A stretch of 64,000 nucleotides of DNA from an uncultured Acidimicrobiia bacterium (GCA_963786955.1 CAWBAT010000008.1:64001-128000); one strand, 5' to 3'; shown: positions 1 through 64,000, counted from the first letter of the stretch. Made by a program: numbers and translations. Notes: generated by a model from the letters alone, not told the origin.

Positions 1-396
1 ATTCCATTGCCAGGCTTGTTCAAAGTTGGTGCCGGCCATCATGTGGCCGCTGATCATGTTGATGGTGGGGCATCCGATGTCCGCAGCCAAGTCCACACAT
101 TTTTTATAATAGTCGACAGTTTCCTTTCGCACCCAATCTTTACAGTAGGAGAAGTTGTAGCGCCGTGCGAGAGCTCCCCCGTTCACGGAGAGCGCAACGA
201 TTTCCAACCCCCGATCCCGGCACTGCTTCTTGATTTCCTTCCGATAGGCTTTGTCCCGGCTCAGGGGATCCAGGTGAGGACTGTCCGCCCAGATGTCAAT
301 GCCTTGATAACCAAACTTTGCGGTGCGCTCGATGGCATCTTCGAGCGTGGCATAATCGAGATAGATCATTGTACAAAGACCCAGTTTTAATGGCAT
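1..396 (-). CDS. Sugar phosphate isomerase/epimerase family TIM-barrel protein (5' part; runs off window edge)
   Basis: Not in the ORF track. Manual translation of the minus strand from ATG 396 after an AAGGAG RBS gives MPLKLGLCTMIY...EDAIERTAKFGYQGIDIWADSPHL...YYKKCVDLAADIGCPTINMISG, typical of xylose-isomerase-like (AP_endonuc_2) proteins. Confidence 0.8.
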   Translation of the reverse strand, partial: MPLKLGLCTMIYLDYATLEDAIERTAKFGYQGIDIWADSPHLDPLSRDKAYRKEIKKQCRDRGLEIVALSVNGGALARRYNFSYCKDWVRKETVDYYKKCVDLAADIGCPTINMISGHMMAGTNFEQAWQWN

Positions 397-450
397 GGCT
401 TCTTCTCCTTTAAATGAATGAAATCTCTAGACAGGGTCATAGCGGACACT

Positions 451-466
451 TGTGACACAGCTCATA
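451..466. promoter_or_regulatory. Possible CRP/FNR-family binding site
   Basis: TGTGA-cacagc-TCATA, one mismatch to TGTGA-N6-TCACA, in a divergent promoter region. Confidence 0.25.
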
Positions 467-503
467 TGTTACTAATACTTGAACGATGTTTTATATATTA
501 ATA

Positions 504-514
504 TTGTCAGACTA
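504..514. promoter_or_regulatory. Possible GntR/FadR-family operator
   Basis: TTGTCAGACTA fits the FadR-subfamily TNGT-N3-ACNA pattern; related site at 2651. Confidence 0.3.
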
Positions 515-634
515 CATTCCGGACACGAGGAAGGGTGAAATGGAACGAATGTGGAAGCGAGGGCACTGCATGAAATCGAAACACTCCTCACGAGAGTCGT
601 CAATAGATTTTCATTCGCCGATCGAAGGTTAGAT

Positions 635-1363
635 ATGGAAGACTCACCAATCCTTCTCCCAACCCTTGTGACCATCCCAGCAGGAGAGTTCCAAATGGGT
701 TGTGAGCAGGGGCGAGATGATGAGAAGCCTGTCCATACAGTGTGGGTTGACTGTTTCGTGATCGGGGTCTATACCGTAACCAATGAGGAATACCTGCAAT
801 TTGTTCACGATACCAAGAGAGAAATTCCGTCAGTGTTTGCTGAAGAGCGATTTTCCCATCCTCGACAACCGGTTGTCGCTGTGAGTTGGTTTGAAGCGAT
901 GGATTACTGTCAATGGCTGTCCTCAAAGACTGGTGCAGCAGTTCGTCTCCCCACAGAGGCAGAATGGGAGCGGGCAGTGCGTTGCGGACAGGACCGAATG
1001 CTCTACTCCTGGGGAAATGAGGATCCGGACCGCTTTGAGATTTATCGGACTGGCTGGCAAGACGAAAGGCCCCAGCCGGTGGGTTTATTCAGTCCTAATG
1101 CGTTAGGTATTCATAACCTTGGGGACAATGTGCATGAATGGTGTTTAGACTGGTACGATCCAAAGTATTATGAGCGATCACCCCGTCTCAATCCCCTAAA
1201 TGTGGAGCCGAGTGCGCGTCGTGCCTCCCGCGGCGGCTCCTGGCGACATCGGATCAAAGTTAGCCGCTGCGCTGCGCGGAGTAGTCTGGATCCCAGTTTC
1301 AAATATACCGATTATGGATTTCGAATTGTAACGACGTCTCTGTCGCCATCCACAATTCCTTGA
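635..1363 (+). CDS. FGE-sulfatase (SUMF1/EgtB/PvdO) domain protein
   Basis: IPAGEFQMG, EKPVHTV, PVVAVSWFEAMDYCQWL, RLPTEAEWE, GDNVHEWC and RGGSW motifs. ATG 635 preferred over GTG 551. Confidence 0.9.
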   Translation: MEDSPILLPTLVTIPAGEFQMGCEQGRDDEKPVHTVWVDCFVIGVYTVTNEEYLQFVHDTKREIPSVFAEERFSHPRQPVVAVSWFEAMDYCQWLSSKTGAAVRLPTEAEWERAVRCGQDRMLYSWGNEDPDRFEIYRTGWQDERPQPVGLFSPNALGIHNLGDNVHEWCLDWYDPKYYERSPRLNPLNVEPSARRASRGGSWRHRIKVSRCAARSSLDPSFKYTDYGFRIVTTSLSPSTIP

Positions 1364-1415
1364 GGTAAATCCAAGTTCATCCCGTGATTTTTACTTTGAA
1401 TTTTCTTCCCGACTC

Positions 1416-2531
1416 TTACAGCGACAAAGCTGCCTGCAGCAGCGCCCGAGTATAGCCTACATTGTAAGCATACCCAGCGTACCCGCCTCCCCCTGGATAG
1501 TAGGACCTGAAGTTGGGTTGCTCGCGGTCATAGTCAATCGCGCGTGGATGCTCAGGATAGACGAGCCGTGGGTACTTCTGGCGCACCAGTTCCTGCATTA
1601 CGGCAAACATATTGACTTCACCATTGTCCAAAAAAACCTCCGTATACTTCTCGTTTGCCACTCGCACGCGCACGTTCCGGAAATGCACGTGGTTAATGCG
1701 ATCTCGACTGCCGAAGTAGCGGCAGACCTCGACCGGGTCCGCGCCCAACTCCTTTGTCACTCCACAATCAAATGTGATCCCATTGGATTTACTCGGGACG
1801 ATGGCGATGAGCTTCTTCCAACCTTCGAGGCTTCCCATAATTTGTTGCGATCCGCGGCTGAGAGGCGCAGGGGGATCATTGGGGTGTAAGGCCATGCGCA
1901 CCCCCGATTTCTCGGCCACAGGAATGATCGCTTCAAGAAAATAAGTGATATTTTTCCACATTTCGTCCAGGTTGTGGGTGCCTTCTTCGGGGAGAGGAGG
2001 CAGATCCTTCATCCGGTCATAGTCGAATGCCGTATAACCGGCCCCTGCCCTTCCAGTTTCCTCGTAGTATCCCTCCATGGCGCGGTGTGCATAGAAGTTG
2101 TACTCGATAACCGGCAGGCCAGCCCGGCCGGCTGCTTGGATGGATTGAATCACCTTTTCGATCTCTTCGTCACGGCCGGTCTTTCCATAAATCGTATTTG
2201 GAAAACCAGAAATCATCAGGTTGCCCAGGCTGAGACCGCCGGCTTTGAAGCTATCCATGGTGGATCGAATCTCGCTCTCCTGCCAGGGAATGCCCGGTCC
2301 CCACTTGAGCACGTGGTCTACCCCGAGTTGTTTTACCCTGCGCATTCCAGCCTCATTGAGATTGCCAGTCGCAAGGAGAGCCGACCCCGTTTCCAGACAG
2401 ATTTTAGGAGTGTCACTTCTTTCGGAATATTTTTCCGAATCGTTGTCTCCGGATGCTGATGCCGTCAATGGAAATAACGCCAGCGACCCCATTGCCTTTA
2501 TCATCTCTCTTCGCTGAAACCAGGACTTCAT
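1416..2531 (-). CDS. uxuA: Mannonate dehydratase (UxuA)-like protein with Tat-like signal
   Basis: IEYNFY, MALHPNDPP, GITFDCG, HVHFRNV and YPEH motifs; N-terminal QRREMIK plus a hydrophobic stretch. Confidence 0.75.
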   Translation of the reverse strand: MKSWFQRREMIKAMGSLALFPLTASASGDNDSEKYSERSDTPKICLETGSALLATGNLNEAGMRRVKQLGVDHVLKWGPGIPWQESEIRSTMDSFKAGGLSLGNLMISGFPNTIYGKTGRDEEIEKVIQSIQAAGRAGLPVIEYNFYAHRAMEGYYEETGRAGAGYTAFDYDRMKDLPPLPEEGTHNLDEMWKNITYFLEAIIPVAEKSGVRMALHPNDPPAPLSRGSQQIMGSLEGWKKLIAIVPSKSNGITFDCGVTKELGADPVEVCRYFGSRDRINHVHFRNVRVRVANEKYTEVFLDNGEVNMFAVMQELVRQKYPRLVYPEHPRAIDYDREQPNFRSYYPGGGGYAGYAYNVGYTRALLQAALSL

Positions 2532-2650
2532 AGGTTATTCCTCCTGTAAAGATCCTCAACTTGGATTTTGCTCTCATGGAACTAATTCGGCAGGCGCCGG
2601 AAAAGTGTTTTTATGTGGGTGTAGGAAGCCAAGCTGAGAGAGAATAATCC

Positions 2651-2665
2651 AGTTATCAGACAACT
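2651..2665. promoter_or_regulatory. Possible GntR/FadR-family operator upstream of uxuA
   Basis: Near-perfect palindrome AGTTATC-A-GACAACT. Confidence 0.35.
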
Positions 2666-2799
2666 TAAAGAGCTGATAGCATGACCGAGTTAGGAATTAA
2701 TGGTCAAGAGTTTAGTCCCATCGGTGAATAACAGGGAGCTGCAGGGTCTGCCGTTGTTTCCGTCATGAATTCTCTAATTCGTCATGAACGTGTGTCTTA

Positions 2800-4800
2800 A
2801 TGGGTTGGATTGAAATGAAGAAAGATCATAGTTGGGGAGGGGGAATAATTTGGAACCCTACCCCTCAATATGTTGAGCGAAGCCACCTGAAACGATTCAT
2901 GAGCCTTCATCATATCGAATCATTTGCGAAACTCCACGCACGATCCATTGAGGACATTGCTTGGTTTACCGATTCAGTCATCCGATATCTTGATATCCAG
3001 TTTCAATCTCCCTATCGTCAAGTCCTGAGCCTGAATCGGGGGATCGAATTTCCAGACTGGTGCGTCGGAGGAAAGCTGAATATTGTCGAGAACTGCGTTG
3101 ACAAATGGATTGCAAAACCTGATTCACGAAACCGCCCAGCCATTATTTGGGAGGGTGAAGAGGGTCAAATAAGCCAGCTTACTTATGGCGAATTATTCAA
3201 AGTTGTCAATCAGTGTGCCAACGCGCTGCGTGAACTGGAACTGAGGAAAGGGGATTTTATCGGCCTCTACATGCCGATGACCCTTGAAGCCTGCATTGCA
3301 TTATTGGCCTGCGCAAAGATTGGGGCCGTTTGCCTGCCTCTCTTTTCCGGCTATGGTGCCGGAGCATTGGTCTCGCGCCTGGGGCACGCAAAGATAAAAG
3401 CATTATTCACGGCGGATGGTTTTTACCGCCGCGGCCGAGTGACTCCGATGAAATCCGTTGCCGATCAGGCAGCTGAAGAACTTCCTACGTTGAAGCATCT
3501 TATCGTCTTGAAACGCACCGGAATCGACGTGGATTGGAGGCAGGGAAGGGATCACTGGTGGCACGAGCTTATACCCTCTCAGCGCGAGAACACATTGCCG
3601 GCTCAAACGGATGCCGAAGATATGCTGATGCTCCTTTATACTTCGGGAACTACGGGAAGGCCCAAGGGAGCGGTGCATACGCACTGTAGCTTTCCAATAA
3701 AAGCCGCGCAGGATATGGCTTTTGGCACAGATGTTCAGCCGGGGGACGTCATTCATTGGTACTCCGATATGGGTTGGATGATGGGACCATGGTTAGTTTT
3801 TGGTGCGACGATTCTTGGAGCGACCTGTTTCATCTATGATGGCGCATTGGATTATCCGGGGCCCGACCGCTTGTGGTCATTGGTGGAGCGACACAAGATC
3901 AGCGTTTTGGGAATATCTCCTACTCTCATACGGTCCTTGATTCCTCATGGCGTCGAACCGGTCAGAGCGCACAACCTCTCTTCTATTCATTTGTTTGCCT
4001 CTACGGGAGAACCTTGGAATCACGATCCCTGGTTGTGGCTGTTCGAGACAGTGGGTAAAGGGCAACGTCCGATTATCAATTACTCGGGTGGAACAGAGGT
4101 CGGTGGAGGAATTCTAATGGGGAATCCGCTTCTTCCCTTGAAGCCCACGGCCTTCTCAGCTCCGTGCCCGGGGATAGCCGCCGATGTGGTCGATTCTCAA
4201 GGAATGCCTGTTCGCGGCGAGGTTGGGGAATTGGTCGTTCGAACGCCCTGGATCGGAATGACGCGAGGGTTCTGGCAGGACGAACAACGTTACCTTGAAA
4301 CCTACTGGTCACAGATCAAAGATGTCTGGGTCCATGGTGATTTGGCGGCAGTAGACTCCGACGGAATGTGGTACATCCTGGGCCGCTCGGATGACACGCT
4401 TAAGATTGCCGGCCGAAGGGTAGGACCCGCTGAAGTGGAGTCAGTTCTGGTGGACCACTCAGCAGTCAGTGAAGCGGCCGCAATTGGGGTTCCTCATCTT
4501 GTTAAGGGGAGCGAAATTGTTTGCTTCTGCGTGCTGGCGCCTGGGTTTAGGGCTTCCGATAACTTGAGTCTCGAACTCCGAGAGAAGGTGGCTCGGGAGC
4601 TTGGCAAGCCAATGCAGCCCAGCCGGGTTCATTTCGTGCCGGATCTCCCGAAAACGCGCAACTCCAAAGTGATGCGCCGCATGATTCGCAGTGCCTACGT
4701 CGGTGAAGAGGAGGGAGATACTTCCAGTCTCGTCAACCCCGAGGCCATTGAGCCGATCCGTCAACTCAAGCAAAAGGATGGGAACTTCTTACAAGATTGA
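2800..4800 (+). CDS. Acetate/acyl-CoA ligase (AMP-forming synthetase)
   Basis: YTSGTTGRPKG, SDMGWMMG, STGEPW, SGGTE, GRSDD and LPKTRNSKVMRR motifs. Confidence 0.9.
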   Translation: MGWIEMKKDHSWGGGIIWNPTPQYVERSHLKRFMSLHHIESFAKLHARSIEDIAWFTDSVIRYLDIQFQSPYRQVLSLNRGIEFPDWCVGGKLNIVENCVDKWIAKPDSRNRPAIIWEGEEGQISQLTYGELFKVVNQCANALRELELRKGDFIGLYMPMTLEACIALLACAKIGAVCLPLFSGYGAGALVSRLGHAKIKALFTADGFYRRGRVTPMKSVADQAAEELPTLKHLIVLKRTGIDVDWRQGRDHWWHELIPSQRENTLPAQTDAEDMLMLLYTSGTTGRPKGAVHTHCSFPIKAAQDMAFGTDVQPGDVIHWYSDMGWMMGPWLVFGATILGATCFIYDGALDYPGPDRLWSLVERHKISVLGISPTLIRSLIPHGVEPVRAHNLSSIHLFASTGEPWNHDPWLWLFETVGKGQRPIINYSGGTEVGGGILMGNPLLPLKPTAFSAPCPGIAADVVDSQGMPVRGEVGELVVRTPWIGMTRGFWQDEQRYLETYWSQIKDVWVHGDLAAVDSDGMWYILGRSDDTLKIAGRRVGPAEVESVLVDHSAVSEAAAIGVPHLVKGSEIVCFCVLAPGFRASDNLSLELREKVARELGKPMQPSRVHFVPDLPKTRNSKVMRRMIRSAYVGEEEGDTSSLVNPEAIEPIRQLKQKDGNFLQD

Positions 4801-4951
4801 AAACCGTGAATCCTTCAGGAATTTCCGCAAAAGCAGCTACTGCGGCGGACCGGAATTGGATAACCAATGAACTCTTGATTTCGTCAGGCCGTTCAGACGG
4901 GCTTCGTTCCGTGCCAGGCTTTCTGCCCCAGCGCACAGATATGGAGGAATC

Positions 4952-5410
4952 ATGACTTTCATACCCGCCACGATTACACTGACCGGCCAAATAAGGCTTA
5001 CTGCGCCGATTGCTCGGGTCTTCCCGCTTTTCTCGCCACTTGGCGAAAAGTTGTGGGTTCCAGATTGGAATCCGGAACTCCTCTACCCTCCAAACATTGA
5101 TTGGGCAGAGGGCCAGCTATTTCGAACGCGAGAGGGATTGGGCAGTACTATCTGGGTTGTCTCGGAGCTTGATCTCAAGGCATCTCATGTCGTCTATCAT
5201 CGTGTTGAGGCTGAACGCTACGTTGCCCAAATTGGGGTTCGGTGCTACCAAGTAAGCGCCGATGTTACAGAGGTTAATATCATTTACCGCTTTGTCGGTT
5301 TAACTGAAAGAGGCAATCAAGGGATTAACGCCATGTCTCAGCGAACTTTTGAAGAGAAAATGGAGCGTTGGACCGGATGGCTAAACGAGTATCTGCAGCA
5401 CTCTCGGTAA
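4952..5410 (+). CDS. SRPBCC/START-like hypothetical protein
   Basis: GGAGG RBS; LTAPIARVFPLFSP-GEKLWVPDW N-terminus and amphipathic C-terminal helix. Confidence 0.6.
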   Translation: MTFIPATITLTGQIRLTAPIARVFPLFSPLGEKLWVPDWNPELLYPPNIDWAEGQLFRTREGLGSTIWVVSELDLKASHVVYHRVEAERYVAQIGVRCYQVSADVTEVNIIYRFVGLTERGNQGINAMSQRTFEEKMERWTGWLNEYLQHSR

Positions 5411-5583
5411 AATGAACACCTATTCGAAGATCTACCGTTTATTACCTTTATGACGCAGAAAATGAAAATGGCAACGAGACCAACGACACCCTTCTTGGAC
5501 GAAGACAGAATGAAAGAATCTCCCTCCATGGACAAGGACAAATAAAGAAATGTGCCTTTGGGGAAAAGGGGATAATGAAAAAA

Positions 5584-5619
5584 TGTCCCCCCTTGCACAA
5601 GGGGGGACTTCAGGGGGGG
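5584..5619. repeat. REP-like palindromic repeat (family C)
   Basis: TGTCCCCCCTTGCACAAGGGGGGACTTCAGGGGGG, near-identical copy at 56572-56606. Confidence 0.75.
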
Positions 5620-5703
5620 CGGAATTACTCGCCAACAACGTTTAATGCGTCTGCATTTGTAGCCATAATCTTATAAATTGCGCTTGAACATGAGGACCCT
5701 GGA

Positions 5704-7822
5704 ATGGATTTATTTAAAAGGTTAACACGGCGTGAGGCCGTCAAGAAAGTCGGGACGATTCCCCTCATCGCACTCTTGACCCCTCCCGTTGCAAGCGGCC
5801 AATTGCCCGGAATCACCGTCACAGAAAAGATACCCCAAACGCGTTCAAGAATTTCATTGAATCCCACCACCATTGTCGTTGCCCCGGATGAACCCTCTTT
5901 CGTTCTCCATGCTGTGAAGGACCTAGCGGAGTACCTGGGTGAATATTCTCCCTCTCCCATTCCGGTCAAATCGAAATTAGCTCGCGAAGCAAATGTGACC
6001 ATTGCAGTAGGGCGAACGGTGATGCACGAGATACTTCCTGGTATCTCCGGGATGGAAGAATTGGGTGACGAAGGATTCCGAATCATGTCCGTTTTGGCCG
6101 GCGGGAAAGTCTATGTGATCGTGAGCGGATTGACTTCCAGAGGCACAAACTGCGGGCTTGCAACATTGATGCAACGGATCCGATTCGAGGAGAATTCTCC
6201 TTACCTAGAAGGACCGTTAGAGATTAGCAGCAAGCCCAAGTTTGACTTGCGGGGAATCCACTTAAATGGATGGCCCCTCAAAAATCCCTACTCATTTCGC
6301 ACTTGGCAAGAAAAGGACTGGCAACGTTTTATCGACTTAACCTGGCTTCAGAAAGGGAACCTCTTTTTTCTATGGCCTTTCATGGAGATTATGCCAGTTC
6401 CCCTTTCTCCAGTGGATGAATCGTATCTCCAAGAGGTCCGCCGGGTGGTCGAATATGCCCAGAAGCAACGCGGAATGGAAGTCTGGATCATGCATAGCGC
6501 GAATCGAATTGCCACATCGGATTGCGGTGTTCATGACCCCAAAACTCGACCCTACTGGGTCGACGAATGCCAAAAGGATATGAATCCGGCCGATCCCATA
6601 CAGGTAGAAAAGATCATGGGGTCGTTGGAAGTGTTCTATCGGACCGTGAACAACGCGGATGGCTACTGCATGATCGATTCCGACCCGGGAGGCTGGCCAC
6701 AAAGCCCGATTAGTGAGCAGGTCAAGATCTTCCAGCGAGCCAGAGCTCTCCTGGATCGGTATCACGTCAACGGAAATAAGGCCACGCTCATCGATTGGAT
6801 GTGGGTGGGGTGGGGGAGACATAAATTCTTCAGCCCATCAAAGACCGTGGTCTCCCAATATGATTGGACCAGCCAAAACCCGGACGCGAGCGACCTGGCC
6901 TTCATGGGAGGACACGATCCGCAACTTCAAACAAAACCTGGCGGAACCATGGAGCCTCATTGCCGGATTTTCACCTTACCTGGATACCTGCCGAAAGGAA
7001 GGCGTATTGGAGAAAACTGTTTTCCTCCCTTACGGCGTCATCGAAGTTGAGCCGGCGTTCCCCTCAACCAGAGTTAGTTTGAATTCCATTCGGAGTGTGT
7101 TTGATTTCGTTCAAGACCTCTCAGAGCTCCGCGGTGTCATGGGGAATAATCAAACCCCAATTTTGCAGCTTCCGCGCACGTTCTTTTTCTTGGCTGCTGC
7201 CTGGGAACTGGACTATAAGAATCGGAGCGAGCGCGAGGTGCTTCATGATCTCTCCGAGCAGCTCTACCCTCAAAATTCAAATTTCATTGCGGAGTGTTTC
7301 CTTGCGCTGGAAGACAACAATTCGAACAAGATTGATGACCTCCTCGGTCGTCTTCAAACTCTCCTCACTCAGGGCAAAATAGGACGGCCCGGAGCCTTGG
7401 GGCGAAAGCTCTTCCCCGATCCCAACGTCGTGGCAAAGAGCCTTGTCTTTCAGTTAAAGATTCGTGCCGCCCGGGAACTATTCCTCCAGGCTCTGACCGG
7501 GGAACCCACTCGAAGTATGTGTGAGGTTTTGATAGTGGAATACTTGGGCGCACTCCTGTCGTGGAGCCAAGAGACGGGGTGGGAAGGGATCGTGATCATT
7601 GGAACCTGGCGCGGCACGATGTATCAGTCCGACAAGAGGTTCACAGAAGCTTTGTCGATTTTGAAACGAATCCTGGGTGAAGGTTCAAGCACAACTCATT
7701 ACGCCGCGATTGCTTCATTCTTTGACTCCATTAGCAGGAGGCTGCGCGAAAAGTATGGTGAAGACGAGGTGATGATGAGTTGTGTGGAACCCTTAAAATT
7801 GGCGGTGATTCAGGCCCCTTAG
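5704..7822 (+). pseudogene. Frameshifted Tat-exported glycoside hydrolase-like protein (GH20b/GH67-N-like domain plus catalytic barrel)
   Basis: ORFs 5704-7050 and 6713-7822 join if one G is removed from GGG at 6906-6908 (...LAFM-EDTIRNFKQNL...). TRREAVKK Tat-like motif; LGDEGFRI...GLTSRGTNCG and PKFDLRGIHL motifs. Confidence 0.6.
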
Positions 7823-8059
7823 TCAGGTAGCAGACAGGTGGAGCGGGCGCTCCGGCGCACGCTCACTAACACGGGTGGAGTGGACGCTAGCACTAATTTG
7901 TCAGCTTCTTGCTTTCCTGTTTAGCCCCATTGGCATAGACAGGTTTGCCGGATCTCAGGCGCATACTGTGGTCGTGCGAAGCATCGAATGCTTTGTACGA
8001 GCAGAGAACCCCGGCACACGATCCTTTAGCAAACTTTTCAACGAGTTCATTGACGGCTC

Positions 8060-8998
8060 ATGATCTCTTTGCTCTTATTTTTCGTAACATTGGCGCCCCA
8101 GTTTAGGACTCTAGAAGGGTATGTGTTTGGGGAAAGAGACGGGGGGCCGCCGCTGAGGCGTTTGACGGTGGAGTTGATCGATCAGGAGCGGGCTAAGTAC
8201 CGCGAGACAACGGAAGCGGACGGTTCTTTCGTGTTCAACAAGGTGCAGGAAGGGCACTACACGTTCCGGGTTCGATTCAGCGACTTCATTATTGTGGAGG
8301 AGGTCGTCACCGTGACTAGCACAGGGAAGAACTTCGCTGCGGTGATGTTGCCCAAGCGGTGGGCTGGAACCCGGACTTTTAGGTCTGTGACCGCGGATCA
8401 ACTTGCGGTGCAGTCAAACCGCGATTTACAAGAAAAACTGACAAAAGCTGTTAAGTTGACGAATCAACGAGATTTCGCTGGAGCGATCCGGTTGTACGAA
8501 CAAGCCGCAGAGACCGCTGGGCAGGCCGACCTCTGGGATGGGCTAGGACTGCTCTATCTTCGTGTGGGGAGAAAGGACGATGCGTTCCACGCCTTCGAAA
8601 AAGCCATCGAGCGGGATCCCGACTACCTGCTCTCTTACGCGCATGTAGGCGCCATCTACCTGAAGGAGCAACGGTACAAGGAACTGCTGGCGGTCGCCAA
8701 GCGCGCCTTGTTAATCGACCCAAAGTGGTTGACGGGACATGCCTTCTTGGGAGAGGCACTGCTAAGAACAGGGGATCTGGAAGGAGCCCTGCAGGCTGCC
8801 GAAACAGCCTCTCAACTGGCACGAGGAAGGGCGCCAGCACCCTATTTGCTCTTGGCGAAGGTTCGATGGGCTCGGCGGGATTGCGCTGGCGCGCGACAAG
8901 ACATGAAACGCTATCTCGAACTGAATACGTCGGTGCGGGAACTTCCTGAGACCGTGAAGTCTCTTGAGATGCTGCGGGCATGCGGGCCTGTGCAATAA
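8060..8998 (+). CDS. Secreted TPR protein with carboxypeptidase regulatory-like N-terminal domain
   Basis: Signal peptide, TEADGSFVFNKVQEGHYTFRV beta-sandwich, several TPR helices. Confidence 0.8.
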   Translation: MISLLLFFVTLAPQFRTLEGYVFGERDGGPPLRRLTVELIDQERAKYRETTEADGSFVFNKVQEGHYTFRVRFSDFIIVEEVVTVTSTGKNFAAVMLPKRWAGTRTFRSVTADQLAVQSNRDLQEKLTKAVKLTNQRDFAGAIRLYEQAAETAGQADLWDGLGLLYLRVGRKDDAFHAFEKAIERDPDYLLSYAHVGAIYLKEQRYKELLAVAKRALLIDPKWLTGHAFLGEALLRTGDLEGALQAAETASQLARGRAPAPYLLLAKVRWARRDCAGARQDMKRYLELNTSVRELPETVKSLEMLRACGPVQ

Positions 8999-9004
8999 AT
9001 GAAG

Positions 9005-9036
9005 GGACCCACGACCCGTTTGAGAGTCGTGGGTCC
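9005..9036 (-). terminator. Intrinsic terminator between convergent genes
   Basis: 11-bp perfect stem GGACCCACGAC/GTCGTGGGTCC with a T-rich tail on the minus strand. Confidence 0.7.
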
Positions 9037-9043
9037 AAGTGGT

Positions 9044-9460
9044 TTACTTGGCTGCAATGTAGGTCAGTTTAGGCACTCCATAATTTCTTGCAACTTGAGT
9101 TTCTTTACTAGACTTTGGCACCTCAAGCACCATCGTTCCTCCCGTCCAGACCTCCGCCAGGAAATAAAGATCCCCATAACGACGAAAAACGAACTTTGGC
9201 GTCACCTCTTTAGACTTTTCATTTGCTACGGCCAAAAGAGGGGCGGATTCAAGGTTCTCGATGCCGCGAATGATGAGTACCATTGGAAGGTTAGGGTTGC
9301 GTGCAACCCCGTAGGATCCCGCTGGGAGCGTTTTGCCGACCACAGTGAATTCAAATGGGATGTCACCTCGGAGTATTGTTGTGGTTTGGGCATAGGCAAC
9401 CCCTGCAGCCAGCATGCCCAGCACGAGAGCTGGGAATAGTAAGACGGTTAGTTTTTTCAT
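9044..9460 (-). CDS. Small secreted beta-rich hypothetical protein (Acidobacteria-type IPFEF family)
   Basis: GGAGG RBS, signal peptide ending AYA-Q, DIPFEFTVVGKTLPAGSY...KFVFRRYGDLYFLAEVW. Confidence 0.8.
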   Translation of the reverse strand: MKKLTVLLFPALVLGMLAAGVAYAQTTTILRGDIPFEFTVVGKTLPAGSYGVARNPNLPMVLIIRGIENLESAPLLAVANEKSKEVTPKFVFRRYGDLYFLAEVWTGGTMVLEVPKSSKETQVARNYGVPKLTYIAAK

Positions 9461-9997
9461 GGTAGCCTCCTTTCCTTTTTGTGAACGGATAGTATAAATT
9501 TACCGGCCTTCCGGCTTCATCTAGCAGAGTGAAGTCTCCCTAACCCGCCCCGTCTGGCCTCCTTTTCCTTCGCAGGGAGCGGATTTAACTTCTATATAAG
9601 AATGCGTAGAAGAATCTAAAAAACTGGCAAGTCGTGAAAATATTTTTGACGGGGAATATGACATCTGCCCGCTTTGACATGGAAAGATAGGGCAGTCATT
9701 GAGTTAGGCCAGTCTTCTCGAAACGTCTGTTTTTGTCGTGTATCCGGTGAACGCATGTTGCTGCCCAATGGACCTGCCATTAACTGAGGAGATTGCGTAG
9801 AGGGGGGTAACTTTTTTATTTTTGGTTGATTTTTGTGGTTGCATGTGTTTGCTAGCGGGAATAGACTAAATTAAATATGGGTAGCACCTGAAGCAGGTCT
9901 CCCAGGTTTCATTTCATTCCGCAAGCATTCCACTCACTTCAGGTTTTTGAAGATCTACACCTATACCCCAGGGCTTCTTCCTTCTAAGGGAGGCTCC

Positions 9998-10633
9998 ATG
10001 GCGAAAGCGTCACCTCAAGAAGTCACACAACTACTCGAAGCCTGGGGTCATGGAGATCAAAAGGCTCTCGGGCAACTCATCCCCGTAGTTTATAAAGAGC
10101 TGCACCGGCTGGCTCACCGTTTTATGAGTCTGGAGCACTCGGGCCCACCGCTGCAGACCACCGAACTGGTCGACGAAGCTTACCTCCGACTCGTTCGGGC
10201 CCAGCAAGTCCCCTGGCAGAACCGGACACACTTTTTGGCAATCGCGGCCCGTCTCATGCGGCAGGTGCTGGTCGACCAAGCCCGGACACGTTACTCCCTT
10301 AAGGGCGGAGGTGCGGTCCAACACATTCCCCTGGACGAGAAGTTTGAGCTTCCTGAGGAGAAGAGCGCGGATCTGTCAGCATTGGATGAGGTTCTGAAAG
10401 CTCTGGCCGTCTTTGATGAGCGCAAAAGTCAGGTCGTAGAGCTCCGTTTCTTTGGGGGGCTCACGATTGAGGAGACAGCGGAGGTCTTAAAGGTTTCCCC
10501 CGATACGGTCATGCGAGACTGGAACGTGGCCAGGTTATGGCTCTACCGGGAGCTTTCACAAACAAGAGACCAGATGGCGATGCGCAATTTGCTTCCCTTC
10601 AAGGATGGGGAAGCGAAGAGCATCAAGGAATAA
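9998..10633 (+). CDS. ECF sigma factor, kinase-associated (TIGR02999/ECF43-like)
   Basis: EVTQLLEAWGHGD, VYKELHRLA, LQTTELVDEAY, WQNRTHFLAIAA, VVELRFFGGLTIEETAEVL. GGAGG RBS before ATG 9998. Confidence 0.92.
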   Translation: MAKASPQEVTQLLEAWGHGDQKALGQLIPVVYKELHRLAHRFMSLEHSGPPLQTTELVDEAYLRLVRAQQVPWQNRTHFLAIAARLMRQVLVDQARTRYSLKGGGAVQHIPLDEKFELPEEKSADLSALDEVLKALAVFDERKSQVVELRFFGGLTIEETAEVLKVSPDTVMRDWNVARLWLYRELSQTRDQMAMRNLLPFKDGEAKSIKE

Positions 10634-10750
10634 ATGGGAGGAGATGGTATGGCGGACCTTATGGTATAAGGCCTGCGGCGTTTCCTATACACTCACATCT
10701 CAATCGTGCTGAAAAAACGGAAAGCCTGACGTCAGAGTGGGAGGAAAACG

Positions 10751-13700
10751 GTGGAGCAAAACCGTTGGCAGCATATCAGCCAGGTTTTGGAAGCTAGCCT
10801 GGAGCATGAAACGGGCAGTCGAGCCCAGTTTCTCGCTGAAGCCTGTGGTGGGGATGAGGAATTGCGCCGAGAAATAGACTCGCTGCTCGCTTTCGAGCCG
10901 GAGCTCAAACATTTTCTCGAAACACCGGTACTGGAGCAGATATCTCAGTCTCAGACTGCCAAACCAGAACCTTCGCTGGTAGGTCAACAAATCGGTATCT
11001 ACAAAATAGTTTCACAACTCGGAGTCGGCGGCATGGGAGAGGTGTATCGTGCGCTCGACACCCGGTTAGGCCGGACGGTAGCGCTCAAGATTTTGCCCGC
11101 AGAAGTGGCACAAGATCAAAACCGAATGCGGCAGTTCATTCGGGAGGCAAGGGCAGCCTCCGCATTGAATCACTCTAACATTTGCACCATTCATCACGTC
11201 GGAGAGTCGATTGGAATCCACTTTATTGTCATGGAATATGTCGAGGGAGAGACGCTGGCGCAACAAATGGAGGAGAGACGTAGTCCAATCGTCTCAAGAA
11301 AGTCGCCATCACATCCTCAAGAAATAAAGTCTGCTGAGGGAAAGCCACTGGAAAAACGCCAGCTAAGGTTAGTGGAAACTTCCGAAATTCTCGACTTGGG
11401 CATTCAGGTCGCGGATGCCCTCGAAGAAGCCCACAGCAAAGGAATCACCCATCGAGATATCAAGCCTGGCAATATCATGCTCACGCCGCGAAGGCTGGTG
11501 AAAGTCCTGGATTTTGGACTCGCCAAGATGACTCGAAAGGAAGGGGAGACGACGAGGATTGACTTGAAAACGCCAACGCGGGTAGAACCCGGGCTCATCC
11601 GGGGTACGGTCTCGTACATGAGCCCGGAGCAGGTGTTAGGCAGGGAGGTAGACTATCGCTCGGACCTCTTCAGTTTAGGGGCCGTGTTGTACGAGATGGC
11701 AACGGGACGGTTACCGTTTGCAGGAACGACGAGCACTGAAACGATGGACATGATCCTGCATGCGCAACCAGAACCCATCGCGAAATTCCGTCATGATCTG
11801 CCAGCTGAATTGGTCCGGATCATCAAGAAATTGCTTGAAAAGAACAGGGAGCGACGCTACCAGTCGGCACGGGAGATTGGAGTCGATCTAAGAAACCTGA
11901 AGCGGGACAGCAATTCGGGGCTCAAGGCGTTTTCACTTCTATCTGGAAGATATGTTCCTGTATCCCTCAGAACCCGCAATTCCGCACTGCGCGTCGGAAT
12001 ACCAGTAATCTTTCTACTTCTTATCGGTGCAATGTTGTGGTCCTACTATTCTTCCAATCTGCGAGAAAAATCCGCGCCTCGACTAAGAGCGTTCGAATTT
12101 ACAGGCTACCCGGGAGTTGAAGGTAGTCCAGCTTTTTCTCCCGATGGCAAACAGGTCGCGTTTTCATGGGATAGCGCAAAGCGGGACAACTTTGATATTT
12201 ATGTTCGGTATCTTGATGAAGTGGTCCCCCAACGACTAACGAATCACCCGGATATTGAGTATTTCCCTGCCTGGTCTCCCGACGGCCAGTGGATCGCCTT
12301 TCGCCGCTTGACCTCTGGAGGCTCAGACATTGTCGTGATGTCGGCACGCGGTGGCAAAGAGCGTTTGATTGCCTCGACTACTGTGAGATTGGATCATTTG
12401 TGGTACTTGCCCCTCAGCTGGACGAAGGATGGCAAGTTCATTATCGCGACGGACAAGACTAATCCTCAGGCACTCAATCACTGCATTTATCGCTTTCCCC
12501 TGGAAATGGGACGAAAAGAACAATTGACCTTCCCATTGCCCAATCAGGACGATATCTCTTCTGCTCTTTCGCCTGACGGGAAAATGCTGGCCTTCGCCAG
12601 AGGTCAGAACATCGGCGAAGCAGATATCTATCTGCTCTTCTTGGATCCATTAAAGTCTGGCAGAGAGCCGCAACGCCTCACTTCGGAGATGCAAGAAATT
12701 GAGGGCCTGGCTTGGGCACCAAATGGACAAACCATTATTTATTCTTCCAATCGAGGGGGTGCACTACGGACTCTTTGGAAGATATCGGCAAGAGGAGGGA
12801 ATCCTGAGCCTTTGATTGGAATTGGCGATGATGCTTACTTTCCGAGTGTAGCTGCAAGCGGCGATCGGCTCATCTATCAAAGATTGATCTTTAGCTCCAG
12901 CATTTGGCGCATCAAGGAGCTAGGTTCAAGGGCGAAACCCCAGCGGCATGAACACTCTGTAGAGCGTATGGTCAGCCCCAGCCAAAAGAATTTTGACCCC
13001 CAGTTTTCTCCAGACGGAAAGAAGATTGCATTTACGTCGGCCGTCAATTCGGGAATCTTTGATCTCTGGCTGAGTGACACCGATGGTTCGAGCCTGATGC
13101 AACTAACCCATTTGCGGTCAGTGACGACCTTCAGGCCTCGCTGGTCTCCAGACGGTACTCAAATCGCGTTTGCATCCTCCAAAGAAGGCAACCTGGATAT
13201 CTGGGTCGTGAGCGCAGCAGGAGGAGCACCCCGCCTCCTGACCAAGGAAAAGTCTATAGACACTCGACCGAGTTGGTCTAGGGATGGGCGATGGATTTAC
13301 TTTGCCTCCGATCGAGGCGGAGGATTTCAAGCCTGGAAAATCCCTTCTGAAGGTGGAACTGCTGTGCGGGTGACACGGAAGGGAGGATTCATGGCCTTGG
13401 AGTCTCCCGACGCACGTTGGGTTTATTACGACAAATCCGGGCAGGATGGGATCTGGAAAATCCCTGTCAACGGTGGAGAAGAGACTGAAGTGGTGAATGA
13501 AGCGAGGTCCGGCTTCTGGGCCATGGCAGATGAAGGTCTGTTCTTGCTCCATCCAGATACGAAAGAAGGTCCCAAAATAGAATTATTTCAATTTGCTACC
13601 CACAAGCTCGAGACTATCATGACTCTCCGCGACCACTTTGGACCCAGTACCCTATTCGACAACGGGTTAGACGTCACCGCGGATGGAAGCTGGATCATAT

Positions 13701-13756
13701 TTTCAATGATCGAGTTTCCCGAATCCAGTCTCGTGATGGTGGAAAACTTCCGCTGA
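10751..13756 (+). CDS. Membrane Ser/Thr protein kinase with extracytoplasmic TolB/PD40 beta-propellers
   Basis: GVGGMGEVY, VALK, HRDIKPGN, DFG, YMSPEQ; one TM helix; repeated (F/W)SPDG motifs. Confidence 0.95.
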   Translation: MEQNRWQHISQVLEASLEHETGSRAQFLAEACGGDEELRREIDSLLAFEPELKHFLETPVLEQISQSQTAKPEPSLVGQQIGIYKIVSQLGVGGMGEVYRALDTRLGRTVALKILPAEVAQDQNRMRQFIREARAASALNHSNICTIHHVGESIGIHFIVMEYVEGETLAQQMEERRSPIVSRKSPSHPQEIKSAEGKPLEKRQLRLVETSEILDLGIQVADALEEAHSKGITHRDIKPGNIMLTPRRLVKVLDFGLAKMTRKEGETTRIDLKTPTRVEPGLIRGTVSYMSPEQVLGREVDYRSDLFSLGAVLYEMATGRLPFAGTTSTETMDMILHAQPEPIAKFRHDLPAELVRIIKKLLEKNRERRYQSAREIGVDLRNLKRDSNSGLKAFSLLSGRYVPVSLRTRNSALRVGIPVIFLLLIGAMLWSYYSSNLREKSAPRLRAFEFTGYPGVEGSPAFSPDGKQVAFSWDSAKRDNFDIYVRYLDEVVPQRLTNHPDIEYFPAWSPDGQWIAFRRLTSGGSDIVVMSARGGKERLIASTTVRLDHLWYLPLSWTKDGKFIIATDKTNPQALNHCIYRFPLEMGRKEQLTFPLPNQDDISSALSPDGKMLAFARGQNIGEADIYLLFLDPLKSGREPQRLTSEMQEIEGLAWAPNGQTIIYSSNRGGALRTLWKISARGGNPEPLIGIGDDAYFPSVAASGDRLIYQRLIFSSSIWRIKELGSRAKPQRHEHSVERMVSPSQKNFDPQFSPDGKKIAFTSAVNSGIFDLWLSDTDGSSLMQLTHLRSVTTFRPRWSPDGTQIAFASSKEGNLDIWVVSAAGGAPRLLTKEKSIDTRPSWSRDGRWIYFASDRGGGFQAWKIPSEGGTAVRVTRKGGFMALESPDARWVYYDKSGQDGIWKIPVNGGEETEVVNEARSGFWAMADEGLFLLHPDTKEGPKIELFQFATHKLETIMTLRDHFGPSTLFDNGLDVTADGSWIIFSMIEFPESSLVMVENFR

Positions 13757-14172
13757 TCCCATCGCGCACCAGATTGTGACGCAGTCGATCCTGTGACCTA
13801 ACTCGCTCCTTTGCATGACAATCACTGAAAAAAAACTTAAACAGCTCGTCTCTGCTGACGAGCAAAAGCTCCTCGCCCCCGGTCAAACTGTGCCGGATTA
13901 CGGTCTCGCAGGAGCTCGACCATCGGAATTTACTCGCCTGGAGGGCGGAGCTCTGCGAAGCCGCGATAACCCCATGAGTGATCCGGCCTCTATGAGAACT
14001 CAAATTAGGTCATTAATGTGCGGACTATGAGTTAAGATGTCCTTGTTGATTCTTATTTCACACCCAGCCAAATCGCGAGAGGATTATCGTAGTCGGATGA
14101 GCTGGAGCGGGTGCTTTGCAGTTGAAGCGGTTTCTAACGCCATACTTCGATTTGATAGCGGGGAGGAATGAT

Positions 14173-15510
14173 ATGGATTATCCTAAAATGTCGCGAAGAA
14201 ATTTCAACAAATCCGTAGCCATGGGAGCAGCCAGTCTGGCGATGTCGGCTGGACCGGCAGTCCGGAACGTGCTGGGAGCCAACGACCGCATAGGCGTGGG
14301 CCTGATTGGGTCAGGTGGTCAAGGGTCATACAATTTGCGGTCTTTTGTAAAAACCGGTCAGGTGGACGTCGTGGCTCTTGCCGATGTGAATGACCTTCCC
14401 CTCAATAATGCCCTGGCAAGCTTGAATCTGCCGGCAGGGAAGGTGAAAAGCTATAAGGACTTTCGAAAGCTTTTAGAGATCAAAGAAATTGATGCGGTGA
14501 TTGTGGCGACTCCCGAGCATTGGCATGCCATCCCCATGATCATGGCCTGCCAAGCGGGAAAAGATGTGTACGTGGAGAAGCCGACTTCGCACACGATCGT
14601 CGAAGGGCGGAGGATGGTGGAGGCGGCCAACAAATATAATCGTGTAGTGCAATGCGGGACACAACAACGGTCTGGAGAGCACTTTCAGAAGGTCACAGAA
14701 ATGATCCGTAACGGTAGAATCGGCAGGATAACGGCGGCGGAGACTTGGGTATTGAGCAAGACGTCGAATCAGCCCCAAGCACAAACAGCCGTAGAAGATA
14801 GTGATCCTCCGCCGGGCTTGGACTGGGACATGTGGCTGGGGCCAGCACCCTATCATCATTACAACCGGAACCGCCACAAGAGCTGGAGTCGTTATTGGGA
14901 GACCGGGGGCGGCGAGATTACCAACTGGGCGCCTCACTTGCTTGATATTATCCAATGGGGAATCGCAGTCGACGCTCCTCGAACGATTGCGGTTTCTGGA
15001 GGCCAGTATCTGACTTCGGGAATCGTTGATACTCCCGACACGGTAGAAGCGATCTACGAATATCCAGGGACCCCAGTCAACGCGAACGGACTTCTGGTGA
15101 AGTTCTATAACCGGGCTGGCCGCGGGCCAGACGGGCATGCTTACGGCATGGAGTTCTACGGCACCGAGGGGACCCTCTTCGTGGACCGGGAAGGCTATAC
15201 GATCTGGCCCATGGATTTGATTCACGACGGCTGGGAAACTTTCGGCCCCACCGCTGTCGTGACTGGAGATGGAACGGCACAACACCAGCCGCACGTCGAA
15301 AACTTCCTGGAGTGTATGCGGTCAAGGAAGAAGCCGAATTCGGACATCGAAACAACACACCGAGCGACCAGCGCATGCATTATTGGGAACATTTCCTACC
15401 AACTGGGCAGGAAACTTCAATGGGACCGCGAAAAAGAGCAGTTTGTGAACGACCCGGAGGCCAACAAGAAGCTGACGAAGGAATATCGAAAACCGTGGAC
15501 TATCAATTAA
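14173..15510 (+). CDS. Gfo/Idh/MocA oxidoreductase, Tat-exported
   Basis: SRRNFNK Tat motif, GLIGSGGQG, ATPEHWH, YVEKP, DWDMWLGPA. Confidence 0.92.
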   Translation: MDYPKMSRRNFNKSVAMGAASLAMSAGPAVRNVLGANDRIGVGLIGSGGQGSYNLRSFVKTGQVDVVALADVNDLPLNNALASLNLPAGKVKSYKDFRKLLEIKEIDAVIVATPEHWHAIPMIMACQAGKDVYVEKPTSHTIVEGRRMVEAANKYNRVVQCGTQQRSGEHFQKVTEMIRNGRIGRITAAETWVLSKTSNQPQAQTAVEDSDPPPGLDWDMWLGPAPYHHYNRNRHKSWSRYWETGGGEITNWAPHLLDIIQWGIAVDAPRTIAVSGGQYLTSGIVDTPDTVEAIYEYPGTPVNANGLLVKFYNRAGRGPDGHAYGMEFYGTEGTLFVDREGYTIWPMDLIHDGWETFGPTAVVTGDGTAQHQPHVENFLECMRSRKKPNSDIETTHRATSACIIGNISYQLGRKLQWDREKEQFVNDPEANKKLTKEYRKPWTIN

Positions 15511-15639
15511 ATTAATGAAAGACCACGGACGTGATTTAGCGTTTCTCGTTGTGAGCCGGCCGTAAAACCACAGGGCATCCTGATTCTGCTAGAGCTGCAC
15601 TCGGACGACAGAATCAGATCCTCTTGAGATGCGACAACA

Positions 15640-15778
15640 TTGGAGGGCGGAGCTTGGCGCCGCCGCGTTCAGGTGGAGCGGGCGCGTGGGACCGCCGTCC
15701 CCGCGCGCACGCTTAATGAACACGCGACGGAGCGTGCGTCCCATCATTGATTTCCAGCCTCGTAAGATTCGGCCCTCC
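15640..15778. repeat. Composite REP/REPIN-like element (family A)
   Basis: Similar ~139-bp copy at 48676-48814; outer inverted arms GGAGGGCGGAG...TTCGGCCCTCC. Confidence 0.8.
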
Positions 15779-15842
15779 AGGACAGACAATGAGTTGACGG
15801 TGCCCCCTTGCCCAACGCGGGAGAAAGTAAATGTATTCGGCG

Positions 15843-16060
15843 CCCCTCTCACCAGCGCGGGAGAGCGGTTGGGGGGGACCCCTAAAGAAGACTCATTTGT
15901 CATTGTTCACGGTTCATTTCTCATTTTCCATTGAGACGCTTAAATAAAAGATGGCCAATGAGAATTGACCAATGACAAATAAGATTGTTGCAAACAGGAA
16001 AGACTCACTCCTAAAGGTTGACTCCTTTATTCCCCTCCGCTGGAGGGGTGAAGGGGTGGG
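15843..16060. repeat. Composite palindromic intergenic repeat (family B)
   Basis: GGTTGGGGGGGACC-CTAAAGAAGACTCATTTGTCATTG...AATTGACCAATGACAAAT followed by TCCCCTCCG-TGGAGG-GTG-AGGGGTGGG; second copy at about 52427-52696. Confidence 0.8.
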
Positions 16061-16193
16061 TTAGCTGAAGATGTCGTTCTACCAGATTTCGTCAAAGCTT
16101 TGATGAAGCGCAATACTCGCGAGGCTTTTGCAATTTCGGCTACAGGACAATTGCTCTGATAGCACGGGCACTTGCCAGAGAGGAAGATGAGCG

Positions 16194-17540
16194 ATGCATA
16201 ACCCCCCACCCCCCCGAAATTTGACTGGAGAGTCCGGCGTGGGATCCGGGCCTACAGATGCGCAGTGGCGGATCATTGCATTGCTTGTGATTTCGGTAGC
16301 CATGAATTACGTAGACCGTGGGAGCCTTTCGATTGCTGCGCCCGACCTCAACCGAGAATTTCATTTCCACCCTGCCCAAATGGGGGTGCTGTTTTCCGCG
16401 TTTTTTTGGTCCTATGCGGGCTTCATGGTAGTGGCTGGTTGGCTGGCTGACCGCCACCCAATCTCCCTGGTCTTAGGCGTGGGTTACCTGATCTGGTCCC
16501 TGGCCACTTTCGGAACCGGATTCGTCTCCAGTTTTCAGGCTCTCCTGATATTGCGAGTATTTCTTGGGCTAGGGGAGTCTGTGGCTTACCCAGTGTACTC
16601 AAAAATTATTGCTGAACAATTTCCCATCTCCCAGCGAGGTTTGCCGAACGCGCTCATCGATGCCGGAGCCAAAGTTGGCCCAGCGGTCGGTACAATGGTT
16701 GGAGGATTGATCGCGGCACGCTTCGGCTGGAGAATGATGTTTATTGTCCTCGGAATCTGCAGCCTGTTATGGCTCATCCCTTGGTGCCTGTGGGCTCCAC
16801 GCGGCAGGACAAGGACAGATGGAAATCACACACTAACGCCCAGTTCTCAACAATCTCCGGGAATTCTGCAGATTTGCCGACGTCGCGATGCCTGGGGCAC
16901 ATTTATTGGAAATTTCTGTGCGAACTATGCCTACTACTTTCTACTGACCTGGCTCCCCAGCTATCTCGTGACAGAGAGGAAGCTCTCCACGGGAATGATG
17001 GCAATATTAGCTTCGTTGCCATTTTGGGCGAGCGCCAGTTCCTCATTGTTCGGAGGGTGGGCGTCTGACCACTGGATCGCTCGAGGAGCGTCAGCCACAC
17101 GTGTACGAAAGACTTTTGTTGTGACCGGGCTCGTGTTGGGCACTCTCATTTTCCCGGCAGCGTTGGCTGCCGACTTGCGGGTTTCGATGGCGCTTTTAGT
17201 GGGGGCCTATGTTGCCTTCGGACTCTTCTCTTCAAACCACTGGGCCATTACCCAGACGCTAGCGGGTCCGCTGGCGGCGGGCAGATGGACAGGTCTCCAA
17301 AATGGCATCGCCAATTTATCCGGGGTAATTGCTCCCTACGTCACCGGCCTAATCATTGTGCAGACAGGAAATTATTATTGGGCTTTCGCGTCGGCATCAA
17401 TCATCTTGCTTATCGGCGCGTTCTGTTACCTTTTCGTAGTCCAGGAAGTCGCATCGGTAAAATGGCCAGTCCAGAAGGGACTGGCCGAAGACCTGATTCC
17501 CAAGCCCACGGGGGAAACGGCTGGTGGAGGTTTGACTTGA
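16194..17540 (+). CDS. MFS transporter (ACS/sugar-acid type)
   Basis: NYVDRGSLSIAAP, GWLADR, RVFLGLGES motifs; about 12 TM segments. Confidence 0.9.
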   Translation: MHNPPPPRNLTGESGVGSGPTDAQWRIIALLVISVAMNYVDRGSLSIAAPDLNREFHFHPAQMGVLFSAFFWSYAGFMVVAGWLADRHPISLVLGVGYLIWSLATFGTGFVSSFQALLILRVFLGLGESVAYPVYSKIIAEQFPISQRGLPNALIDAGAKVGPAVGTMVGGLIAARFGWRMMFIVLGICSLLWLIPWCLWAPRGRTRTDGNHTLTPSSQQSPGILQICRRRDAWGTFIGNFCANYAYYFLLTWLPSYLVTERKLSTGMMAILASLPFWASASSSLFGGWASDHWIARGASATRVRKTFVVTGLVLGTLIFPAALAADLRVSMALLVGAYVAFGLFSSNHWAITQTLAGPLAAGRWTGLQNGIANLSGVIAPYVTGLIIVQTGNYYWAFASASIILLIGAFCYLFVVQEVASVKWPVQKGLAEDLIPKPTGETAGGGLT

Positions 17541-17659
17541 TGAGGTTTTAGCGGCAGTGGAACAGAGAGTCAACGTGTCCTGAGATTCGGATCACGCTCG
17601 AATCAAAGACAAGAATCGGCCCGGTTCATGTCGGCTCGTCAATGGAATATCTTGGCAAA

Positions 17660-18843
17660 TTAGACTTTGGCATCGACAGTTATTGCTCGCACCTCTTGCC
17701 AGCTCCCACTCTGCCAGGAACGTTGAAGAGCGGCTTGTACCTTAGCAACCTCGAGAGAATCAGCAAATCCAGGCTCCCCTTGCTTGCCCTCCGCGATCGA
17801 CGTCAGAAATTGGAATGCTTCGATGGTCTTTAGATCCTCGTAACTCAGCCCAATGCCGGGGCCCGGGTTGAAGCGGAGATGGAAAGGATGCTCGGGACTG
17901 CTGAGGACCCGCACATAACCTCCTGAGGCATTGTCCCCACCTGCGAACGAGACTTGCAATTCATTCATTCGTTCGAAATCCCAACTCAGGGCTCCATTCG
18001 TTCCGTGAACTTCAAATGCCATCTGACACTGCGGGCCTTTGATAATTCGGCAGGCCTCCAGCGTGCCATGCGCACCGTTTGTGAAGCGGACCAGGGCTCC
18101 GGCATAATCTTCATTGGTTACGTTCCCCTTGGGACCGTCGCCCCCCAGGCTGAAATGAGTGCCTACCCCGGGTATGGGGAGAGGTCGCTCCGTAATGAAA
18201 GTCTCGGCATTCCCCACGACGCGTTGAATTGGCCCGGCGATCATGTGAGCCATATCGATGACGTGTGACAATAAGTCTCCACTGGCGCCTAAGCCGCCCA
18301 ATTCCTGTTGAAAACGCCACGACAGGACTCCTTGCGGGTTGGTTGCGTATCCAGCAAAGAAACGTCCGCGGTAATGAGTGAGCTTTCCGAGCCGCCCGTC
18401 CTGTATAAGATTCCGGGCATATTGCACCAGGGGCGCCCAACGATAGTTGTAACCGACAAAGGTGAGGACTCCGGCTTAGCGGGCCGCCTGTTCGATGGCG
18501 GCGGTCTCCTCGGGGCTCCTGCCCACCGGCTTCTCGCAAAAAATATGTTTGCCGGCTTTTGCGCTCGCCTTGCCATTTCCAAATGGAAAAAATTGGGAGA
18601 AGCAATATTAATCACTTCGATTTCCGGGTCGTTAACCACGGACAGCCATTCGGTCGTACAGCGCTCAAAGCCCAGTCGATCCCGGGCGTCCTGGGTCCTT
18701 GACTTTACATCGTCGGCGCAGGCAATGAGACGCGGTTGGAGAGCGCAGTCTGGAAAACGTTCCGCGATTTGACGGTAGGAACGACTATGCTGGACACCCA
18801 TCCAACCCATTCCGATGACACCGATTCCGATACTGCGTGGCAT
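17660..18843 (-). pseudogene. Interrupted Gfo/Idh/MocA oxidoreductase (inositol dehydrogenase-like)
   Basis: N-part GVIGMGWMG; frameshift at about 18561-18572 before [10 protein letters not shown]; in-frame TAA at 18476-18478 ([20 protein letters not shown]). Confidence 0.8.
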
Positions 18844-19374
18844 CCCTGAAGCTCCCCCTTTCTCAGAAAACCAGCTCGATCAATAAGAATCTTTAATCTG
18901 CAATTCGAAGCGTATTTACGACCCAGACGGCCAGATGCATTGCGCGCGATATCGTACATCGTAACAGGCGCCGTCTGTCAACACATGTGTATCCCTACCC
19001 ACCCAGTTGGGATTGAAACTATAAAGAATCGAACAATCAGATGATTCTGTTCATGAGGGCATTTAGGGCAGTTCAATTGAACGTAGTGAGATGAGCCAAT
19101 GGTCTAGAACCTTTGCTCACTGGTATACGCCCGATGCAGGTCTGCGAGGTTAGAGAGGAAGCCGGTGAGGTCAGCTAAGTTTTGTGATGTCTGGTCTCGG
19201 AATGGCCTTCGACAGTCATTGGCAAACGGAGCTACTCAATCACTAGGGTTTGTCCTTTGATTGCAACAATAGGGTCCGGGTCTTACGAGAAAGTCAGCGG
19301 TTGAACTAAAGCAAGGGCTTCCCGTCGAAGCTGATCGATTTTGACCCGGAGTAAGTTGCATTCTCGCTCTTCGA

Positions 19375-22300
19375 CTAAACCGCGCCGGTCAGTTTATCTA
19401 TCAACAACCCTGTCAGGTGGGCAACAGTCCGCCCCTTTAAGAGTTGTGCCATCGGAATACTCACCTTTAAGTCGGTCTCAATCCGATTTAACAACTCAAG
19501 GGCCATCAACGAATCAAACCCAAAGTTGTTCAGAGGCTTTAGCGTGTCTATGCTGCCGGCCGGGAGTTGCAGCACTCTAGCGAGTTGGTCGCACAAATAG
19601 TTCTCCAACATTTGTTGGCGTTCTCGTGGCGTAACAGCCAAAAGGCTCTGCAGCGTCAAACTGTGGTCTTTCCTTTCACCAACCGGACTTTCAAACTCAT
19701 GCGTGAAGTGAGCAATCAGCCGCAGTTCCTTAGCTGCCGGGAAAAATTGGCAGAATCGTGTCCAATCAATTGGCAGCACCACCATCTGGGGCGGGGCTTG
19801 GTACAGTAGTTTCGCTAAGATCTGGACGCCTTGCTCCGGTGAGATGAAGTCCATCCCTTGGTCACTCAAACGGCGCTGGTCTTGATCGTGAGCGGCCGCA
19901 ACCATCCCCACTTCTGACCATGGGCCCCAATTAATGCTCAAGGCTGGAAGCCCTTGCGCTTGTCGAAGGTGTGCCAAAGCATCCAAAAAGGCATTGGCGG
20001 CGGCATAATTCCCCTGACCGGGCGCGCCCAAAATTGGAGCCGTGGAGGAGAACAGCACAAAGAAGTCCAATTCCTTATTTTTCGTGAGCAAATGCAAATT
20101 CCAAGCTCCGTCCACCTTGGGAGCCATCACGCGAGCAAAACGCTCCCACTTTTGTTGCAGCAACACGCCATCATCAAGAGCGCCAGCCGCATGAATGATG
20201 CCTCGCAATGGCGGCATCGCATCATCGATTTCGGCGATAACCTTGGTGATTTGGTCATGCTGAGAGACATCCGCCCGGGCAACCACCACCCGTGCTCTCG
20301 TCTTTTCCAGCTTACGTACAATATCTCCGGCATCTCCGGTGGCACCACTGCGCCCGACAAGCACCAAATTCCGTGCTCCTTGGGCTACCAACCACTCGGC
20401 TGCCTTAAGCCCCAAGCCCCCCAAGCCGCCGGTAATGAGATACGTCGCATCGGCATTGAAAGTCCCGTCGGCCGACCGCAACGTCTTCTCTTCCTGGGTA
20501 AGTACAATTTTTCCAACATGCTTAGCTTGCGCCATGTACCGAAACGCACCGATTGCTTCTTGGATGGGAAAGACGCGATACGGCAGTGGTTCGAGGGCTC
20601 CTGATTGGACACTCGCCATCAGCTTGCGCAGCATCTCTTGGATTAACCCGGGCTCTGCGTCCACGATGTCGCCCAAGTAAAATACAAAATAAGCGATATC
20701 GGGTTTCAATCGAACGACCTGGCTTTCGTCCCAAATGCCCGTCTTGCCGATTTCCAGAAAACAGCCCTTCGGGGCCAGCACCGACAAACTCTTGGGAATA
20801 AAATCGCCGGCCAAAGAGTTGAGCACAATATCGACGCCACGCCCCTCCGTCAGGGCCATCACCTCATCGGCAAAATCGAGCGTGCGCGAATCCAAAACGT
20901 GCTGTACGCCCAATGAGCGTAGAAGTGCGCGCTTCCTAGGACTGCCGGCTGTAGCAAAAATTTCCGCACCGACTCGCTGCGCCAGTTGCACGGCAGCCAT
21001 TCCTACGCCGCCAGCGGCCGCATGAATTAAGACCCGCTTCCCGGCTGAGATCTTGGCCAGATGATGCAACGTGTAGTATGCGGTCAGGAAAGCAATGGGC
21101 ATCGTAACCGCTTGCGCAAAGCTCAAGTTGTGTGGTTTGGGCACCACCAGATCGGCCCGGGTCACTACAGATGAGCTAAAACTGCCATAGGCCACTCCCA
21201 CTACCTCGTCCCCAACCTGCACCCCTTTGACACCTTCGCCCACAGCTGTAATCGTTCCGGAACACTCATCTCCAAGTAAATTGTCCGCACCCGGATACTT
21301 TCCCAATGCTTTTAAGACGTCTTTAAAGTTGAGGCCCGTTGCCTGAACGCGAATCTCCACTTCACCTGGGCCTGGCTCGTGGAGTGTCTTGGGGCGGAAC
21401 ACCAACGTGTCCAAAAGGCCACGTGAGTTAACATCGAGCTGGAACGCCCGATCTTCCGGCACGACGAGGCGATGTTTGGCCTCATCCTCGCTTCGGTGGT
21501 GACGCACTATTCTCGCCACCCAGCGGTTAGCTCCCCGAAACGCAACCTGTGTTTCCCTTGCACCTGACCAGGCTTCCCTGAACAGGAGCTCACTTTGATC
21601 GGTTTCCGGCCATGGGTCCAAATCTACTCGTACACAGTGCAGCCCCGGGTGTTCCATGGCGATCGTGCCGCCCAGCCCCCAGAGCGTTGCCTGAGCGACG
21701 GTCAGAAGTGTGGGTTCGGGCCCTGCCGGCTGTGCGCCGCGCGTAACCAGCCATAGGCCCTGCAAACCTTCTCCTAATGTTGCCAGTGCCTGAACCAAGT
21801 GGAGAGCGCCACCGCAAATCTGTGCCTGTGTCGTTTCTTTTCCCGGTTCACTATCCAATGCCCACAAGTAAATCACCCCACGAAGTAGCCGGACTGTTTC
21901 CACGGCTTCTTGGAGTAATCGTTGAAAATCGGCGGGGCGGCTTGGATTGACTTGCCAAAGCCCACCCTTGGCGGCCGCATAAGTCTCGCCGGGAATGACG
22001 AGAACACATGTTTCACCTTGCGCCTTCAGGCGTTCGGCCAGAGCTTCCCCGACTCCACCCTGGTCCGCTAAAATCAACCATCCTCCCGCCTTTTCCCTTG
22101 AGTTTTCGATTTCAAGTTTGGCATCGAATTCCTGAATCTCCCAGGCCACCTCATACAGCCAAGAATCAACGTCTGTTAGGATGGCTCGCTGCAAGGCTTC
22201 GCGCGATGCGTGCCTGAGGTACAAGTCTTCCACCTCTGCCACGATCTGCCCAGTCTCATCAAACAAACGGACATCCACGGCGAAGCTATCTTGGCCTTCT

Positions 22301-25300
22301 GCATCGTTTGGTTTGCGAATAATCTGACCCCATAACGGGGTGGAAGAGCGTTGGTAAATACCAATTCGCTTCATGCCGACTGGCAAATAAACGCCAGTGC
22401 CCATCTTCCCGGTCTCAAACGATGACGCCAGCAAAAGTTGGAAGGCAGCATCGAGCAGCGCTGGATGAATTCGATAGGCGTCTAGATCATTTACCAGGGC
22501 TTCGGGCAAGCATATTTGTCCCAGCACTTCCCCTTCATGCCGCCAAATTTGGGTAATTCCCTGAAAGCGCGGCCCATATTGAAGTCCCAGCTCGCGGACG
22601 CGTGCATAAAATGCACTTGCGTCAATCTCTTCTTGGCAACGTGCTTGTGCCGCGGAAAGTGAGGCGCCATCCAATATAGGTTCTCGATCGGCTTGTCGCA
22701 GGCGAATATTACCCGTCACATGTACTTTCCAATTGCCTTTCTCGGTTAGACTGACTACCTGAAAAGCTGCCGTTTCAGTATCCTCCGGCGTTAGAATGAG
22801 CTGAACAACCGTTGCCTCGGGGGAAGCATCTGGCAGAATCAGGGCTTGGTGAATCGTAACTTCTTCTAGCAGATGATTGCCCGGGCCGAAGGCCGCACTC
22901 GCGGCTGCGAGTGCCATCTCAACATAAGCAGTCCCCGGCACCACTACCGTCCCATAGACTCGATGATCCGTTAGGAAGGATGGCGAATCGGCATGCAAAT
23001 GAACTTCAAACTGAATCTCTTTCAGTGCCGAGCGCAGCCTTTGACCGAGCAAGGGATGAAGCGCCGTTTTTCCCGCACCTTCCTTCGATAGCCCGATACT
23101 CCGGCTTTGAGCATGCTTTTCCCCTCCTTCAAGCCAGTAACGCTCGCGCTGAAACGGATAGGTAGGCAGCACCACGCGGCAACGTCCGCGTGCATAGTCG
23201 TGTTCAAATCCTGCATGGTCCACATCCGCCCCGTGAACATACAACGTTCCCAGACTCTCCAGCATCTGCTGCCAGTCTGCAATATTTTTCCGGAGCGAAG
23301 GGAGCCAAACCTGGGCCTGCTGCGCCTCCGGGATACACAACTTTCCCATTCCCAAAAGTATTGGGCTTGGGCCAATTTCAAGGAAGAACGTATATCCCTC
23401 GCGTTGAAGGGTCTGCATTGTCGCGGAGAATCTTACCCCTTGTCGGATGTGACGCTGCCAGTAAGCTGTGTCTGGTATTTCATCGAAATTCAGCATTTGC
23501 CCTGTCAAGTTGGAGACTAAAGGAAGACGCGGGGCATTGTAATCCACTTGGCGGGCGGTTTGCGCGAAGGCATCCAGCATCGGTTCCATCAAAGGCGAGT
23601 GAAAAGCATGCGAAACGTTCAGAGGCTGAGTCTTCACTTTCTCATTCCGAAGTTTTTCAATCACAGTCTGCACGGCGGTTCGCTCGCCGGATATCACGAT
23701 ATTCTTTGGGCCATTATAGGCAGCGATGGAAACGGATTGGAAATAAGGAGCAATGGCTGCCTCTACGCGCTCTTCTCCTGCGAACACCACGGCCATCATC
23801 CCGTCCCTTGGAAGGGCCTGCATGAGGCGACCACGCTCGGCAATGAGCTTCAGTCCATCATCTAGGGTGAATACGCCAGCCACGCAGGCCGCCACATATT
23901 CACCAACACTATGACCCAGCACAATCGCCGGCTCTATCCCCCAGGATCGCCACAGCGCTGCCAACGCATATTCAATGGCAAATAACGCCGGTTGGGTGTA
24001 AGCGGTCTCGTCCAGCAATGAAGACGAACCGGATTCCGGGTAAAGCACTGACAAGAGCGGCTGTTCCAAGTGGGGACGGAGTAACTCGTTGCACTTGTCT
24101 AATGCCGCGCGGAAGGTGGGCTGGGTCTCATAAAGTTGGCGTCCCATGCCAACATATTGCGAGCCTTGACCTGTAAACAGGAAAGCCACCTTGGGCTTTT
24201 CCGTGCCTTCGATTTGTCCGCTCATCACGCCGGGTTGTTTTTGCCCGTTTGCAAAAGAGTTCAGTTTCTCCCGCATTTGGAGGGATGACTCGGCCACAAC
24301 CGCTAGGCGATGATTAAAATGGCCTCGCCCGGTATTGGCGGTGAAACAGATATCCGCTAGTGAAGCTAAAGGTTCGGCCGTCAGGTGTCTCTCAAATCGA
24401 CCGGCAAGCTCCTTTAATGCCACTTCGCTTTTCGCCGAGACATTGAGAAGATGGAGTGGTCTGTCAGCTTCAAGCTTCACTGGTTGGGCTGCAGGGGCTT
24501 CCTCCACTACTACGTGAGAATTAGTTCCGCTCAGTCCAAACGAGCTGACGCCGGCAATTCTTTTTTCATTCCCGGCAGGCCAGCGGGTTCGTCTTGTCGG
24601 AATGGTGACCGGCACCTCATTCAATGAAATATGTGGATTGATCTGTTTAAAGTGCAACAAAGGTGGTATTTCCTCATTCTGCAATGAAAGCACCAATTTG
24701 ATGAGACCGGCAATGCCGGCTGCGGAGTCGAGGTGGCCGATATTGCTCTTGGCCGAGCCAATCATCAAACGTCTATTCTCTGCTCGTCCCTCGCCGAGCA
24801 CTGCTCCCAAAGCCCGCACCTCAATGGGGTCTCCAAGGGAAGTCCCGGTACCGTGAGCCTCAACATAACTTATCTGAGCCGGTTGGACTCGGGCATCCGT
24901 TAGAGCTTGGCGAATCATCGCCTGCTGAGCCAGTCCGTTCGGAACGGTCAGGCCTCCACTGGGGCCATCATGGTTGACTGCTGAGCCTCTGATCAATGCG
25001 AGGATGTTGTCACCATTTGCAACCGCATCGGAGAGACGCTTGAGAACAACAACTCCGCAACCCTCTCCTCGTCCAAAGCCGTCGGCGGCAGCATCAAAGG
25101 TTTTGCAGCGACCATCAGCAGACAATGCTCTGAATCTGGAGAGGGTGATGTACAATTCCGGTGAAAGAATCAGGCTCACGCCGCCCGCCAGGGCAAGGTC
25201 GCACTCGCCGGAGCGCAGGCTGCGGCAAGCGAGGTGGACTGCTACCAACGATGAGGAGCACGCAGTATCAACAGAGAGACTGGGGCCGTGAAGGCCCAAG

Positions 25301-25887
25301 ACGTAGGACAACCGACCGGCCGCAAAGCTAAAATTGACGCCGGTAACAAAATAGGCGTCTATGTTTGTGGGATCACCCGCTTTCACATGCAGTTTTGAGT
25401 AATCGTCTGTCATGATCCCCATGAACACGCCTGTCTGGCTGCCAGCTAGTTTGTCCGGTGCCTGTCCGGCGTTCTCCAACGCCTCCCAGCTTACCTCTAG
25501 GAGTAATCTTTGCTGAGGGTCCAGGCTCATTGCTTCGCGGGGGGAAATATTGAAGAATCCGGCATCGAATTTGTCGATGTCATCCAAAAAGCTGCCATAT
25601 CGTGTATAAATCTTGCCAGGCGCATCCGGGTCCGGGTCATGATAAGCCTTGACATCCCACCGGTCCTGCGGCATCTCGGCGACAGCATCCACACCGTTGC
25701 GTAAGAGCTGCCAAAACCCCTCCGGATTATTGCCTCCACCAGGGAAACGGCACCCCATGCCGATAACCGCAAGAGGTTCCGTTTTCGAACGCTCGACGGC
25801 GTCGAGCTTAGACTGCATTTTCTCCAGCGAGAAAAGTGCCTGCTTCAGTGGAGACAAAAAGCCGGGATGTTCTGAGTTCTGACTCAT
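19375..25887 (-). CDS. Type I PKS module KS-AT-DH-ER-KR-ACP
   Basis: KS DTACSSS/HGTGT/NIGHL; AT GHSVG plus HAFHS (malonyl-CoA type); [12 protein letters not shown] and DAAFQ; [12 protein letters not shown]; [13 protein letters not shown] (B-type) and YAAAN; ACP GFDSL; N-terminal docking helix. Confidence 0.97.
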
Positions 25888-28343
25888 GACAGTTTCTTCT
25901 TTATACTCTCTAATCTTTTGATGAGTAATGCTTCTGCTTCGTCCTCAGAGAGTTGTTCGAGCTCATGCAAATCCATCACTGCCTGAGGATGGTTGGCTGT
26001 CGGTGGTTCCACCTGAGAGGCCCCGGACGGATTCAGCGGCAATACGGTCGAGGCAAGATACCCGGAAAGGGATTCAATGGTCGGATAGTCGAAAACCAGA
26101 GTAGAAGAAAGCGGCTGTCCAAGGCTGGTCTGGAGATGGTTCATGAGCTCAACGGCTGCAAGGGAGTTTAGGCCTACGTCAAACAACCCTTGCTGTGGCC
26201 TTATTGGAAAAGAGGGATCAAGTCCCAGTACATTGACGACCTGATCTCGAACATGTGTCCGCAAGATATCTTGACGTTTCGTTGGAGACGCTTCCTCTAA
26301 TCGCCGCAAAAATTCTGGCCGTTCTTTCGCCGGCTGCATGCTTAATTGCAATTCGCCTGCCAGCTTGGATGAATGATCTTCATTAGGAGCCTGATCTCGC
26401 GTAATATCTCCCCCTTCAACACTTAAGCCCCCTCCCTCTTTGTGCAGCCACTCTAACCAGAGGCGCTCGCGTTGCCAAGGATAAGTGGGTAGTTGGGTAC
26501 ATTGGTTCTCATCCGGATAGAGCCCGTTCCAATTCACCTTATTCCCTTGGGCATAGATAGAACCCAATGCCTCAAGCATAATTTTCCGATCCGCGTTTTT
26601 ATCTATCGCAGAAGAAACTACAGTACTTGCTTGATTGCACTCATGTAGCAATCGAGAAATTGCCTCGGAAAGGGCGGGATAAGAGCCAGATTCTGGGAGG
26701 TCGGGCTGATCCTCCCTAACCTTTGGGCTGAAGAACACACCGGGTGTCACCTTCCTCTGTAGGAATGATTGCAGGGACTGGGCCAATGCTTGCAAGGAAT
26801 GACCTATGAGGGCGAGGCGGTATTCATGATGGCTTCGCCGCACGCTAGCGGTGTAACAAATGTCTCGCAGCGAGACACCAGCTCCGATCCCTTTTTCGGT
26901 CAGGAAATTTTTGTAAGCCAGCGCAAGGTCCAATAGCGCCTTCGGAGTGCGTGCAGATAACGTTAGAATTTGCGACTCTCCGTCAACGGGCTGTTCCGCA
27001 CCATTCCTTGCGATGCTGGCGGAGCGAGATTGCTGTCCAGCACCCCGTGGAGGGGCCTCCAACACGGCATGTGCATTGCCCCCAGCCATGGAAATTGCAG
27101 TCACTCCCGCCAGTGAGGGTCCAGATTTGGCGGGCCACGGACCCAGTGTCCGTTGTGCCAACAGGCCGAGCGATTCCATGGGAATCTTCGGATTGAGATG
27201 CTGAAGGTGTAAAGTCGGTGGGATCTCTCCGTGATAGAGGGAAAGCGCCACTTTAATGAGGCCAGCAATACCGGATGCCGAATCCAAGTGACCAATGTTG
27301 GTTTTGACAGAGCCCACAATACAGGGACGAAGACGCTGGGTTCCAGAGTTGAGGACGGCCCCTAGTGCGTTTGCCTCGATGGGGTCGCCTTTGGGAAGTC
27401 CTGTGCCATGCAACTCTACATAGTCGATTTCAGTCGGCTCAACACCCGCGACATGAAGGGCCTCACGAATAACGGTCTCTTGGGCTGATGAGTCACTGGC
27501 CATGATCCATTCGTTATGGCCATTGTGGTTGAGCGCAGTCCCGCGAATGAATGCGTAAACGCGGTCTCCGGGCATTAACTGAGAGCGTAACTTGAGCACA
27601 ATGACCCCGGCGCCCTCCCCGCGAACAAAGCCATCTGCCCGGGCGTCTAAGGTTTTACAGCATCCATCAGGAGAGAGAACTCCGGCCTTGGACAGCATGA
27701 TGTTGACATCGGGCGACAGAATGAGATTCACTCCACCCGCCAATGCCAGGGTAGTCTCTTCCATCCAAAGACTCTGACAGGCAGTGTGGACCGAGGCCAA
27801 CGACGCGGCACAAGCACCATCAATGGCCATGCTTGGCCCCCTCAAATCAAAGAAGTAGGAGATTCGGCTCGGAGCAAAAGCAAAGGCATTGCCGGTAGCC
27901 GCGTAACCATTGAGCTGCAAAGGTTCCCTCGACTGCAGCCTGAGATAGTCGTTCCACATGATCCCCATGAACACGCCAGTCGGGCTGCCACGGACGCTTT
28001 CCAAGGGCAGCCCAGCATCTTCAAGAGCCTCCCACGCGACCTCGAGGAGCAGGCGGTGCTGTGGGTCCATATATTTCGCTTCTCGTGGAGGAATTCGAAA
28101 TGCACGCCAATCGAATTGATCGGCATTGTCGAGGAATCCACCGCGCCGGCTGATCATCTTGCCGGGGCTGTTGGGGTCCGGATCATGGAGTGAGTTTACG
28201 TCCCAGCGATCGGCCGGAACCTCGCGAATTGCATCGCTTCCTTCTCGCAGCAGCTTCCAGAACGCTTGTGGACTGGGAGCCCCTGGGAGACGGCACCCCA
28301 TCCCCACAATGGCGATGGGCTCACGCGGAATTTTTGAATTCAC
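25884..28343 (-). CDS. AT-less PKS module KS-(AT linkers only)-ACP
   Basis: KS DGAC/HGTG/NIGHL; KS-AT linker followed almost directly by the post-AT linker LPTYPWQRERLW with no GHS AT core; ACP GLNSL; C-terminal docking helix. Confidence 0.9.
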   Translation of the reverse strand: MNSKIPREPIAIVGMGCRLPGAPSPQAFWKLLREGSDAIREVPADRWDVNSLHDPDPNSPGKMISRRGGFLDNADQFDWRAFRIPPREAKYMDPQHRLLLEVAWEALEDAGLPLESVRGSPTGVFMGIMWNDYLRLQSREPLQLNGYAATGNAFAFAPSRISYFFDLRGPSMAIDGACAASLASVHTACQSLWMEETTLALAGGVNLILSPDVNIMLSKAGVLSPDGCCKTLDARADGFVRGEGAGVIVLKLRSQLMPGDRVYAFIRGTALNHNGHNEWIMASDSSAQETVIREALHVAGVEPTEIDYVELHGTGLPKGDPIEANALGAVLNSGTQRLRPCIVGSVKTNIGHLDSASGIAGLIKVALSLYHGEIPPTLHLQHLNPKIPMESLGLLAQRTLGPWPAKSGPSLAGVTAISMAGGNAHAVLEAPPRGAGQQSRSASIARNGAEQPVDGESQILTLSARTPKALLDLALAYKNFLTEKGIGAGVSLRDICYTASVRRSHHEYRLALIGHSLQALAQSLQSFLQRKVTPGVFFSPKVREDQPDLPESGSYPALSEAISRLLHECNQASTVVSSAIDKNADRKIMLEALGSIYAQGNKVNWNGLYPDENQCTQLPTYPWQRERLWLEWLHKEGGGLSVEGGDITRDQAPNEDHSSKLAGELQLSMQPAKERPEFLRRLEEASPTKRQDILRTHVRDQVVNVLGLDPSFPIRPQQGLFDVGLNSLAAVELMNHLQTSLGQPLSSTLVFDYPTIESLSGYLASTVLPLNPSGASQVEPPTANHPQAVMDLHELEQLSEDEAEALLIKRLESIKKKLS

Positions 28344-28364
28344 CGCAGTAGTTCCCCCAGATGT

Positions 28365-28643
28365 TTACAATTGGCGAGGTTCTGCCCGCTGTGCTCCTGC
28401 GAGTTCCACAACCAAGTTAGTTATAGAGGTCAGATCCTTGAAATTGTCTGGAAGAATCTTATCCGCGGGCACTTTCACACTGAATCGGTCTTGGATAAAG
28501 CTAACAATTCTGGCCATCTCAATCGAGTTAATAATCCCCCATTCAAGCAACGGAGTCGATTCATTCAGACCGATATCTTTTCCGTCAAGCACCTCTCGGG
28601 AAATATAACTTTTTACGCCATCGAGAACTTCTGATTGGTTCAT
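28365..28643 (-). CDS. Stand-alone prolyl/pyrrolyl carrier protein (PltL-like)
   Basis: TPLLEWGIINSIEM phosphopantetheine motif, closely resembling PltL (PLLEWGILNS, from memory). Confidence 0.88.
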   Translation of the reverse strand: MNQSEVLDGVKSYISREVLDGKDIGLNESTPLLEWGIINSIEMARIVSFIQDRFSVKVPADKILPDNFKDLTSITNLVVELAGAQRAEPRQL

Positions 28644-28807
28644 GTTAATCTCTCTTTAAATACTCTATTCTGCAATCAATCTATTTGACAATGCCAGGTC
28701 ACTTACCGTTGCATAATAAGCGCTTCTGCTGCTAGCAGTAAGCCTGAATTTTCAATAGGTTTTCCACCTTAATGGATAACTGGCTCTCTCCGCTGGTGAT
28801 GCAAAAC

Positions 28808-30310
28808 TCAAGAATGAGCCACATCACTCATCAGACTGAGTCGATCAACTTTTCCATTCCTGGTACGAGGAAGGGAATTCAGGAAATTCACTTTATCGAC
28901 AATCATGTAGCGGGGAAGACGCTCGGCACAGTGTCGTTTGATGTCGAGCAACGTAGGCGGTTCGTCGGCTGTGCTCACAATAAAGGCAATGAGCCGTGCC
29001 TCTACCCCACTACCGGATACGACAACCGTTGCCTCCTTGACCTTGGGGTATTGTCCAAGAGCCGCCTCGATGTCTCCCAGCTCAACACGGTGGCCGCGCA
29101 CCTTCACCATGTGATCTTTGCGCCCAATGTACATGTAGTTGCCATCCTCCTCGAGCCGAACAATGTCGCCGGTAGCATACGGCTTGTCGCCGTGAAGTGG
29201 CTGCCCCCAATAGCCCAGAAGCACGGTTGGGCCGGAGACCATCAGTTCGCCTTGCTCTCCTGGGTTGACCTCGGTACCATCGTCTTTGACCCCCCATACA
29301 CGGTCGCCGGAGCATGCCCGGCCGATAGGAACCGGCTTCGTGCGATCCTTCGCGATCTCAGTCACCTCATAGAAGGTACAGACATTGGTCTCGGTCGGGC
29401 CATAGAGGTTGAGATATCGCATTGAAGGCCAACGTTCATATAACCGCCGCAAGTGCCCAATAGGAAATGGCTCGCCAGCAAATAGGATGGCGCGAAGTGG
29501 ATTATGCTGCAGCTCCAGCAGTCCACCCTGCTCCATCATGAGGATCAATGCGGATGGGACGGAATACCAAATTGTTATGTTTTCTTGGATGATAAAGTCG
29601 ACCAGTCTTTGGGGAACATAGGACATTCCATCGGGAATTAGGGAAACTACTCCGCCCGCGCGAAACGCCACGTAGAGATCGAGTACCGATAGGTCAAAAT
29701 GGAACGGGGCGTGGTTAGAAAAATGATCGGCCGAATTTACCCGAAGTTCATCGGCAGCCCAATTGATAAATGCGAGGGCATTGCGATGGCTGATACAAAC
29801 CCCCTTGGGCTTGCCGGTTGAGCCAGACGTATAGAGTATGTAAGCCAAGTCATCGTCAGCAGGGGCCGGTAGTTCTACCGACCGGTCTGAGAATGCCGAT
29901 AGGTCATTCCAGCTAATTCCTTGCCCGGTATCATCCACGCACAAACGCGTCACCTGTTTGAGATCATCTGTGAGAATGGATTCGGCGCGGTTTGCCGTGC
30001 TCACGAGCGCTCGCATGGCGCAGTCCTGCACGATCGTGCGGGTTCGAGCCGCAGGAGCCAGCGGGTCGAGCGGAACGTATGCCGCCCCGATTCGCAGCAC
30101 GCCTTGCATCGCCGCTACTGCGCGCGCTGACTTGTCAAGCCAGATTCCGACTCGGTCGCCGCTGCAGACACCCTGCTCGGCCAGCGCTCGGGCGATACGG
30201 TTCGCCAGGCGATCCAGTTCGCCATATGTGAAGTTGCCATCTGGGCCCTTGACAGCCAATGCGTCCGCTGTGCGCTGCGCGCTCAGGATAAGAATGTCTT
30301 TCAGACTCAT
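28808..30310 (-). CDS. Stand-alone adenylation enzyme, L-proline--carrier ligase (PltF/RedM-like)
   Basis: YTSGSTGKPKG, FDLS, AGE, YGPTETNVC and NGKVDR motifs; manually read specificity code DLLYLALVCK. Confidence 0.9.
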   Translation of the reverse strand: MSLKDILILSAQRTADALAVKGPDGNFTYGELDRLANRIARALAEQGVCSGDRVGIWLDKSARAVAAMQGVLRIGAAYVPLDPLAPAARTRTIVQDCAMRALVSTANRAESILTDDLKQVTRLCVDDTGQGISWNDLSAFSDRSVELPAPADDDLAYILYTSGSTGKPKGVCISHRNALAFINWAADELRVNSADHFSNHAPFHFDLSVLDLYVAFRAGGVVSLIPDGMSYVPQRLVDFIIQENITIWYSVPSALILMMEQGGLLELQHNPLRAILFAGEPFPIGHLRRLYERWPSMRYLNLYGPTETNVCTFYEVTEIAKDRTKPVPIGRACSGDRVWGVKDDGTEVNPGEQGELMVSGPTVLLGYWGQPLHGDKPYATGDIVRLEEDGNYMYIGRKDHMVKVRGHRVELGDIEAALGQYPKVKEATVVVSGSGVEARLIAFIVSTADEPPTLLDIKRHCAERLPRYMIVDKVNFLNSLPRTRNGKVDRLSLMSDVAHS

Positions 30311-30384
30311 GCGTCCAATTCCTTAAATTTTACGAAACTGCTTTTGATTAGTTAATGACGAAGCGAGCCGACCACGGGTGTCCT

Positions 30385-31530
30385 CTATAAACCCAACCAA
30401 CGAGCAATGACCACCCGCTGGATGTCGGACGTGCCGGAATAAAGTATCCCGCCGACGGCGTCACGTAGATCGCGCTCCACCTCAAACTCGGTTGTGTAAC
30501 CATACCCACCATGGATTCTTACGGCGTCGAGGCTCGATTGGACAAAACACTCACTCAGGTGGAGTTTGGCCATCGCGGCTTCCATCACGGCGGGTTTGTC
30601 CATCTTCTTGAGCCAGGCAACTTTATACAAAAGCAGCCGGGAGGTTTCCAAACGTACCTGCATGTCAGCGATGCGATTAGCCACTGATTGAAATTTGCCG
30701 ATCGGTTGGCCAAATTGGCGGCGCTCACGCGCGTATCGAATGCATATTTCCAATTGATGCTCCATCGCGCCGATGTGGCTGGCCAGAATGCAACTCCGTT
30801 CCCATTCCATCGAACTGCTGAAGATGGTGACCCCGGCTCCCTCCGGCCCCAGCCGACTCTCAGCGGGCACGTAACAATCGTCCAAAATTAATTCTCCCAT
30901 CGGTGAAGTACGCAAGCCCATCTTCTCCGTGTGACCACCCACACGAAAACCCGGCGTGCCTTTCTCCACCAAGAAAGCGCCGATGCCGCCGATGCCTTTG
31001 GCAGGATCTAAGGTCGCAAAAACCACGGCTAGATCGGCCATGGGGGCGCTAGTAACGAAAACTTTGGTGCCGTTTAGCACGTAACCGTTATCACGCTTCT
31101 CAGCACGTGTGCGCAGACTGTAGGCATCGGACCCCGAATCCGGTTCAGTCATCCCATGAGCACCAATCAGGTCTCCGCCGCACAATCCAGGCAGATATTT
31201 TTCCTTCTGCGCTTCCGTACCAAAAGTTAAAATAGGGAGTTGCACACTCCACATCTGAGCATTCAAAGCAAAAATTAACCCGTTGTCACGACATCCATAT
31301 CCTAGCCCTTCCATCGTCAGCATCGTCGTCAGAATGTCTGCGTCGGTGCCGCCGTATTTTCCCGGAATGGGCAATCCTTGAATGCCTAACTGGGCGCACT
31401 TTCGCCAATTTTCAGTTGAAAATTCTCCGTCTTTATCACGCTGCACTAGGTTGTTGTTCAGCTCTTGTTGGGCAAATTTGATCACTTCGTGTTTGAACGA
31501 GAGCTGTTCTTCTGTCCAGGAAAAATCCAT
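30385..31530 (-). CDS. Acyl-CoA dehydrogenase family, L-prolyl-carrier dehydrogenase (PltE/RedW/AnaB-like)
   Basis: MTEPDSGSDA, LNGTKVFVT, KMGLRTSP, RQFGQPIGKFQ, HGGYGY and YSGTSDIQR motifs, plus context; ATG 31530. Confidence 0.9.
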   Translation of the reverse strand: MDFSWTEEQLSFKHEVIKFAQQELNNNLVQRDKDGEFSTENWRKCAQLGIQGLPIPGKYGGTDADILTTMLTMEGLGYGCRDNGLIFALNAQMWSVQLPILTFGTEAQKEKYLPGLCGGDLIGAHGMTEPDSGSDAYSLRTRAEKRDNGYVLNGTKVFVTSAPMADLAVVFATLDPAKGIGGIGAFLVEKGTPGFRVGGHTEKMGLRTSPMGELILDDCYVPAESRLGPEGAGVTIFSSSMEWERSCILASHIGAMEHQLEICIRYARERRQFGQPIGKFQSVANRIADMQVRLETSRLLLYKVAWLKKMDKPAVMEAAMAKLHLSECFVQSSLDAVRIHGGYGYTTEFEVERDLRDAVGGILYSGTSDIQRVVIARWLGL

Positions 31531-31899
31531 CGTTTCTCTCACTCTCTCTAGGCAACGGCGAATTTTAACTTCCTGCGCCGAACCAGAAGTTCCCAATCAT
31601 GAGTTACCTTTGTGGTGACTCTGCGATGCGCTCATAAAGTACCCTAGTGATTCCGCTGAGAAAGTGTTCGAGGCTCTCAGCAACCACCAGTAGAAAAGAA
31701 TTCCAAGTCCTGTCGATGAAGCTGTGACAATGGGGGGACAGTGTGCACTTGAAAGCGCTATTGCTCTGATCTTGCCATGTGAACAGCGTTTGGGGCGTGT
31801 TACTGAGGTCATCCAAGTCCCTGAAAATCGTTATGGCACAGTCCGGCACGCGCGTGCTCATTGTAATATCGGCCCGAAGTGCGGGCAAGATTAATCCCG

Positions 31900-32130
31900 C
31901 ATGCCCTTGCGAGCGTCGGATCATCGAGGACGCCGTACCAGGCTTGGTGTAGCTTTGCGATGAAGTCGATGTTGGCGGAGGACTCGGGGAGTGGTGACTT
32001 CATAACGAATTAGGGCCTGACACGATCCTGAGGATTGAATTCACGAACATAGCGGGGCAGGTATTTGATTTCGATGTCGGGGTGAGCGCTAAGCACTTCT
32101 CGAATCGGTCGGCCTTGCTTATCCAGTCCA
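31900..32130 (-). mobile_element. Degenerate IS630-family transposase C-terminal fragment
   Basis: Manual translation GRPIREVLSAHPDIEIKYLPRYVREFNPQDRV resembles the IS630 LPxYSPELNPIE motif; stop codons on both sides. Confidence 0.45.
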
Positions 32131-32165
32131 CATAGAATGCAAGACTTTCTTCATTCCGAAGAAAC

Positions 32166-32864
32166 TCAGTGGGTCCAATCGAAACAGGTAAGATTCCACT
32201 CCGGGCCCTCGACCGCGACCGCTCCCACGTAGCCCGGTTCGACCGGAATATCCCGTAAATGCCAGAGCGAAGCGTCTGCGAATCCTGGTAACGATCTCAA
32301 CAGAGCCGCGGGTTCTCCGGGACTCAAGGAAACCTCAAACTGATCCAGGTCAATCCCCAGCCCTTTACCCAATCCTTTGATGTAGGCTTCCTTGCGTGTC
32401 CAGCAGCGAAAAAAGGCGCTGCACCGTTCAGAGGGAAGAAGCCTCATGAGTTTGGCTGTCTCCTCCTGACAGAAGAAACGCACGGCTAGCACTTCCATGT
32501 CAGAAATCTGCCTGATCTGTTCCACATCGATGCCGATCTCACGTTCTATCGAAAAGCCGAAGACCGCCACGTCTTGCGAGTGTGCAAGGTTGAATCGAAG
32601 CCCCTCTTTGTTTTCAATGAAAGGTTTGCCATATGGACTGTAGTGGAGACTTAATTGGTTCGGTTGGCTGCTGAGATAATTTCCCAATAGTGTGCGTAAG
32701 ATCCCACGGGAGACCACAAACTGCTTGCGGTCTTTTTCGAAATGGAATCGGTTCGCGCGCGAAATTTCATCGTCTGAGAGCAAATCTTCGAGATCCCGCT
32801 GAGCGATATCTTTGGAATCTAAAACGGCTTGCCAAACATGAACTTCGTTAGTTTTGAGCCTCAA
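32166..32864 (-). CDS. Sfp-type 4'-phosphopantetheinyl transferase
   Basis: YGKP, FNLAHS, IGIDVE and FFRCWTRKEAYIKG motifs. Confidence 0.93.
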   Translation of the reverse strand: MRLKTNEVHVWQAVLDSKDIAQRDLEDLLSDDEISRANRFHFEKDRKQFVVSRGILRTLLGNYLSSQPNQLSLHYSPYGKPFIENKEGLRFNLAHSQDVAVFGFSIEREIGIDVEQIRQISDMEVLAVRFFCQEETAKLMRLLPSERCSAFFRCWTRKEAYIKGLGKGLGIDLDQFEVSLSPGEPAALLRSLPGFADASLWHLRDIPVEPGYVGAVAVEGPEWNLTCFDWTH

Positions 32865-32970
32865 TGGCTGAATGGAAGAGTGATTTCGAGTCGTGACTCC
32901 CTCCCCGACTCTATGGATAAGGTCTGACTGAAGGGCGTTGCGAGACTTGAAGAAAAGAGTACAAACTGAT

Positions 32971-33057
32971 TGGTGCGGAAGGGGGGACTTGAACCCCCAC
33001 GCCCTTGCGAGCGCTAGAACCTGAATCTAGTGCGTCTGCCAATTCCGCCACTTCCGC
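32971..33057 (-). tRNA. tRNA-Leu(CAG)
   Basis: GCGGAAGTGGCGGAATTGGCAGACGCA-CTAGA-TTCAGGT-TCTAG...GTTCAAGTC...CTTCCGCACCA; long variable arm, encoded CCA. Confidence 0.97.
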
Positions 33058-33067
33058 AACATGCTTG

Positions 33068-33096
33068 TTTCTACCATAGCCACTTTTCTCAAGCAA
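33068..33096 (-). promoter_or_regulatory. Putative sigma70 promoter of tRNA-Leu
   Basis: TTGCTT-N17-TAGAAA with TGn extension, just upstream of the tRNA. Confidence 0.45.
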
Positions 33097-33160
33097 GGAA
33101 AACATAGGCCACGTGCCATCTTCAGCGGTATCTAGATTGTACGAAACCGCGATAACCCTC

Positions 33161-33949
33161 CTAGTCGTCCGGCCTCGTAGAACTCGTCCCTCCAGAAAGA
33201 GCTTGGATTTGGAATCCATTTCGGGAAAGCGCTTCCCTGATATGCCTCAAGATAGTTAATGCCGAAGGATTGTCTCCATGAATGCAAATCGTGTCGGCAT
33301 GAAGGGATATTTCTGCCCCGCTTGCTGTTTTGAGTTTACCCTTGAGAACGATGTCCAAGCATTGCCGGGACGCCTGGACAGGATCTGTAATGAGGGATCC
33401 CGGTTGGGATCTTGGGGTGAGGCTTCCGTCAGTTTCATAAGTTCGGTCGGCGAAAGCTTCCTCCGCAAATGGGATCCTGGCAGCCTTGGCCGCAGCAATC
33501 AACTGTGAGCCGGCGGCCCCAAACAGAATCCATTCAGGATTCAAAATTCTTACAGTACTTGCTATTACTTGGGCGAATTTCCAATTTTTGGCGGCCTCAT
33601 TGTAAAGCCAGCCATGGGGTTTGATGTGGCGAATCTGGCTGCCGGCAGCTCGAGCAAAAGCATCCAGCGCACCAATCTGGTACAGCAAGAGATTTTCGAT
33701 ATCCTCTGTTGTAAGATTCATTGCGCGTCGGCCAAAACCTTCCGCGTCTTGCGTTCCCGGATGAGCTCCAATCGAAACACCATGACGCAGCGCCAACGAG
33801 ACGCTCTCTCGCATTACCTGCGGATCGCCGGCATGAAAACCGCAAGCAATGTTTGCCGAAGAGATGAGGGGGAAAATAGCGGCGTCTCCACCAGACTTGG
33901 CAATCCCAGTCCCCTCACCCAAGTCGCAATTAAGATCGATCGCTTTCAT
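33161..33949 (-). CDS. pxpA: 5-oxoprolinase subunit A (LamB/YcsF family)
   Basis: IDLNCDLGE, SANIACGFHAGDP, GAHP, HIKPHG, EAFADRTY and TICIHGD motifs. Confidence 0.92.
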   Translation of the reverse strand: MKAIDLNCDLGEGTGIAKSGGDAAIFPLISSANIACGFHAGDPQVMRESVSLALRHGVSIGAHPGTQDAEGFGRRAMNLTTEDIENLLLYQIGALDAFARAAGSQIRHIKPHGWLYNEAAKNWKFAQVIASTVRILNPEWILFGAAGSQLIAAAKAARIPFAEEAFADRTYETDGSLTPRSQPGSLITDPVQASRQCLDIVLKGKLKTASGAEISLHADTICIHGDNPSALTILRHIREALSRNGFQIQALSGGTSSTRPDD

Positions 33950-33960
33950 AAACGCCTAAA

Positions 33961-34009
33961 GTCGGACGTCCAAGGTCGAAGGTCAAAAGTCGAAAGTCAA
34001 AGGTCAGGA
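33961..34009. repeat. Heptanucleotide tandem repeat (7 units, consensus GTCNAAR)
   Basis: gtcggac gtccaag gtcgaag gtcaaaa gtcgaaa gtcaaag gtcagga; complementary units at about 34059-34075. Confidence 0.7.
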
Positions 34010-34080
34010 GTTTAAGCTCAGAATTCAAATGTAAAATCGTTTCATTCGGGAATGGGCATTCGACCTTAGACTTTATTTTA

Positions 34081-35352
34081 TTATGACTGCAACGGCAGCT
34101 CGGGTTCAACAACGGTTTCCTGATAAACGCCTACCCAGTTGGCAATCAGCCAGACCGCGCCGGTTAGGAACGTCAAAATGCCAGCAATTAACGCAATGGC
34201 TCGAATGCCCACATAGTGTTCCCCCACGCCCGCCAGAAGCATGGATACGACCATCGTAAAGATCACCAAGCTGTCTTTGGTCGAAAACGTTCGACCCCGA
34301 AACTCGCTGGGAACGATATTCATCAACAAGGTGGTGGCAATGATATGGGTAATTCCCATCGTTACACGACTCACAGCGATCCAAAAAAAACCGGTTGAAA
34401 GAAAATGTGTGAAGCTGAAAATACTGTAAAAGACTCCGGTCAATGCCATGCAAATGCCGATGACCCATTTGGTGACAACGAAGGTTAGGTGACGAAAGTA
34501 AAAATTGGCAATTGTGGCGCCAATCATGATTCCGAGGCCGCCCGCCGAGTACAGGAGTCCAATGCCGGCATCTCCCGCGTGGTAGATGTCCACGGCGAAA
34601 ACAGTGAACAAAATTTGAGCGGCTCCGCCGCCAGTCGCCCATCCAACGCCAATCAACACCAGCCCGAGGACGACCGCATTCCTCCAAATATAGAGAATTC
34701 CGTCATGAAATTCTTTGAAGAACGAGGTTTCGGGGTGAGTGTCTGTGGGAGACCGGCGAGAAGCCTTTTCCTGGAATTTCACGTTCAGGATAAAAGCGGC
34801 AGATCCCAAAAACGAAAATGCATTAATGAGGAAGGCGATATTATAGCCGAACCATAGTGTTGCAAATCCACCGATGGCGCCACCAGCCATTTGCAAGACC
34901 GCCGTGGTTGAGCCGGTCAAGGCATTTGCGGGAGTGAGCTGGTGAGCTTCACAAAGTTCCGGAATGGCTGCCGTTTTGGCAGTAGAGAAGAAAATGGACA
35001 CGGCGGTGAGGAGAGCACTGAAAAGGTATGCCATCCAAACTCGTTCATGGGAATTCACAACGAGGAACCCCAGTGCCAGCAAAGCACGAGCGTAATCAGA
35101 ACCGAGAAGAAGCGTCCGGCGACTCAGTCGGTCTGTAAAGACACCTGCGAAGGGGCCAAAGACAACGGAAGGAACCGTTCGGCAAAGCAAAATGGCCGTG
35201 ACGACGAGGCCGGAGCCGGTCAAATGCAAAGCCAATCCTAGAACAGCAACATTATTGAACCAGTCCCCCAGTTCACTAATAATTTGCCCAAACCACAACG
35301 AGCGGAAATTCTTGTTTGTTTTAACAAGCTGAACGTACCCCAAAGAGCTCAT
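34081..35352 (-). CDS. MFS transporter (MFS_3/H+ antiporter-like)
   Basis: NFRSLWFGQIISELGDW, GVFTDRLSRR and VPSEFRGR motifs; about 12 TM segments. Confidence 0.9.
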   Translation of the reverse strand: MSSLGYVQLVKTNKNFRSLWFGQIISELGDWFNNVAVLGLALHLTGSGLVVTAILLCRTVPSVVFGPFAGVFTDRLSRRTLLLGSDYARALLALGFLVVNSHERVWMAYLFSALLTAVSIFFSTAKTAAIPELCEAHQLTPANALTGSTTAVLQMAGGAIGGFATLWFGYNIAFLINAFSFLGSAAFILNVKFQEKASRRSPTDTHPETSFFKEFHDGILYIWRNAVVLGLVLIGVGWATGGGAAQILFTVFAVDIYHAGDAGIGLLYSAGGLGIMIGATIANFYFRHLTFVVTKWVIGICMALTGVFYSIFSFTHFLSTGFFWIAVSRVTMGITHIIATTLLMNIVPSEFRGRTFSTKDSLVIFTMVVSMLLAGVGEHYVGIRAIALIAGILTFLTGAVWLIANWVGVYQETVVEPELPLQS

Positions 35353-35611
35353 GGCCGGATTATAGCCTATCCGTTCGAGTTCTCTTTTGACCAATTTGAA
35401 ATTGTCGATGAAGCCTGCCTCTCTTCACTTCCTTTACTGAGCGTCCATTCGTTTGGCTGCGAAGCTCCTCTTTGCCCCGCCTTTCCTGATGATGGAAGAT
35501 TAAGGACGAATGGTGAAGGGCGGCATTTTCAACGTGATCGCTTTTCTTTCCAATTTCACGGAGACATGATAGAAGCATCAGAAAAGATCATGAGCTCAGA
35601 AGGAAAAATCA

Positions 35612-38023
35612 ATGGAGTCAACCGAAGAAAGGATCCTGGCAGAACTTAAGTCGGTGCCGTCACGTCTGCTTAGTTCTAAGCAACTCATTCGAATGCTCGG
35701 CCTCGAATCTGACCAACGGCATGAACTGCGGATGACGCTACACGACATGGTCAAATCAGGAACCCTCATCAAACTAAAAGGCAATCGCTATACTTTGCCT
35801 GCAGAGAGCCAATTGGTCAGCGGGAGACTCTCGACCCATCGGGATGGTTATGGATTTGTAATTCCCGAAAAGAAGATACCCCAACTGGAAGGGGATGTGT
35901 TCATCCCGGCGCGTTACATGTCGGATGCCATGGACGGAGACCGGGTGATGGCGACCATGGAAGAATCCAGGCGCGGGAATCGGTCTGAAGGCCGGATCAT
36001 CAAGATTATCGAAAGAAAAAATTTAACCATCGTCGGACAATTCAAGCGGACGGCGCAGGAAAACTTCGTGGTCCCTTATGATCCCAAAATTCAACAGGAA
36101 ATCCTGATCCGCGATGAAGACGACATGAATGCCCCGCCGGATTCAATCGTCAACGTCGAAGTCACCCATTTCCCTCACGGCTATCGCCGGATGCGGGGCA
36201 AGATCGTCGAGATTCTTGGATTTAAAGGGGATTTCGGCATCGACGTCGAAATTATTATTCGAAAACACCAGATCCCGGTGCAGTTTCCAGTGGCTGTCTT
36301 GAGGCAAGCCGACGACATTCGGGATGAAGTGGACGCGTCGGAAGTTGAAAAGCGAACGGATTTCCGAAAGCTTCCGATTGTGACCATCGATGGCGAGACG
36401 GCCAAAGACTTCGACGACGCCGTTCATGTCGAAGAACTCGAAAACGGGAATTTCTTGCTCGGCGTTCACATTGCGGATGTAGCCCATTACATCCGGAAAG
36501 ATTCTCCCCTGGACCGCGAAGCGAAACAGCGGGGGACCTCGGTTTATTTCCCGGATCGTGCCGTCCCGATGCTTCCCGAAAAACTTTCGAACGGAATTTG
36601 CAGTTTGAAACCGAAACTGGATCGGTTGACTTTGTCTGTTCTGATGGAGATTGATCGCGCCGGAAACACCATAGAGTATTCGTTGCATGATGGAATCATC
36701 TGCAGTCAGGAACGCATGACATACACCTCGGTCGGCAAGATTTTGGTCGACCGGGATCCGGAAGAATCTGCCCGGTACTCAAGCCTGATCTCCCACTTCG
36801 AGCAGATGGAGAAGCTGGCGCTCATCCTGAATGGGAAGAGAAGAAACCGCGGATCGATTGATTTTGATTTGCCTGAGCCAGTTATATCTTTCGATGCAAC
36901 GGGCACCATGGTGGGGATCCTCAAGTCCGAACGAAACATGGCGCACCGTATTATTGAAGAATTCATGTTAACTGCCAATGAGACGGTCGCCCACCATTTG
37001 TTCGCGCGAAAAGTTGCCTCCCTCTATCGAATTCATGAAACTCCAGACCCGGTCAAGGTTTATGAGTTTAATGAAATTGCGCAAAGTTTTGGGTACAGCC
37101 TGGGAAGAGTGATCGGGGAGAAGAGTCTGGCGCCTCTTCCAAGACTGAAAGATCGGGTGCGGCGAGGCCGGGGAGGCAGAGAAGTCCATGCTTCGAGAAA
37201 TCAGGAACTGCAGGGGCTTAACATCAGGGTTTCCCCCAAAGATTATCAGAAACTGGTCGATCAGATCTCCGGGAAGCCGGAAGAACGGATCTTGTCATAC
37301 CTCATGCTGCGTTCATTGAAACAAGCCTGCTACTCGCCGCTGAACAAAGGCCATTTTGGGCTCGCGTCTTCCTGTTATACCCACTTCACTTCGCCCATTC
37401 GGCGCTATCCGGACTTGATGGTCCATCGCATACTCAGGAACACCCTTCAACTCGGGACAACCAGCACCGACCCATCCTCAACAAGGGTTTTTTCCTTTCG
37501 GAGGGAGACCTTGCAAGAGCCCACTGTAGCGCACCCTGGCCATGAAAAACTACCCAGGCGGGCTCCAAAAAAAATGCCCAAAGGGGAAGGGGATTCTGTA
37601 AGCGAGCCTTCTCTTTATAGCTCTGAAGAACTGGAATTGATCGCCTCTCACTCCAGTCAGATGGAAAGGCGTTCGGATGATGCGGAGCGGGAGTTGGTTA
37701 ATCTCAAGAAATTAGAATTCATGGCTGACAAGCTCGGTGAAGAATTTGAAGGGATTGTCATTCACATTACGAAAGACGGGATGTTTGTTGAATTAATGGA
37801 GCTATTCATCGAGGGGTTTGTTCGGCTCACGACATTGGAAGGAGATTTTCAATACAAAGAGCGTCCGATCAGCTTGGTGGCGCCACAAAGCAAAATTGTC
37901 TATCGACTGGGAGACCGGCTCATGTTCGGAGTGGATCGCATCGATCGTTTCCGACAGCGGGTGGATCTGTCCGTGGTCAGACGCCCTTCGTCAACCGGTG
38001 ATTCCAAAGGAACGAAGGCATGA
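35612..38023 (+). CDS. rnr: Ribonuclease R
   Basis: N-terminal HTH, HRDGYGFV cold-shock domains, TIDGETAKDFDDAV, HFTSPIRRYPDL, C-terminal S1 domain. Confidence 0.95.
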   Translation: MESTEERILAELKSVPSRLLSSKQLIRMLGLESDQRHELRMTLHDMVKSGTLIKLKGNRYTLPAESQLVSGRLSTHRDGYGFVIPEKKIPQLEGDVFIPARYMSDAMDGDRVMATMEESRRGNRSEGRIIKIIERKNLTIVGQFKRTAQENFVVPYDPKIQQEILIRDEDDMNAPPDSIVNVEVTHFPHGYRRMRGKIVEILGFKGDFGIDVEIIIRKHQIPVQFPVAVLRQADDIRDEVDASEVEKRTDFRKLPIVTIDGETAKDFDDAVHVEELENGNFLLGVHIADVAHYIRKDSPLDREAKQRGTSVYFPDRAVPMLPEKLSNGICSLKPKLDRLTLSVLMEIDRAGNTIEYSLHDGIICSQERMTYTSVGKILVDRDPEESARYSSLISHFEQMEKLALILNGKRRNRGSIDFDLPEPVISFDATGTMVGILKSERNMAHRIIEEFMLTANETVAHHLFARKVASLYRIHETPDPVKVYEFNEIAQSFGYSLGRVIGEKSLAPLPRLKDRVRRGRGGREVHASRNQELQGLNIRVSPKDYQKLVDQISGKPEERILSYLMLRSLKQACYSPLNKGHFGLASSCYTHFTSPIRRYPDLMVHRILRNTLQLGTTSTDPSSTRVFSFRRETLQEPTVAHPGHEKLPRRAPKKMPKGEGDSVSEPSLYSSEELELIASHSSQMERRSDDAERELVNLKKLEFMADKLGEEFEGIVIHITKDGMFVELMELFIEGFVRLTTLEGDFQYKERPISLVAPQSKIVYRLGDRLMFGVDRIDRFRQRVDLSVVRRPSSTGDSKGTKA

Positions 38024-39564
38024 AGAACCTAATCTGCGTGTCATTTTTACTCACGGGATTTTTGTGCTCGGCCGTCTCGGTCCTATCTCCTCAAGCCTCG
38101 GACACGAGAGGCAAGGAGATTCGAAATGTGTTGTTCATCATGGGCGATGACCACTCGGCCGAGGTGTTGGGGTGCTACGGCAATAAGATCATTCGGACGC
38201 CGAATCTTGATCAACTTGCTTTGCAGGGCACACGATTCGACCGGGCATTCGTCAACGCTCCGTTGTGCACACCTTCGCGGCAGTCTCTCATTACTGGCAA
38301 ATTGCCGCACGCCGCTGGAGTCACTTTGCTCCAAACTCCACTCAGTAGCGAACAGGTCACAATCGCAGACCATCTCACGAAATTGGGTTTTGCCACCGGA
38401 GCAATCGGCAAAATGCATTTCAACAGCCAACTCAATCATGGATTCGGCTATCGCATCGATACACCGGATTACCAGAAACACCTCGACCAGTATCCCCCGA
38501 AGATACTGCCAGAAGGCACTCGAATTAAACCCGTTTGGAAGCCATTTCAAGATCCAGCACGGATTTGGCTGAACGCCGATGGACTTCCTGTGGGCTATAT
38601 GGATGCGGACAGCGAAGGCCCTTACTTTTCCGCACGTACCGTCGATTTCCTCCGAAAAAATAAGACAAATCGATTCTGCCTCTGGCTGAGTTATCACCAG
38701 CCTCATTCCCCTTTTGATTTTCCGGTCGAGTATGCCGGCAAATATGATCCGGGGAAAATGCCGCTTCCCCAGCCCGGGCCTGAGGACCTGCGCTGGATAC
38801 CGGCAATCTTCAGAGATCTGACGGAGGCTGATAAGCGGGGAATCGTTGCCTCGTATTACGAGTCAGTCGAATACCATGACAAAAACATTGGGTTGGTCCT
38901 TGACGAGCTCAAGAGATTGGGACTGGAACAATCAACCCTGGTGATCTATGTGGGTGATAACGGCTATCTCCTTGGTCACCACGGGCGATTCGAGAAGCAC
39001 ACGATGTGGGAGCAGGCGGTTCGGGTACCTTTGATCATTCGCCGAGGGTCCGGTCAAGGGCAAGTGAGGACTTCAAACGCCCTAGTCGAGTTCATTGACC
39101 TCGTGCCAACGATTTTGGAAGTGCTAAAGGTTCCCGCGATGAAGGATCTTCAGGGGAAGAGCCTCGTGCCGCTTATAGATGGCAAGACAAAGGTGCACCG
39201 GGATTCGATTTTCAGCGAATACCTGGAAGATAACCTTGTGATGCTGCGTACCGAAGAATGGAAATATGTCTTTACATCGGGGAAAGCGGATTTGGCGATA
39301 GGCTATGCAACAGGGTACCCCCCACCGGGAATCACACACTGGCTTTACAATTTGAAGCAGGATCCAGGAGAAACTCATAACCTGGCCGGCAACCCGCAAT
39401 ATCAAGCAAAACTCGTAGAACTTCAGAATGCCTTGCTCAGCCGCTTTCAAGAAACGCACCCTTACGCCAAAGACTTTCCTCCGGCAGGGGCATCCATTAA
39501 TGAGGCGCTCACCTGGTTCTGTGACCCTCCAGAAAGCACCATGCCGGCAACAAGTAAGAAATAA
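38020..39564 (+). CDS. Secreted sulfatase (Cys-type, choline-sulfatase-like)
   Basis: NVLFIMGDD, CTPSRQSLITG, GKMHF and GDNGY motifs; signal peptide. Confidence 0.93.
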   Translation: MKNLICVSFLLTGFLCSAVSVLSPQASDTRGKEIRNVLFIMGDDHSAEVLGCYGNKIIRTPNLDQLALQGTRFDRAFVNAPLCTPSRQSLITGKLPHAAGVTLLQTPLSSEQVTIADHLTKLGFATGAIGKMHFNSQLNHGFGYRIDTPDYQKHLDQYPPKILPEGTRIKPVWKPFQDPARIWLNADGLPVGYMDADSEGPYFSARTVDFLRKNKTNRFCLWLSYHQPHSPFDFPVEYAGKYDPGKMPLPQPGPEDLRWIPAIFRDLTEADKRGIVASYYESVEYHDKNIGLVLDELKRLGLEQSTLVIYVGDNGYLLGHHGRFEKHTMWEQAVRVPLIIRRGSGQGQVRTSNALVEFIDLVPTILEVLKVPAMKDLQGKSLVPLIDGKTKVHRDSIFSEYLEDNLVMLRTEEWKYVFTSGKADLAIGYATGYPPPGITHWLYNLKQDPGETHNLAGNPQYQAKLVELQNALLSRFQETHPYAKDFPPAGASINEALTWFCDPPESTMPATSKK

Positions 39565-39855
39565 GCTTTTGGAGATGTCTGAGCGTGTTAGCCAACATTA
39601 GAATGCACAAGTGTTGTACAGTTTATTCACACGGGCTGAGCTTTGCGAAGCCTCATTTTGGTAATGCGGGCGCGTGGGACCGCTGTCTCCCGCCACGCGC
39701 TTCTGGGCAGTTCAGGCCGCTTGGAAGCAGGCGGGGACGCCTGCACCACAAGTTTGTGGTGCGGGCCTCTGGCCTGCACAAATATCCAATTTGCGGGGAT
39801 ATACGCGCGGCCTCCTGGAATGGGGCTCTCAGCCAGCCTTCCTCCGGCTCGCGAT

Positions 39856-39884
39856 TTGACAATTTTGGCCCGCTCTTCTAATAT
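39856..39884 (+). promoter_or_regulatory. Putative sigma70 promoter of tRNA-Met
   Basis: TTGACA-N17-TAATAT followed by a GC-rich discriminator. Confidence 0.65.
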
Positions 39885-39912
39885 TTGGCTCGCCGCAGTT
39901 CTCTTCTCTTGT

Positions 39913-39989
39913 GGCGGGGTAGCTCAGGTGGTTAGAGCGAAGGATTCATAACCCTTAGGTCGGGAGTTCAAGTCTCCCCCCCGCTACCA
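39913..39989 (+). tRNA. tRNA with CAT anticodon (probably elongator tRNA-Met)
   Basis: GGCGGGGTAGCTCAGGTGGTTAGAGCG-AAGGA-TTCATAA-CCCTT...GTTCAAGTC...CCCCGCTACCA; lacks initiator features (C1 mismatch, three G-C anticodon pairs). tRNA-Ile2 not excluded. Confidence 0.93.
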
Positions 39990-40076
39990 CTTATTCAATA
40001 ATTTAGTGATTTTGTCCGTCCTAATATCCTCGAACAAATTCCACGTGTCGTTGTCATCAATTAACTAATTAACTGT

Positions 40077-40145
40077 TGGAGGGCCGAGTTCTACGAGGCC
40101 GGGTTGAGCAGAGGACATTCCGGCTTCGCAGAGCTCAGCCCTCCA
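40077..40145. repeat. REP doublet (family A outer arms)
   Basis: TGGAGGGCCGAGTTCTACGAGGCCGG...CCGGCTTCGCAGAGCTCAGCCCTCCA inverted pair; single arms at about 13940 and 63100. Confidence 0.65.
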
Positions 40146-40168
40146 GTAATTAAGTTCGGGATTCGGAT

Positions 40169-40996
40169 CTATTGACTGCGTTGGTTGGAACGATTTTTCT
40201 TTCCCTTTGGCGGTGGTGGAGAGCTGTGGGAGGAATCATCTCTAGCTGGGAGATCTGCAATCGAGGGGTTTGCCTGCACGTCTGAGTAAGAGGATGAAAT
40301 GGAAAGTGTCGAGTGACCCGCAATGAATAGATCGCTCGTCGAATCAATCTTCTTGGTCAGCCAATACTTGCCGACACGTTCATATTGACGGTCGATTTCT
40401 GTTTTCAATGTCCAAAAGTTTACGCGTTTAGAAGGTGAACCCTGGATGCGCGCAACGGCAAAATCCTCAGCGTCGATCCAAACTGATCCATTCAGCAGAT
40501 TTCTGCTTTTTCGCTTGGGGCTTATGGTCAGACGATAGCAATTCCGGCCCTCATACTGATCAAAGCCAACAAATCCAAAGTTGTAGTTCACAGGCAGGAT
40601 TCCGTTCTCAATCTGATCCTTTTTATGGCTGCTCTCTTTCTCAGCTTCGAGAATCTTGTCGAAAACGCGCTCGCGGATGATCGTTGGACCTTCCTGTTTG
40701 AGCACCCGTGACTCCAACGACTCCGGTTGCCGGAAAACCGTCATGACATCCATAGTGGATGCGACACCAAAGCGAAGATTTGCGGCCTGAAAGCGGCGTA
40801 GGGCCTTGTACCCGAGCATGGACTGTTCCTGCCATTGGCCATGAGCAACCATCCTGGCCACAATTTGTTCCGCAGGAAGAATCTCAGCCGGCTGTTTTAT
40901 GTTTGTGTCTGATTCACCAGCTCGAATCGAAGTTCCACAAGCCAAGAAAGTCGTCAGGAGAAATAAGGAGTGAGAAGCTTTGAGGACTGAGTTCAT
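40169..40996 (-). CDS. Secreted LolA/MucB-like (outer-membrane lipoprotein-sorting fold) protein
   Basis: Signal peptide; EGRNCYRLTISPK...LNGSVWIDAEDFAVARIQG pattern. Confidence 0.6.
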   Translation of the reverse strand: MNSVLKASHSLFLLTTFLACGTSIRAGESDTNIKQPAEILPAEQIVARMVAHGQWQEQSMLGYKALRRFQAANLRFGVASTMDVMTVFRQPESLESRVLKQEGPTIIRERVFDKILEAEKESSHKKDQIENGILPVNYNFGFVGFDQYEGRNCYRLTISPKRKSRNLLNGSVWIDAEDFAVARIQGSPSKRVNFWTLKTEIDRQYERVGKYWLTKKIDSTSDLFIAGHSTLSISSSYSDVQANPSIADLPARDDSSHSSPPPPKGKKNRSNQRSQ

Positions 40997-41060
40997 CGGC
41001 AGAGCAAATTATTGATGATTCATGACGAGATAGTTGACTTCCTTGACTTCGCAGGATCGT

Positions 41061-42230
41061 TCACCAGTCGGCAACGGATCCATCTTTGTGAAACATTGCC
41101 ATGGTGATTTCCGGTTGAATGGGGTGTTTAGCGGCCTCTTTCTCGTTGACCTCAATCCCCAAGCCGGGAACTGTGGGTGGGTACGCAACCCCGCGCTCGA
41201 TGTGGACGGGATGATCGACAATATCATTCCTCCAGGGGACATCATTTCGGACTGCTTCCTGAATTAGATAATTGGGTGTGGCGAAGCCTAGATGCACGGA
41301 AGCTGCGGTGAGGATTGGTCCAGCCGGGTTGTGGCAGGCCACTGAAATTTGATAGGTCTCTGCCAACGCTGCAATTCGACGGGCCTCACTGATCCCGCCA
41401 CAATGTCCTACGTCGGGCTGGATAATGGCGCAGGCTCGTTTTTCGCAGACTTCTCGAAATCCCCACCGGCCGATCAATCTCTCTCCTGTTGCAATAGGGA
41501 AGGGAAGTGCTCGAGCTACCTCCACAAGCCCGTCGACATGCTCATGCCAGCAAGGTTCCTCGTACCAGTAAAGGTCGTAATCCACAAGCAGTCGTCCAAA
41601 CTGGATCGCCACGGCGGGGGTGGACCGGGCGTGCAGATCGATCATGATATCGACGTCATCTCCGACAGCTCGTCGCATCGCCTCCACGCAGCGGGCGGCT
41701 TTCTTAAGCGCCGGGGGGCTCTCGATCATTTCAAAAACCGGGATGGGCATCGACTTCACGGCGGTGAAGCCGTTGTCGAGGCTCTCCTGGATGAGGTCCG
41801 CAAATTGCTCGGGTTCAGTGGTCTGGTAAATCCCTTCGAATTTTCCACCGGCGAGATGATCATAAAAGCGCAGGGTATCGCGAACCGGCCCACCTAACAG
41901 CTCACAAACCGGTTTTCCTGCTTCTTTCCCCTTAATATCCCACAAAGCCTGATCGATACCACTCATCGCCGTGGAATTAACGATTCCGCCTCGCCAGAAA
42001 TATTGTCGGTGCATGACCTGCCAGAGATGTTCAATCCGCAGAGGATCCTGTCCAATCAGCAGCACGGCCAGATCTTCCAGAGCCCCCAGAACACCCTTGG
42101 TCTTCCACTCCAATGTGGCTTCACCCCAACCATAAAGTCCGGGCTGATTGGTCTCTACTTTCACGAATACCCAATTCCGCATTCGTGCATTGACACCCAC
42201 TGTTTTAATAGCGGTAATCTTTAATGTCAT
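41061..42230 (-). CDS. dgoD: Galactonate dehydratase-like enolase superfamily enzyme
   Basis: GWGEATLE, SGIDQALWDIKGK, MIDLHAR, YEEP, ATGERL, IQPDVGHCGGI and HNP motifs. Confidence 0.8.
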   Translation of the reverse strand: MTLKITAIKTVGVNARMRNWVFVKVETNQPGLYGWGEATLEWKTKGVLGALEDLAVLLIGQDPLRIEHLWQVMHRQYFWRGGIVNSTAMSGIDQALWDIKGKEAGKPVCELLGGPVRDTLRFYDHLAGGKFEGIYQTTEPEQFADLIQESLDNGFTAVKSMPIPVFEMIESPPALKKAARCVEAMRRAVGDDVDIMIDLHARSTPAVAIQFGRLLVDYDLYWYEEPCWHEHVDGLVEVARALPFPIATGERLIGRWGFREVCEKRACAIIQPDVGHCGGISEARRIAALAETYQISVACHNPAGPILTAASVHLGFATPNYLIQEAVRNDVPWRNDIVDHPVHIERGVAYPPTVPGLGIEVNEKEAAKHPIQPEITMAMFHKDGSVADW

Positions 42231-42355
42231 CTTGAAGTCCCGTCAGGAATGATCCATTTAGAGAACCTGTTTCCCCCATTTACCCCTAGCCCCATCCGGG
42301 CGGCATATCAATTTCCGTAAAAGGTGGATTCTTTGCCGTAATAGACTCTTTTTTG

Positions 42356-43870
42356 TCATGAGGTCTTGGGGCGAGGAGGCCGCCGGCGGGGAGGTGGGCG
42401 CCGGGGAGTGCTGGGACCAGCCTTTGGCGTGATCTTTTCAGAATCACGATCTGGAGAAGAAGATTGAGATGAAGACGGCCGTGGAGCCACGCTTTTCTCG
42501 TTTGAGGAAATTGGTGGCATATCCGGTTCTTTAGGCTTTAAGGATTCGGTGTCCCCGATATTCGTTGGAGCTGCGTCACTCTTCGGCCCTCCAGCCTTCA
42601 ATGGCGATGGCCTGATTGATCTGTTGACGGGGCTATTTCTGCGGTAACGAGGGCGCGGGGCTCGTCGAGCCGGCACTTTAGGCCCAGTGACCACTTCTGC
42701 GGGTGCAGTACCCTCAGATTCCGTGAGGGGCAGGGTCGCAGGATCTCTTAATTCAACAGGAATTGGGGCTGGCTGCTCACGGCTGGCTGCTTCCATTTCG
42801 GGAGCTGTTTCGCTCGGATTCTCCGAGACAACAGATGCTCCAGGTAGAACAGCCGCCTCATCATTAGCGACGACGCCCTGGTCGTCTGTCGGAACGCCTG
42901 AGAGCGGTGATGCGGAGAGTGGAACAGACCGAAGAGCTCCGGCTGGCCGAAATGGAGTCCGACGTCCCCGCTCCCAGCGAGAGTGTCGTAAACGATCTCG
43001 ATGCTCCTGCTGGGGGGTTGCCTGGGCTGAAGCAGCGATTGCAGCCGTTTCAGAGGCTTGGGCGTTTTCTGCTGCCGCAGAAGTCATGGCGGCTTCCCGA
43101 TTAGCTACCTCGATTGGAAGCGTCACAATATAGCCTCCGCTTCTCTGGTCTTTCAGAAGTTTTAATAATTGGTTTTCGGCAGCGTCTTCCAATAAACGGG
43201 AAAATGTTGGGTATCCAAAGTAAGTTTCATTGAAAGACGGAAGCTTCCGGATCAAAGTCTGCTTGATCATGGATCCGTAGATGACTTCTTTCCCCTCACG
43301 CTGCAAGGCTTGGAAACTTTCCAGAACGAGTCGAATCGCTTCCGTCTTCTTAGGTGAAAGTTGGTGCAGTTGGGGATCCACCACCGGAATTGCCGCCGTC
43401 GGTCGAACCAGATCTTCATAAAAAATAAATTCATCACAATTATTGATCAAAAGATCCGATGAAGATTGCTTGACCCCGATACCGATGACATAGCGTCCGT
43501 TTTCTCGCAACTTGGAAACGAGCGGGGAAAAGTCGCTGTCGCCGGAAACGATCACGAACGTATCGATGTGCTCTTTCTGGTAGGCCATATCCATGGCGTC
43601 GACAACCATCCGGATATCGGCACTATTCTTGCCGCTATAGCGTGTTTGTGGAACATCGATCAATTCAATGGCCGCTTGATGAAAGGCTCTTTTGAAATCT
43701 GAATAGCGATGCCAGTCAGAATAGGCTCGTTTGACCAGGAGCTTTCCTTTTTCGACAAGTCGTTTCAGGACCAGATCAATGTCAAAATTTCCGTACTTGC
43801 TTTCCCGCACGCCCATAGCAACGTTTTCAAAGTCTATAAATACGGCGATGCTTTTTTCGTCATTTTGCAT
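42356..43870 (-). CDS. NYN-domain (LabA/DUF88) RNase with OST-HTH/LOTUS domain and long disordered tail
   Basis: IAVFIDFEN, KNSADIRMVVDA, IVSGDSDF, FNETYFGYPTFSRLLE; GAGGAG RBS before ATG 43870. Confidence 0.9.
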   Translation of the reverse strand: MQNDEKSIAVFIDFENVAMGVRESKYGNFDIDLVLKRLVEKGKLLVKRAYSDWHRYSDFKRAFHQAAIELIDVPQTRYSGKNSADIRMVVDAMDMAYQKEHIDTFVIVSGDSDFSPLVSKLRENGRYVIGIGVKQSSSDLLINNCDEFIFYEDLVRPTAAIPVVDPQLHQLSPKKTEAIRLVLESFQALQREGKEVIYGSMIKQTLIRKLPSFNETYFGYPTFSRLLEDAAENQLLKLLKDQRSGGYIVTLPIEVANREAAMTSAAAENAQASETAAIAASAQATPQQEHRDRLRHSRWERGRRTPFRPAGALRSVPLSASPLSGVPTDDQGVVANDEAAVLPGASVVSENPSETAPEMEAASREQPAPIPVELRDPATLPLTESEGTAPAEVVTGPKVPARRAPRPRYRRNSPVNRSIRPSPLKAGGPKSDAAPTNIGDTESLKPKEPDMPPISSNEKSVAPRPSSSQSSSPDRDSEKITPKAGPSTPRRPPPRRRPPRPKTS

Positions 43871-44338
43871 ACAGACTCCTCGTATCCCCCTACTTAATCT
43901 TAGTCTAACTTCCTCGTGTGACGAATAAAATACCGTCATCTGCAGAATTAAACTCTATGAAACCAATTGTGCATTGTGTCATAGAGCTCCATCTATACAA
44001 AATGACTTTTCGAGGGTTGAGCAGGGAACGCATGGGAATAGCGGGGGAAGGAATTGGTGAATGGATCGCACAGTTGGAGTAAAGACGGCTTCTAAGACAA
44101 TGAAGCATTCAGTAAATTCCCTGGCTTCCCCACGACCCATGGAGAAGATGGGCCGGAGGCTTTTTTGGGCAAATCTGGTGCTGTATGTTAGCATTTACTT
44201 GCGTCGCTATTTAGATACACCGAAAGCGAGGGAATGACTTTCATTCTACATATATTGAGACTGCAATCTGAAATGCCATATCGAACAATCCCTATCAAGG
44301 GGTCTTTACCTGGGATCTCGCAACAACTGGGGGGGAAC

Positions 44339-45562
44339 TTGGTAAACAGTAGCGTGCCTCTATTAAGATTTACCATCCTGCTGATGGCTATTGGGGTACT
44401 CACTGCTTGTTCCGGCAATAAGACCAATGCAATATCGGAAGCGAATCCAGTTCCGGTCAGAATGGCCAGTGTGGTTCAGAAGGATGTGCCCGTCGAGGTC
44501 AGTGCCATCGGCAATGTGGAGGCCTATTCGACCGTTTCAGTGAAGTCCTTGGTCAGCGGCGAACTCATGAACGTGTTTTTCAAGGAAGGTCAGGAGTTAA
44601 AGAAAGGAGAAGTTATTTTCAAGATCGATTCCCGCCCTTTTGAAGCAGCGCTGAGACGCGCTGAGGGGAATCTGGCCAGAGATCAGGCTCAGGCAAAACA
44701 AGCTGAAGCCAACCTGGCCAAGGACACGGCTCAAGCTAAGAATGCTGAAACGCAGTCGAGTCGTTATGAGAATCTGTTCAAAGAGGGAGTGGTCGCCAAA
44801 GAAGTGTATGATCAATTTCGCACGAGCGCCGAATCCAATGATGCCATGCTTCAGGCGGATCGGGCCGCTATCGAGTATGCGGCAGCCACCATTCGTTCGG
44901 ACCGGGCGGCTATTGAGAATGCCAAACTGGATCTCGAAAACTGCACCATTCGCTCCCCTCTCGATGGACGAACAGGCAATTTGATCGTACATCAAGGAAA
45001 TATTATTAAGGCCAACGAGGTTCCACCTCTGGTCGTCATCAATCAGATTCAACCCATCTACGTCACGTTTTCGGTTCCCGAACAACATCTCACCGAGATT
45101 AAAAGGCGAAAGGCTGAAGGTAGTCTTACCGTGGCGGTGGCCGTTCCCAAATCGGAAGGGCATACCGTCGATGGAGTGCTGACTTTTATCGATAACACGG
45201 TAGACATGACAACGGGAACGATCCAGCTCAAAGGGACCTTTGCGAATCAGGAGAAACTCCTCTGGCCGGGGCAATTTGTCAATGTGATCTTAACGCTCAC
45301 TATCCGGCCAAACGCCCTTCTCGTCCCGACACAGGCGGTTCAGTCGGGACAGGGAGGGCAATATGTCTATGTCGTGAAACCGGATCTCAAAGTGGAATAT
45401 CGGCCCGTCAATGTTGGCTCGACAGTTCGAAACGAGATCATCGTTGAACAAGGTCTCACGGCTGGCGAAAATGTGGTGACAGACGGCCAGCTCCGCCTGA
45501 CTTCAGGGGCTCGAGTCGAGGTGAAGAAAGAGGTCGAGGCCAGCCAGGAGAAAAGTCGATGA
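44339..45562 (+). CDS. RND efflux periplasmic adaptor (MdtA-like lipoprotein)
   Basis: LTAC lipobox, IDSRPF, IRSPLDGRTG, VDMTTGTI and LWPGQFV motifs; start codon uncertain. Confidence 0.9.
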   Translation: MVNSSVPLLRFTILLMAIGVLTACSGNKTNAISEANPVPVRMASVVQKDVPVEVSAIGNVEAYSTVSVKSLVSGELMNVFFKEGQELKKGEVIFKIDSRPFEAALRRAEGNLARDQAQAKQAEANLAKDTAQAKNAETQSSRYENLFKEGVVAKEVYDQFRTSAESNDAMLQADRAAIEYAAATIRSDRAAIENAKLDLENCTIRSPLDGRTGNLIVHQGNIIKANEVPPLVVINQIQPIYVTFSVPEQHLTEIKRRKAEGSLTVAVAVPKSEGHTVDGVLTFIDNTVDMTTGTIQLKGTFANQEKLLWPGQFVNVILTLTIRPNALLVPTQAVQSGQGGQYVYVVKPDLKVEYRPVNVGSTVRNEIIVEQGLTAGENVVTDGQLRLTSGARVEVKKEVEASQEKSR

Positions 45563-48500
45563 GCATAGCGGAGATTTTTATCCGCAGGCCGGTGATGACG
45601 ACCCTGGTGATGCTGGCCATACTGCTCTTCGGCGTGATGGGTTACCGTCTGCTCCCAGTCAGTGACTTACCGAATGTCGATTTTCCCACCCTGCAGGTGA
45701 CTGCCAGCCTTCCCGGCGCCAGTCCGGAAACCATGGCGTCGTCGGTAGCGACTCCGCTCGAACGCCAGTTCTCGACCATAGCGGGCATAGACTCGATGAC
45801 CTCAACCAGTGCCCGGGGACTCACGAACATTACGATTCAATTTACCTTGAGCCGGAGCATCGATGCGGCTGCCCAGGACGTGCAGGCTGCCATCACTGCC
45901 GCTCAGCGGCAACTCCCTCCAGGGATGCCCAGCCCGCCCACCTATCAAAAAGTCAATCCGGCCGACCAACCTGTGATCTATTTGTCGTTGAATTCACAGA
46001 CGCTCCCCTCTCAACCGTTGACGAGTATGCGGAAACCATGATGGCTCAGCGCATATCGACCGTAAGCGGCGTGGCGCAGGTGGCCGTGTTAGGCGCGCAG
46101 AAGTTTGCGGTTCGCGCTCAAATGGATCCCCAACTCTTAGCCTCGCGGGGCATTGGGATTGACGAGGTGGAAAAGGCACTCCAACAAGGCAACGTGAATC
46201 TTCCGACCGGAACTCTCTATGGAAACCATCAAGCCTTCACGGTCGAAGCCAATGGACAACTGCTGGACGCGGATGCCTACCGCCCACTCATTGTGGCTTA
46301 TCGGAATGGCTCCCCGGTTCGCTTGGGGGAACTCGGGCGAGTGATTAACAGCGTTCAGAACGACAAAGTGGCGAGCTGGTTCAACCAAGCCCGCTCGATC
46401 ATCATGGCGGTCCAGCGCCAGCCGGGGACAAATACAGTCGAAGTGGTGGATTCTATCCGGAAGCTTTTGCCCGTATTCCGTCAGCAGATCCCGGCTAGCG
46501 TCAACCTGGATGTGCTTTATGATCGCTCTGAAACTATTCGGGCTTCTGTTAAGGATGTCAAATTTACCTTATTCCTGACTGTTTGCCTGGTGGTGATGGT
46601 GATTTTTCTTTTCTTGCGAAATCTCTCTGCCACAATCATCCCCAGTCTCGCGCTCCCGATGTCTATTGTCGGCACCTTTGCGGCCATGTATTTGCTGGGT
46701 TACAGCCTGGACAATCTTTCCTTGATGGCATTGACTCTCTCCGTAGGATTTGTGGTGGACGACGCCATTGTTATGCTGGAGAACATTGTTCGGCACATGG
46801 AATTGGGGGAAGGCGCGTACGAAGCTGCCTTGAAAGGGTCGAGAGAAATTGGGTTTACCATCTTATCCATGACCGTATCCTTGGCTGCCGTATTCATTCC
46901 CGTGTTGTTTATGGGCGGGCTGATTGGACGGTTGTTTCGGGAATTCGCGGTGACGATCGGGATTGCGATTCTCATCTCTGGTTTTGTCTCGCTCAGCCTC
47001 ACCCCGCTTCTTTGTAGTCGCTTTCTCCGACCACCCCGTGAGGAGCGGCATGGCCGCTTCTTTGCCGTGACCGAGCGGTTCTTTCAAGGGATGCTGGGAG
47101 TTTACGAATGGACCTTGCGACGGGTCGTCCACTATCGGCGGACGATGATGTTCGTTTCCTTCGTCCTTTTGGTGGCCACGGCTTATCTTTTTTTAGTTAT
47201 CCCCAAGGGATTTATCCCCAGTGAAGATACCGGACAGATGTTCGGTTTTACGGAAGCGGGCCAGGATATTTCTTTTGAAGAGATGAAGCGACACCAGCAG
47301 GCCGTTGCCGACGTTATTCGGGAAGATCCGAATGTCGATTCGTTTTCCTCCAGCATTGGGGCAAGTGGGCCCAATGCAACGGGAAATACCGGCCGAATCT
47401 TTGCCCGACTGAAACCACGCTCCGAAAGAAAACTCAGCCCGGATGAAGTGATTGAGGGGTTACGTCCCAAATTGGAGAAGATTCCAGGCATCCGCGTCTA
47501 CTTGCAGAACCCCCCTCCGATTCGGATTGGAGGACAGCTCACCAAGAGTCTCTACCAGTTTACCCTCCAGGGGTCGGATACCACTGAACTGTACCGCTAT
47601 GCGCCTCTCATCGAGTCAAAGTTTCGCGCGCTGCCAGGCCTCCAGGATGTCACCAGTGATCTTCAGATCGCCAGCCCACAGGTGTTTGTAGAAATTGACC
47701 GGGACAAGGCTTCAGCGCTTGGGGTGAACGCCACCCAAATCGAAAATGCTCTTTACGATGCTTATGGTTCCCGGCAGGTCTCAACGATTTACACGGCCAC
47801 GAATGAGTACTGGGTCATCCTGGAGTTGGAGCCTCAATATCAGAGGGATCCCTTCGCCCTTTCGCTGCTCTACATTCGCTCAGCCACAGGGCAGCTCGTC
47901 CCATTGAGCGCTGTGGCCAAGCTGACACGCAGCGTAGGGCCCCTGACCGTGACTCATCTGGGCCAGCTGCCTTCGGTTACCATTTCTTTTAACCTCAAGC
48001 CCGGTGTCGCTTTGGGAGATGCGGTGAATCAGATTGAAGAGTTTGTGAAAATGGATCTGCCCGCCTCCATCAGTACGAGCTTTCAAGGATTCGCTCAAGC
48101 TTTTCAGTCTTCGATGCAGGGTCTCGGGCTCTTGTTGCTCATGGCCATCCTGGTCATTTACATGGTGCTCGGCATCCTTTACGAGAGCTTTATCCATCCG
48201 ATCACCATTCTCTCAGGCCTCCCTTCGGCTGGATTCGGAGCTCTTGTGACGTTGATGATCTTTCACACCGACCTGAACATCTATGCCTTTGTGGGGATCA
48301 TCATGCTGGTCGGTATCGTCAAGAAAAACGCCATCATGATGATTGACTTTGCCCTGGACGCGCAAAGAACCGAGGGGAAGAGCCCGGCCGATGCCATTTT
48401 TGAAGCTTGCCTGGTGCGGTTTCGTCCGATCATGATGACTACGATGGCTGCGTTGACGGGCACCTTGCCGATTGCTCTCGGATATGGTGCAGGGGCGGAA

Positions 48501-48671
48501 GCGCGCCGTCCCCTGGGCCTGGCTGTCGTCGGAGGTTTGGTGGTTTCTCAACTGCTGACACTCTACATCACGCCGGTCTTTTATTTGTATATGGAATCGT
48601 TCCGAGAAAAGGTTAGCCGTTTCAGAGCACGACACCGGAAAGTAGATCCAGTTCAAGTCGTGGAGGGTTGA
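45559..48671 (+). CDS. RND efflux permease (MdtB/MdtC-like), frameshifted at about 46005
   Basis: FIRRPVMT, GFVVDDAIV, GIVKKNAI and RFRPIMMT motifs; adding one C to the C4 run at 46005-46008 restores LPLSTVDEYAETMMAQRIS. Confidence 0.9.
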
Positions 48672-48675
48672 ACTC

Positions 48676-48814
48676 TTGGAGACGCAGAGCTCTCGACACC
48701 ACGTTGAGGTGGAGCGTGCGCGTGGGACCGCCGTCCCCCCGCGCACGCTTAATGAACGCGCGACGGAGCGCGCGTCCCACCATTGATTGCCGGCCTCGTG
48801 AAACTCGGCCCTCC
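48676..48814. repeat. Composite REP/REPIN-like element (family A), second copy
   Basis: Matches 15640-15778; lies between convergent gene ends. Confidence 0.8.
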
Positions 48815-48841
48815 TGACCCAATGAAGTGCCGCCGATGTCC

Positions 48842-49480
48842 TCATGGCGACAGTCGCTCAATTCGCCATGAACCATCAGGCTGGAGGGTATATCGTAGAC
48901 GGTCATGCAGCCGATTCGGACGGCCTTGCCAGAATTCAATTGTCTCCGGCGAAAGCAATAGCCCACCCCAAAAGGCTGGCATCGGGATGGATTTCCCTTC
49001 GAACTGAAATTCGAGCTCTTTGATGCGGCTCTCCAAGAATTCTGGTGTACCGATCACGTCGCTCTGATGAGACGCCCAGGCTCCCAGTTGGCTGCCTGTG
49101 GGGCGACTGTGAAAATACTCTTCGGACCCCTCTCGGGGAATCCGGCTCACTCTTCCAGTGATGCGCACCTGCCGTTCCAGTTCCGCCCAGAAGAAAACCA
49201 TTGCGGCGTAAGGATTCTCGTCGAGTTCCCGGCCTTTTCTGCTCTCATAGTTCGTGAAAAAGACAAATCCCTTCTCATCGAAATCTTTTAAAAGCATGAT
49301 TCTTGCCGATGGTTTACCCTCACGACTTGATGTGGCCAGCGTCATTGCAGTCGCATCCAAGAGCTCAGCCGAGAGAGCTTGCTCGAACCATCTCCCAAAC
49401 TGCTTGAATGGACTTGGATCCAGGTCTCGCTCATGGAGACCGGTCAGGGTATATTCTCGGCGAAGATCAGAAATAGACAT
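48842..49480 (-). CDS. pdxH: Pyridoxamine 5'-phosphate oxidase
   Basis: LRREY, PSARIMLLK, FFTNYESRKG and EFWQGRPNRLHDR motifs, ending ERLSP. Confidence 0.97.
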   Translation of the reverse strand: MSISDLRREYTLTGLHERDLDPSPFKQFGRWFEQALSAELLDATAMTLATSSREGKPSARIMLLKDFDEKGFVFFTNYESRKGRELDENPYAAMVFFWAELERQVRITGRVSRIPREGSEEYFHSRPTGSQLGAWASHQSDVIGTPEFLESRIKELEFQFEGKSIPMPAFWGGLLLSPETIEFWQGRPNRLHDRLRYTLQPDGSWRIERLSP

Positions 49481-49518
49481 TGTTTTTCCACTCCAGACAG
49501 AGAGATTTGATCCTCATT

Positions 49519-49687
49519 GTAGGGGCAAAGCATTTTTCGGTAGCGAATAATTCTCTTTCGCTCTACTTTGGCAAATGCTTTGCCCTGTGGCATAAAAGAA
49601 AGAGCTGCCTAATCGCTTGTAGGGAACGCTCGCTGCAGCATTCCGTTTTCATTTAACAAGGAACGGAACGGCGTCCGTTCCCTACAA
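49519..49687. repeat. GTAG-family REP doublets (REPIN-like)
   Basis: GTAGGGGCAAAGCATT...AATGCTTTGCCC and TTGTAGGGAACGC...CGTTCCCTACAA inverted pairs. Confidence 0.75.
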
Positions 49688-49745
49688 TGTTCCTTGTCGC
49701 TTCAACCCTATGCCTGACCAATAGGCAATCGGCAATTAACCAAAC

Positions 49746-52223
49746 TCATTCCCAGGCGGCTGTCACCTGCCCGTCCTTTTGCTGCCAGTAGGGGGCCCAC
49801 GCCAGCGCCACTAGGCTGACGGAGATATTGGTCTTTTTTGGTTTTACGATGACTGTCTCCAAAGTCTCTGTCATTGAATCAACCTTGGATTCCAGGGCCG
49901 CGGTTTCCTGCTGGAGCTGAGATTCCAGGTCTGCCAACTGTTGCTGCAATGCTTCTGCCGTCTCACCGGCACGTGCCACGTCCTGGGATTCCTTCATCGA
50001 GCGACTCACTCCGCGCGCAGCCGTGGTAGCCCTACCTAGTGTCGAAGCACTGATGGCCTTTCTTCCCAAGAAAGCCCCAAGCAAGGTTGTTCCGAAGGAG
50101 ATGGCGGTCTGGATTTTTTGCGCTTGAGCTTGCTGTGCTTCTCGCTCGACGGCTTGCTGGGCGCGTCGAATCCGGTCTTGCAGCGCGGCCAGCTTCGGTG
50201 CGTATTGTTGCCGCAGTTGTTCAACCCGGCTATCCCGTTCCTCCCGGGCTGTCTGTTGAAGTCGAATTCGAAAATCACGCTCAGATTCTCCGGGTTTCGA
50301 GATTTGGCTGAGATTCGAACTACGAAACATTTCCAGTTTCTGAGTGCGATAAAGCGCATCAGCTAAGGAACGTTTCCAAGAATCCAAACCCTTCACTTTT
50401 GTGACGGCAGTGGAAAGGGATGCAAAGGTGGCGGCGGCATTAGGTTCCTTTTCCAAATCTGAATCCGCCAAATCGACCGCGGGGGCTTCTCCCCAATCGA
50501 CGGCGACAGCCTGGTCCGTGATGGGCGCCAGAACGGCAACAGTCTGCTCTTCGTCGATTTTTGCCTTGGCATCGACAAAGTAGACTTTCGCGCTCCCAAA
50601 CGCCATGGGTTGGTACAAAAGACGGCTTCCCGTTGGTTGAGCTGCCCGAAGTGGGATAAAGAGTTGAATAATCTCCGGAGGGAGCACCGGTCGCTGAGCG
50701 GATAATCCCGAAGGAGGGTCAGAAATTGGCGCTGCGGGTGCAGCCGCATCAGTTGCCGCTGAAGCCAAAGGAGCCGCCGTCGCCGATCCGGTTTGCGATT
50801 GGGTTCCCTTCTTCTTGGTTTCCATGAGAGATTTTATTTGGTCGCGAGTGAGCGGTCCTCTTAAATAAGAAAGCGCCCAACGGGACTCAAATACCTCGGG
50901 AGCATCTTCATGAACGTTGTTCATCAGAAAAATTCGGTTGCCCAAACCGGCCAGGGTTTCCTCCATCTGCTTTCGGTTAAACCTCGTGCCAGTGATGGCG
51001 GCGGCGCCTTCAAGTCCTTCCATCAAGCGGCCCTTGTCCCGTTCAGTCTGCAGCCGGCCGATAAACCAGGTTCCGGCATTGGCGAGCCCTTTGTAGTCGA
51101 GATCGACAGGATTCTGGGTTGCCAGCACAACTCCGAGTCCATAGGCACGTGCTTGCTTCAAGAGTGTTAAGAAGGGGGCTTTTGAGGGTGGGTTCGCGAC
51201 CGGTGGGAAATAGCCCATAATTTCATCCATATAGAGCAAAGCCCGCAAGCTGGTTGTGCCGGATTGGGTGCGCATCCAGGTCACGACTTGATTTAGCAGG
51301 ATGGAAACAAAAAACATTCGCTCGCTGTCGCTCAGATGGGAAATGGAAAAAATGGAGACCCGGGGTTTTCCGGTGGCGGTGTAGAGGAAAGATTGAACAT
51401 CCAGAGGCTCTCCTTCCATCCAGGTCTCAAATCCTGGTGCCGCCAAGAGGTTATTCAGTTGCATGGCCAACTCAAAACGATCTTTTGAAGAATAGAAAGA
51501 TTCGAGTTCCAGAACGCCCACTTTGTTTATTGGCGGGGTCTGGATCTGTTGAATCAAGGCAGCCAAGTCTAGTTTCTGAGCCTGTTTCCAGGCATGGTTG
51601 AGGATTGTAGAGATGAGAATATGTTCACGACTCTGGAGAGGGTCGGCCTGGATGCCCAGCAATCCCAAAAAACCAGTCACCGTCGTACTGATCCGCTCTC
51701 GCAATAGCTCTTTATCCTCGAGAATACTGTTAGGTGGTGCTTCTAATGAGTTCAAAACGGAGACAGGGAATCCGGCTGTGCTTCCCGGAGTGAAAATGGT
51801 GAAATCGGCTGCCTCCTTTAACCTCTGAATCCGCTCTTGTGATTGTCCCCACTCCGCCAGCCCTTTTTTCCACATATCAGCTTGCTGCTGGGCAAAATCC
51901 AGCGTCGACAACCCTTTCCTTTGGGCGTCTTCAGCGTTAATCCAGGGTTCCAGATCTTCGCCTCTGAGTTGCGGAAAAGTGAGCAATAAATTGCTGAGGT
52001 CTCCCTTGGGATCGATCACGATAGCGGGAATGTTGTCGATAGCGGCCTCTTCGAGTAGCGCGAGACACAATCCGGTTTTCCCGCTCCCTGTCATGCCCAC
52101 GCATACTGCGTGAGTAACGAGGTCTTTGGAATCATAGAGTAGGAGACCTTCCAGGCGTTTCTTACTTCTCAAGTCGTAAGGGTTTCCCAAGTAGAAAGCG
52201 CCTAGTTTTTCAAAATCTTGCAT
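49746..52223 (-). CDS. HerA/FtsK-superfamily (DUF87-like) P-loop ATPase with C-terminal coiled coils
   Basis: Walker A GMTGSGKT, IDPKGD, Walker B LLYMDE, KQARAYG and LATQNPVD motifs; AAGGAG RBS before ATG 52223. Confidence 0.85.
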   Translation of the reverse strand: MQDFEKLGAFYLGNPYDLRSKKRLEGLLLYDSKDLVTHAVCVGMTGSGKTGLCLALLEEAAIDNIPAIVIDPKGDLSNLLLTFPQLRGEDLEPWINAEDAQRKGLSTLDFAQQQADMWKKGLAEWGQSQERIQRLKEAADFTIFTPGSTAGFPVSVLNSLEAPPNSILEDKELLRERISTTVTGFLGLLGIQADPLQSREHILISTILNHAWKQAQKLDLAALIQQIQTPPINKVGVLELESFYSSKDRFELAMQLNNLLAAPGFETWMEGEPLDVQSFLYTATGKPRVSIFSISHLSDSERMFFVSILLNQVVTWMRTQSGTTSLRALLYMDEIMGYFPPVANPPSKAPFLTLLKQARAYGLGVVLATQNPVDLDYKGLANAGTWFIGRLQTERDKGRLMEGLEGAAAITGTRFNRKQMEETLAGLGNRIFLMNNVHEDAPEVFESRWALSYLRGPLTRDQIKSLMETKKKGTQSQTGSATAAPLASAATDAAAPAAPISDPPSGLSAQRPVLPPEIIQLFIPLRAAQPTGSRLLYQPMAFGSAKVYFVDAKAKIDEEQTVAVLAPITDQAVAVDWGEAPAVDLADSDLEKEPNAAATFASLSTAVTKVKGLDSWKRSLADALYRTQKLEMFRSSNLSQISKPGESERDFRIRLQQTAREERDSRVEQLRQQYAPKLAALQDRIRRAQQAVEREAQQAQAQKIQTAISFGTTLLGAFLGRKAISASTLGRATTAARGVSRSMKESQDVARAGETAEALQQQLADLESQLQQETAALESKVDSMTETLETVIVKPKKTNISVSLVALAWAPYWQQKDGQVTAAWE

Positions 52224-52426
52224 AAGTCCGAATCTCCTTTTCCGCCGCTCACGAGTGCATCTACTTACAGGCCAACAATTAATTTTATTCACAAGTCTAA
52301 TGGTTGGGAATGAATAAAATTTGCAGGAGCAGGAATTGTTACTTACGATGTTATCCTGAGTATGTGAGGCAGAGCATTCGCTAAATAAAGATGGAATGGG
52401 TTTTGTGACCAAAAAACCCATCGGCT

Positions 52427-52696
52427 CCCCTCTCCCCGAAGGTTTTCACCTATGTCTCCGAACGAAACAAAGCAGGAGAAGGGTTGGGGGGGACCTCTAA
52501 AGAAGACTCATTTGTCATTGTTGACTGTTCATTTCTCATTTTCCATTGAGAAGCTTCAATGAAAAATGGCAAATGGTAATTGACCAATGGTAAATAGGGT
52601 AGCTGCGAAGATGACATCAACCGGAGCTTTGCTGCGGCCCCCCTTCAAAGGCGGACTTGTTTATGATCCCCTCCGTTGGAGGCGTGTAGGGGTGGG
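52427..52696. repeat. Composite palindromic intergenic repeat (family B), second copy
   Basis: Matches 15843-16060 in the same modular order. Confidence 0.75.
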
Positions 52697-52735
52697 CCTT
52701 CGGTTCCCCTCGCTCCAACCACTCGTGAGCTCCTT

Positions 52736-54103
52736 ATGACTTTCATTCGCCCTTCCTTCCCCCGACCTCCCGGACCGAGAAATATCCTCCCGGGTCTCTG
52801 GTATGTTGGATTTCGCAGAGACCCCATCCGTTTTTTCATGCGATTGGCACACCAATATGGCGACATTGTTTATTTCCACCTGGGCCCCCAGCGAGTCTTC
52901 TTGTTGAATCATCCGGATCTGATTCGAGATATTCTGGTGACTCATGATTCCAATTTTGTCAAGGGTCGGGGGCTGGAGCGTGCCAAATTGCTATTGGGTG
53001 AAGGTCTCCTCACGAGTGAAGGGGAATTGCATCGCCGTCAACGAAGGTTGATGCAACCTGCCTTCCATCGTCTACGGCTTAAAGCCTATAGCGAGATCAT
53101 GGTGCAGGCTGCCGACCAATTGCAGGATACCTGGGAAGAAGGGATGGTTCTTGATCTGGATCATGTGATGAAAGGGCTTACCCTCTCAATCGTCGGCCGA
53201 ACCCTTTTCGGGGCTGATGTCGGGAAAGAGGCAAGCGAGTTGGAAGAGGCCTTAACCGCCGCTATGAAATTGTGGCGGAAAATGATGCTCCCTTTTGCCG
53301 AGACTCTCGAAAAATTTCCGCTTCCCAGTGTGCGCAAATTTCGGAACGCTCGGCGCCGCCTCGACGAGACGATTTATCGAATCATTGAGGAGCGGCGCTG
53401 GAAACCGGATCTCCACGATGATCTGCTCTCCATGCTTTTGGCGGCCCAGGATACGGAGGGAGACGGTGGACAAATGACTGACCTTCAGCTCCGGGATGAG
53501 GTGATGACATTGTTCTTAGCGGGGCATGAAACGACGGCTAACGCGCTGACCTGGACTTGGTATTTGCTTTCTCAAAATCCAGAAATTGAAACACGGTTTC
53601 ATGCCGAAGTGGATCGACTCCCGAAGGGAAAAGTGTCTTCTGCGGAGGACCTGCCTCTGCTCACTTACACTGAAAAAGTATTCGCGGAGTCGATGCGTTT
53701 GTTCCCGCCGGCCTGGTTGATTGGCAGACGAGCCCTTCGCGACTACGAAATTCCGCCGTACCGAATCCCCGCTCGATCTCTGGTCTTGATGAGCCAGTAT
53801 GTCATGCATCGGGATGAACGGTATTACCCGGATGCATCTCAATTTGATCCGGAACGCTGGACCCCGGAAGCCAAAGCATCTCGTCCTAAATTTGCTTACT
53901 TTCCTTTTGGCGGCGGGCCGAGGCAGTGTATTGGAGACGGGTTTGCTTGGATGGAAGGAGTCCTGCTCTTGGCTGCGATAGGAAGGACATGGAAGTTCAG
54001 GCTCGTTCCCGGCCACCCCGTAGAGATGCAGCCCCTTGTCACGTTGAGACCGAAGTATGGAATGAACATGATTCTGGAAAAGAGATTGAACCGAGTGATC
54101 TAG
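52736..54103 (+). CDS. Cytochrome P450
   Basis: AGHETT I-helix, ESMR (ExxR), FDPERW and [10 protein letters not shown] heme motif. Confidence 0.97.
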
Positions 54104-54221
54104 CAGAAACAGAGTTGATTGGAGTTTATGAAATGAAGTTTGCTGATGGGCTTTAAACGGTGAAACATTAAGTCCCCACTGAAAGGACCCAAAATTACAG
54201 GCTAACTTTTGAAGGAGTGCG

Positions 54222-56468
54222 ATGGCAAAAGAAAACAGTGAGCGAGGAGTCTCCCGAAGAGCGTTTCTCAAGGTATCTGGCCCAGTGACTGCCGGAGCGT
54301 TGAGTTTGAGCACAGGTTCCATAAGAAATGTCGTTGCCGGGCAGAAACAACCTGAAGGGTCCCCGAAATATGGCATGCAGAACAAGCAGTTCAGCTTGGG
54401 GGTTTCCTCTGATGAGGGTTTGCAGGTTCTCTTGAAACATTTACCCTCGGGTATTGAACTTGCCAGTGGCGCCTATAACTTTTCCTTCGGGACCCCCAAG
54501 TTGGGGGCGCCCGTGAAGATGGAGGAATCCAACGTGGAAGTCCTCACTGTCAAGGGTTCCATCAGAGAGGCAATCTCGTTTAAGCATGAATTTCGGCTGC
54601 CTTCCTCTCAGCCCTGGTTTGAGGAGAACTTCACCATAACCAACCGTAGTTCCTACCCGTTGGACTTGAGTCAGGTGCGCGGGGGATTTGTTCTTCCCGT
54701 ACCATTTGAGGCGGATAAAGCCTCCGGTCCGCTTAAAGACTTTAAGTTCACGGCCATACCTTACCGACGTGAGCCCACTGGAGATCGGAAGCAATATGCC
54801 GACTATACATTGACCCAGGTCTTGACAGAGCCCCGGTCTTCACGCTTGCGCTCCGATTTTCCGATCCGGCGGGATGGAACGGTTGTCATGACGACGGCCT
54901 ATGAAACGGGTATTCCGAAAATTGAATTTATGGTGTACGCCTCTGAGGGTTGGGTGTTGACCGATGGGAAGCGGGGTTTCTTGATCACCAAATATAACCA
55001 GCGCGGAATGGAATGGTCACTCTTGAATCGGCTTCCAGTATCTGTAGATCAAACTGGTCTCTGCTGGGGTGGATTTGGCATTTTCGAGGGAGACCCGCAA
55101 CCGGCAACGATCTTGGCTCCGGGGCAAACCTATACGTTCGGGGTTTCGAGGCTCACCCCTTTTGAAGGAGGGTTAGAGGAGGGTTTCTATGTGTTTCGTG
55201 CTGAGATGGAATCAAGGGGACACGGTTGCCCAAAAGGCTTCGATCCACCTCTCCAATGGAATGAGCTTTACGATAATAAACTCTGGCATCTCGGCATGAT
55301 CGAGATGGACAAGCCGGAGAATCGCCGAAAGTATTACCAGCTTGCCGACATGTTGGAAGAGGCGAAGAAGGCGCGGGAATACCGTTGTGAAGCGCTCTAT
55401 TGCGATCCCGGATGGGATACCAGCTTTGCTTCCAAAATTTGGGATCAATCGCGTTTGGGAAACCTCAAAAACTTTAGCGAGCGGTTGCGGACAGATTATG
55501 GATTGAAGCTTTCCCTCCATACACCCATGTCAGGTTGGTGTAATCCCGTTTCCTACTCGCTGGATGCCACGCGAATGGACCGTCAGGGGAACCGGGTGCC
55601 ATTTTCTCTTTGCGCCGCTTCCCAACAATTTCAGGATGAAACCCTTTCCCGGCTGGAGACTCTGGCGCGAGATGGAGCGACCTTCTTCATGTTTGATGGA
55701 ACAATGTATCATGGTGAATGCTGGGATCCGGCACACGACCACCCGATTCCGGCGCGCCGGGAGGACCACGTTCAGGGGAATCTACGCTTGGCGCGAGGGG
55801 TCCACGCCAAGTATCCCCAGGTCTTGATTGAGATGCATGACCCCGTTCTGGGTGGGGCTCGATTGCGCTACGCCCCGACATACTATGGACACGGCCCGGA
55901 CCCTTATGGCGTAAGCATTCCAAGTCCTGCCGGGTTCGATTCGGTTTGGGCATTCGAGCTGATGTGGGATCCCATGGCTGACCTGGTTGGCGGGCACAGC
56001 ATCGCGCTGTATTATTACAATCTGGCCTACTCTCTGCCGCTTTATATTCACATTGACCTTCGCACGGATAACGCCCAAGCCCTCATGTTTTGGTGGAATG
56101 CCTCGACCTGCAGGCATCTGGGCATTGGAGGGACCCATCCTGACCCGAGTGTCCAAAAGGCACACCAGGCTGCTGCCGCCACTTTTCGCCGCCTGAAGTC
56201 TTTTTTTGCTTCCGGAATTTTTTATGGGATTGATGAATTGACTCACTTCCACCGCCATCCCACCGAGTGCTCCGCTGTGATCAATTGCTTCAATCTGGAA
56301 GACCAGCCGGTTACGCGGAGATTTTTATTTGAACCCGCCCGGTTTGGGCTTGATGCTGGCGCGACTTATCAGGTCAGTGGAGGAAACGCTCATAGAAAAA
56401 ACGGGCGTTACGAAATTGAGGTCACTATTGTCAGCTACGGGCATACGCTCATCGAGCTAAAGAGCTAG
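54222..56468 (+). CDS. Tat-exported putative glycoside hydrolase (GH36/GH27 clan D-like barrel)
   Basis: SRRAFLK Tat motif; QWNE...YCDPGW, GLKLSLH, FFMFDG and VLIEMH resemble alpha-galactosidase barrel strands. Confidence 0.5.
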   Translation: MAKENSERGVSRRAFLKVSGPVTAGALSLSTGSIRNVVAGQKQPEGSPKYGMQNKQFSLGVSSDEGLQVLLKHLPSGIELASGAYNFSFGTPKLGAPVKMEESNVEVLTVKGSIREAISFKHEFRLPSSQPWFEENFTITNRSSYPLDLSQVRGGFVLPVPFEADKASGPLKDFKFTAIPYRREPTGDRKQYADYTLTQVLTEPRSSRLRSDFPIRRDGTVVMTTAYETGIPKIEFMVYASEGWVLTDGKRGFLITKYNQRGMEWSLLNRLPVSVDQTGLCWGGFGIFEGDPQPATILAPGQTYTFGVSRLTPFEGGLEEGFYVFRAEMESRGHGCPKGFDPPLQWNELYDNKLWHLGMIEMDKPENRRKYYQLADMLEEAKKAREYRCEALYCDPGWDTSFASKIWDQSRLGNLKNFSERLRTDYGLKLSLHTPMSGWCNPVSYSLDATRMDRQGNRVPFSLCAASQQFQDETLSRLETLARDGATFFMFDGTMYHGECWDPAHDHPIPARREDHVQGNLRLARGVHAKYPQVLIEMHDPVLGGARLRYAPTYYGHGPDPYGVSIPSPAGFDSVWAFELMWDPMADLVGGHSIALYYYNLAYSLPLYIHIDLRTDNAQALMFWWNASTCRHLGIGGTHPDPSVQKAHQAAAATFRRLKSFFASGIFYGIDELTHFHRHPTECSAVINCFNLEDQPVTRRFLFEPARFGLDAGATYQVSGGNAHRKNGRYEIEVTIVSYGHTLIELKS

Positions 56469-56571
56469 TACCGTTTCATCTTATACAGACGCAATGGGGA
56501 TAACGAAAAACCCGGCCTCCTGGAATTCGATCCTCCAAGCCGGTTGAAGACGCGACATGGTACCTTGCAAT

Positions 56572-56606
56572 TGTCCCCACTTGCACAAGGGGGGACTTCA
56601 GGGGGG
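56572..56606. repeat. REP-like palindromic repeat (family C), second copy
   Basis: TGTCCCCACTTGCACAAGGGGGGACTTCAGGGGGG. Confidence 0.75.
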
Positions 56607-56777
56607 TCGTCAAAACTGGGCAGGCACTCTGCCGGAGAAAAGCCCACGATGAATAGTGAAAGCACATTCATCGTGGCTTCCAATACAAATGCGAGACCGA
56701 TGACATTCGCGGCCACGCGGACCTCGGATCGAGACCAGATAAGGTATCATCGGCTCCGCATCTGCGAACTCAATCTA

Positions 56778-59135
56778 ATGACAATAACGAATCGATTCTT
56801 CCGACCCATTGCAAGTTACTCCTTGGCCTCCTTATTTCTCTTGGGAGGATTTGTATGGGAAGGGTGTCATGTTCGAGAAGATCACTGGCCAAAACAAGTT
56901 CGAAGCACGGGTGCCGGAGGAGTCGCCTTTGTCGACAATCAGGTTTGCGCGGAGTGTCATCAACTGGAATTCAAAGAATGGTCCGGTTCCAACCATGATC
57001 TGGGTATGCAACCAGCCAATGAGAAGACAGTCCTAGGTAATTTCAATGATACCCGCTTCACCTATTTTGGCGTGACATCCCACTTCTTTAAAAAGGGCCC
57101 CAAATTTTTTGTGAATACGGATGGTCCCGATGGGAAGATGACCGATTTCGAAATTCGATACACCATCGGGGTCGAACCCCTGCAGCAGTATCTGATTGAG
57201 TTTCCGGGCGGCCGGTTGCAATGCTTATCGATTTCTTGGGACACCACGAAGAAAGAATGGTTTCATCTCTACCCTGACGAAAAAATTGAATATACCGACC
57301 CTTTACACTGGACCCAACGTTCTCAGAACTGGAACATGATGTGCGCCGAATGCCACACAACGCATCTCCGGAAAAATTACGACTTGGCGAGTGATTCCTA
57401 CAAAACGGAATGGGATGTCATCAATGTGAGCTGCCAGGCCTGCCATGGTCCGGGCGAAGCCCACGTGAACTGGGCTCGGGCTAGGGCAGGGAGCAAGTTT
57501 CCCCAGGTCCGGGACGACTACGATGGAAAAAACTCCACGCACTATGCTCTTCAAGTGCAATTCACGGGCAAGACTCCGCTGCCTGAGATTGAAGCCTGTG
57601 CGCGTTGTCATTCTCGACGTCACCGGCTTTCTCCCGATGACGGGCAAGGGGAGCCTTACTTGGATTATTTGCAGGTCGAGACTCTCCGCCAAGGTCTCTA
57701 CCATCCCGACGGCCAGATCCAAGGCGAAGTCTATGCCTATGGATCATTCATCCAGAGTAAGATGTATCACGAGGGAGTTCGTTGCTCGAATTGCCACAAT
57801 CCTCATAGTCTGCGCACGTGGGGTGTGGCCAATAAGTTGTGTATTCGTTGTCATCAAACATCGCCCCCTTCGGACTTTCCCACGCTCAAATCGAAACAAT
57901 ACGACACTCCTGCCCATCACTTTCACCGCGAAGACTCTGCTGGCGCTCAATGCGTGAATTGCCACATGCCGACTCAAACGTATATGGTTGTCGATCCCCG
58001 CCGCGATCATAGCCTCCGAGTGCCTCGGCCTGACCTGTCTTTGAAATTGGGAACCCCTAATGCCTGCAACCAATGCCATCGTGACCGCTCACTGGAATGG
58101 GCAGCCCAGGCTGTTGCTCGCTGGTACGGACCTCACCGGCAACAGGATTCACATTTTGGTGAAATCCTGAGCGCCGGCAGAGCAGGAAGCGAAGATGCTG
58201 AATCCAGGCTGTTGCAACTGGCCAATGATTCGAAGCAGCCGGCAATTGCACGGGCAACCGCTCTGGAGTTGTTTCGTCCATCCAGCCCGGGAAGTTTGGA
58301 AGCCATGCTGAAGTTAGTGACAGACGTTGATCCGCTCGTTCGGGTTTATGCATTGAAAGGTCTGGACCAAGCAGCGCCCGAATTCAGACTCGAGAGAGCT
58401 GCTCCTTTGTTGAACGACCCGGTTCGCGCCGTTCGTATTGAAGCCGCCCGGGTTCTGGCATCCGTGCAAGCCGAACAGTTCAGTCCGGCCCAACGCAAGG
58501 CATTTGAATCTGCCCGGCAGGAGTTTATTGATGCACAAATGTCGCAGTCAGACATGCCTTCCGCCCACTTAAATTTGGGAGTGATGTATGCAAACTCAGG
58601 ACAAACTGAGCGGGCCGAACAGTCTTATTTGAAGGCTCTCCGCTTGGATCCGACATTCCTTCCCGTCCATGTGAACCTGGCCAATCTTTATAACCAGTTG
58701 GGCCGTAATCCCGAGGCCGAGCAGGTCCTTCGAAATGCCATTGAAAAAGCGCCGAAGGAAGGTGAGTTGTATTATTCGCTTGGGCTGCTCCTGGCTGAAG
58801 AAAACCGCCTGTCTGAGGCGGAAGCCAGCCTGGGGAAAGCTGCAGAACTGCTTCCGCGCCGTGCCACTGTACGTTACAACAGAGGCCTGGCCTTACAACA
58901 AATGGGCCAGCGACCCGAGGCAGAAGAACAGTTATTGGCAGCAAACCGATTGGAACCGGAGAATCCAAAGATTCTGAATGCGCTAGCCATTTTCTATTTG
59001 CAAGACCAGCACCCAAAGCAGGCCTTGCCTTTTGCTGAGCAACTGGCGAAAATGTTTCCTGCTGCACCGGGCCCAAGCCAGTTGCTCCTGAAGATTCAGC
59101 AGGAACTTTCCAGCAAAGAAAATAAAACTCGGTAG
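56778..59135 (+). CDS. Octaheme c-type cytochrome with HEAT and TPR repeats
   Basis: Eight CxxCH motifs (CAECH x2, CQACH, CARCH, CSNCH, CIRCH, CVNCH, CNQCH); DPLVR/DPVRAVR HEAT repeats; C-terminal TPRs; start uncertain. Confidence 0.9.
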   Translation: MTITNRFFRPIASYSLASLFLLGGFVWEGCHVREDHWPKQVRSTGAGGVAFVDNQVCAECHQLEFKEWSGSNHDLGMQPANEKTVLGNFNDTRFTYFGVTSHFFKKGPKFFVNTDGPDGKMTDFEIRYTIGVEPLQQYLIEFPGGRLQCLSISWDTTKKEWFHLYPDEKIEYTDPLHWTQRSQNWNMMCAECHTTHLRKNYDLASDSYKTEWDVINVSCQACHGPGEAHVNWARARAGSKFPQVRDDYDGKNSTHYALQVQFTGKTPLPEIEACARCHSRRHRLSPDDGQGEPYLDYLQVETLRQGLYHPDGQIQGEVYAYGSFIQSKMYHEGVRCSNCHNPHSLRTWGVANKLCIRCHQTSPPSDFPTLKSKQYDTPAHHFHREDSAGAQCVNCHMPTQTYMVVDPRRDHSLRVPRPDLSLKLGTPNACNQCHRDRSLEWAAQAVARWYGPHRQQDSHFGEILSAGRAGSEDAESRLLQLANDSKQPAIARATALELFRPSSPGSLEAMLKLVTDVDPLVRVYALKGLDQAAPEFRLERAAPLLNDPVRAVRIEAARVLASVQAEQFSPAQRKAFESARQEFIDAQMSQSDMPSAHLNLGVMYANSGQTERAEQSYLKALRLDPTFLPVHVNLANLYNQLGRNPEAEQVLRNAIEKAPKEGELYYSLGLLLAEENRLSEAEASLGKAAELLPRRATVRYNRGLALQQMGQRPEAEEQLLAANRLEPENPKILNALAIFYLQDQHPKQALPFAEQLAKMFPAAPGPSQLLLKIQQELSSKENKTR

Positions 59136-59200
59136 AGCTTAAGACAGGGACAACCTCTAAGTTGCACGATTTTGCGGTGTTTGTTGCAGCCGGGGATGCC

Positions 59201-59413
59201 TTGTAGGGAGCGGACGCTGTTCCGTTCCTTGCTGAAGGGCCTAACGATCTAAATTCAGCCATCCGTGTCAGTCAGGAACGTGGCGGCGAGCGTTCCCTTC
59301 TGAGGTTTGTAGGCCGCCTTCCCCCACTCGGCGATTTCTCAGACGCCGGGTCAGGGGACCCGTCCCACAGTAGGGCGTAGGATTCTGGCTTTCTCGAAAC
59401 CCCAATCCTACGC
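59201..59413. repeat. Cluster of GTAG-family REP doublets
   Basis: 59201-59231 is a 29/31 match to the reverse complement of 49657-49687; further GTAGG... and GCGTAGGATT...AATCCTACGC pairs. Confidence 0.75.
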
Positions 59414-59462
59414 GGCGTGGTCGGTTTGCCAGAATCGAAAGTAATCATTGAGGGGAGAATCC

Positions 59463-60884
59463 ATGAATCACAACTCCGGAATCCAATCAATAGCTTTTAG
59501 GCGCGCGACGCTGCAAAGCGAACGATCCCGAATCATTGGACTCCTCATCCTACTGAGTGCATCGGCCCTGCTTGTTTTGGTTCGCGCCTCAATCAGCACG
59601 AATCAGGCAGAGAAACGGGTTGTTCCCGAGGCCATCTTTCTTGTAGTTGTTGTGATTGTTTATGAAAGTCTGATGCTGAAACGAATCAACCGCAAGATCC
59701 AGGAGTCGCAAGATTTTCCAGGTTGGTTCTGGGGAGTGAATTTTTTTATCGAAACGCTCTTGCCGACGGGATTGCTCTTCCTCTTGACCGAGAGCCCTTA
59801 CTTTGGCCCTTATCGAGCGTTGGTTGCCCCAGCCGTTCTGACCTACTTTTTAGGCATGATTTTATCGACCTTGAGACTCAGCCCGCTGCTTTCGCGCCTG
59901 ACCGGCTTATATTCTGCAGGCGGTTATCTGGCAGTTGCCGCCTATACTTTCCGGTATTATCCCAGACCCAACATCTACCCGAGTGGCTTTGGTCTTGAAG
60001 TTATTCTAACTTATGCGGCAATGCTCTTAATTGGTGGTTTTGTCGCCGGAGCCGTCGCGGGAGAGATTCGGAAACATGTCTTAGCCGCGCTTCGTGAAGC
60101 GGAGACGCGAAGGCTCATGGAAAAAATGGAGCACGACCTGAATGTGGCCCGCTCCATCCAGCAAGGGCTGATGCCCACGCAGTCGCCGCCTGCTGAACAT
60201 TTTGACATTGCCGGCTGGAATCTTTCCGCGGATCAAACGGGAGGTGATTATTTCGATTGGCAGACTTTACCCGACGGACGTATCGTTGTGACGCTCGGGG
60301 ACTCAACCGGGCACGGCATCGGACCAGCGTTGGTCGCCACCGCCTGCCGTGCCTACTCTCGGGCTTGTTTTCTCTCTGGCCATGAAATCACGAAGGTATT
60401 GGACCGGATCAACGACTTATTGGTGGCTGACCTGCCTCAAGAACGGTTTGTCACTTTCGTGGCGGCTTTGTTAGACCCGATTCGTTTTCGGATCCAGTTG
60501 TTATCTGCAGGCCATGGCCCGTTGTTGCTATATACGGCAGCTGACCAGCGAATCCAGAACATCAATCCACAAGGCATTCCCCTAGGGTTACTGGAGGGAG
60601 CGCCGATGGATTCGCCTCTGCAAATTGACGTAGCGCCAGGAGATATTCTTCTTCTAGTGACTGATGGATTCTTTGAGTGGGTCAATGCCCAGGATGAGCA
60701 ATTCGGAGTCGAACGGATGGAAGAGGTAATCCGCGTCAATTGCCATCGACCTGCCAAGGAGTTAATTTCCACGCTTTATGAAGCGGTTCTCAAATTCGCT
60801 GCGGGAACCCAACAGCTCGATGATTTGACGGCCGTGGTCGTGAAACGTAAGACCCCCAATGGTGGCCTTGCGAGATCCTTCTGA
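59463..60884 (+). CDS. Membrane-bound PP2C/SpoIIE (RsbU-like) phosphatase
   Basis: About six N-terminal TM helices; ARSIQQGL, TGGDYFD, GDSTGHG, SAGH, VTDGFFE and DDLT motifs. Confidence 0.9.
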   Translation: MNHNSGIQSIAFRRATLQSERSRIIGLLILLSASALLVLVRASISTNQAEKRVVPEAIFLVVVVIVYESLMLKRINRKIQESQDFPGWFWGVNFFIETLLPTGLLFLLTESPYFGPYRALVAPAVLTYFLGMILSTLRLSPLLSRLTGLYSAGGYLAVAAYTFRYYPRPNIYPSGFGLEVILTYAAMLLIGGFVAGAVAGEIRKHVLAALREAETRRLMEKMEHDLNVARSIQQGLMPTQSPPAEHFDIAGWNLSADQTGGDYFDWQTLPDGRIVVTLGDSTGHGIGPALVATACRAYSRACFLSGHEITKVLDRINDLLVADLPQERFVTFVAALLDPIRFRIQLLSAGHGPLLLYTAADQRIQNINPQGIPLGLLEGAPMDSPLQIDVAPGDILLLVTDGFFEWVNAQDEQFGVERMEEVIRVNCHRPAKELISTLYEAVLKFAAGTQQLDDLTAVVVKRKTPNGGLARSF

Positions 60885-61083
60885 CTTTACAGAAGAGAGT
60901 CGACTCTAAACTTTGCATCGCGAGAAGCTGGCTTTGCCAAGGCATGAAGTGGTAGGCTGTGCCTCTACAACTCATTCCCTGTGAAGGATGTTTGTCAAAA
61001 TAAGAATTCCCATTTAGACGGTCACCGTCAGAAAGGACGCGAAAGCCAGCGAACAATGCTTTTTGTTCCTGGTCTTACTCATC

Positions 61084-62430
61084 ATGAAATTCAACCGATA
61101 CTTACTCGGCAGTACCATGGTCGCCGCGCTAGGTGGTTTCTTATTCGGATTCGACACCGCCGTGATTTCCGGAACCACCGATGCCTTGCGTCATGTCTTC
61201 CATCTCACCAGCGGCCAACTTGGATTTACTGTGGCCAGTGCTTTGATTGGGACGATCCTGGGTTCTCTCGCCGCGGGTAAGCCTGCAGAAATTCTGGGTC
61301 GCCGAAAGACCCTAACCATTTTGGCGGTGCTTTATTTTATTTCCGCCCTGGGCTGCGGGTTTGCCTGGAGCCACACGGCGTTGCTCCTTTTCCGCTTTAT
61401 CGGGGGGTTGGCTATCGGTGGCGCTTCGGTTGTCTCGCCCATGTACATTGCCGAAATCTCGCCACCTCAGGCCCGCGGACGGCTGGTGGCAGTCAGCCAA
61501 TTGAATATCGTCATTGGCGTGCTTACTGCCTATGCCTCTAATTATTTCATTTCCGCACAATTTCCCACTTCGGTGGCCTCGGGCACGTCAGACGCCTGGC
61601 GTTGGATGCTGGGGGTGGTTGCCATCCCGGCAATCCTGTTCTTCTTCTTTTTGATCCCGATTCCAGAAAGCCCGCGTTGGCTGGTAAAGCGGCATCGGCG
61701 AGATGAAGCGCTGAGCGTCCTTCAGAAGCTGGGAAATGAAGATGCTGAAGGCGTACTTAAGGAAATAGTAGATTCGCTCCATGAAGAACGCGTCAGCATC
61801 AATGAGCCGTTCTTTACCCGTAAGTACCGCATCCCCATCCTGCTGGCTTTCATGGTGGCTACTTTCAACCAGATGTCTGGCATCAATGCCATCATCTATT
61901 ACACGGCAGATATTTTTAGAATGGCAGGCGCTGGACAGGCCAGTGCCCTATTCCAGTCTGTGATCATCGGATTTACGAACCTGATTTCTACTTTGATCGC
62001 GATGACCATGATTGATCGGTTTGGGCGGAAGAAACTCCTTCTGATCGGGTCGGTGGGGTTGACCGTCTGTCTCGGCATCACGGCCTACGCCTTCTACAAC
62101 GGCATTGGAGGCGGATTGGTGCTCGGCAGCTTGATGGGATACATCGCCTTTTTCGGGTTTTCTCAAGGCTCGGTGATCTGGGTTTTCTTGAGTGAGATCT
62201 TTCCCAATCGTGTGCGTGCCAGAGGCCAGGCTTTGGGAAGCTTCGTCCACTGGTTCTGGTGTGCCATAGTCAGCTGGACATTCCCCATTATCGCCGAGCA
62301 CTCCGGTGGACATGCTTTCTCTTTCTTTGGATGCATGATGGTTCTGCAATTCATCATGGTGTGGAAGTTCTTGCCGGAAACCAAGGGAGTATCCCTGGAG
62401 CAAATCCAGCGGACACTTGGAATCGAGTAA
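61084..62430 (+). CDS. Sugar porter family MFS transporter (XylE/AraE-like)
   Basis: GGFLFGFDTAVISG, YIAEISP, PESPRWL, NQMSGINAIIYY, DRFGRK and PETKG motifs. Confidence 0.95.
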   Translation: MKFNRYLLGSTMVAALGGFLFGFDTAVISGTTDALRHVFHLTSGQLGFTVASALIGTILGSLAAGKPAEILGRRKTLTILAVLYFISALGCGFAWSHTALLLFRFIGGLAIGGASVVSPMYIAEISPPQARGRLVAVSQLNIVIGVLTAYASNYFISAQFPTSVASGTSDAWRWMLGVVAIPAILFFFFLIPIPESPRWLVKRHRRDEALSVLQKLGNEDAEGVLKEIVDSLHEERVSINEPFFTRKYRIPILLAFMVATFNQMSGINAIIYYTADIFRMAGAGQASALFQSVIIGFTNLISTLIAMTMIDRFGRKKLLLIGSVGLTVCLGITAYAFYNGIGGGLVLGSLMGYIAFFGFSQGSVIWVFLSEIFPNRVRARGQALGSFVHWFWCAIVSWTFPIIAEHSGGHAFSFFGCMMVLQFIMVWKFLPETKGVSLEQIQRTLGIE

Positions 62431-62491
62431 TTGGACTTTCCAACATTTTTGATCAAGGCCACCTTCAAGCAAACATATATATGGAGGAATC

Positions 62492-63091
62492 ATGACCAAG
62501 CCGATCCAATCGCGGGCCCTACCGTTGATGGCCTGGATATTGATCCTCGTTATCGCGCTCCCCTTGATGGCCGGCGAAACAAAGGAAATTTACACAGGCA
62601 CGGCCGTGTCGGTCGGCGGCACGGTTTCCGGTCAGCTTGCCTCAACGACCTTTAATCTGACCATCGAAGGCTATACATCCGATGAAGAGGCCCAGCGGTA
62701 TCTGACTACTTTGGCGGAAGAAAAACAAGATGGCCTGTTAAAAGCGATCTCGAAACAGAAATTGGGTTTTTTCTCTCTCTCCGGGCAGGTGGGAAGGACG
62801 ATCAATGTGGTCCGGGTGCATAATCTCGAAGAAGGCAAGCGTAAGGTCGTGGTGGTCTTTGAGCGTTGGCTCAAGATGGCCGAAGTGCGAAATGGCTATC
62901 GCTCCAGAGACTATCCCTTTGGGGTGATTGAAATCGTAATGGACCCTGATGGTAAGGGGGAAGGAACCTATATTGGTGCAGCCAAAATCCGTTGGGTGAC
63001 CGACGAGAAGACGGGGAAAAAGTCTGTGGAGATTGAGAATTTTGCGACCTACCCGACACGCCTCATGGGGGTTGCGAAGCGGAGCAAGTGA
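62492..63091 (+). CDS. Secreted hypothetical protein
   Basis: GGAGG RBS, signal peptide, globular composition (RSRDYPFGVIEI); family not recognised. Confidence 0.75.
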   Translation: MTKPIQSRALPLMAWILILVIALPLMAGETKEIYTGTAVSVGGTVSGQLASTTFNLTIEGYTSDEEAQRYLTTLAEEKQDGLLKAISKQKLGFFSLSGQVGRTINVVRVHNLEEGKRKVVVVFERWLKMAEVRNGYRSRDYPFGVIEIVMDPDGKGEGTYIGAAKIRWVTDEKTGKKSVEIENFATYPTRLMGVAKRSK

Positions 63092-63139
63092 TAGACAGCA
63101 GATCTCAGCCCTCCATAGGTTCGACAGCGGAATTGAAAA

Positions 63140-63250
63140 GTCCCCCTTGGAAGGGGGCAGCAGCAAGGCTACGGGGGATGTCTTCTAGGTAGCTGTCCAT
63201 AGGCACGCAGGTCCCCCCCCAACCCCTCTCCCGCGCTGGGGAGAGGGGAG
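63140..63250. repeat. C/G-run REP-like hairpins
   Basis: TCCCCCTTGGAAGGGGG and CCCCTCTCCCGCGCTGGGGAGAGGGG, related to arms at 15843 and 52427. Confidence 0.6.
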
Positions 63251-63301
63251 CCGATGATTTTTTCTTTCCTGCTGGGAATTTGAAATTGGTTAACGGTATT
63301 T

Positions 63302-63763
63302 ATGAAATCAGGCAAGAAGTCAAAGAAGAGACCTGTGGCGACGGGTTCTGCCGCGAGTGCGAAAAAGTCCTCTCGATGGCTCATCTATCTGCTCATTACG
63401 GTGGGCCTTGTCGTTCTCGGATACTTTGTCATTCGAGAATGGCCCTCAAGCCAGAATGAGTCACAGCTTTTGAAGGGACGTTGGCTTCGGCCGGATGGTG
63501 GCTATGTCCTGGAAATCCTGAATATTAAGCCAGATGGGGAGATGGAAGCCGCCTATTTCAATCCCCGCCCTATTCACGTGGCGATCGCTAAAGTGTCTCA
63601 ATCTGGCTCAACAACCAAGGTCTTCGTCGAACTGCGGGATACGGGGTATCCTGGAAGCGCTTACAATTTAGTTTATGATCCAGGGAGCGATCAGCTCAAG
63701 GGAATCTATTCTCAAGCTGCCCTCCATCAAGACTTCGACGTCTATTTCGTTCGAATGAAATAG
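63302..63763 (+). CDS. Membrane-anchored hypothetical protein
   Basis: Basic N-terminus, single TM helix, beta-rich domain GRWLRPDGGY...AAYFNP...GYPGSAY. Confidence 0.75.
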   Translation: MKSGKKSKKRPVATGSAASAKKSSRWLIYLLITVGLVVLGYFVIREWPSSQNESQLLKGRWLRPDGGYVLEILNIKPDGEMEAAYFNPRPIHVAIAKVSQSGSTTKVFVELRDTGYPGSAYNLVYDPGSDQLKGIYSQAALHQDFDVYFVRMK

Positions 63764-64000
63764 GGGATTCATGGATCCCGCCAATTCGTGACGCGATCTG
63801 TCACAAATTCCGCCACGCCTTCTACCCCCCCCCGAGTATTTTCCTGCAAGAACAGCCGCACCAGTCCTGCAACATGCCTTTTTCCGTTCGCTAAGGAGGC
63901 GTTGCGTATGGTAATCTTTTTAAGGTTCCCGCCACTCATGATTTTGCGTGCGTGTCTATAAGTTTGAATTGTTCAGGATGGAAAGAAACTCTATGAAGAG

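Follow-up and report, generated by a model that had tools for sequence, protein, structure and literature searches.

The gene set at positions 19375-32864 of the DNA analysed here (a stretch of 64,000 nucleotides, called the window below) is best explained as an intact, horizontally acquired island of 13.5 kb for a small proline-derived polyketide, an overall reading to which we give a probability of roughly 0.55. Its sequence points, with slightly better than even odds, to a 5-oxo-5-(pyrrol-2-yl)pentanoyl thioester as the product, formed after proline loading, oxidation and two malonate extensions. The set comprises six co-oriented genes, all on the minus strand, and the coordinates match those of the original prediction. 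The enzymes named there were likewise recovered by Pfam, NCBIfam and motif analysis, including the KS-ACP and KS-AT-DH-ER-KR-ACP architectures (Pfam order and motifs), and both short motifs quoted there, the A-domain code DLLYLALVCK and the carrier sequence EWGIINS, were read in the translations (Table 1). It is an orphan cluster of familiar logic, whose product is a prediction.

Table 1. Features of the gene cluster and its borders in the window.
Feature	Position	Strand	Basis or remark
Non-coding spacer, 0.53 kb	18844..19374		From PKS stop to frameshifted GFO/IDH/MocA gene
Fully reducing PKS KS-AT-DH-ER-KR-ACP, 2170 aa	19375..25887	-	Pfam domain order and motifs
AT-less PKS module: KS, flanking (linker) subdomain, ACP, C-terminal tail	25884..28343	-	Pfam KS, CurL-like linker, PP-binding
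Discrete PltL-type peptidyl carrier protein, 92 aa	28365..28643	-	Pfam PP-binding
Stand-alone adenylating enzyme, predicted L-proline:carrier ligase	28808..30310	-	Pfam AMP-binding and AMP-binding_C
FAD-dependent prolyl-carrier-protein dehydrogenase, acyl-CoA dehydrogenase fold	30385..31530 (ORF 30385-31596)	-	Pfam, three ACAD domains
Spacer between PPTase and dehydrogenase genes, ~0.6 kb	31531..32165		Contains 106-aa ORF 31604-31924
Sfp/HetI-type 4'-phosphopantetheinyl transferase (PPTase)	32166..32864	-	Pfam ACPS and AASDHPPT_N
tRNA-Leu (CAG)	32971..33057	-	ARAGORN; Rfam tRNA, 54.8 bits

Priming with proline is well supported by the sequences of the starter genes. The conversion of proline to a pyrrole starter is textbook chemistry, and the features of a prolyl-carrier oxidation trio are present here: a proline-type A-enzyme, a PltL/PigG/Bmp1-type carrier with the conserved serine, and a dehydrogenase of the appropriate clade. 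The A-enzyme scores above the cut-off of TIGR01733, a model for amino-acid adenylation domains (360.6 against 317.4 bits), and has PltF (6o6e, 494 bits) as its best relative in the PDB. Its ten specificity residues are identical to those of PltF at the aligned positions, and activation of a substrate other than proline was set aside because of this identity. This code, or one almost identical to it (DL[LF]Y[LIV]A[LF]VCK, in a comparison in which some rows end before the last position), occurs in the dehydrogenase-linked A-domains of all the fetched loci but one, the sole exception being DMLQLALVCK in L021. The best PDB relative of the carrier is PltL (51.7 bits), followed by chain A of 6cxt (77 residues), which we take to be the Bmp1 carrier domain, and then by PigG; its serine motif reads LLEWGIINS against LLEWGILNS in PltL, so that LLEWGI(I/L)NS is conserved. 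With PltF, PltL and prolyl-carrier dehydrogenases as the best solved relatives of the three proteins, the proline starter proposed originally is supported.

The dehydrogenase probably starts at Met23 of its open reading frame, at position 31530, since the database copy of the same protein has 381 residues. Its best NCBIfam match is PigA (444 bits against a cut-off of 500), with RedW at 405 bits against 650; as both scores fall below the equivalog cut-offs, we place it in the prolyl-carrier dehydrogenase clade and not as an equivalog of PigA or RedW. The four top PDB sequences (4irn, 6cxt_B, 5zw0 and 6af6) are all prolyl-carrier dehydrogenases and score well above ordinary acyl-CoA dehydrogenases. 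Best of these is AnaB (4irn), at 477.6 bits and about 54% identity as counted from the alignment, ahead of 6cxt_B (336.8 bits) and 5zw0 (321 bits).

The two polyketide synthase genes overlap by four bases, the KS-ACP stop running into the start of the larger gene. In the KS-ACP the active-site Cys in DGACAAS and the HGTG and NIGH motifs can be read in the translation; the flanking subdomain is followed immediately by the post-AT motif, LPTYPWQRERLW, and this by the ACP. Pfam detects no AT in this protein, and there is no AT remnant in residues 520-700. AT-less (trans-AT) KS constructs in the PDB align with it up to residue 630-641; the best match, 7zma, which we take to be a trans-AT PKS, scores 685.1 bits as the sum of two stretches, and the second, CurL, 517.6 bits. 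We predict that the KS-ACP performs the first extension, taking the starter from the discrete carrier.

The larger protein has the hallmarks of a cis-AT modular type I PKS, namely the canonical domain order, the KS Cys-His-His set, an AT with GHSxG and reductive cofactor motifs. Its KS carries DTACSSS, HGTG and NIGH, its DH HxxxGxxxxP and its ACP DSL, and S/Y/N were also read; the AT motifs, GHSVG and HAFH, are presumably of the malonyl type. The protein ends about 10 residues past the ACP, without a TE. No discrete AT gene was found among the scanned ORFs of the window, where the sole AT is the one inside this module. The KS-ACP has only about 9 residues ahead of its KS and a tail of about 55 residues past its ACP, and the larger PKS has about 36 residues ahead of its KS. 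If these terminal extensions are, as we presume, docking regions, their lengths fit an order in which the KS-ACP docks onto the PKS. The same module order is favoured by gene position, the KS-ACP gene coming after the carrier gene in the nine loci that bear the trio, and by the TE of relatives, which is fused to the larger PKS. A homology search with residues 1-480 of the PKS was uninformative on orthologues, as it was filled by multi-module PKSs whose KS domains sum.

The PPTase would prime three carrier domains, those of the discrete protein and of the two PKS proteins. It scores 220 bits against the NCBIfam HetI model, under the cut-off of 370, and the only other ACPS-domain match in the genome lies in an AcpS-sized frame of 130 residues. 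Homologues with 46-47% identity also adjoin related gene sets in two other loci (L020 and L021).

Like the priming by the PPTase, the first two steps of the pathway proposed from these assignments are supported by sequence: the A-enzyme would adenylate L-proline and load it onto the PltL-like carrier, and the flavin dehydrogenase would oxidise the prolyl-S-carrier. A four-electron oxidation would give the pyrrolyl-2-carboxyl-S-carrier. The KS of the AT-less KS-ACP would then take up this starter and join it to malonate carried by the ACP of the same protein, giving 3-oxo-3-(pyrrol-2-yl)propanoyl-S-ACP; we assume trans-loading of this ACP, for which the malonyl-type AT of the following protein is the simplest candidate. 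The fully reducing module would add the second malonate and fully reduce the new beta-keto group, leaving 5-oxo-5-(pyrrol-2-yl)pentanoyl-S-ACP. This module could also iterate.

The starter is probably oxidised to the pyrrole level. A variant that we consider unlikely, if credible, has the dehydrogenase stop after two electrons like AnaB, so that the starter would be 1-pyrroline-5-carboxyl-S-carrier. As the chain after two extensions would have the length reached at the AnaF stage, an intramolecular attack on its imine could, with equally modest likelihood, yield an azabicyclic amino-acid thioester. The lead of AnaB among the solved relatives and the lack in the cluster of a halogenase or methylase needing an aromatic ring are consistent with this variant. 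However, a same-clade dehydrogenase with 69% identity to that of the window is encoded in one locus with a halogenase, at a distance of about 3 kb; the best PDB relatives of this halogenase are 5bva/5bul (250 bits), which we take to be Bmp2-type enzymes acting on pyrrolyl carriers. AnaB is the top match of that halogenase-linked dehydrogenase too (425 bits), and likeness to AnaB therefore does not imply a two-electron enzyme. Further points against the variant are the halogenase genes beside the carrier or dehydrogenase gene in relatives of the cluster, the absence from the window of equivalents of a cyclase, AnaF, AnaG and AnaA, and a reduction pattern (unreduced first, fully reduced second) that is the reverse of AnaE followed by AnaF.

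Comparison with characterised systems placed the cluster near, but outside, each of them. With PltF, PltL and PltE of pyoluteorin biosynthesis in Pseudomonas it shares a stand-alone proline-adenylating enzyme, a discrete carrier and an oxidase of the acyl-CoA dehydrogenase fold that acts on the carrier-bound prolyl group. Pyoluteorin assembly continues with non-reducing chain extension and aromatisation, whereas the window has one AT-less and one fully reducing module downstream, and it lacks a PltA-type halogenase. More generally, no FADH2-dependent pyrrolyl-carrier halogenase of the pyoluteorin/pyrrolomycin type was found on the scanned window ORFs; halogenases occur in the relatives only.

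The parallels to the early steps of anatoxin-a assembly in cyanobacteria (AnaC/AnaD/AnaB/AnaE) lie in the AnaB-like dehydrogenase, the Sfp/HetI-type PPTase and the fully reducing PKS module, full reduction being described for AnaE (PMC6053186, PMC3252866); AnaB is described as yielding 1-pyrroline-5-carboxyl-ACP (PMC6053186, PMC3252866). In contrast to the ana cluster, the window has an additional AT-less KS-ACP between carrier and reducing module and is without AnaF, AnaG, the cyclase (orf1/AnaJ) and the type II TE AnaA, and the context in its relatives favours pyrrole over pyrroline. Identity with the ana cluster was rejected, given the intervening KS-ACP and the lack of a further PKS, cyclase or TE in the window.

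The MBC branch of prodiginine biosynthesis (PigI/PigG/PigA with PigJ/PigH; RedM/O/W with RedX/N) follows the same logic of first extension, in which a KS receives the pyrrolyl group from its carrier and joins it to malonyl-ACP, with no reduction step. The window KS differs in being of the type I modular kind and fused to its own ACP, and is followed by a fully reducing module. It scores 111.5 against the PigJ model (cut-off 900), and there is no domain of a PLP aminotransferase (PigH/RedN type) in the window, which sets the cluster apart from the prodiginine MBC genes. The layout of KS, flanking subdomain, post-AT motif and ACP is shared with AT-less trans-AT modules (PksJ/PksL KS constructs, PDB 7zma), although here the next module has its own AT and the second-best relative, CurL, is of the cis-AT type. 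Among 36 neighbouring ORFs scanned with Pfam, a subset of those listed for the window, there was neither a halogenase nor an aminotransferase and no additional PKS module, cyclase or thioesterase, and tblastn with the TE domain of L011 found no TE remnant in the whole window (best E 2.2). The absences stated originally (halogenase, further modules, AnaF/AnaG/cyclase/TE, aminotransferase) thus hold within the window. To our knowledge the cluster matches no known cluster; in the literature, the string DLLYLALVCK was found in no paper, and no matching pyrrole/prolyl PKS cluster was among the titles and abstracts listed.

Judged by sequence, the architecture of the window is not unique but belongs to a recurring family of uncharacterised cassettes. 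The gene order dehydrogenase, A-enzyme, carrier, KS-ACP, PKS was found in two Acidimicrobiia genomes (L011 and L012), both with a TE fused to the large PKS, and in metagenome contigs. Overall, cassettes with the same gene order and orthology as the window occur in Acidimicrobiia, Chloroflexota and metagenomes (L011-L025, L061), with identities of 64-81% for the A-enzyme, 49-70% for the KS-ACP and 50-77% for the large PKS. A metagenomic orthologue of the PKS (P0246, encoded on a 22.9-kb contig) is closer still, at 86% identity over 2170/2170 residues without a gap, and it too has no TE and ends past the ACP. The original prediction had reserved the case that homologous clusters always carry further modules; they do not, L011 and L012 having the same modules as the window and P0246 ending after the ACP.

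Other relatives differ from the window in tailoring and in what follows the starter genes. The KS-ACP gene directly follows the carrier gene in five of the nine loci that bear the trio, while a radical-SAM or halogenase gene intervenes in the other 4/9; a B12-radical-SAM gene lies between carrier and KS-ACP in L016, L017, L018, L020 and L022. Halogenases, of which the window has none, are present in L013, L024 and L061, the flavin halogenase gene being a neighbour of the carrier gene in L024 and immediately preceding the dehydrogenase gene in L013 and G680/L061; these halogenase-bearing relatives are 64-74% identical to the window in the A-domain and about 49-64% in the KS. NRPS modules take the place of the reducing PKS in L013, L015, L024 and L061, and the orthologue P0251 ends in C-T-TE. 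This distribution suggests that the dehydrogenase, A-enzyme, carrier and KS-ACP genes form a portable, reusable four-gene starter cassette, which occurs in no fewer than three phyla, namely Actinomycetota (Acidimicrobiia), Chloroflexota and, probably, Acidobacteriota. Its tailoring varies (none, B12-radical-SAM or halogenase), as does the assembly line downstream, which is either NRPS or a single reducing module that may or may not have a TE. The simplest form is that of the window, with six genes in 13.5 kb, a malonyl-only AT and a predicted C9 product; it is therefore a convenient entry point, offering a test of extender supply to an AT-less module inside a cis-AT line and of chain release by a TE-less terminal module.

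A release domain of the TE, condensation or reductase type is missing from the cluster, and, as its lineage is without TE, release would depend on something outside the cluster or would be a transfer. One alternative is that no free small molecule is made, either because the module iterates to a longer omega-pyrrolyl acyl chain or because an enzyme whose gene lies elsewhere passes the product to a lipid or glycan of the envelope; we hold this to be distinctly improbable. More broadly, and with just as little confidence, the cassette family may supply a pyrrole-capped short acyl group, methylated or halogenated in relatives, that stays carrier-bound until transfer to an envelope glycan or lipid, and not a secreted antibiotic-like metabolite. 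If true, this would explain the missing release domain in the window's lineage, where two full-length orthologues, the window PKS and P0246, lack one. It would explain, too, the glycan genes beside close relatives, the cassette directly adjoining a GT4 glycosyltransferase gene in L017 and sulfotransferases, GH5 and a GDP-mannose dehydratase in L018. It would also account for L039 and L040, the two loci scanned with Pfam out of 11 retrieved from the phylum of the window, where a bare proline trio with no PKS has glycosyltransferase, sulfotransferase, epimerase and Acyl_transf_3 genes around it. Pks2 type, moreover, is the best whole-protein NCBIfam equivalog of the large PKS, under its cut-off. 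On the other hand, the 36 scanned ORFs include no acyltransferase or glycan genes adjoining the cluster, the Acidimicrobiia orthologues have an ordinary fused TE that suggests a released acid, and iteration is not a property that can be read from sequence.

By its sequence and setting, the cluster is an intact accessory island directly 3' of tRNA-Leu. The tRNA gene marks the putative upstream edge, its 3' end facing the PPTase gene at a distance of 106 bp. An ORF at 32911-33219 that overlaps the tRNA and has no Pfam family was taken as spurious for these two reasons. The downstream edge, as far as sequence defines it, is the non-coding spacer behind the PKS gene, and alignment with the congener G001 restarts at the GFO gene. 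The neighbouring GFO/IDH/MocA and AcrB genes are split. Within the island, the 106-residue ORF between the PPTase and dehydrogenase genes is probably not a gene, as it belongs to no Pfam or NCBIfam family and tblastn finds nothing like it in the related loci. Rfam gave the tRNA as its sole match and nothing in that spacer, promoter-like and terminator-like sites were not commoner than in shuffles, and no direct repeat of at least 10 bases (att-like) is common to the tRNA side and the downstream spacer. The composition signal is weak, with a GC content of 53.8% against 52.1% and a mildly raised tetranucleotide distance. The tRNA-linked island, like the AT-less nature of the KS-ACP and the TE of the relatives, was not part of the original prediction.

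In the congener G002 the tRNA segment is present twice, flanking a different insertion. The cluster is deletion-riddled at the same site in G002 and there is none in G001; as G002 has lost most of it, the cluster is dispensable. This decay, the split neighbouring genes and the lack of the TE that L011 and L012 possess would also fit a non-functional remnant that has lost a TE or downstream modules, which we regard as very improbable indeed. All six reading frames are open and their catalytic motifs intact, the gapless identity to P0246 is to an independent orthologue that is equally TE-less, there is no TE remnant downstream, and dN/dS of the large PKS is 0.13 over 1241 codons, as calculated against the remnant in G002. 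Contigs from metatranscriptome libraries, which weigh weakly on the same side, show at least 90% likeness to the PKS, KS-ACP, carrier and A-enzyme genes in two libraries of different studies (four runs examined). They are a weak hint that the cluster is expressed, and DNA carry-over may explain them; parts of the cluster to which no contig aligned in these runs carry no information. As to the host, the acidobacterial origin suggested originally gained weak support, the RNase R of the window being 46% identical to that of an Acidobacteriota MAG, with no match at E<=1e-20 in four Actinomycetota/Chloroflexota genomes.

All six minus-strand open reading frames of the original prediction are present, with families assigned by Pfam and NCBIfam at the coordinates listed in the table. 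The dehydrogenase probably starts at M23 (31530), since the copy recorded for the contig has 381 aa. From the dehydrogenase on, the genes are separated by 74, 164 and 21 bases, and the KS-ACP and PKS genes overlap by 4 bases. The spacer of ~0.6 kb between the PPTase and dehydrogenase genes contains a 106-aa ORF for which neither Pfam nor NCBIfam gives a family and the related loci show no equivalent. Read from the translations, the catalytic motifs are intact in both KSs, the AT (GHSVG, HAFH), the DH, the ER and the KR (LDD), and the carrier serines are present in 3/3; we take HAFH to denote a malonyl AT and LDD a B-type KR.

Coordinates, strands and family assignments of the cluster genes and the neighbouring tRNA gene
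Feature	Position	Strand	Assignment	Remark
tRNA-Leu(CAG)	32971-33057			3' end 106 bases from PPTase start
PPTase, Sfp/HetI-type, two-domain	32166-32864	-	Pfam/NCBIfam	
Acyl-CoA-dehydrogenase-fold protein	30385-31596	-	Pfam/NCBIfam	
Stand-alone amino-acid adenylation enzyme	28808-30310	-	Pfam/NCBIfam	
Carrier	28365-28643	-	Pfam/NCBIfam	92 aa
KS-linker-ACP protein without AT	25884-28343	-	Pfam/NCBIfam	819 aa
KS-AT-DH-ER-KR-ACP (PKS)	19375-25887	-	Pfam/NCBIfam	2170 aa

The adenylation enzyme has PltF of the pyoluteorin pathway as its best solved relative (6o6e, 494 bits). The predicted specificity code DLLYLALVCK was confirmed, all ten positions being equal to those of PltF in the alignment, as was the predicted carrier motif: the serine motif LLEWGI(I/L)NS is common to the window carrier and PltL. 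PltL is also the carrier's best solved relative, followed by 6cxt chain A, which we take to be the Bmp1 carrier domain, and then PigG. The four best solved relatives of the dehydrogenase are all prolyl-carrier dehydrogenase entries; it scores 477.6 bits against AnaB (4irn; 205 of 382 aligned positions identical by manual count), 336.8 bits against 6cxt_B and about 320 bits against 5zw0 and 6af6. These likenesses make the loading of proline and its subsequent oxidation on the carrier well supported by sequence. At least 120 dehydrogenase homologues of 381 aa among the matches listed are 64-95% identical to the window's, mostly 76-81%, and the few named organisms among them are Chloroflexota (Ardenticatenaceae, Anaerolineales); these homologues are closer to the window's enzyme than are most matches from its own phylum.

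The oxidation could stop at a pyrroline or proceed to a pyrrole. The passages on anatoxin in PMC3252866 and PMC6053186 describe the AnaB product as 1-pyrroline-5-carboxyl-ACP, with AnaE adding fully reduced acetate. The AnaB likeness of the window's dehydrogenase does not decide the question. In a genome of the window's phylum (L040), a dehydrogenase 69% identical to the window's also has AnaB as its top score (425 bits), and a flavin halogenase lies in the same locus, about 3 kb away. The best solved relatives of this halogenase are 5bva/5bul at 250 bits, then 5buk and PltA (5dbj), all presumably halogenases that act on the pyrrolyl-S-carrier. Among relatives of the cassette (dehydrogenase, adenylation enzyme, carrier and KS-ACP), a Trp-halogenase-family gene adjoins the carrier gene in L024 and immediately precedes the dehydrogenase gene in L013 and L061. 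The dehydrogenases of these three loci form another branch, 43-48% identical to the window's (top match of the L024 enzyme, 6cxt_B), and stand beside adenylation enzymes (64-74%) and KS-ACPs (about 49-64%) orthologous to the window's, so that the two branches look interchangeable within one cassette. This apparent interchangeability, together with the L040 halogenase and the halogenase-bearing cassette relatives, leads us to favour the four-electron pyrrole product over the pyrroline by roughly 3:1.

The KS-ACP protein holds a KS, a KS-AT linker fold and the post-AT motif LPTYPWQRERLW, and neither an AT nor an AT remnant was found in it. The AT-less KS structures PksJ, PksL, 4qyr, 4zdn and 7zma align with it through residues 630-641, which is the extent of the KS plus flanking subdomain. 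Its ACP, the first in the order of the two PKS proteins, would have to be loaded in trans, for which the malonyl-type AT of the neighbouring PKS would be the simplest donor. The KS begins about 9 residues from the N-terminus and about 55 residues follow the ACP, with about 36 residues ahead of the KS in the large PKS; these lengths would suit docking of the KS-ACP to the PKS. In all nine related loci that show the trio of dehydrogenase, adenylation enzyme and carrier, the KS-ACP gene comes after the carrier gene (directly in five, after one radical-SAM or halogenase gene in four), and where a TE is present it is fused to the large PKS. Given also the 4-base gene overlap, the best reading of the order is carrier, KS-ACP, PKS. 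The collinear product would be 5-oxo-5-(1H-pyrrol-2-yl)pentanoyl-S-ACP, assembled from pyrrole-2-carbonyl and one unreduced C2 unit, then a second C2 unit, after whose addition the previous keto group would be fully reduced.

In its logic the cluster is like the starter trios of pyoluteorin, prodiginine and anatoxin with a type I PKS attached, but when compared for membership it belonged to none of these three clusters. As originally predicted, it lacks a halogenase, a PigH/RedN-type aminotransferase, AnaF/G, a cyclase and a TE. No description of a proline trio with an AT-less KS-ACP and a single fully reducing module was found in the literature searched, to which this comparison was confined.

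Homologous clusters do not always carry further modules, as they would if the window's cluster were a truncated relic. Sixteen loci (6 from genomes, 10 from metagenomes) were retrieved with the KS-ACP as query. A reducing-PKS orthologue, 50-77% identical, directly follows the KS-ACP in eight (L011, L012, L016, L017, L018, L019, L022, L025), NRPS A-domains follow in four (L013, L014, L015, L024) and a PPTase in one (L021); three (L010, L020, L023) end too early to show the next gene. The PKS C-terminus is visible only in L011 (Acidimicrobiia MAG) and L012 (Microthrixaceae MAG), where the PKS has a thioesterase fused to it and nothing else is conserved around both. A protein search with PKS residues 1450-2170 yielded P0246, which is 86% identical to the window PKS across all 2170 residues, gap-free, and stops 44 residues beyond its end without a TE; the TE-less form is thus conserved in the nearest known relative. 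The longest P0246 contig has 22,926 bases, the same figure as for P0002, a dehydrogenase 94% identical to the window's. Among the other matches of this search, a TE is present in six proteins at 54-61% and lacking in several at 59-60%. In P0251 (metagenome, 3012 aa), an orthologue 71% identical over ER-KR-ACP, these domains are followed by a condensation domain, a carrier and a TE. P0251 has no A-domain of its own, and its chain may be coupled to an amino acid loaded in trans.

Clustering of all ORFs of 15 cassette loci and the window revealed nothing conserved besides the core, B12-radical-SAM, PPTase (window, L020, L021) and halogenase (L013, L024) genes. The B12-binding radical-SAM gene (578-602 aa) occurs in five cassette relatives (L016, L017, L018, L020, L022), upstream of the KS-ACP gene, and lies between carrier and KS-ACP in the four that show the carrier; the L016 contig begins inside it. 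The proteins are TIGR04190-like (346-353 bits, below cut-off) and, by analogy with what we take to be the role of CloN6, may C-methylate the carrier-bound ring.

The syntenic site, between PxpA/MFS genes and GFO/MFS genes, was compared in two members of the same genus. In G001 the site is occupied by 4.3 kb of unrelated sequence, and the cluster is missing. G002 (L058/L059, compared with window 18800-33100) has a deletion-riddled copy, in which PPTase residues 1-138 run straight into the final 44 of the KS-ACP; PKS residues 1-1241 (91% identical, frame still open) and then the GFO gene come next. G002 has thus lost the sequence that corresponds to window positions 26020-32459 and 18982-22163. 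The dN/dS between the window PKS and this remnant is 0.13 over 1241 codons, so that purifying selection acted on the gene during most of the divergence. Between two copies of the tRNA-Leu segment, G002 also carries ~16 kb of inserted DNA that encodes NRPS A-domains, which marks this tRNA as a site of repeated insertion. A cassette-type adenylation enzyme (E<=1e-180, ~64% identity or more; three first-look candidates scored per genome) was found in 0 of 400 other sampled genomes of the window's phylum and in 1 of 401 from the phylum of the Chloroflexia MAG, that one of the halogenase/NRPS type. Judged from the congener comparison and this rarity, the cluster is an accessory island of rare occurrence that sits at a tRNA hot spot; it is intact in the window and decaying in a congener. 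Its composition differs slightly from the surroundings, and neither an att repeat nor an integrase was seen. The only other ACPS-domain match in the genome is AcpS-sized, leaving the cluster PPTase as the only Sfp-type enzyme found there; two large TE-bearing ORFs elsewhere in the genome may depend on it.

Pieces of the cluster at least 99% alike occur in contigs of the sediment-metagenome runs X1 and X3 (two studies), one of which may represent the sample that the window came from. Metatranscriptome contigs (X18, X19, two studies) fall on the PKS, KS-ACP, carrier and adenylation genes at 90% likeness or more, one of them covering the carrier gene together with the KS-ACP start on one side and the adenylation gene's 3' end on the other. 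This is only a hint of expression, because DNA can be present in metatranscriptome libraries.

A dehydrogenase 59-76% identical to the window's occurs in 12 of the 400 other sampled genomes of its phylum. The KS-ACP and reducing PKS are absent from all 11 loci fetched from this phylum (L038-L048); in ten, the adenylation enzyme is only 40-45% identical, yet has the proline-type code DLFYLALVCK. Pfam scans of L039 and L040 showed glycosyltransferases, a sulfotransferase, an epimerase, two Acyl_transf_3 proteins and a Bmp2-type halogenase as neighbours; L042 and L045 continue instead into NRPS A-domains and a TE. The surroundings in L039 and L040 point to a glycan decorated with a pyrrole or halopyrrole.

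Elsewhere in the window, a GFO/IDH/MocA oxidoreductase (17660-18843, minus strand) is split into two overlapping frames. The gene is intact in G001 (388 aa) and the X1 and X3 DNA contigs carry an additional G behind 18571, so the split is due to a one-base frameshift, which is either an error of the assembly or a mutation of the strain. An AcrB-family RND pump, following a HlyD-type adaptor gene, is likewise split (45559-46041, 160 aa, and 46038-48671, 877 aa; plus strand, 4-base overlap), which may be another frameshift. At 9947-13756 (plus strand), an ECF sigma factor (PF07638) precedes a 1001-aa Ser/Thr kinase with PD40 beta-propeller repeats. Four ORFs match no Pfam family at E<=1e-6: 5704-7050 (+, 448 aa), 6713-7822 (+, 369 aa), 49746-52421 (-, 891 aa) and 54222-56468 (+, 748 aa). 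Nearby genes encode a P450 at 52676-54103 and, at 56544-59135, a multihaem-cytochrome/TPR protein.
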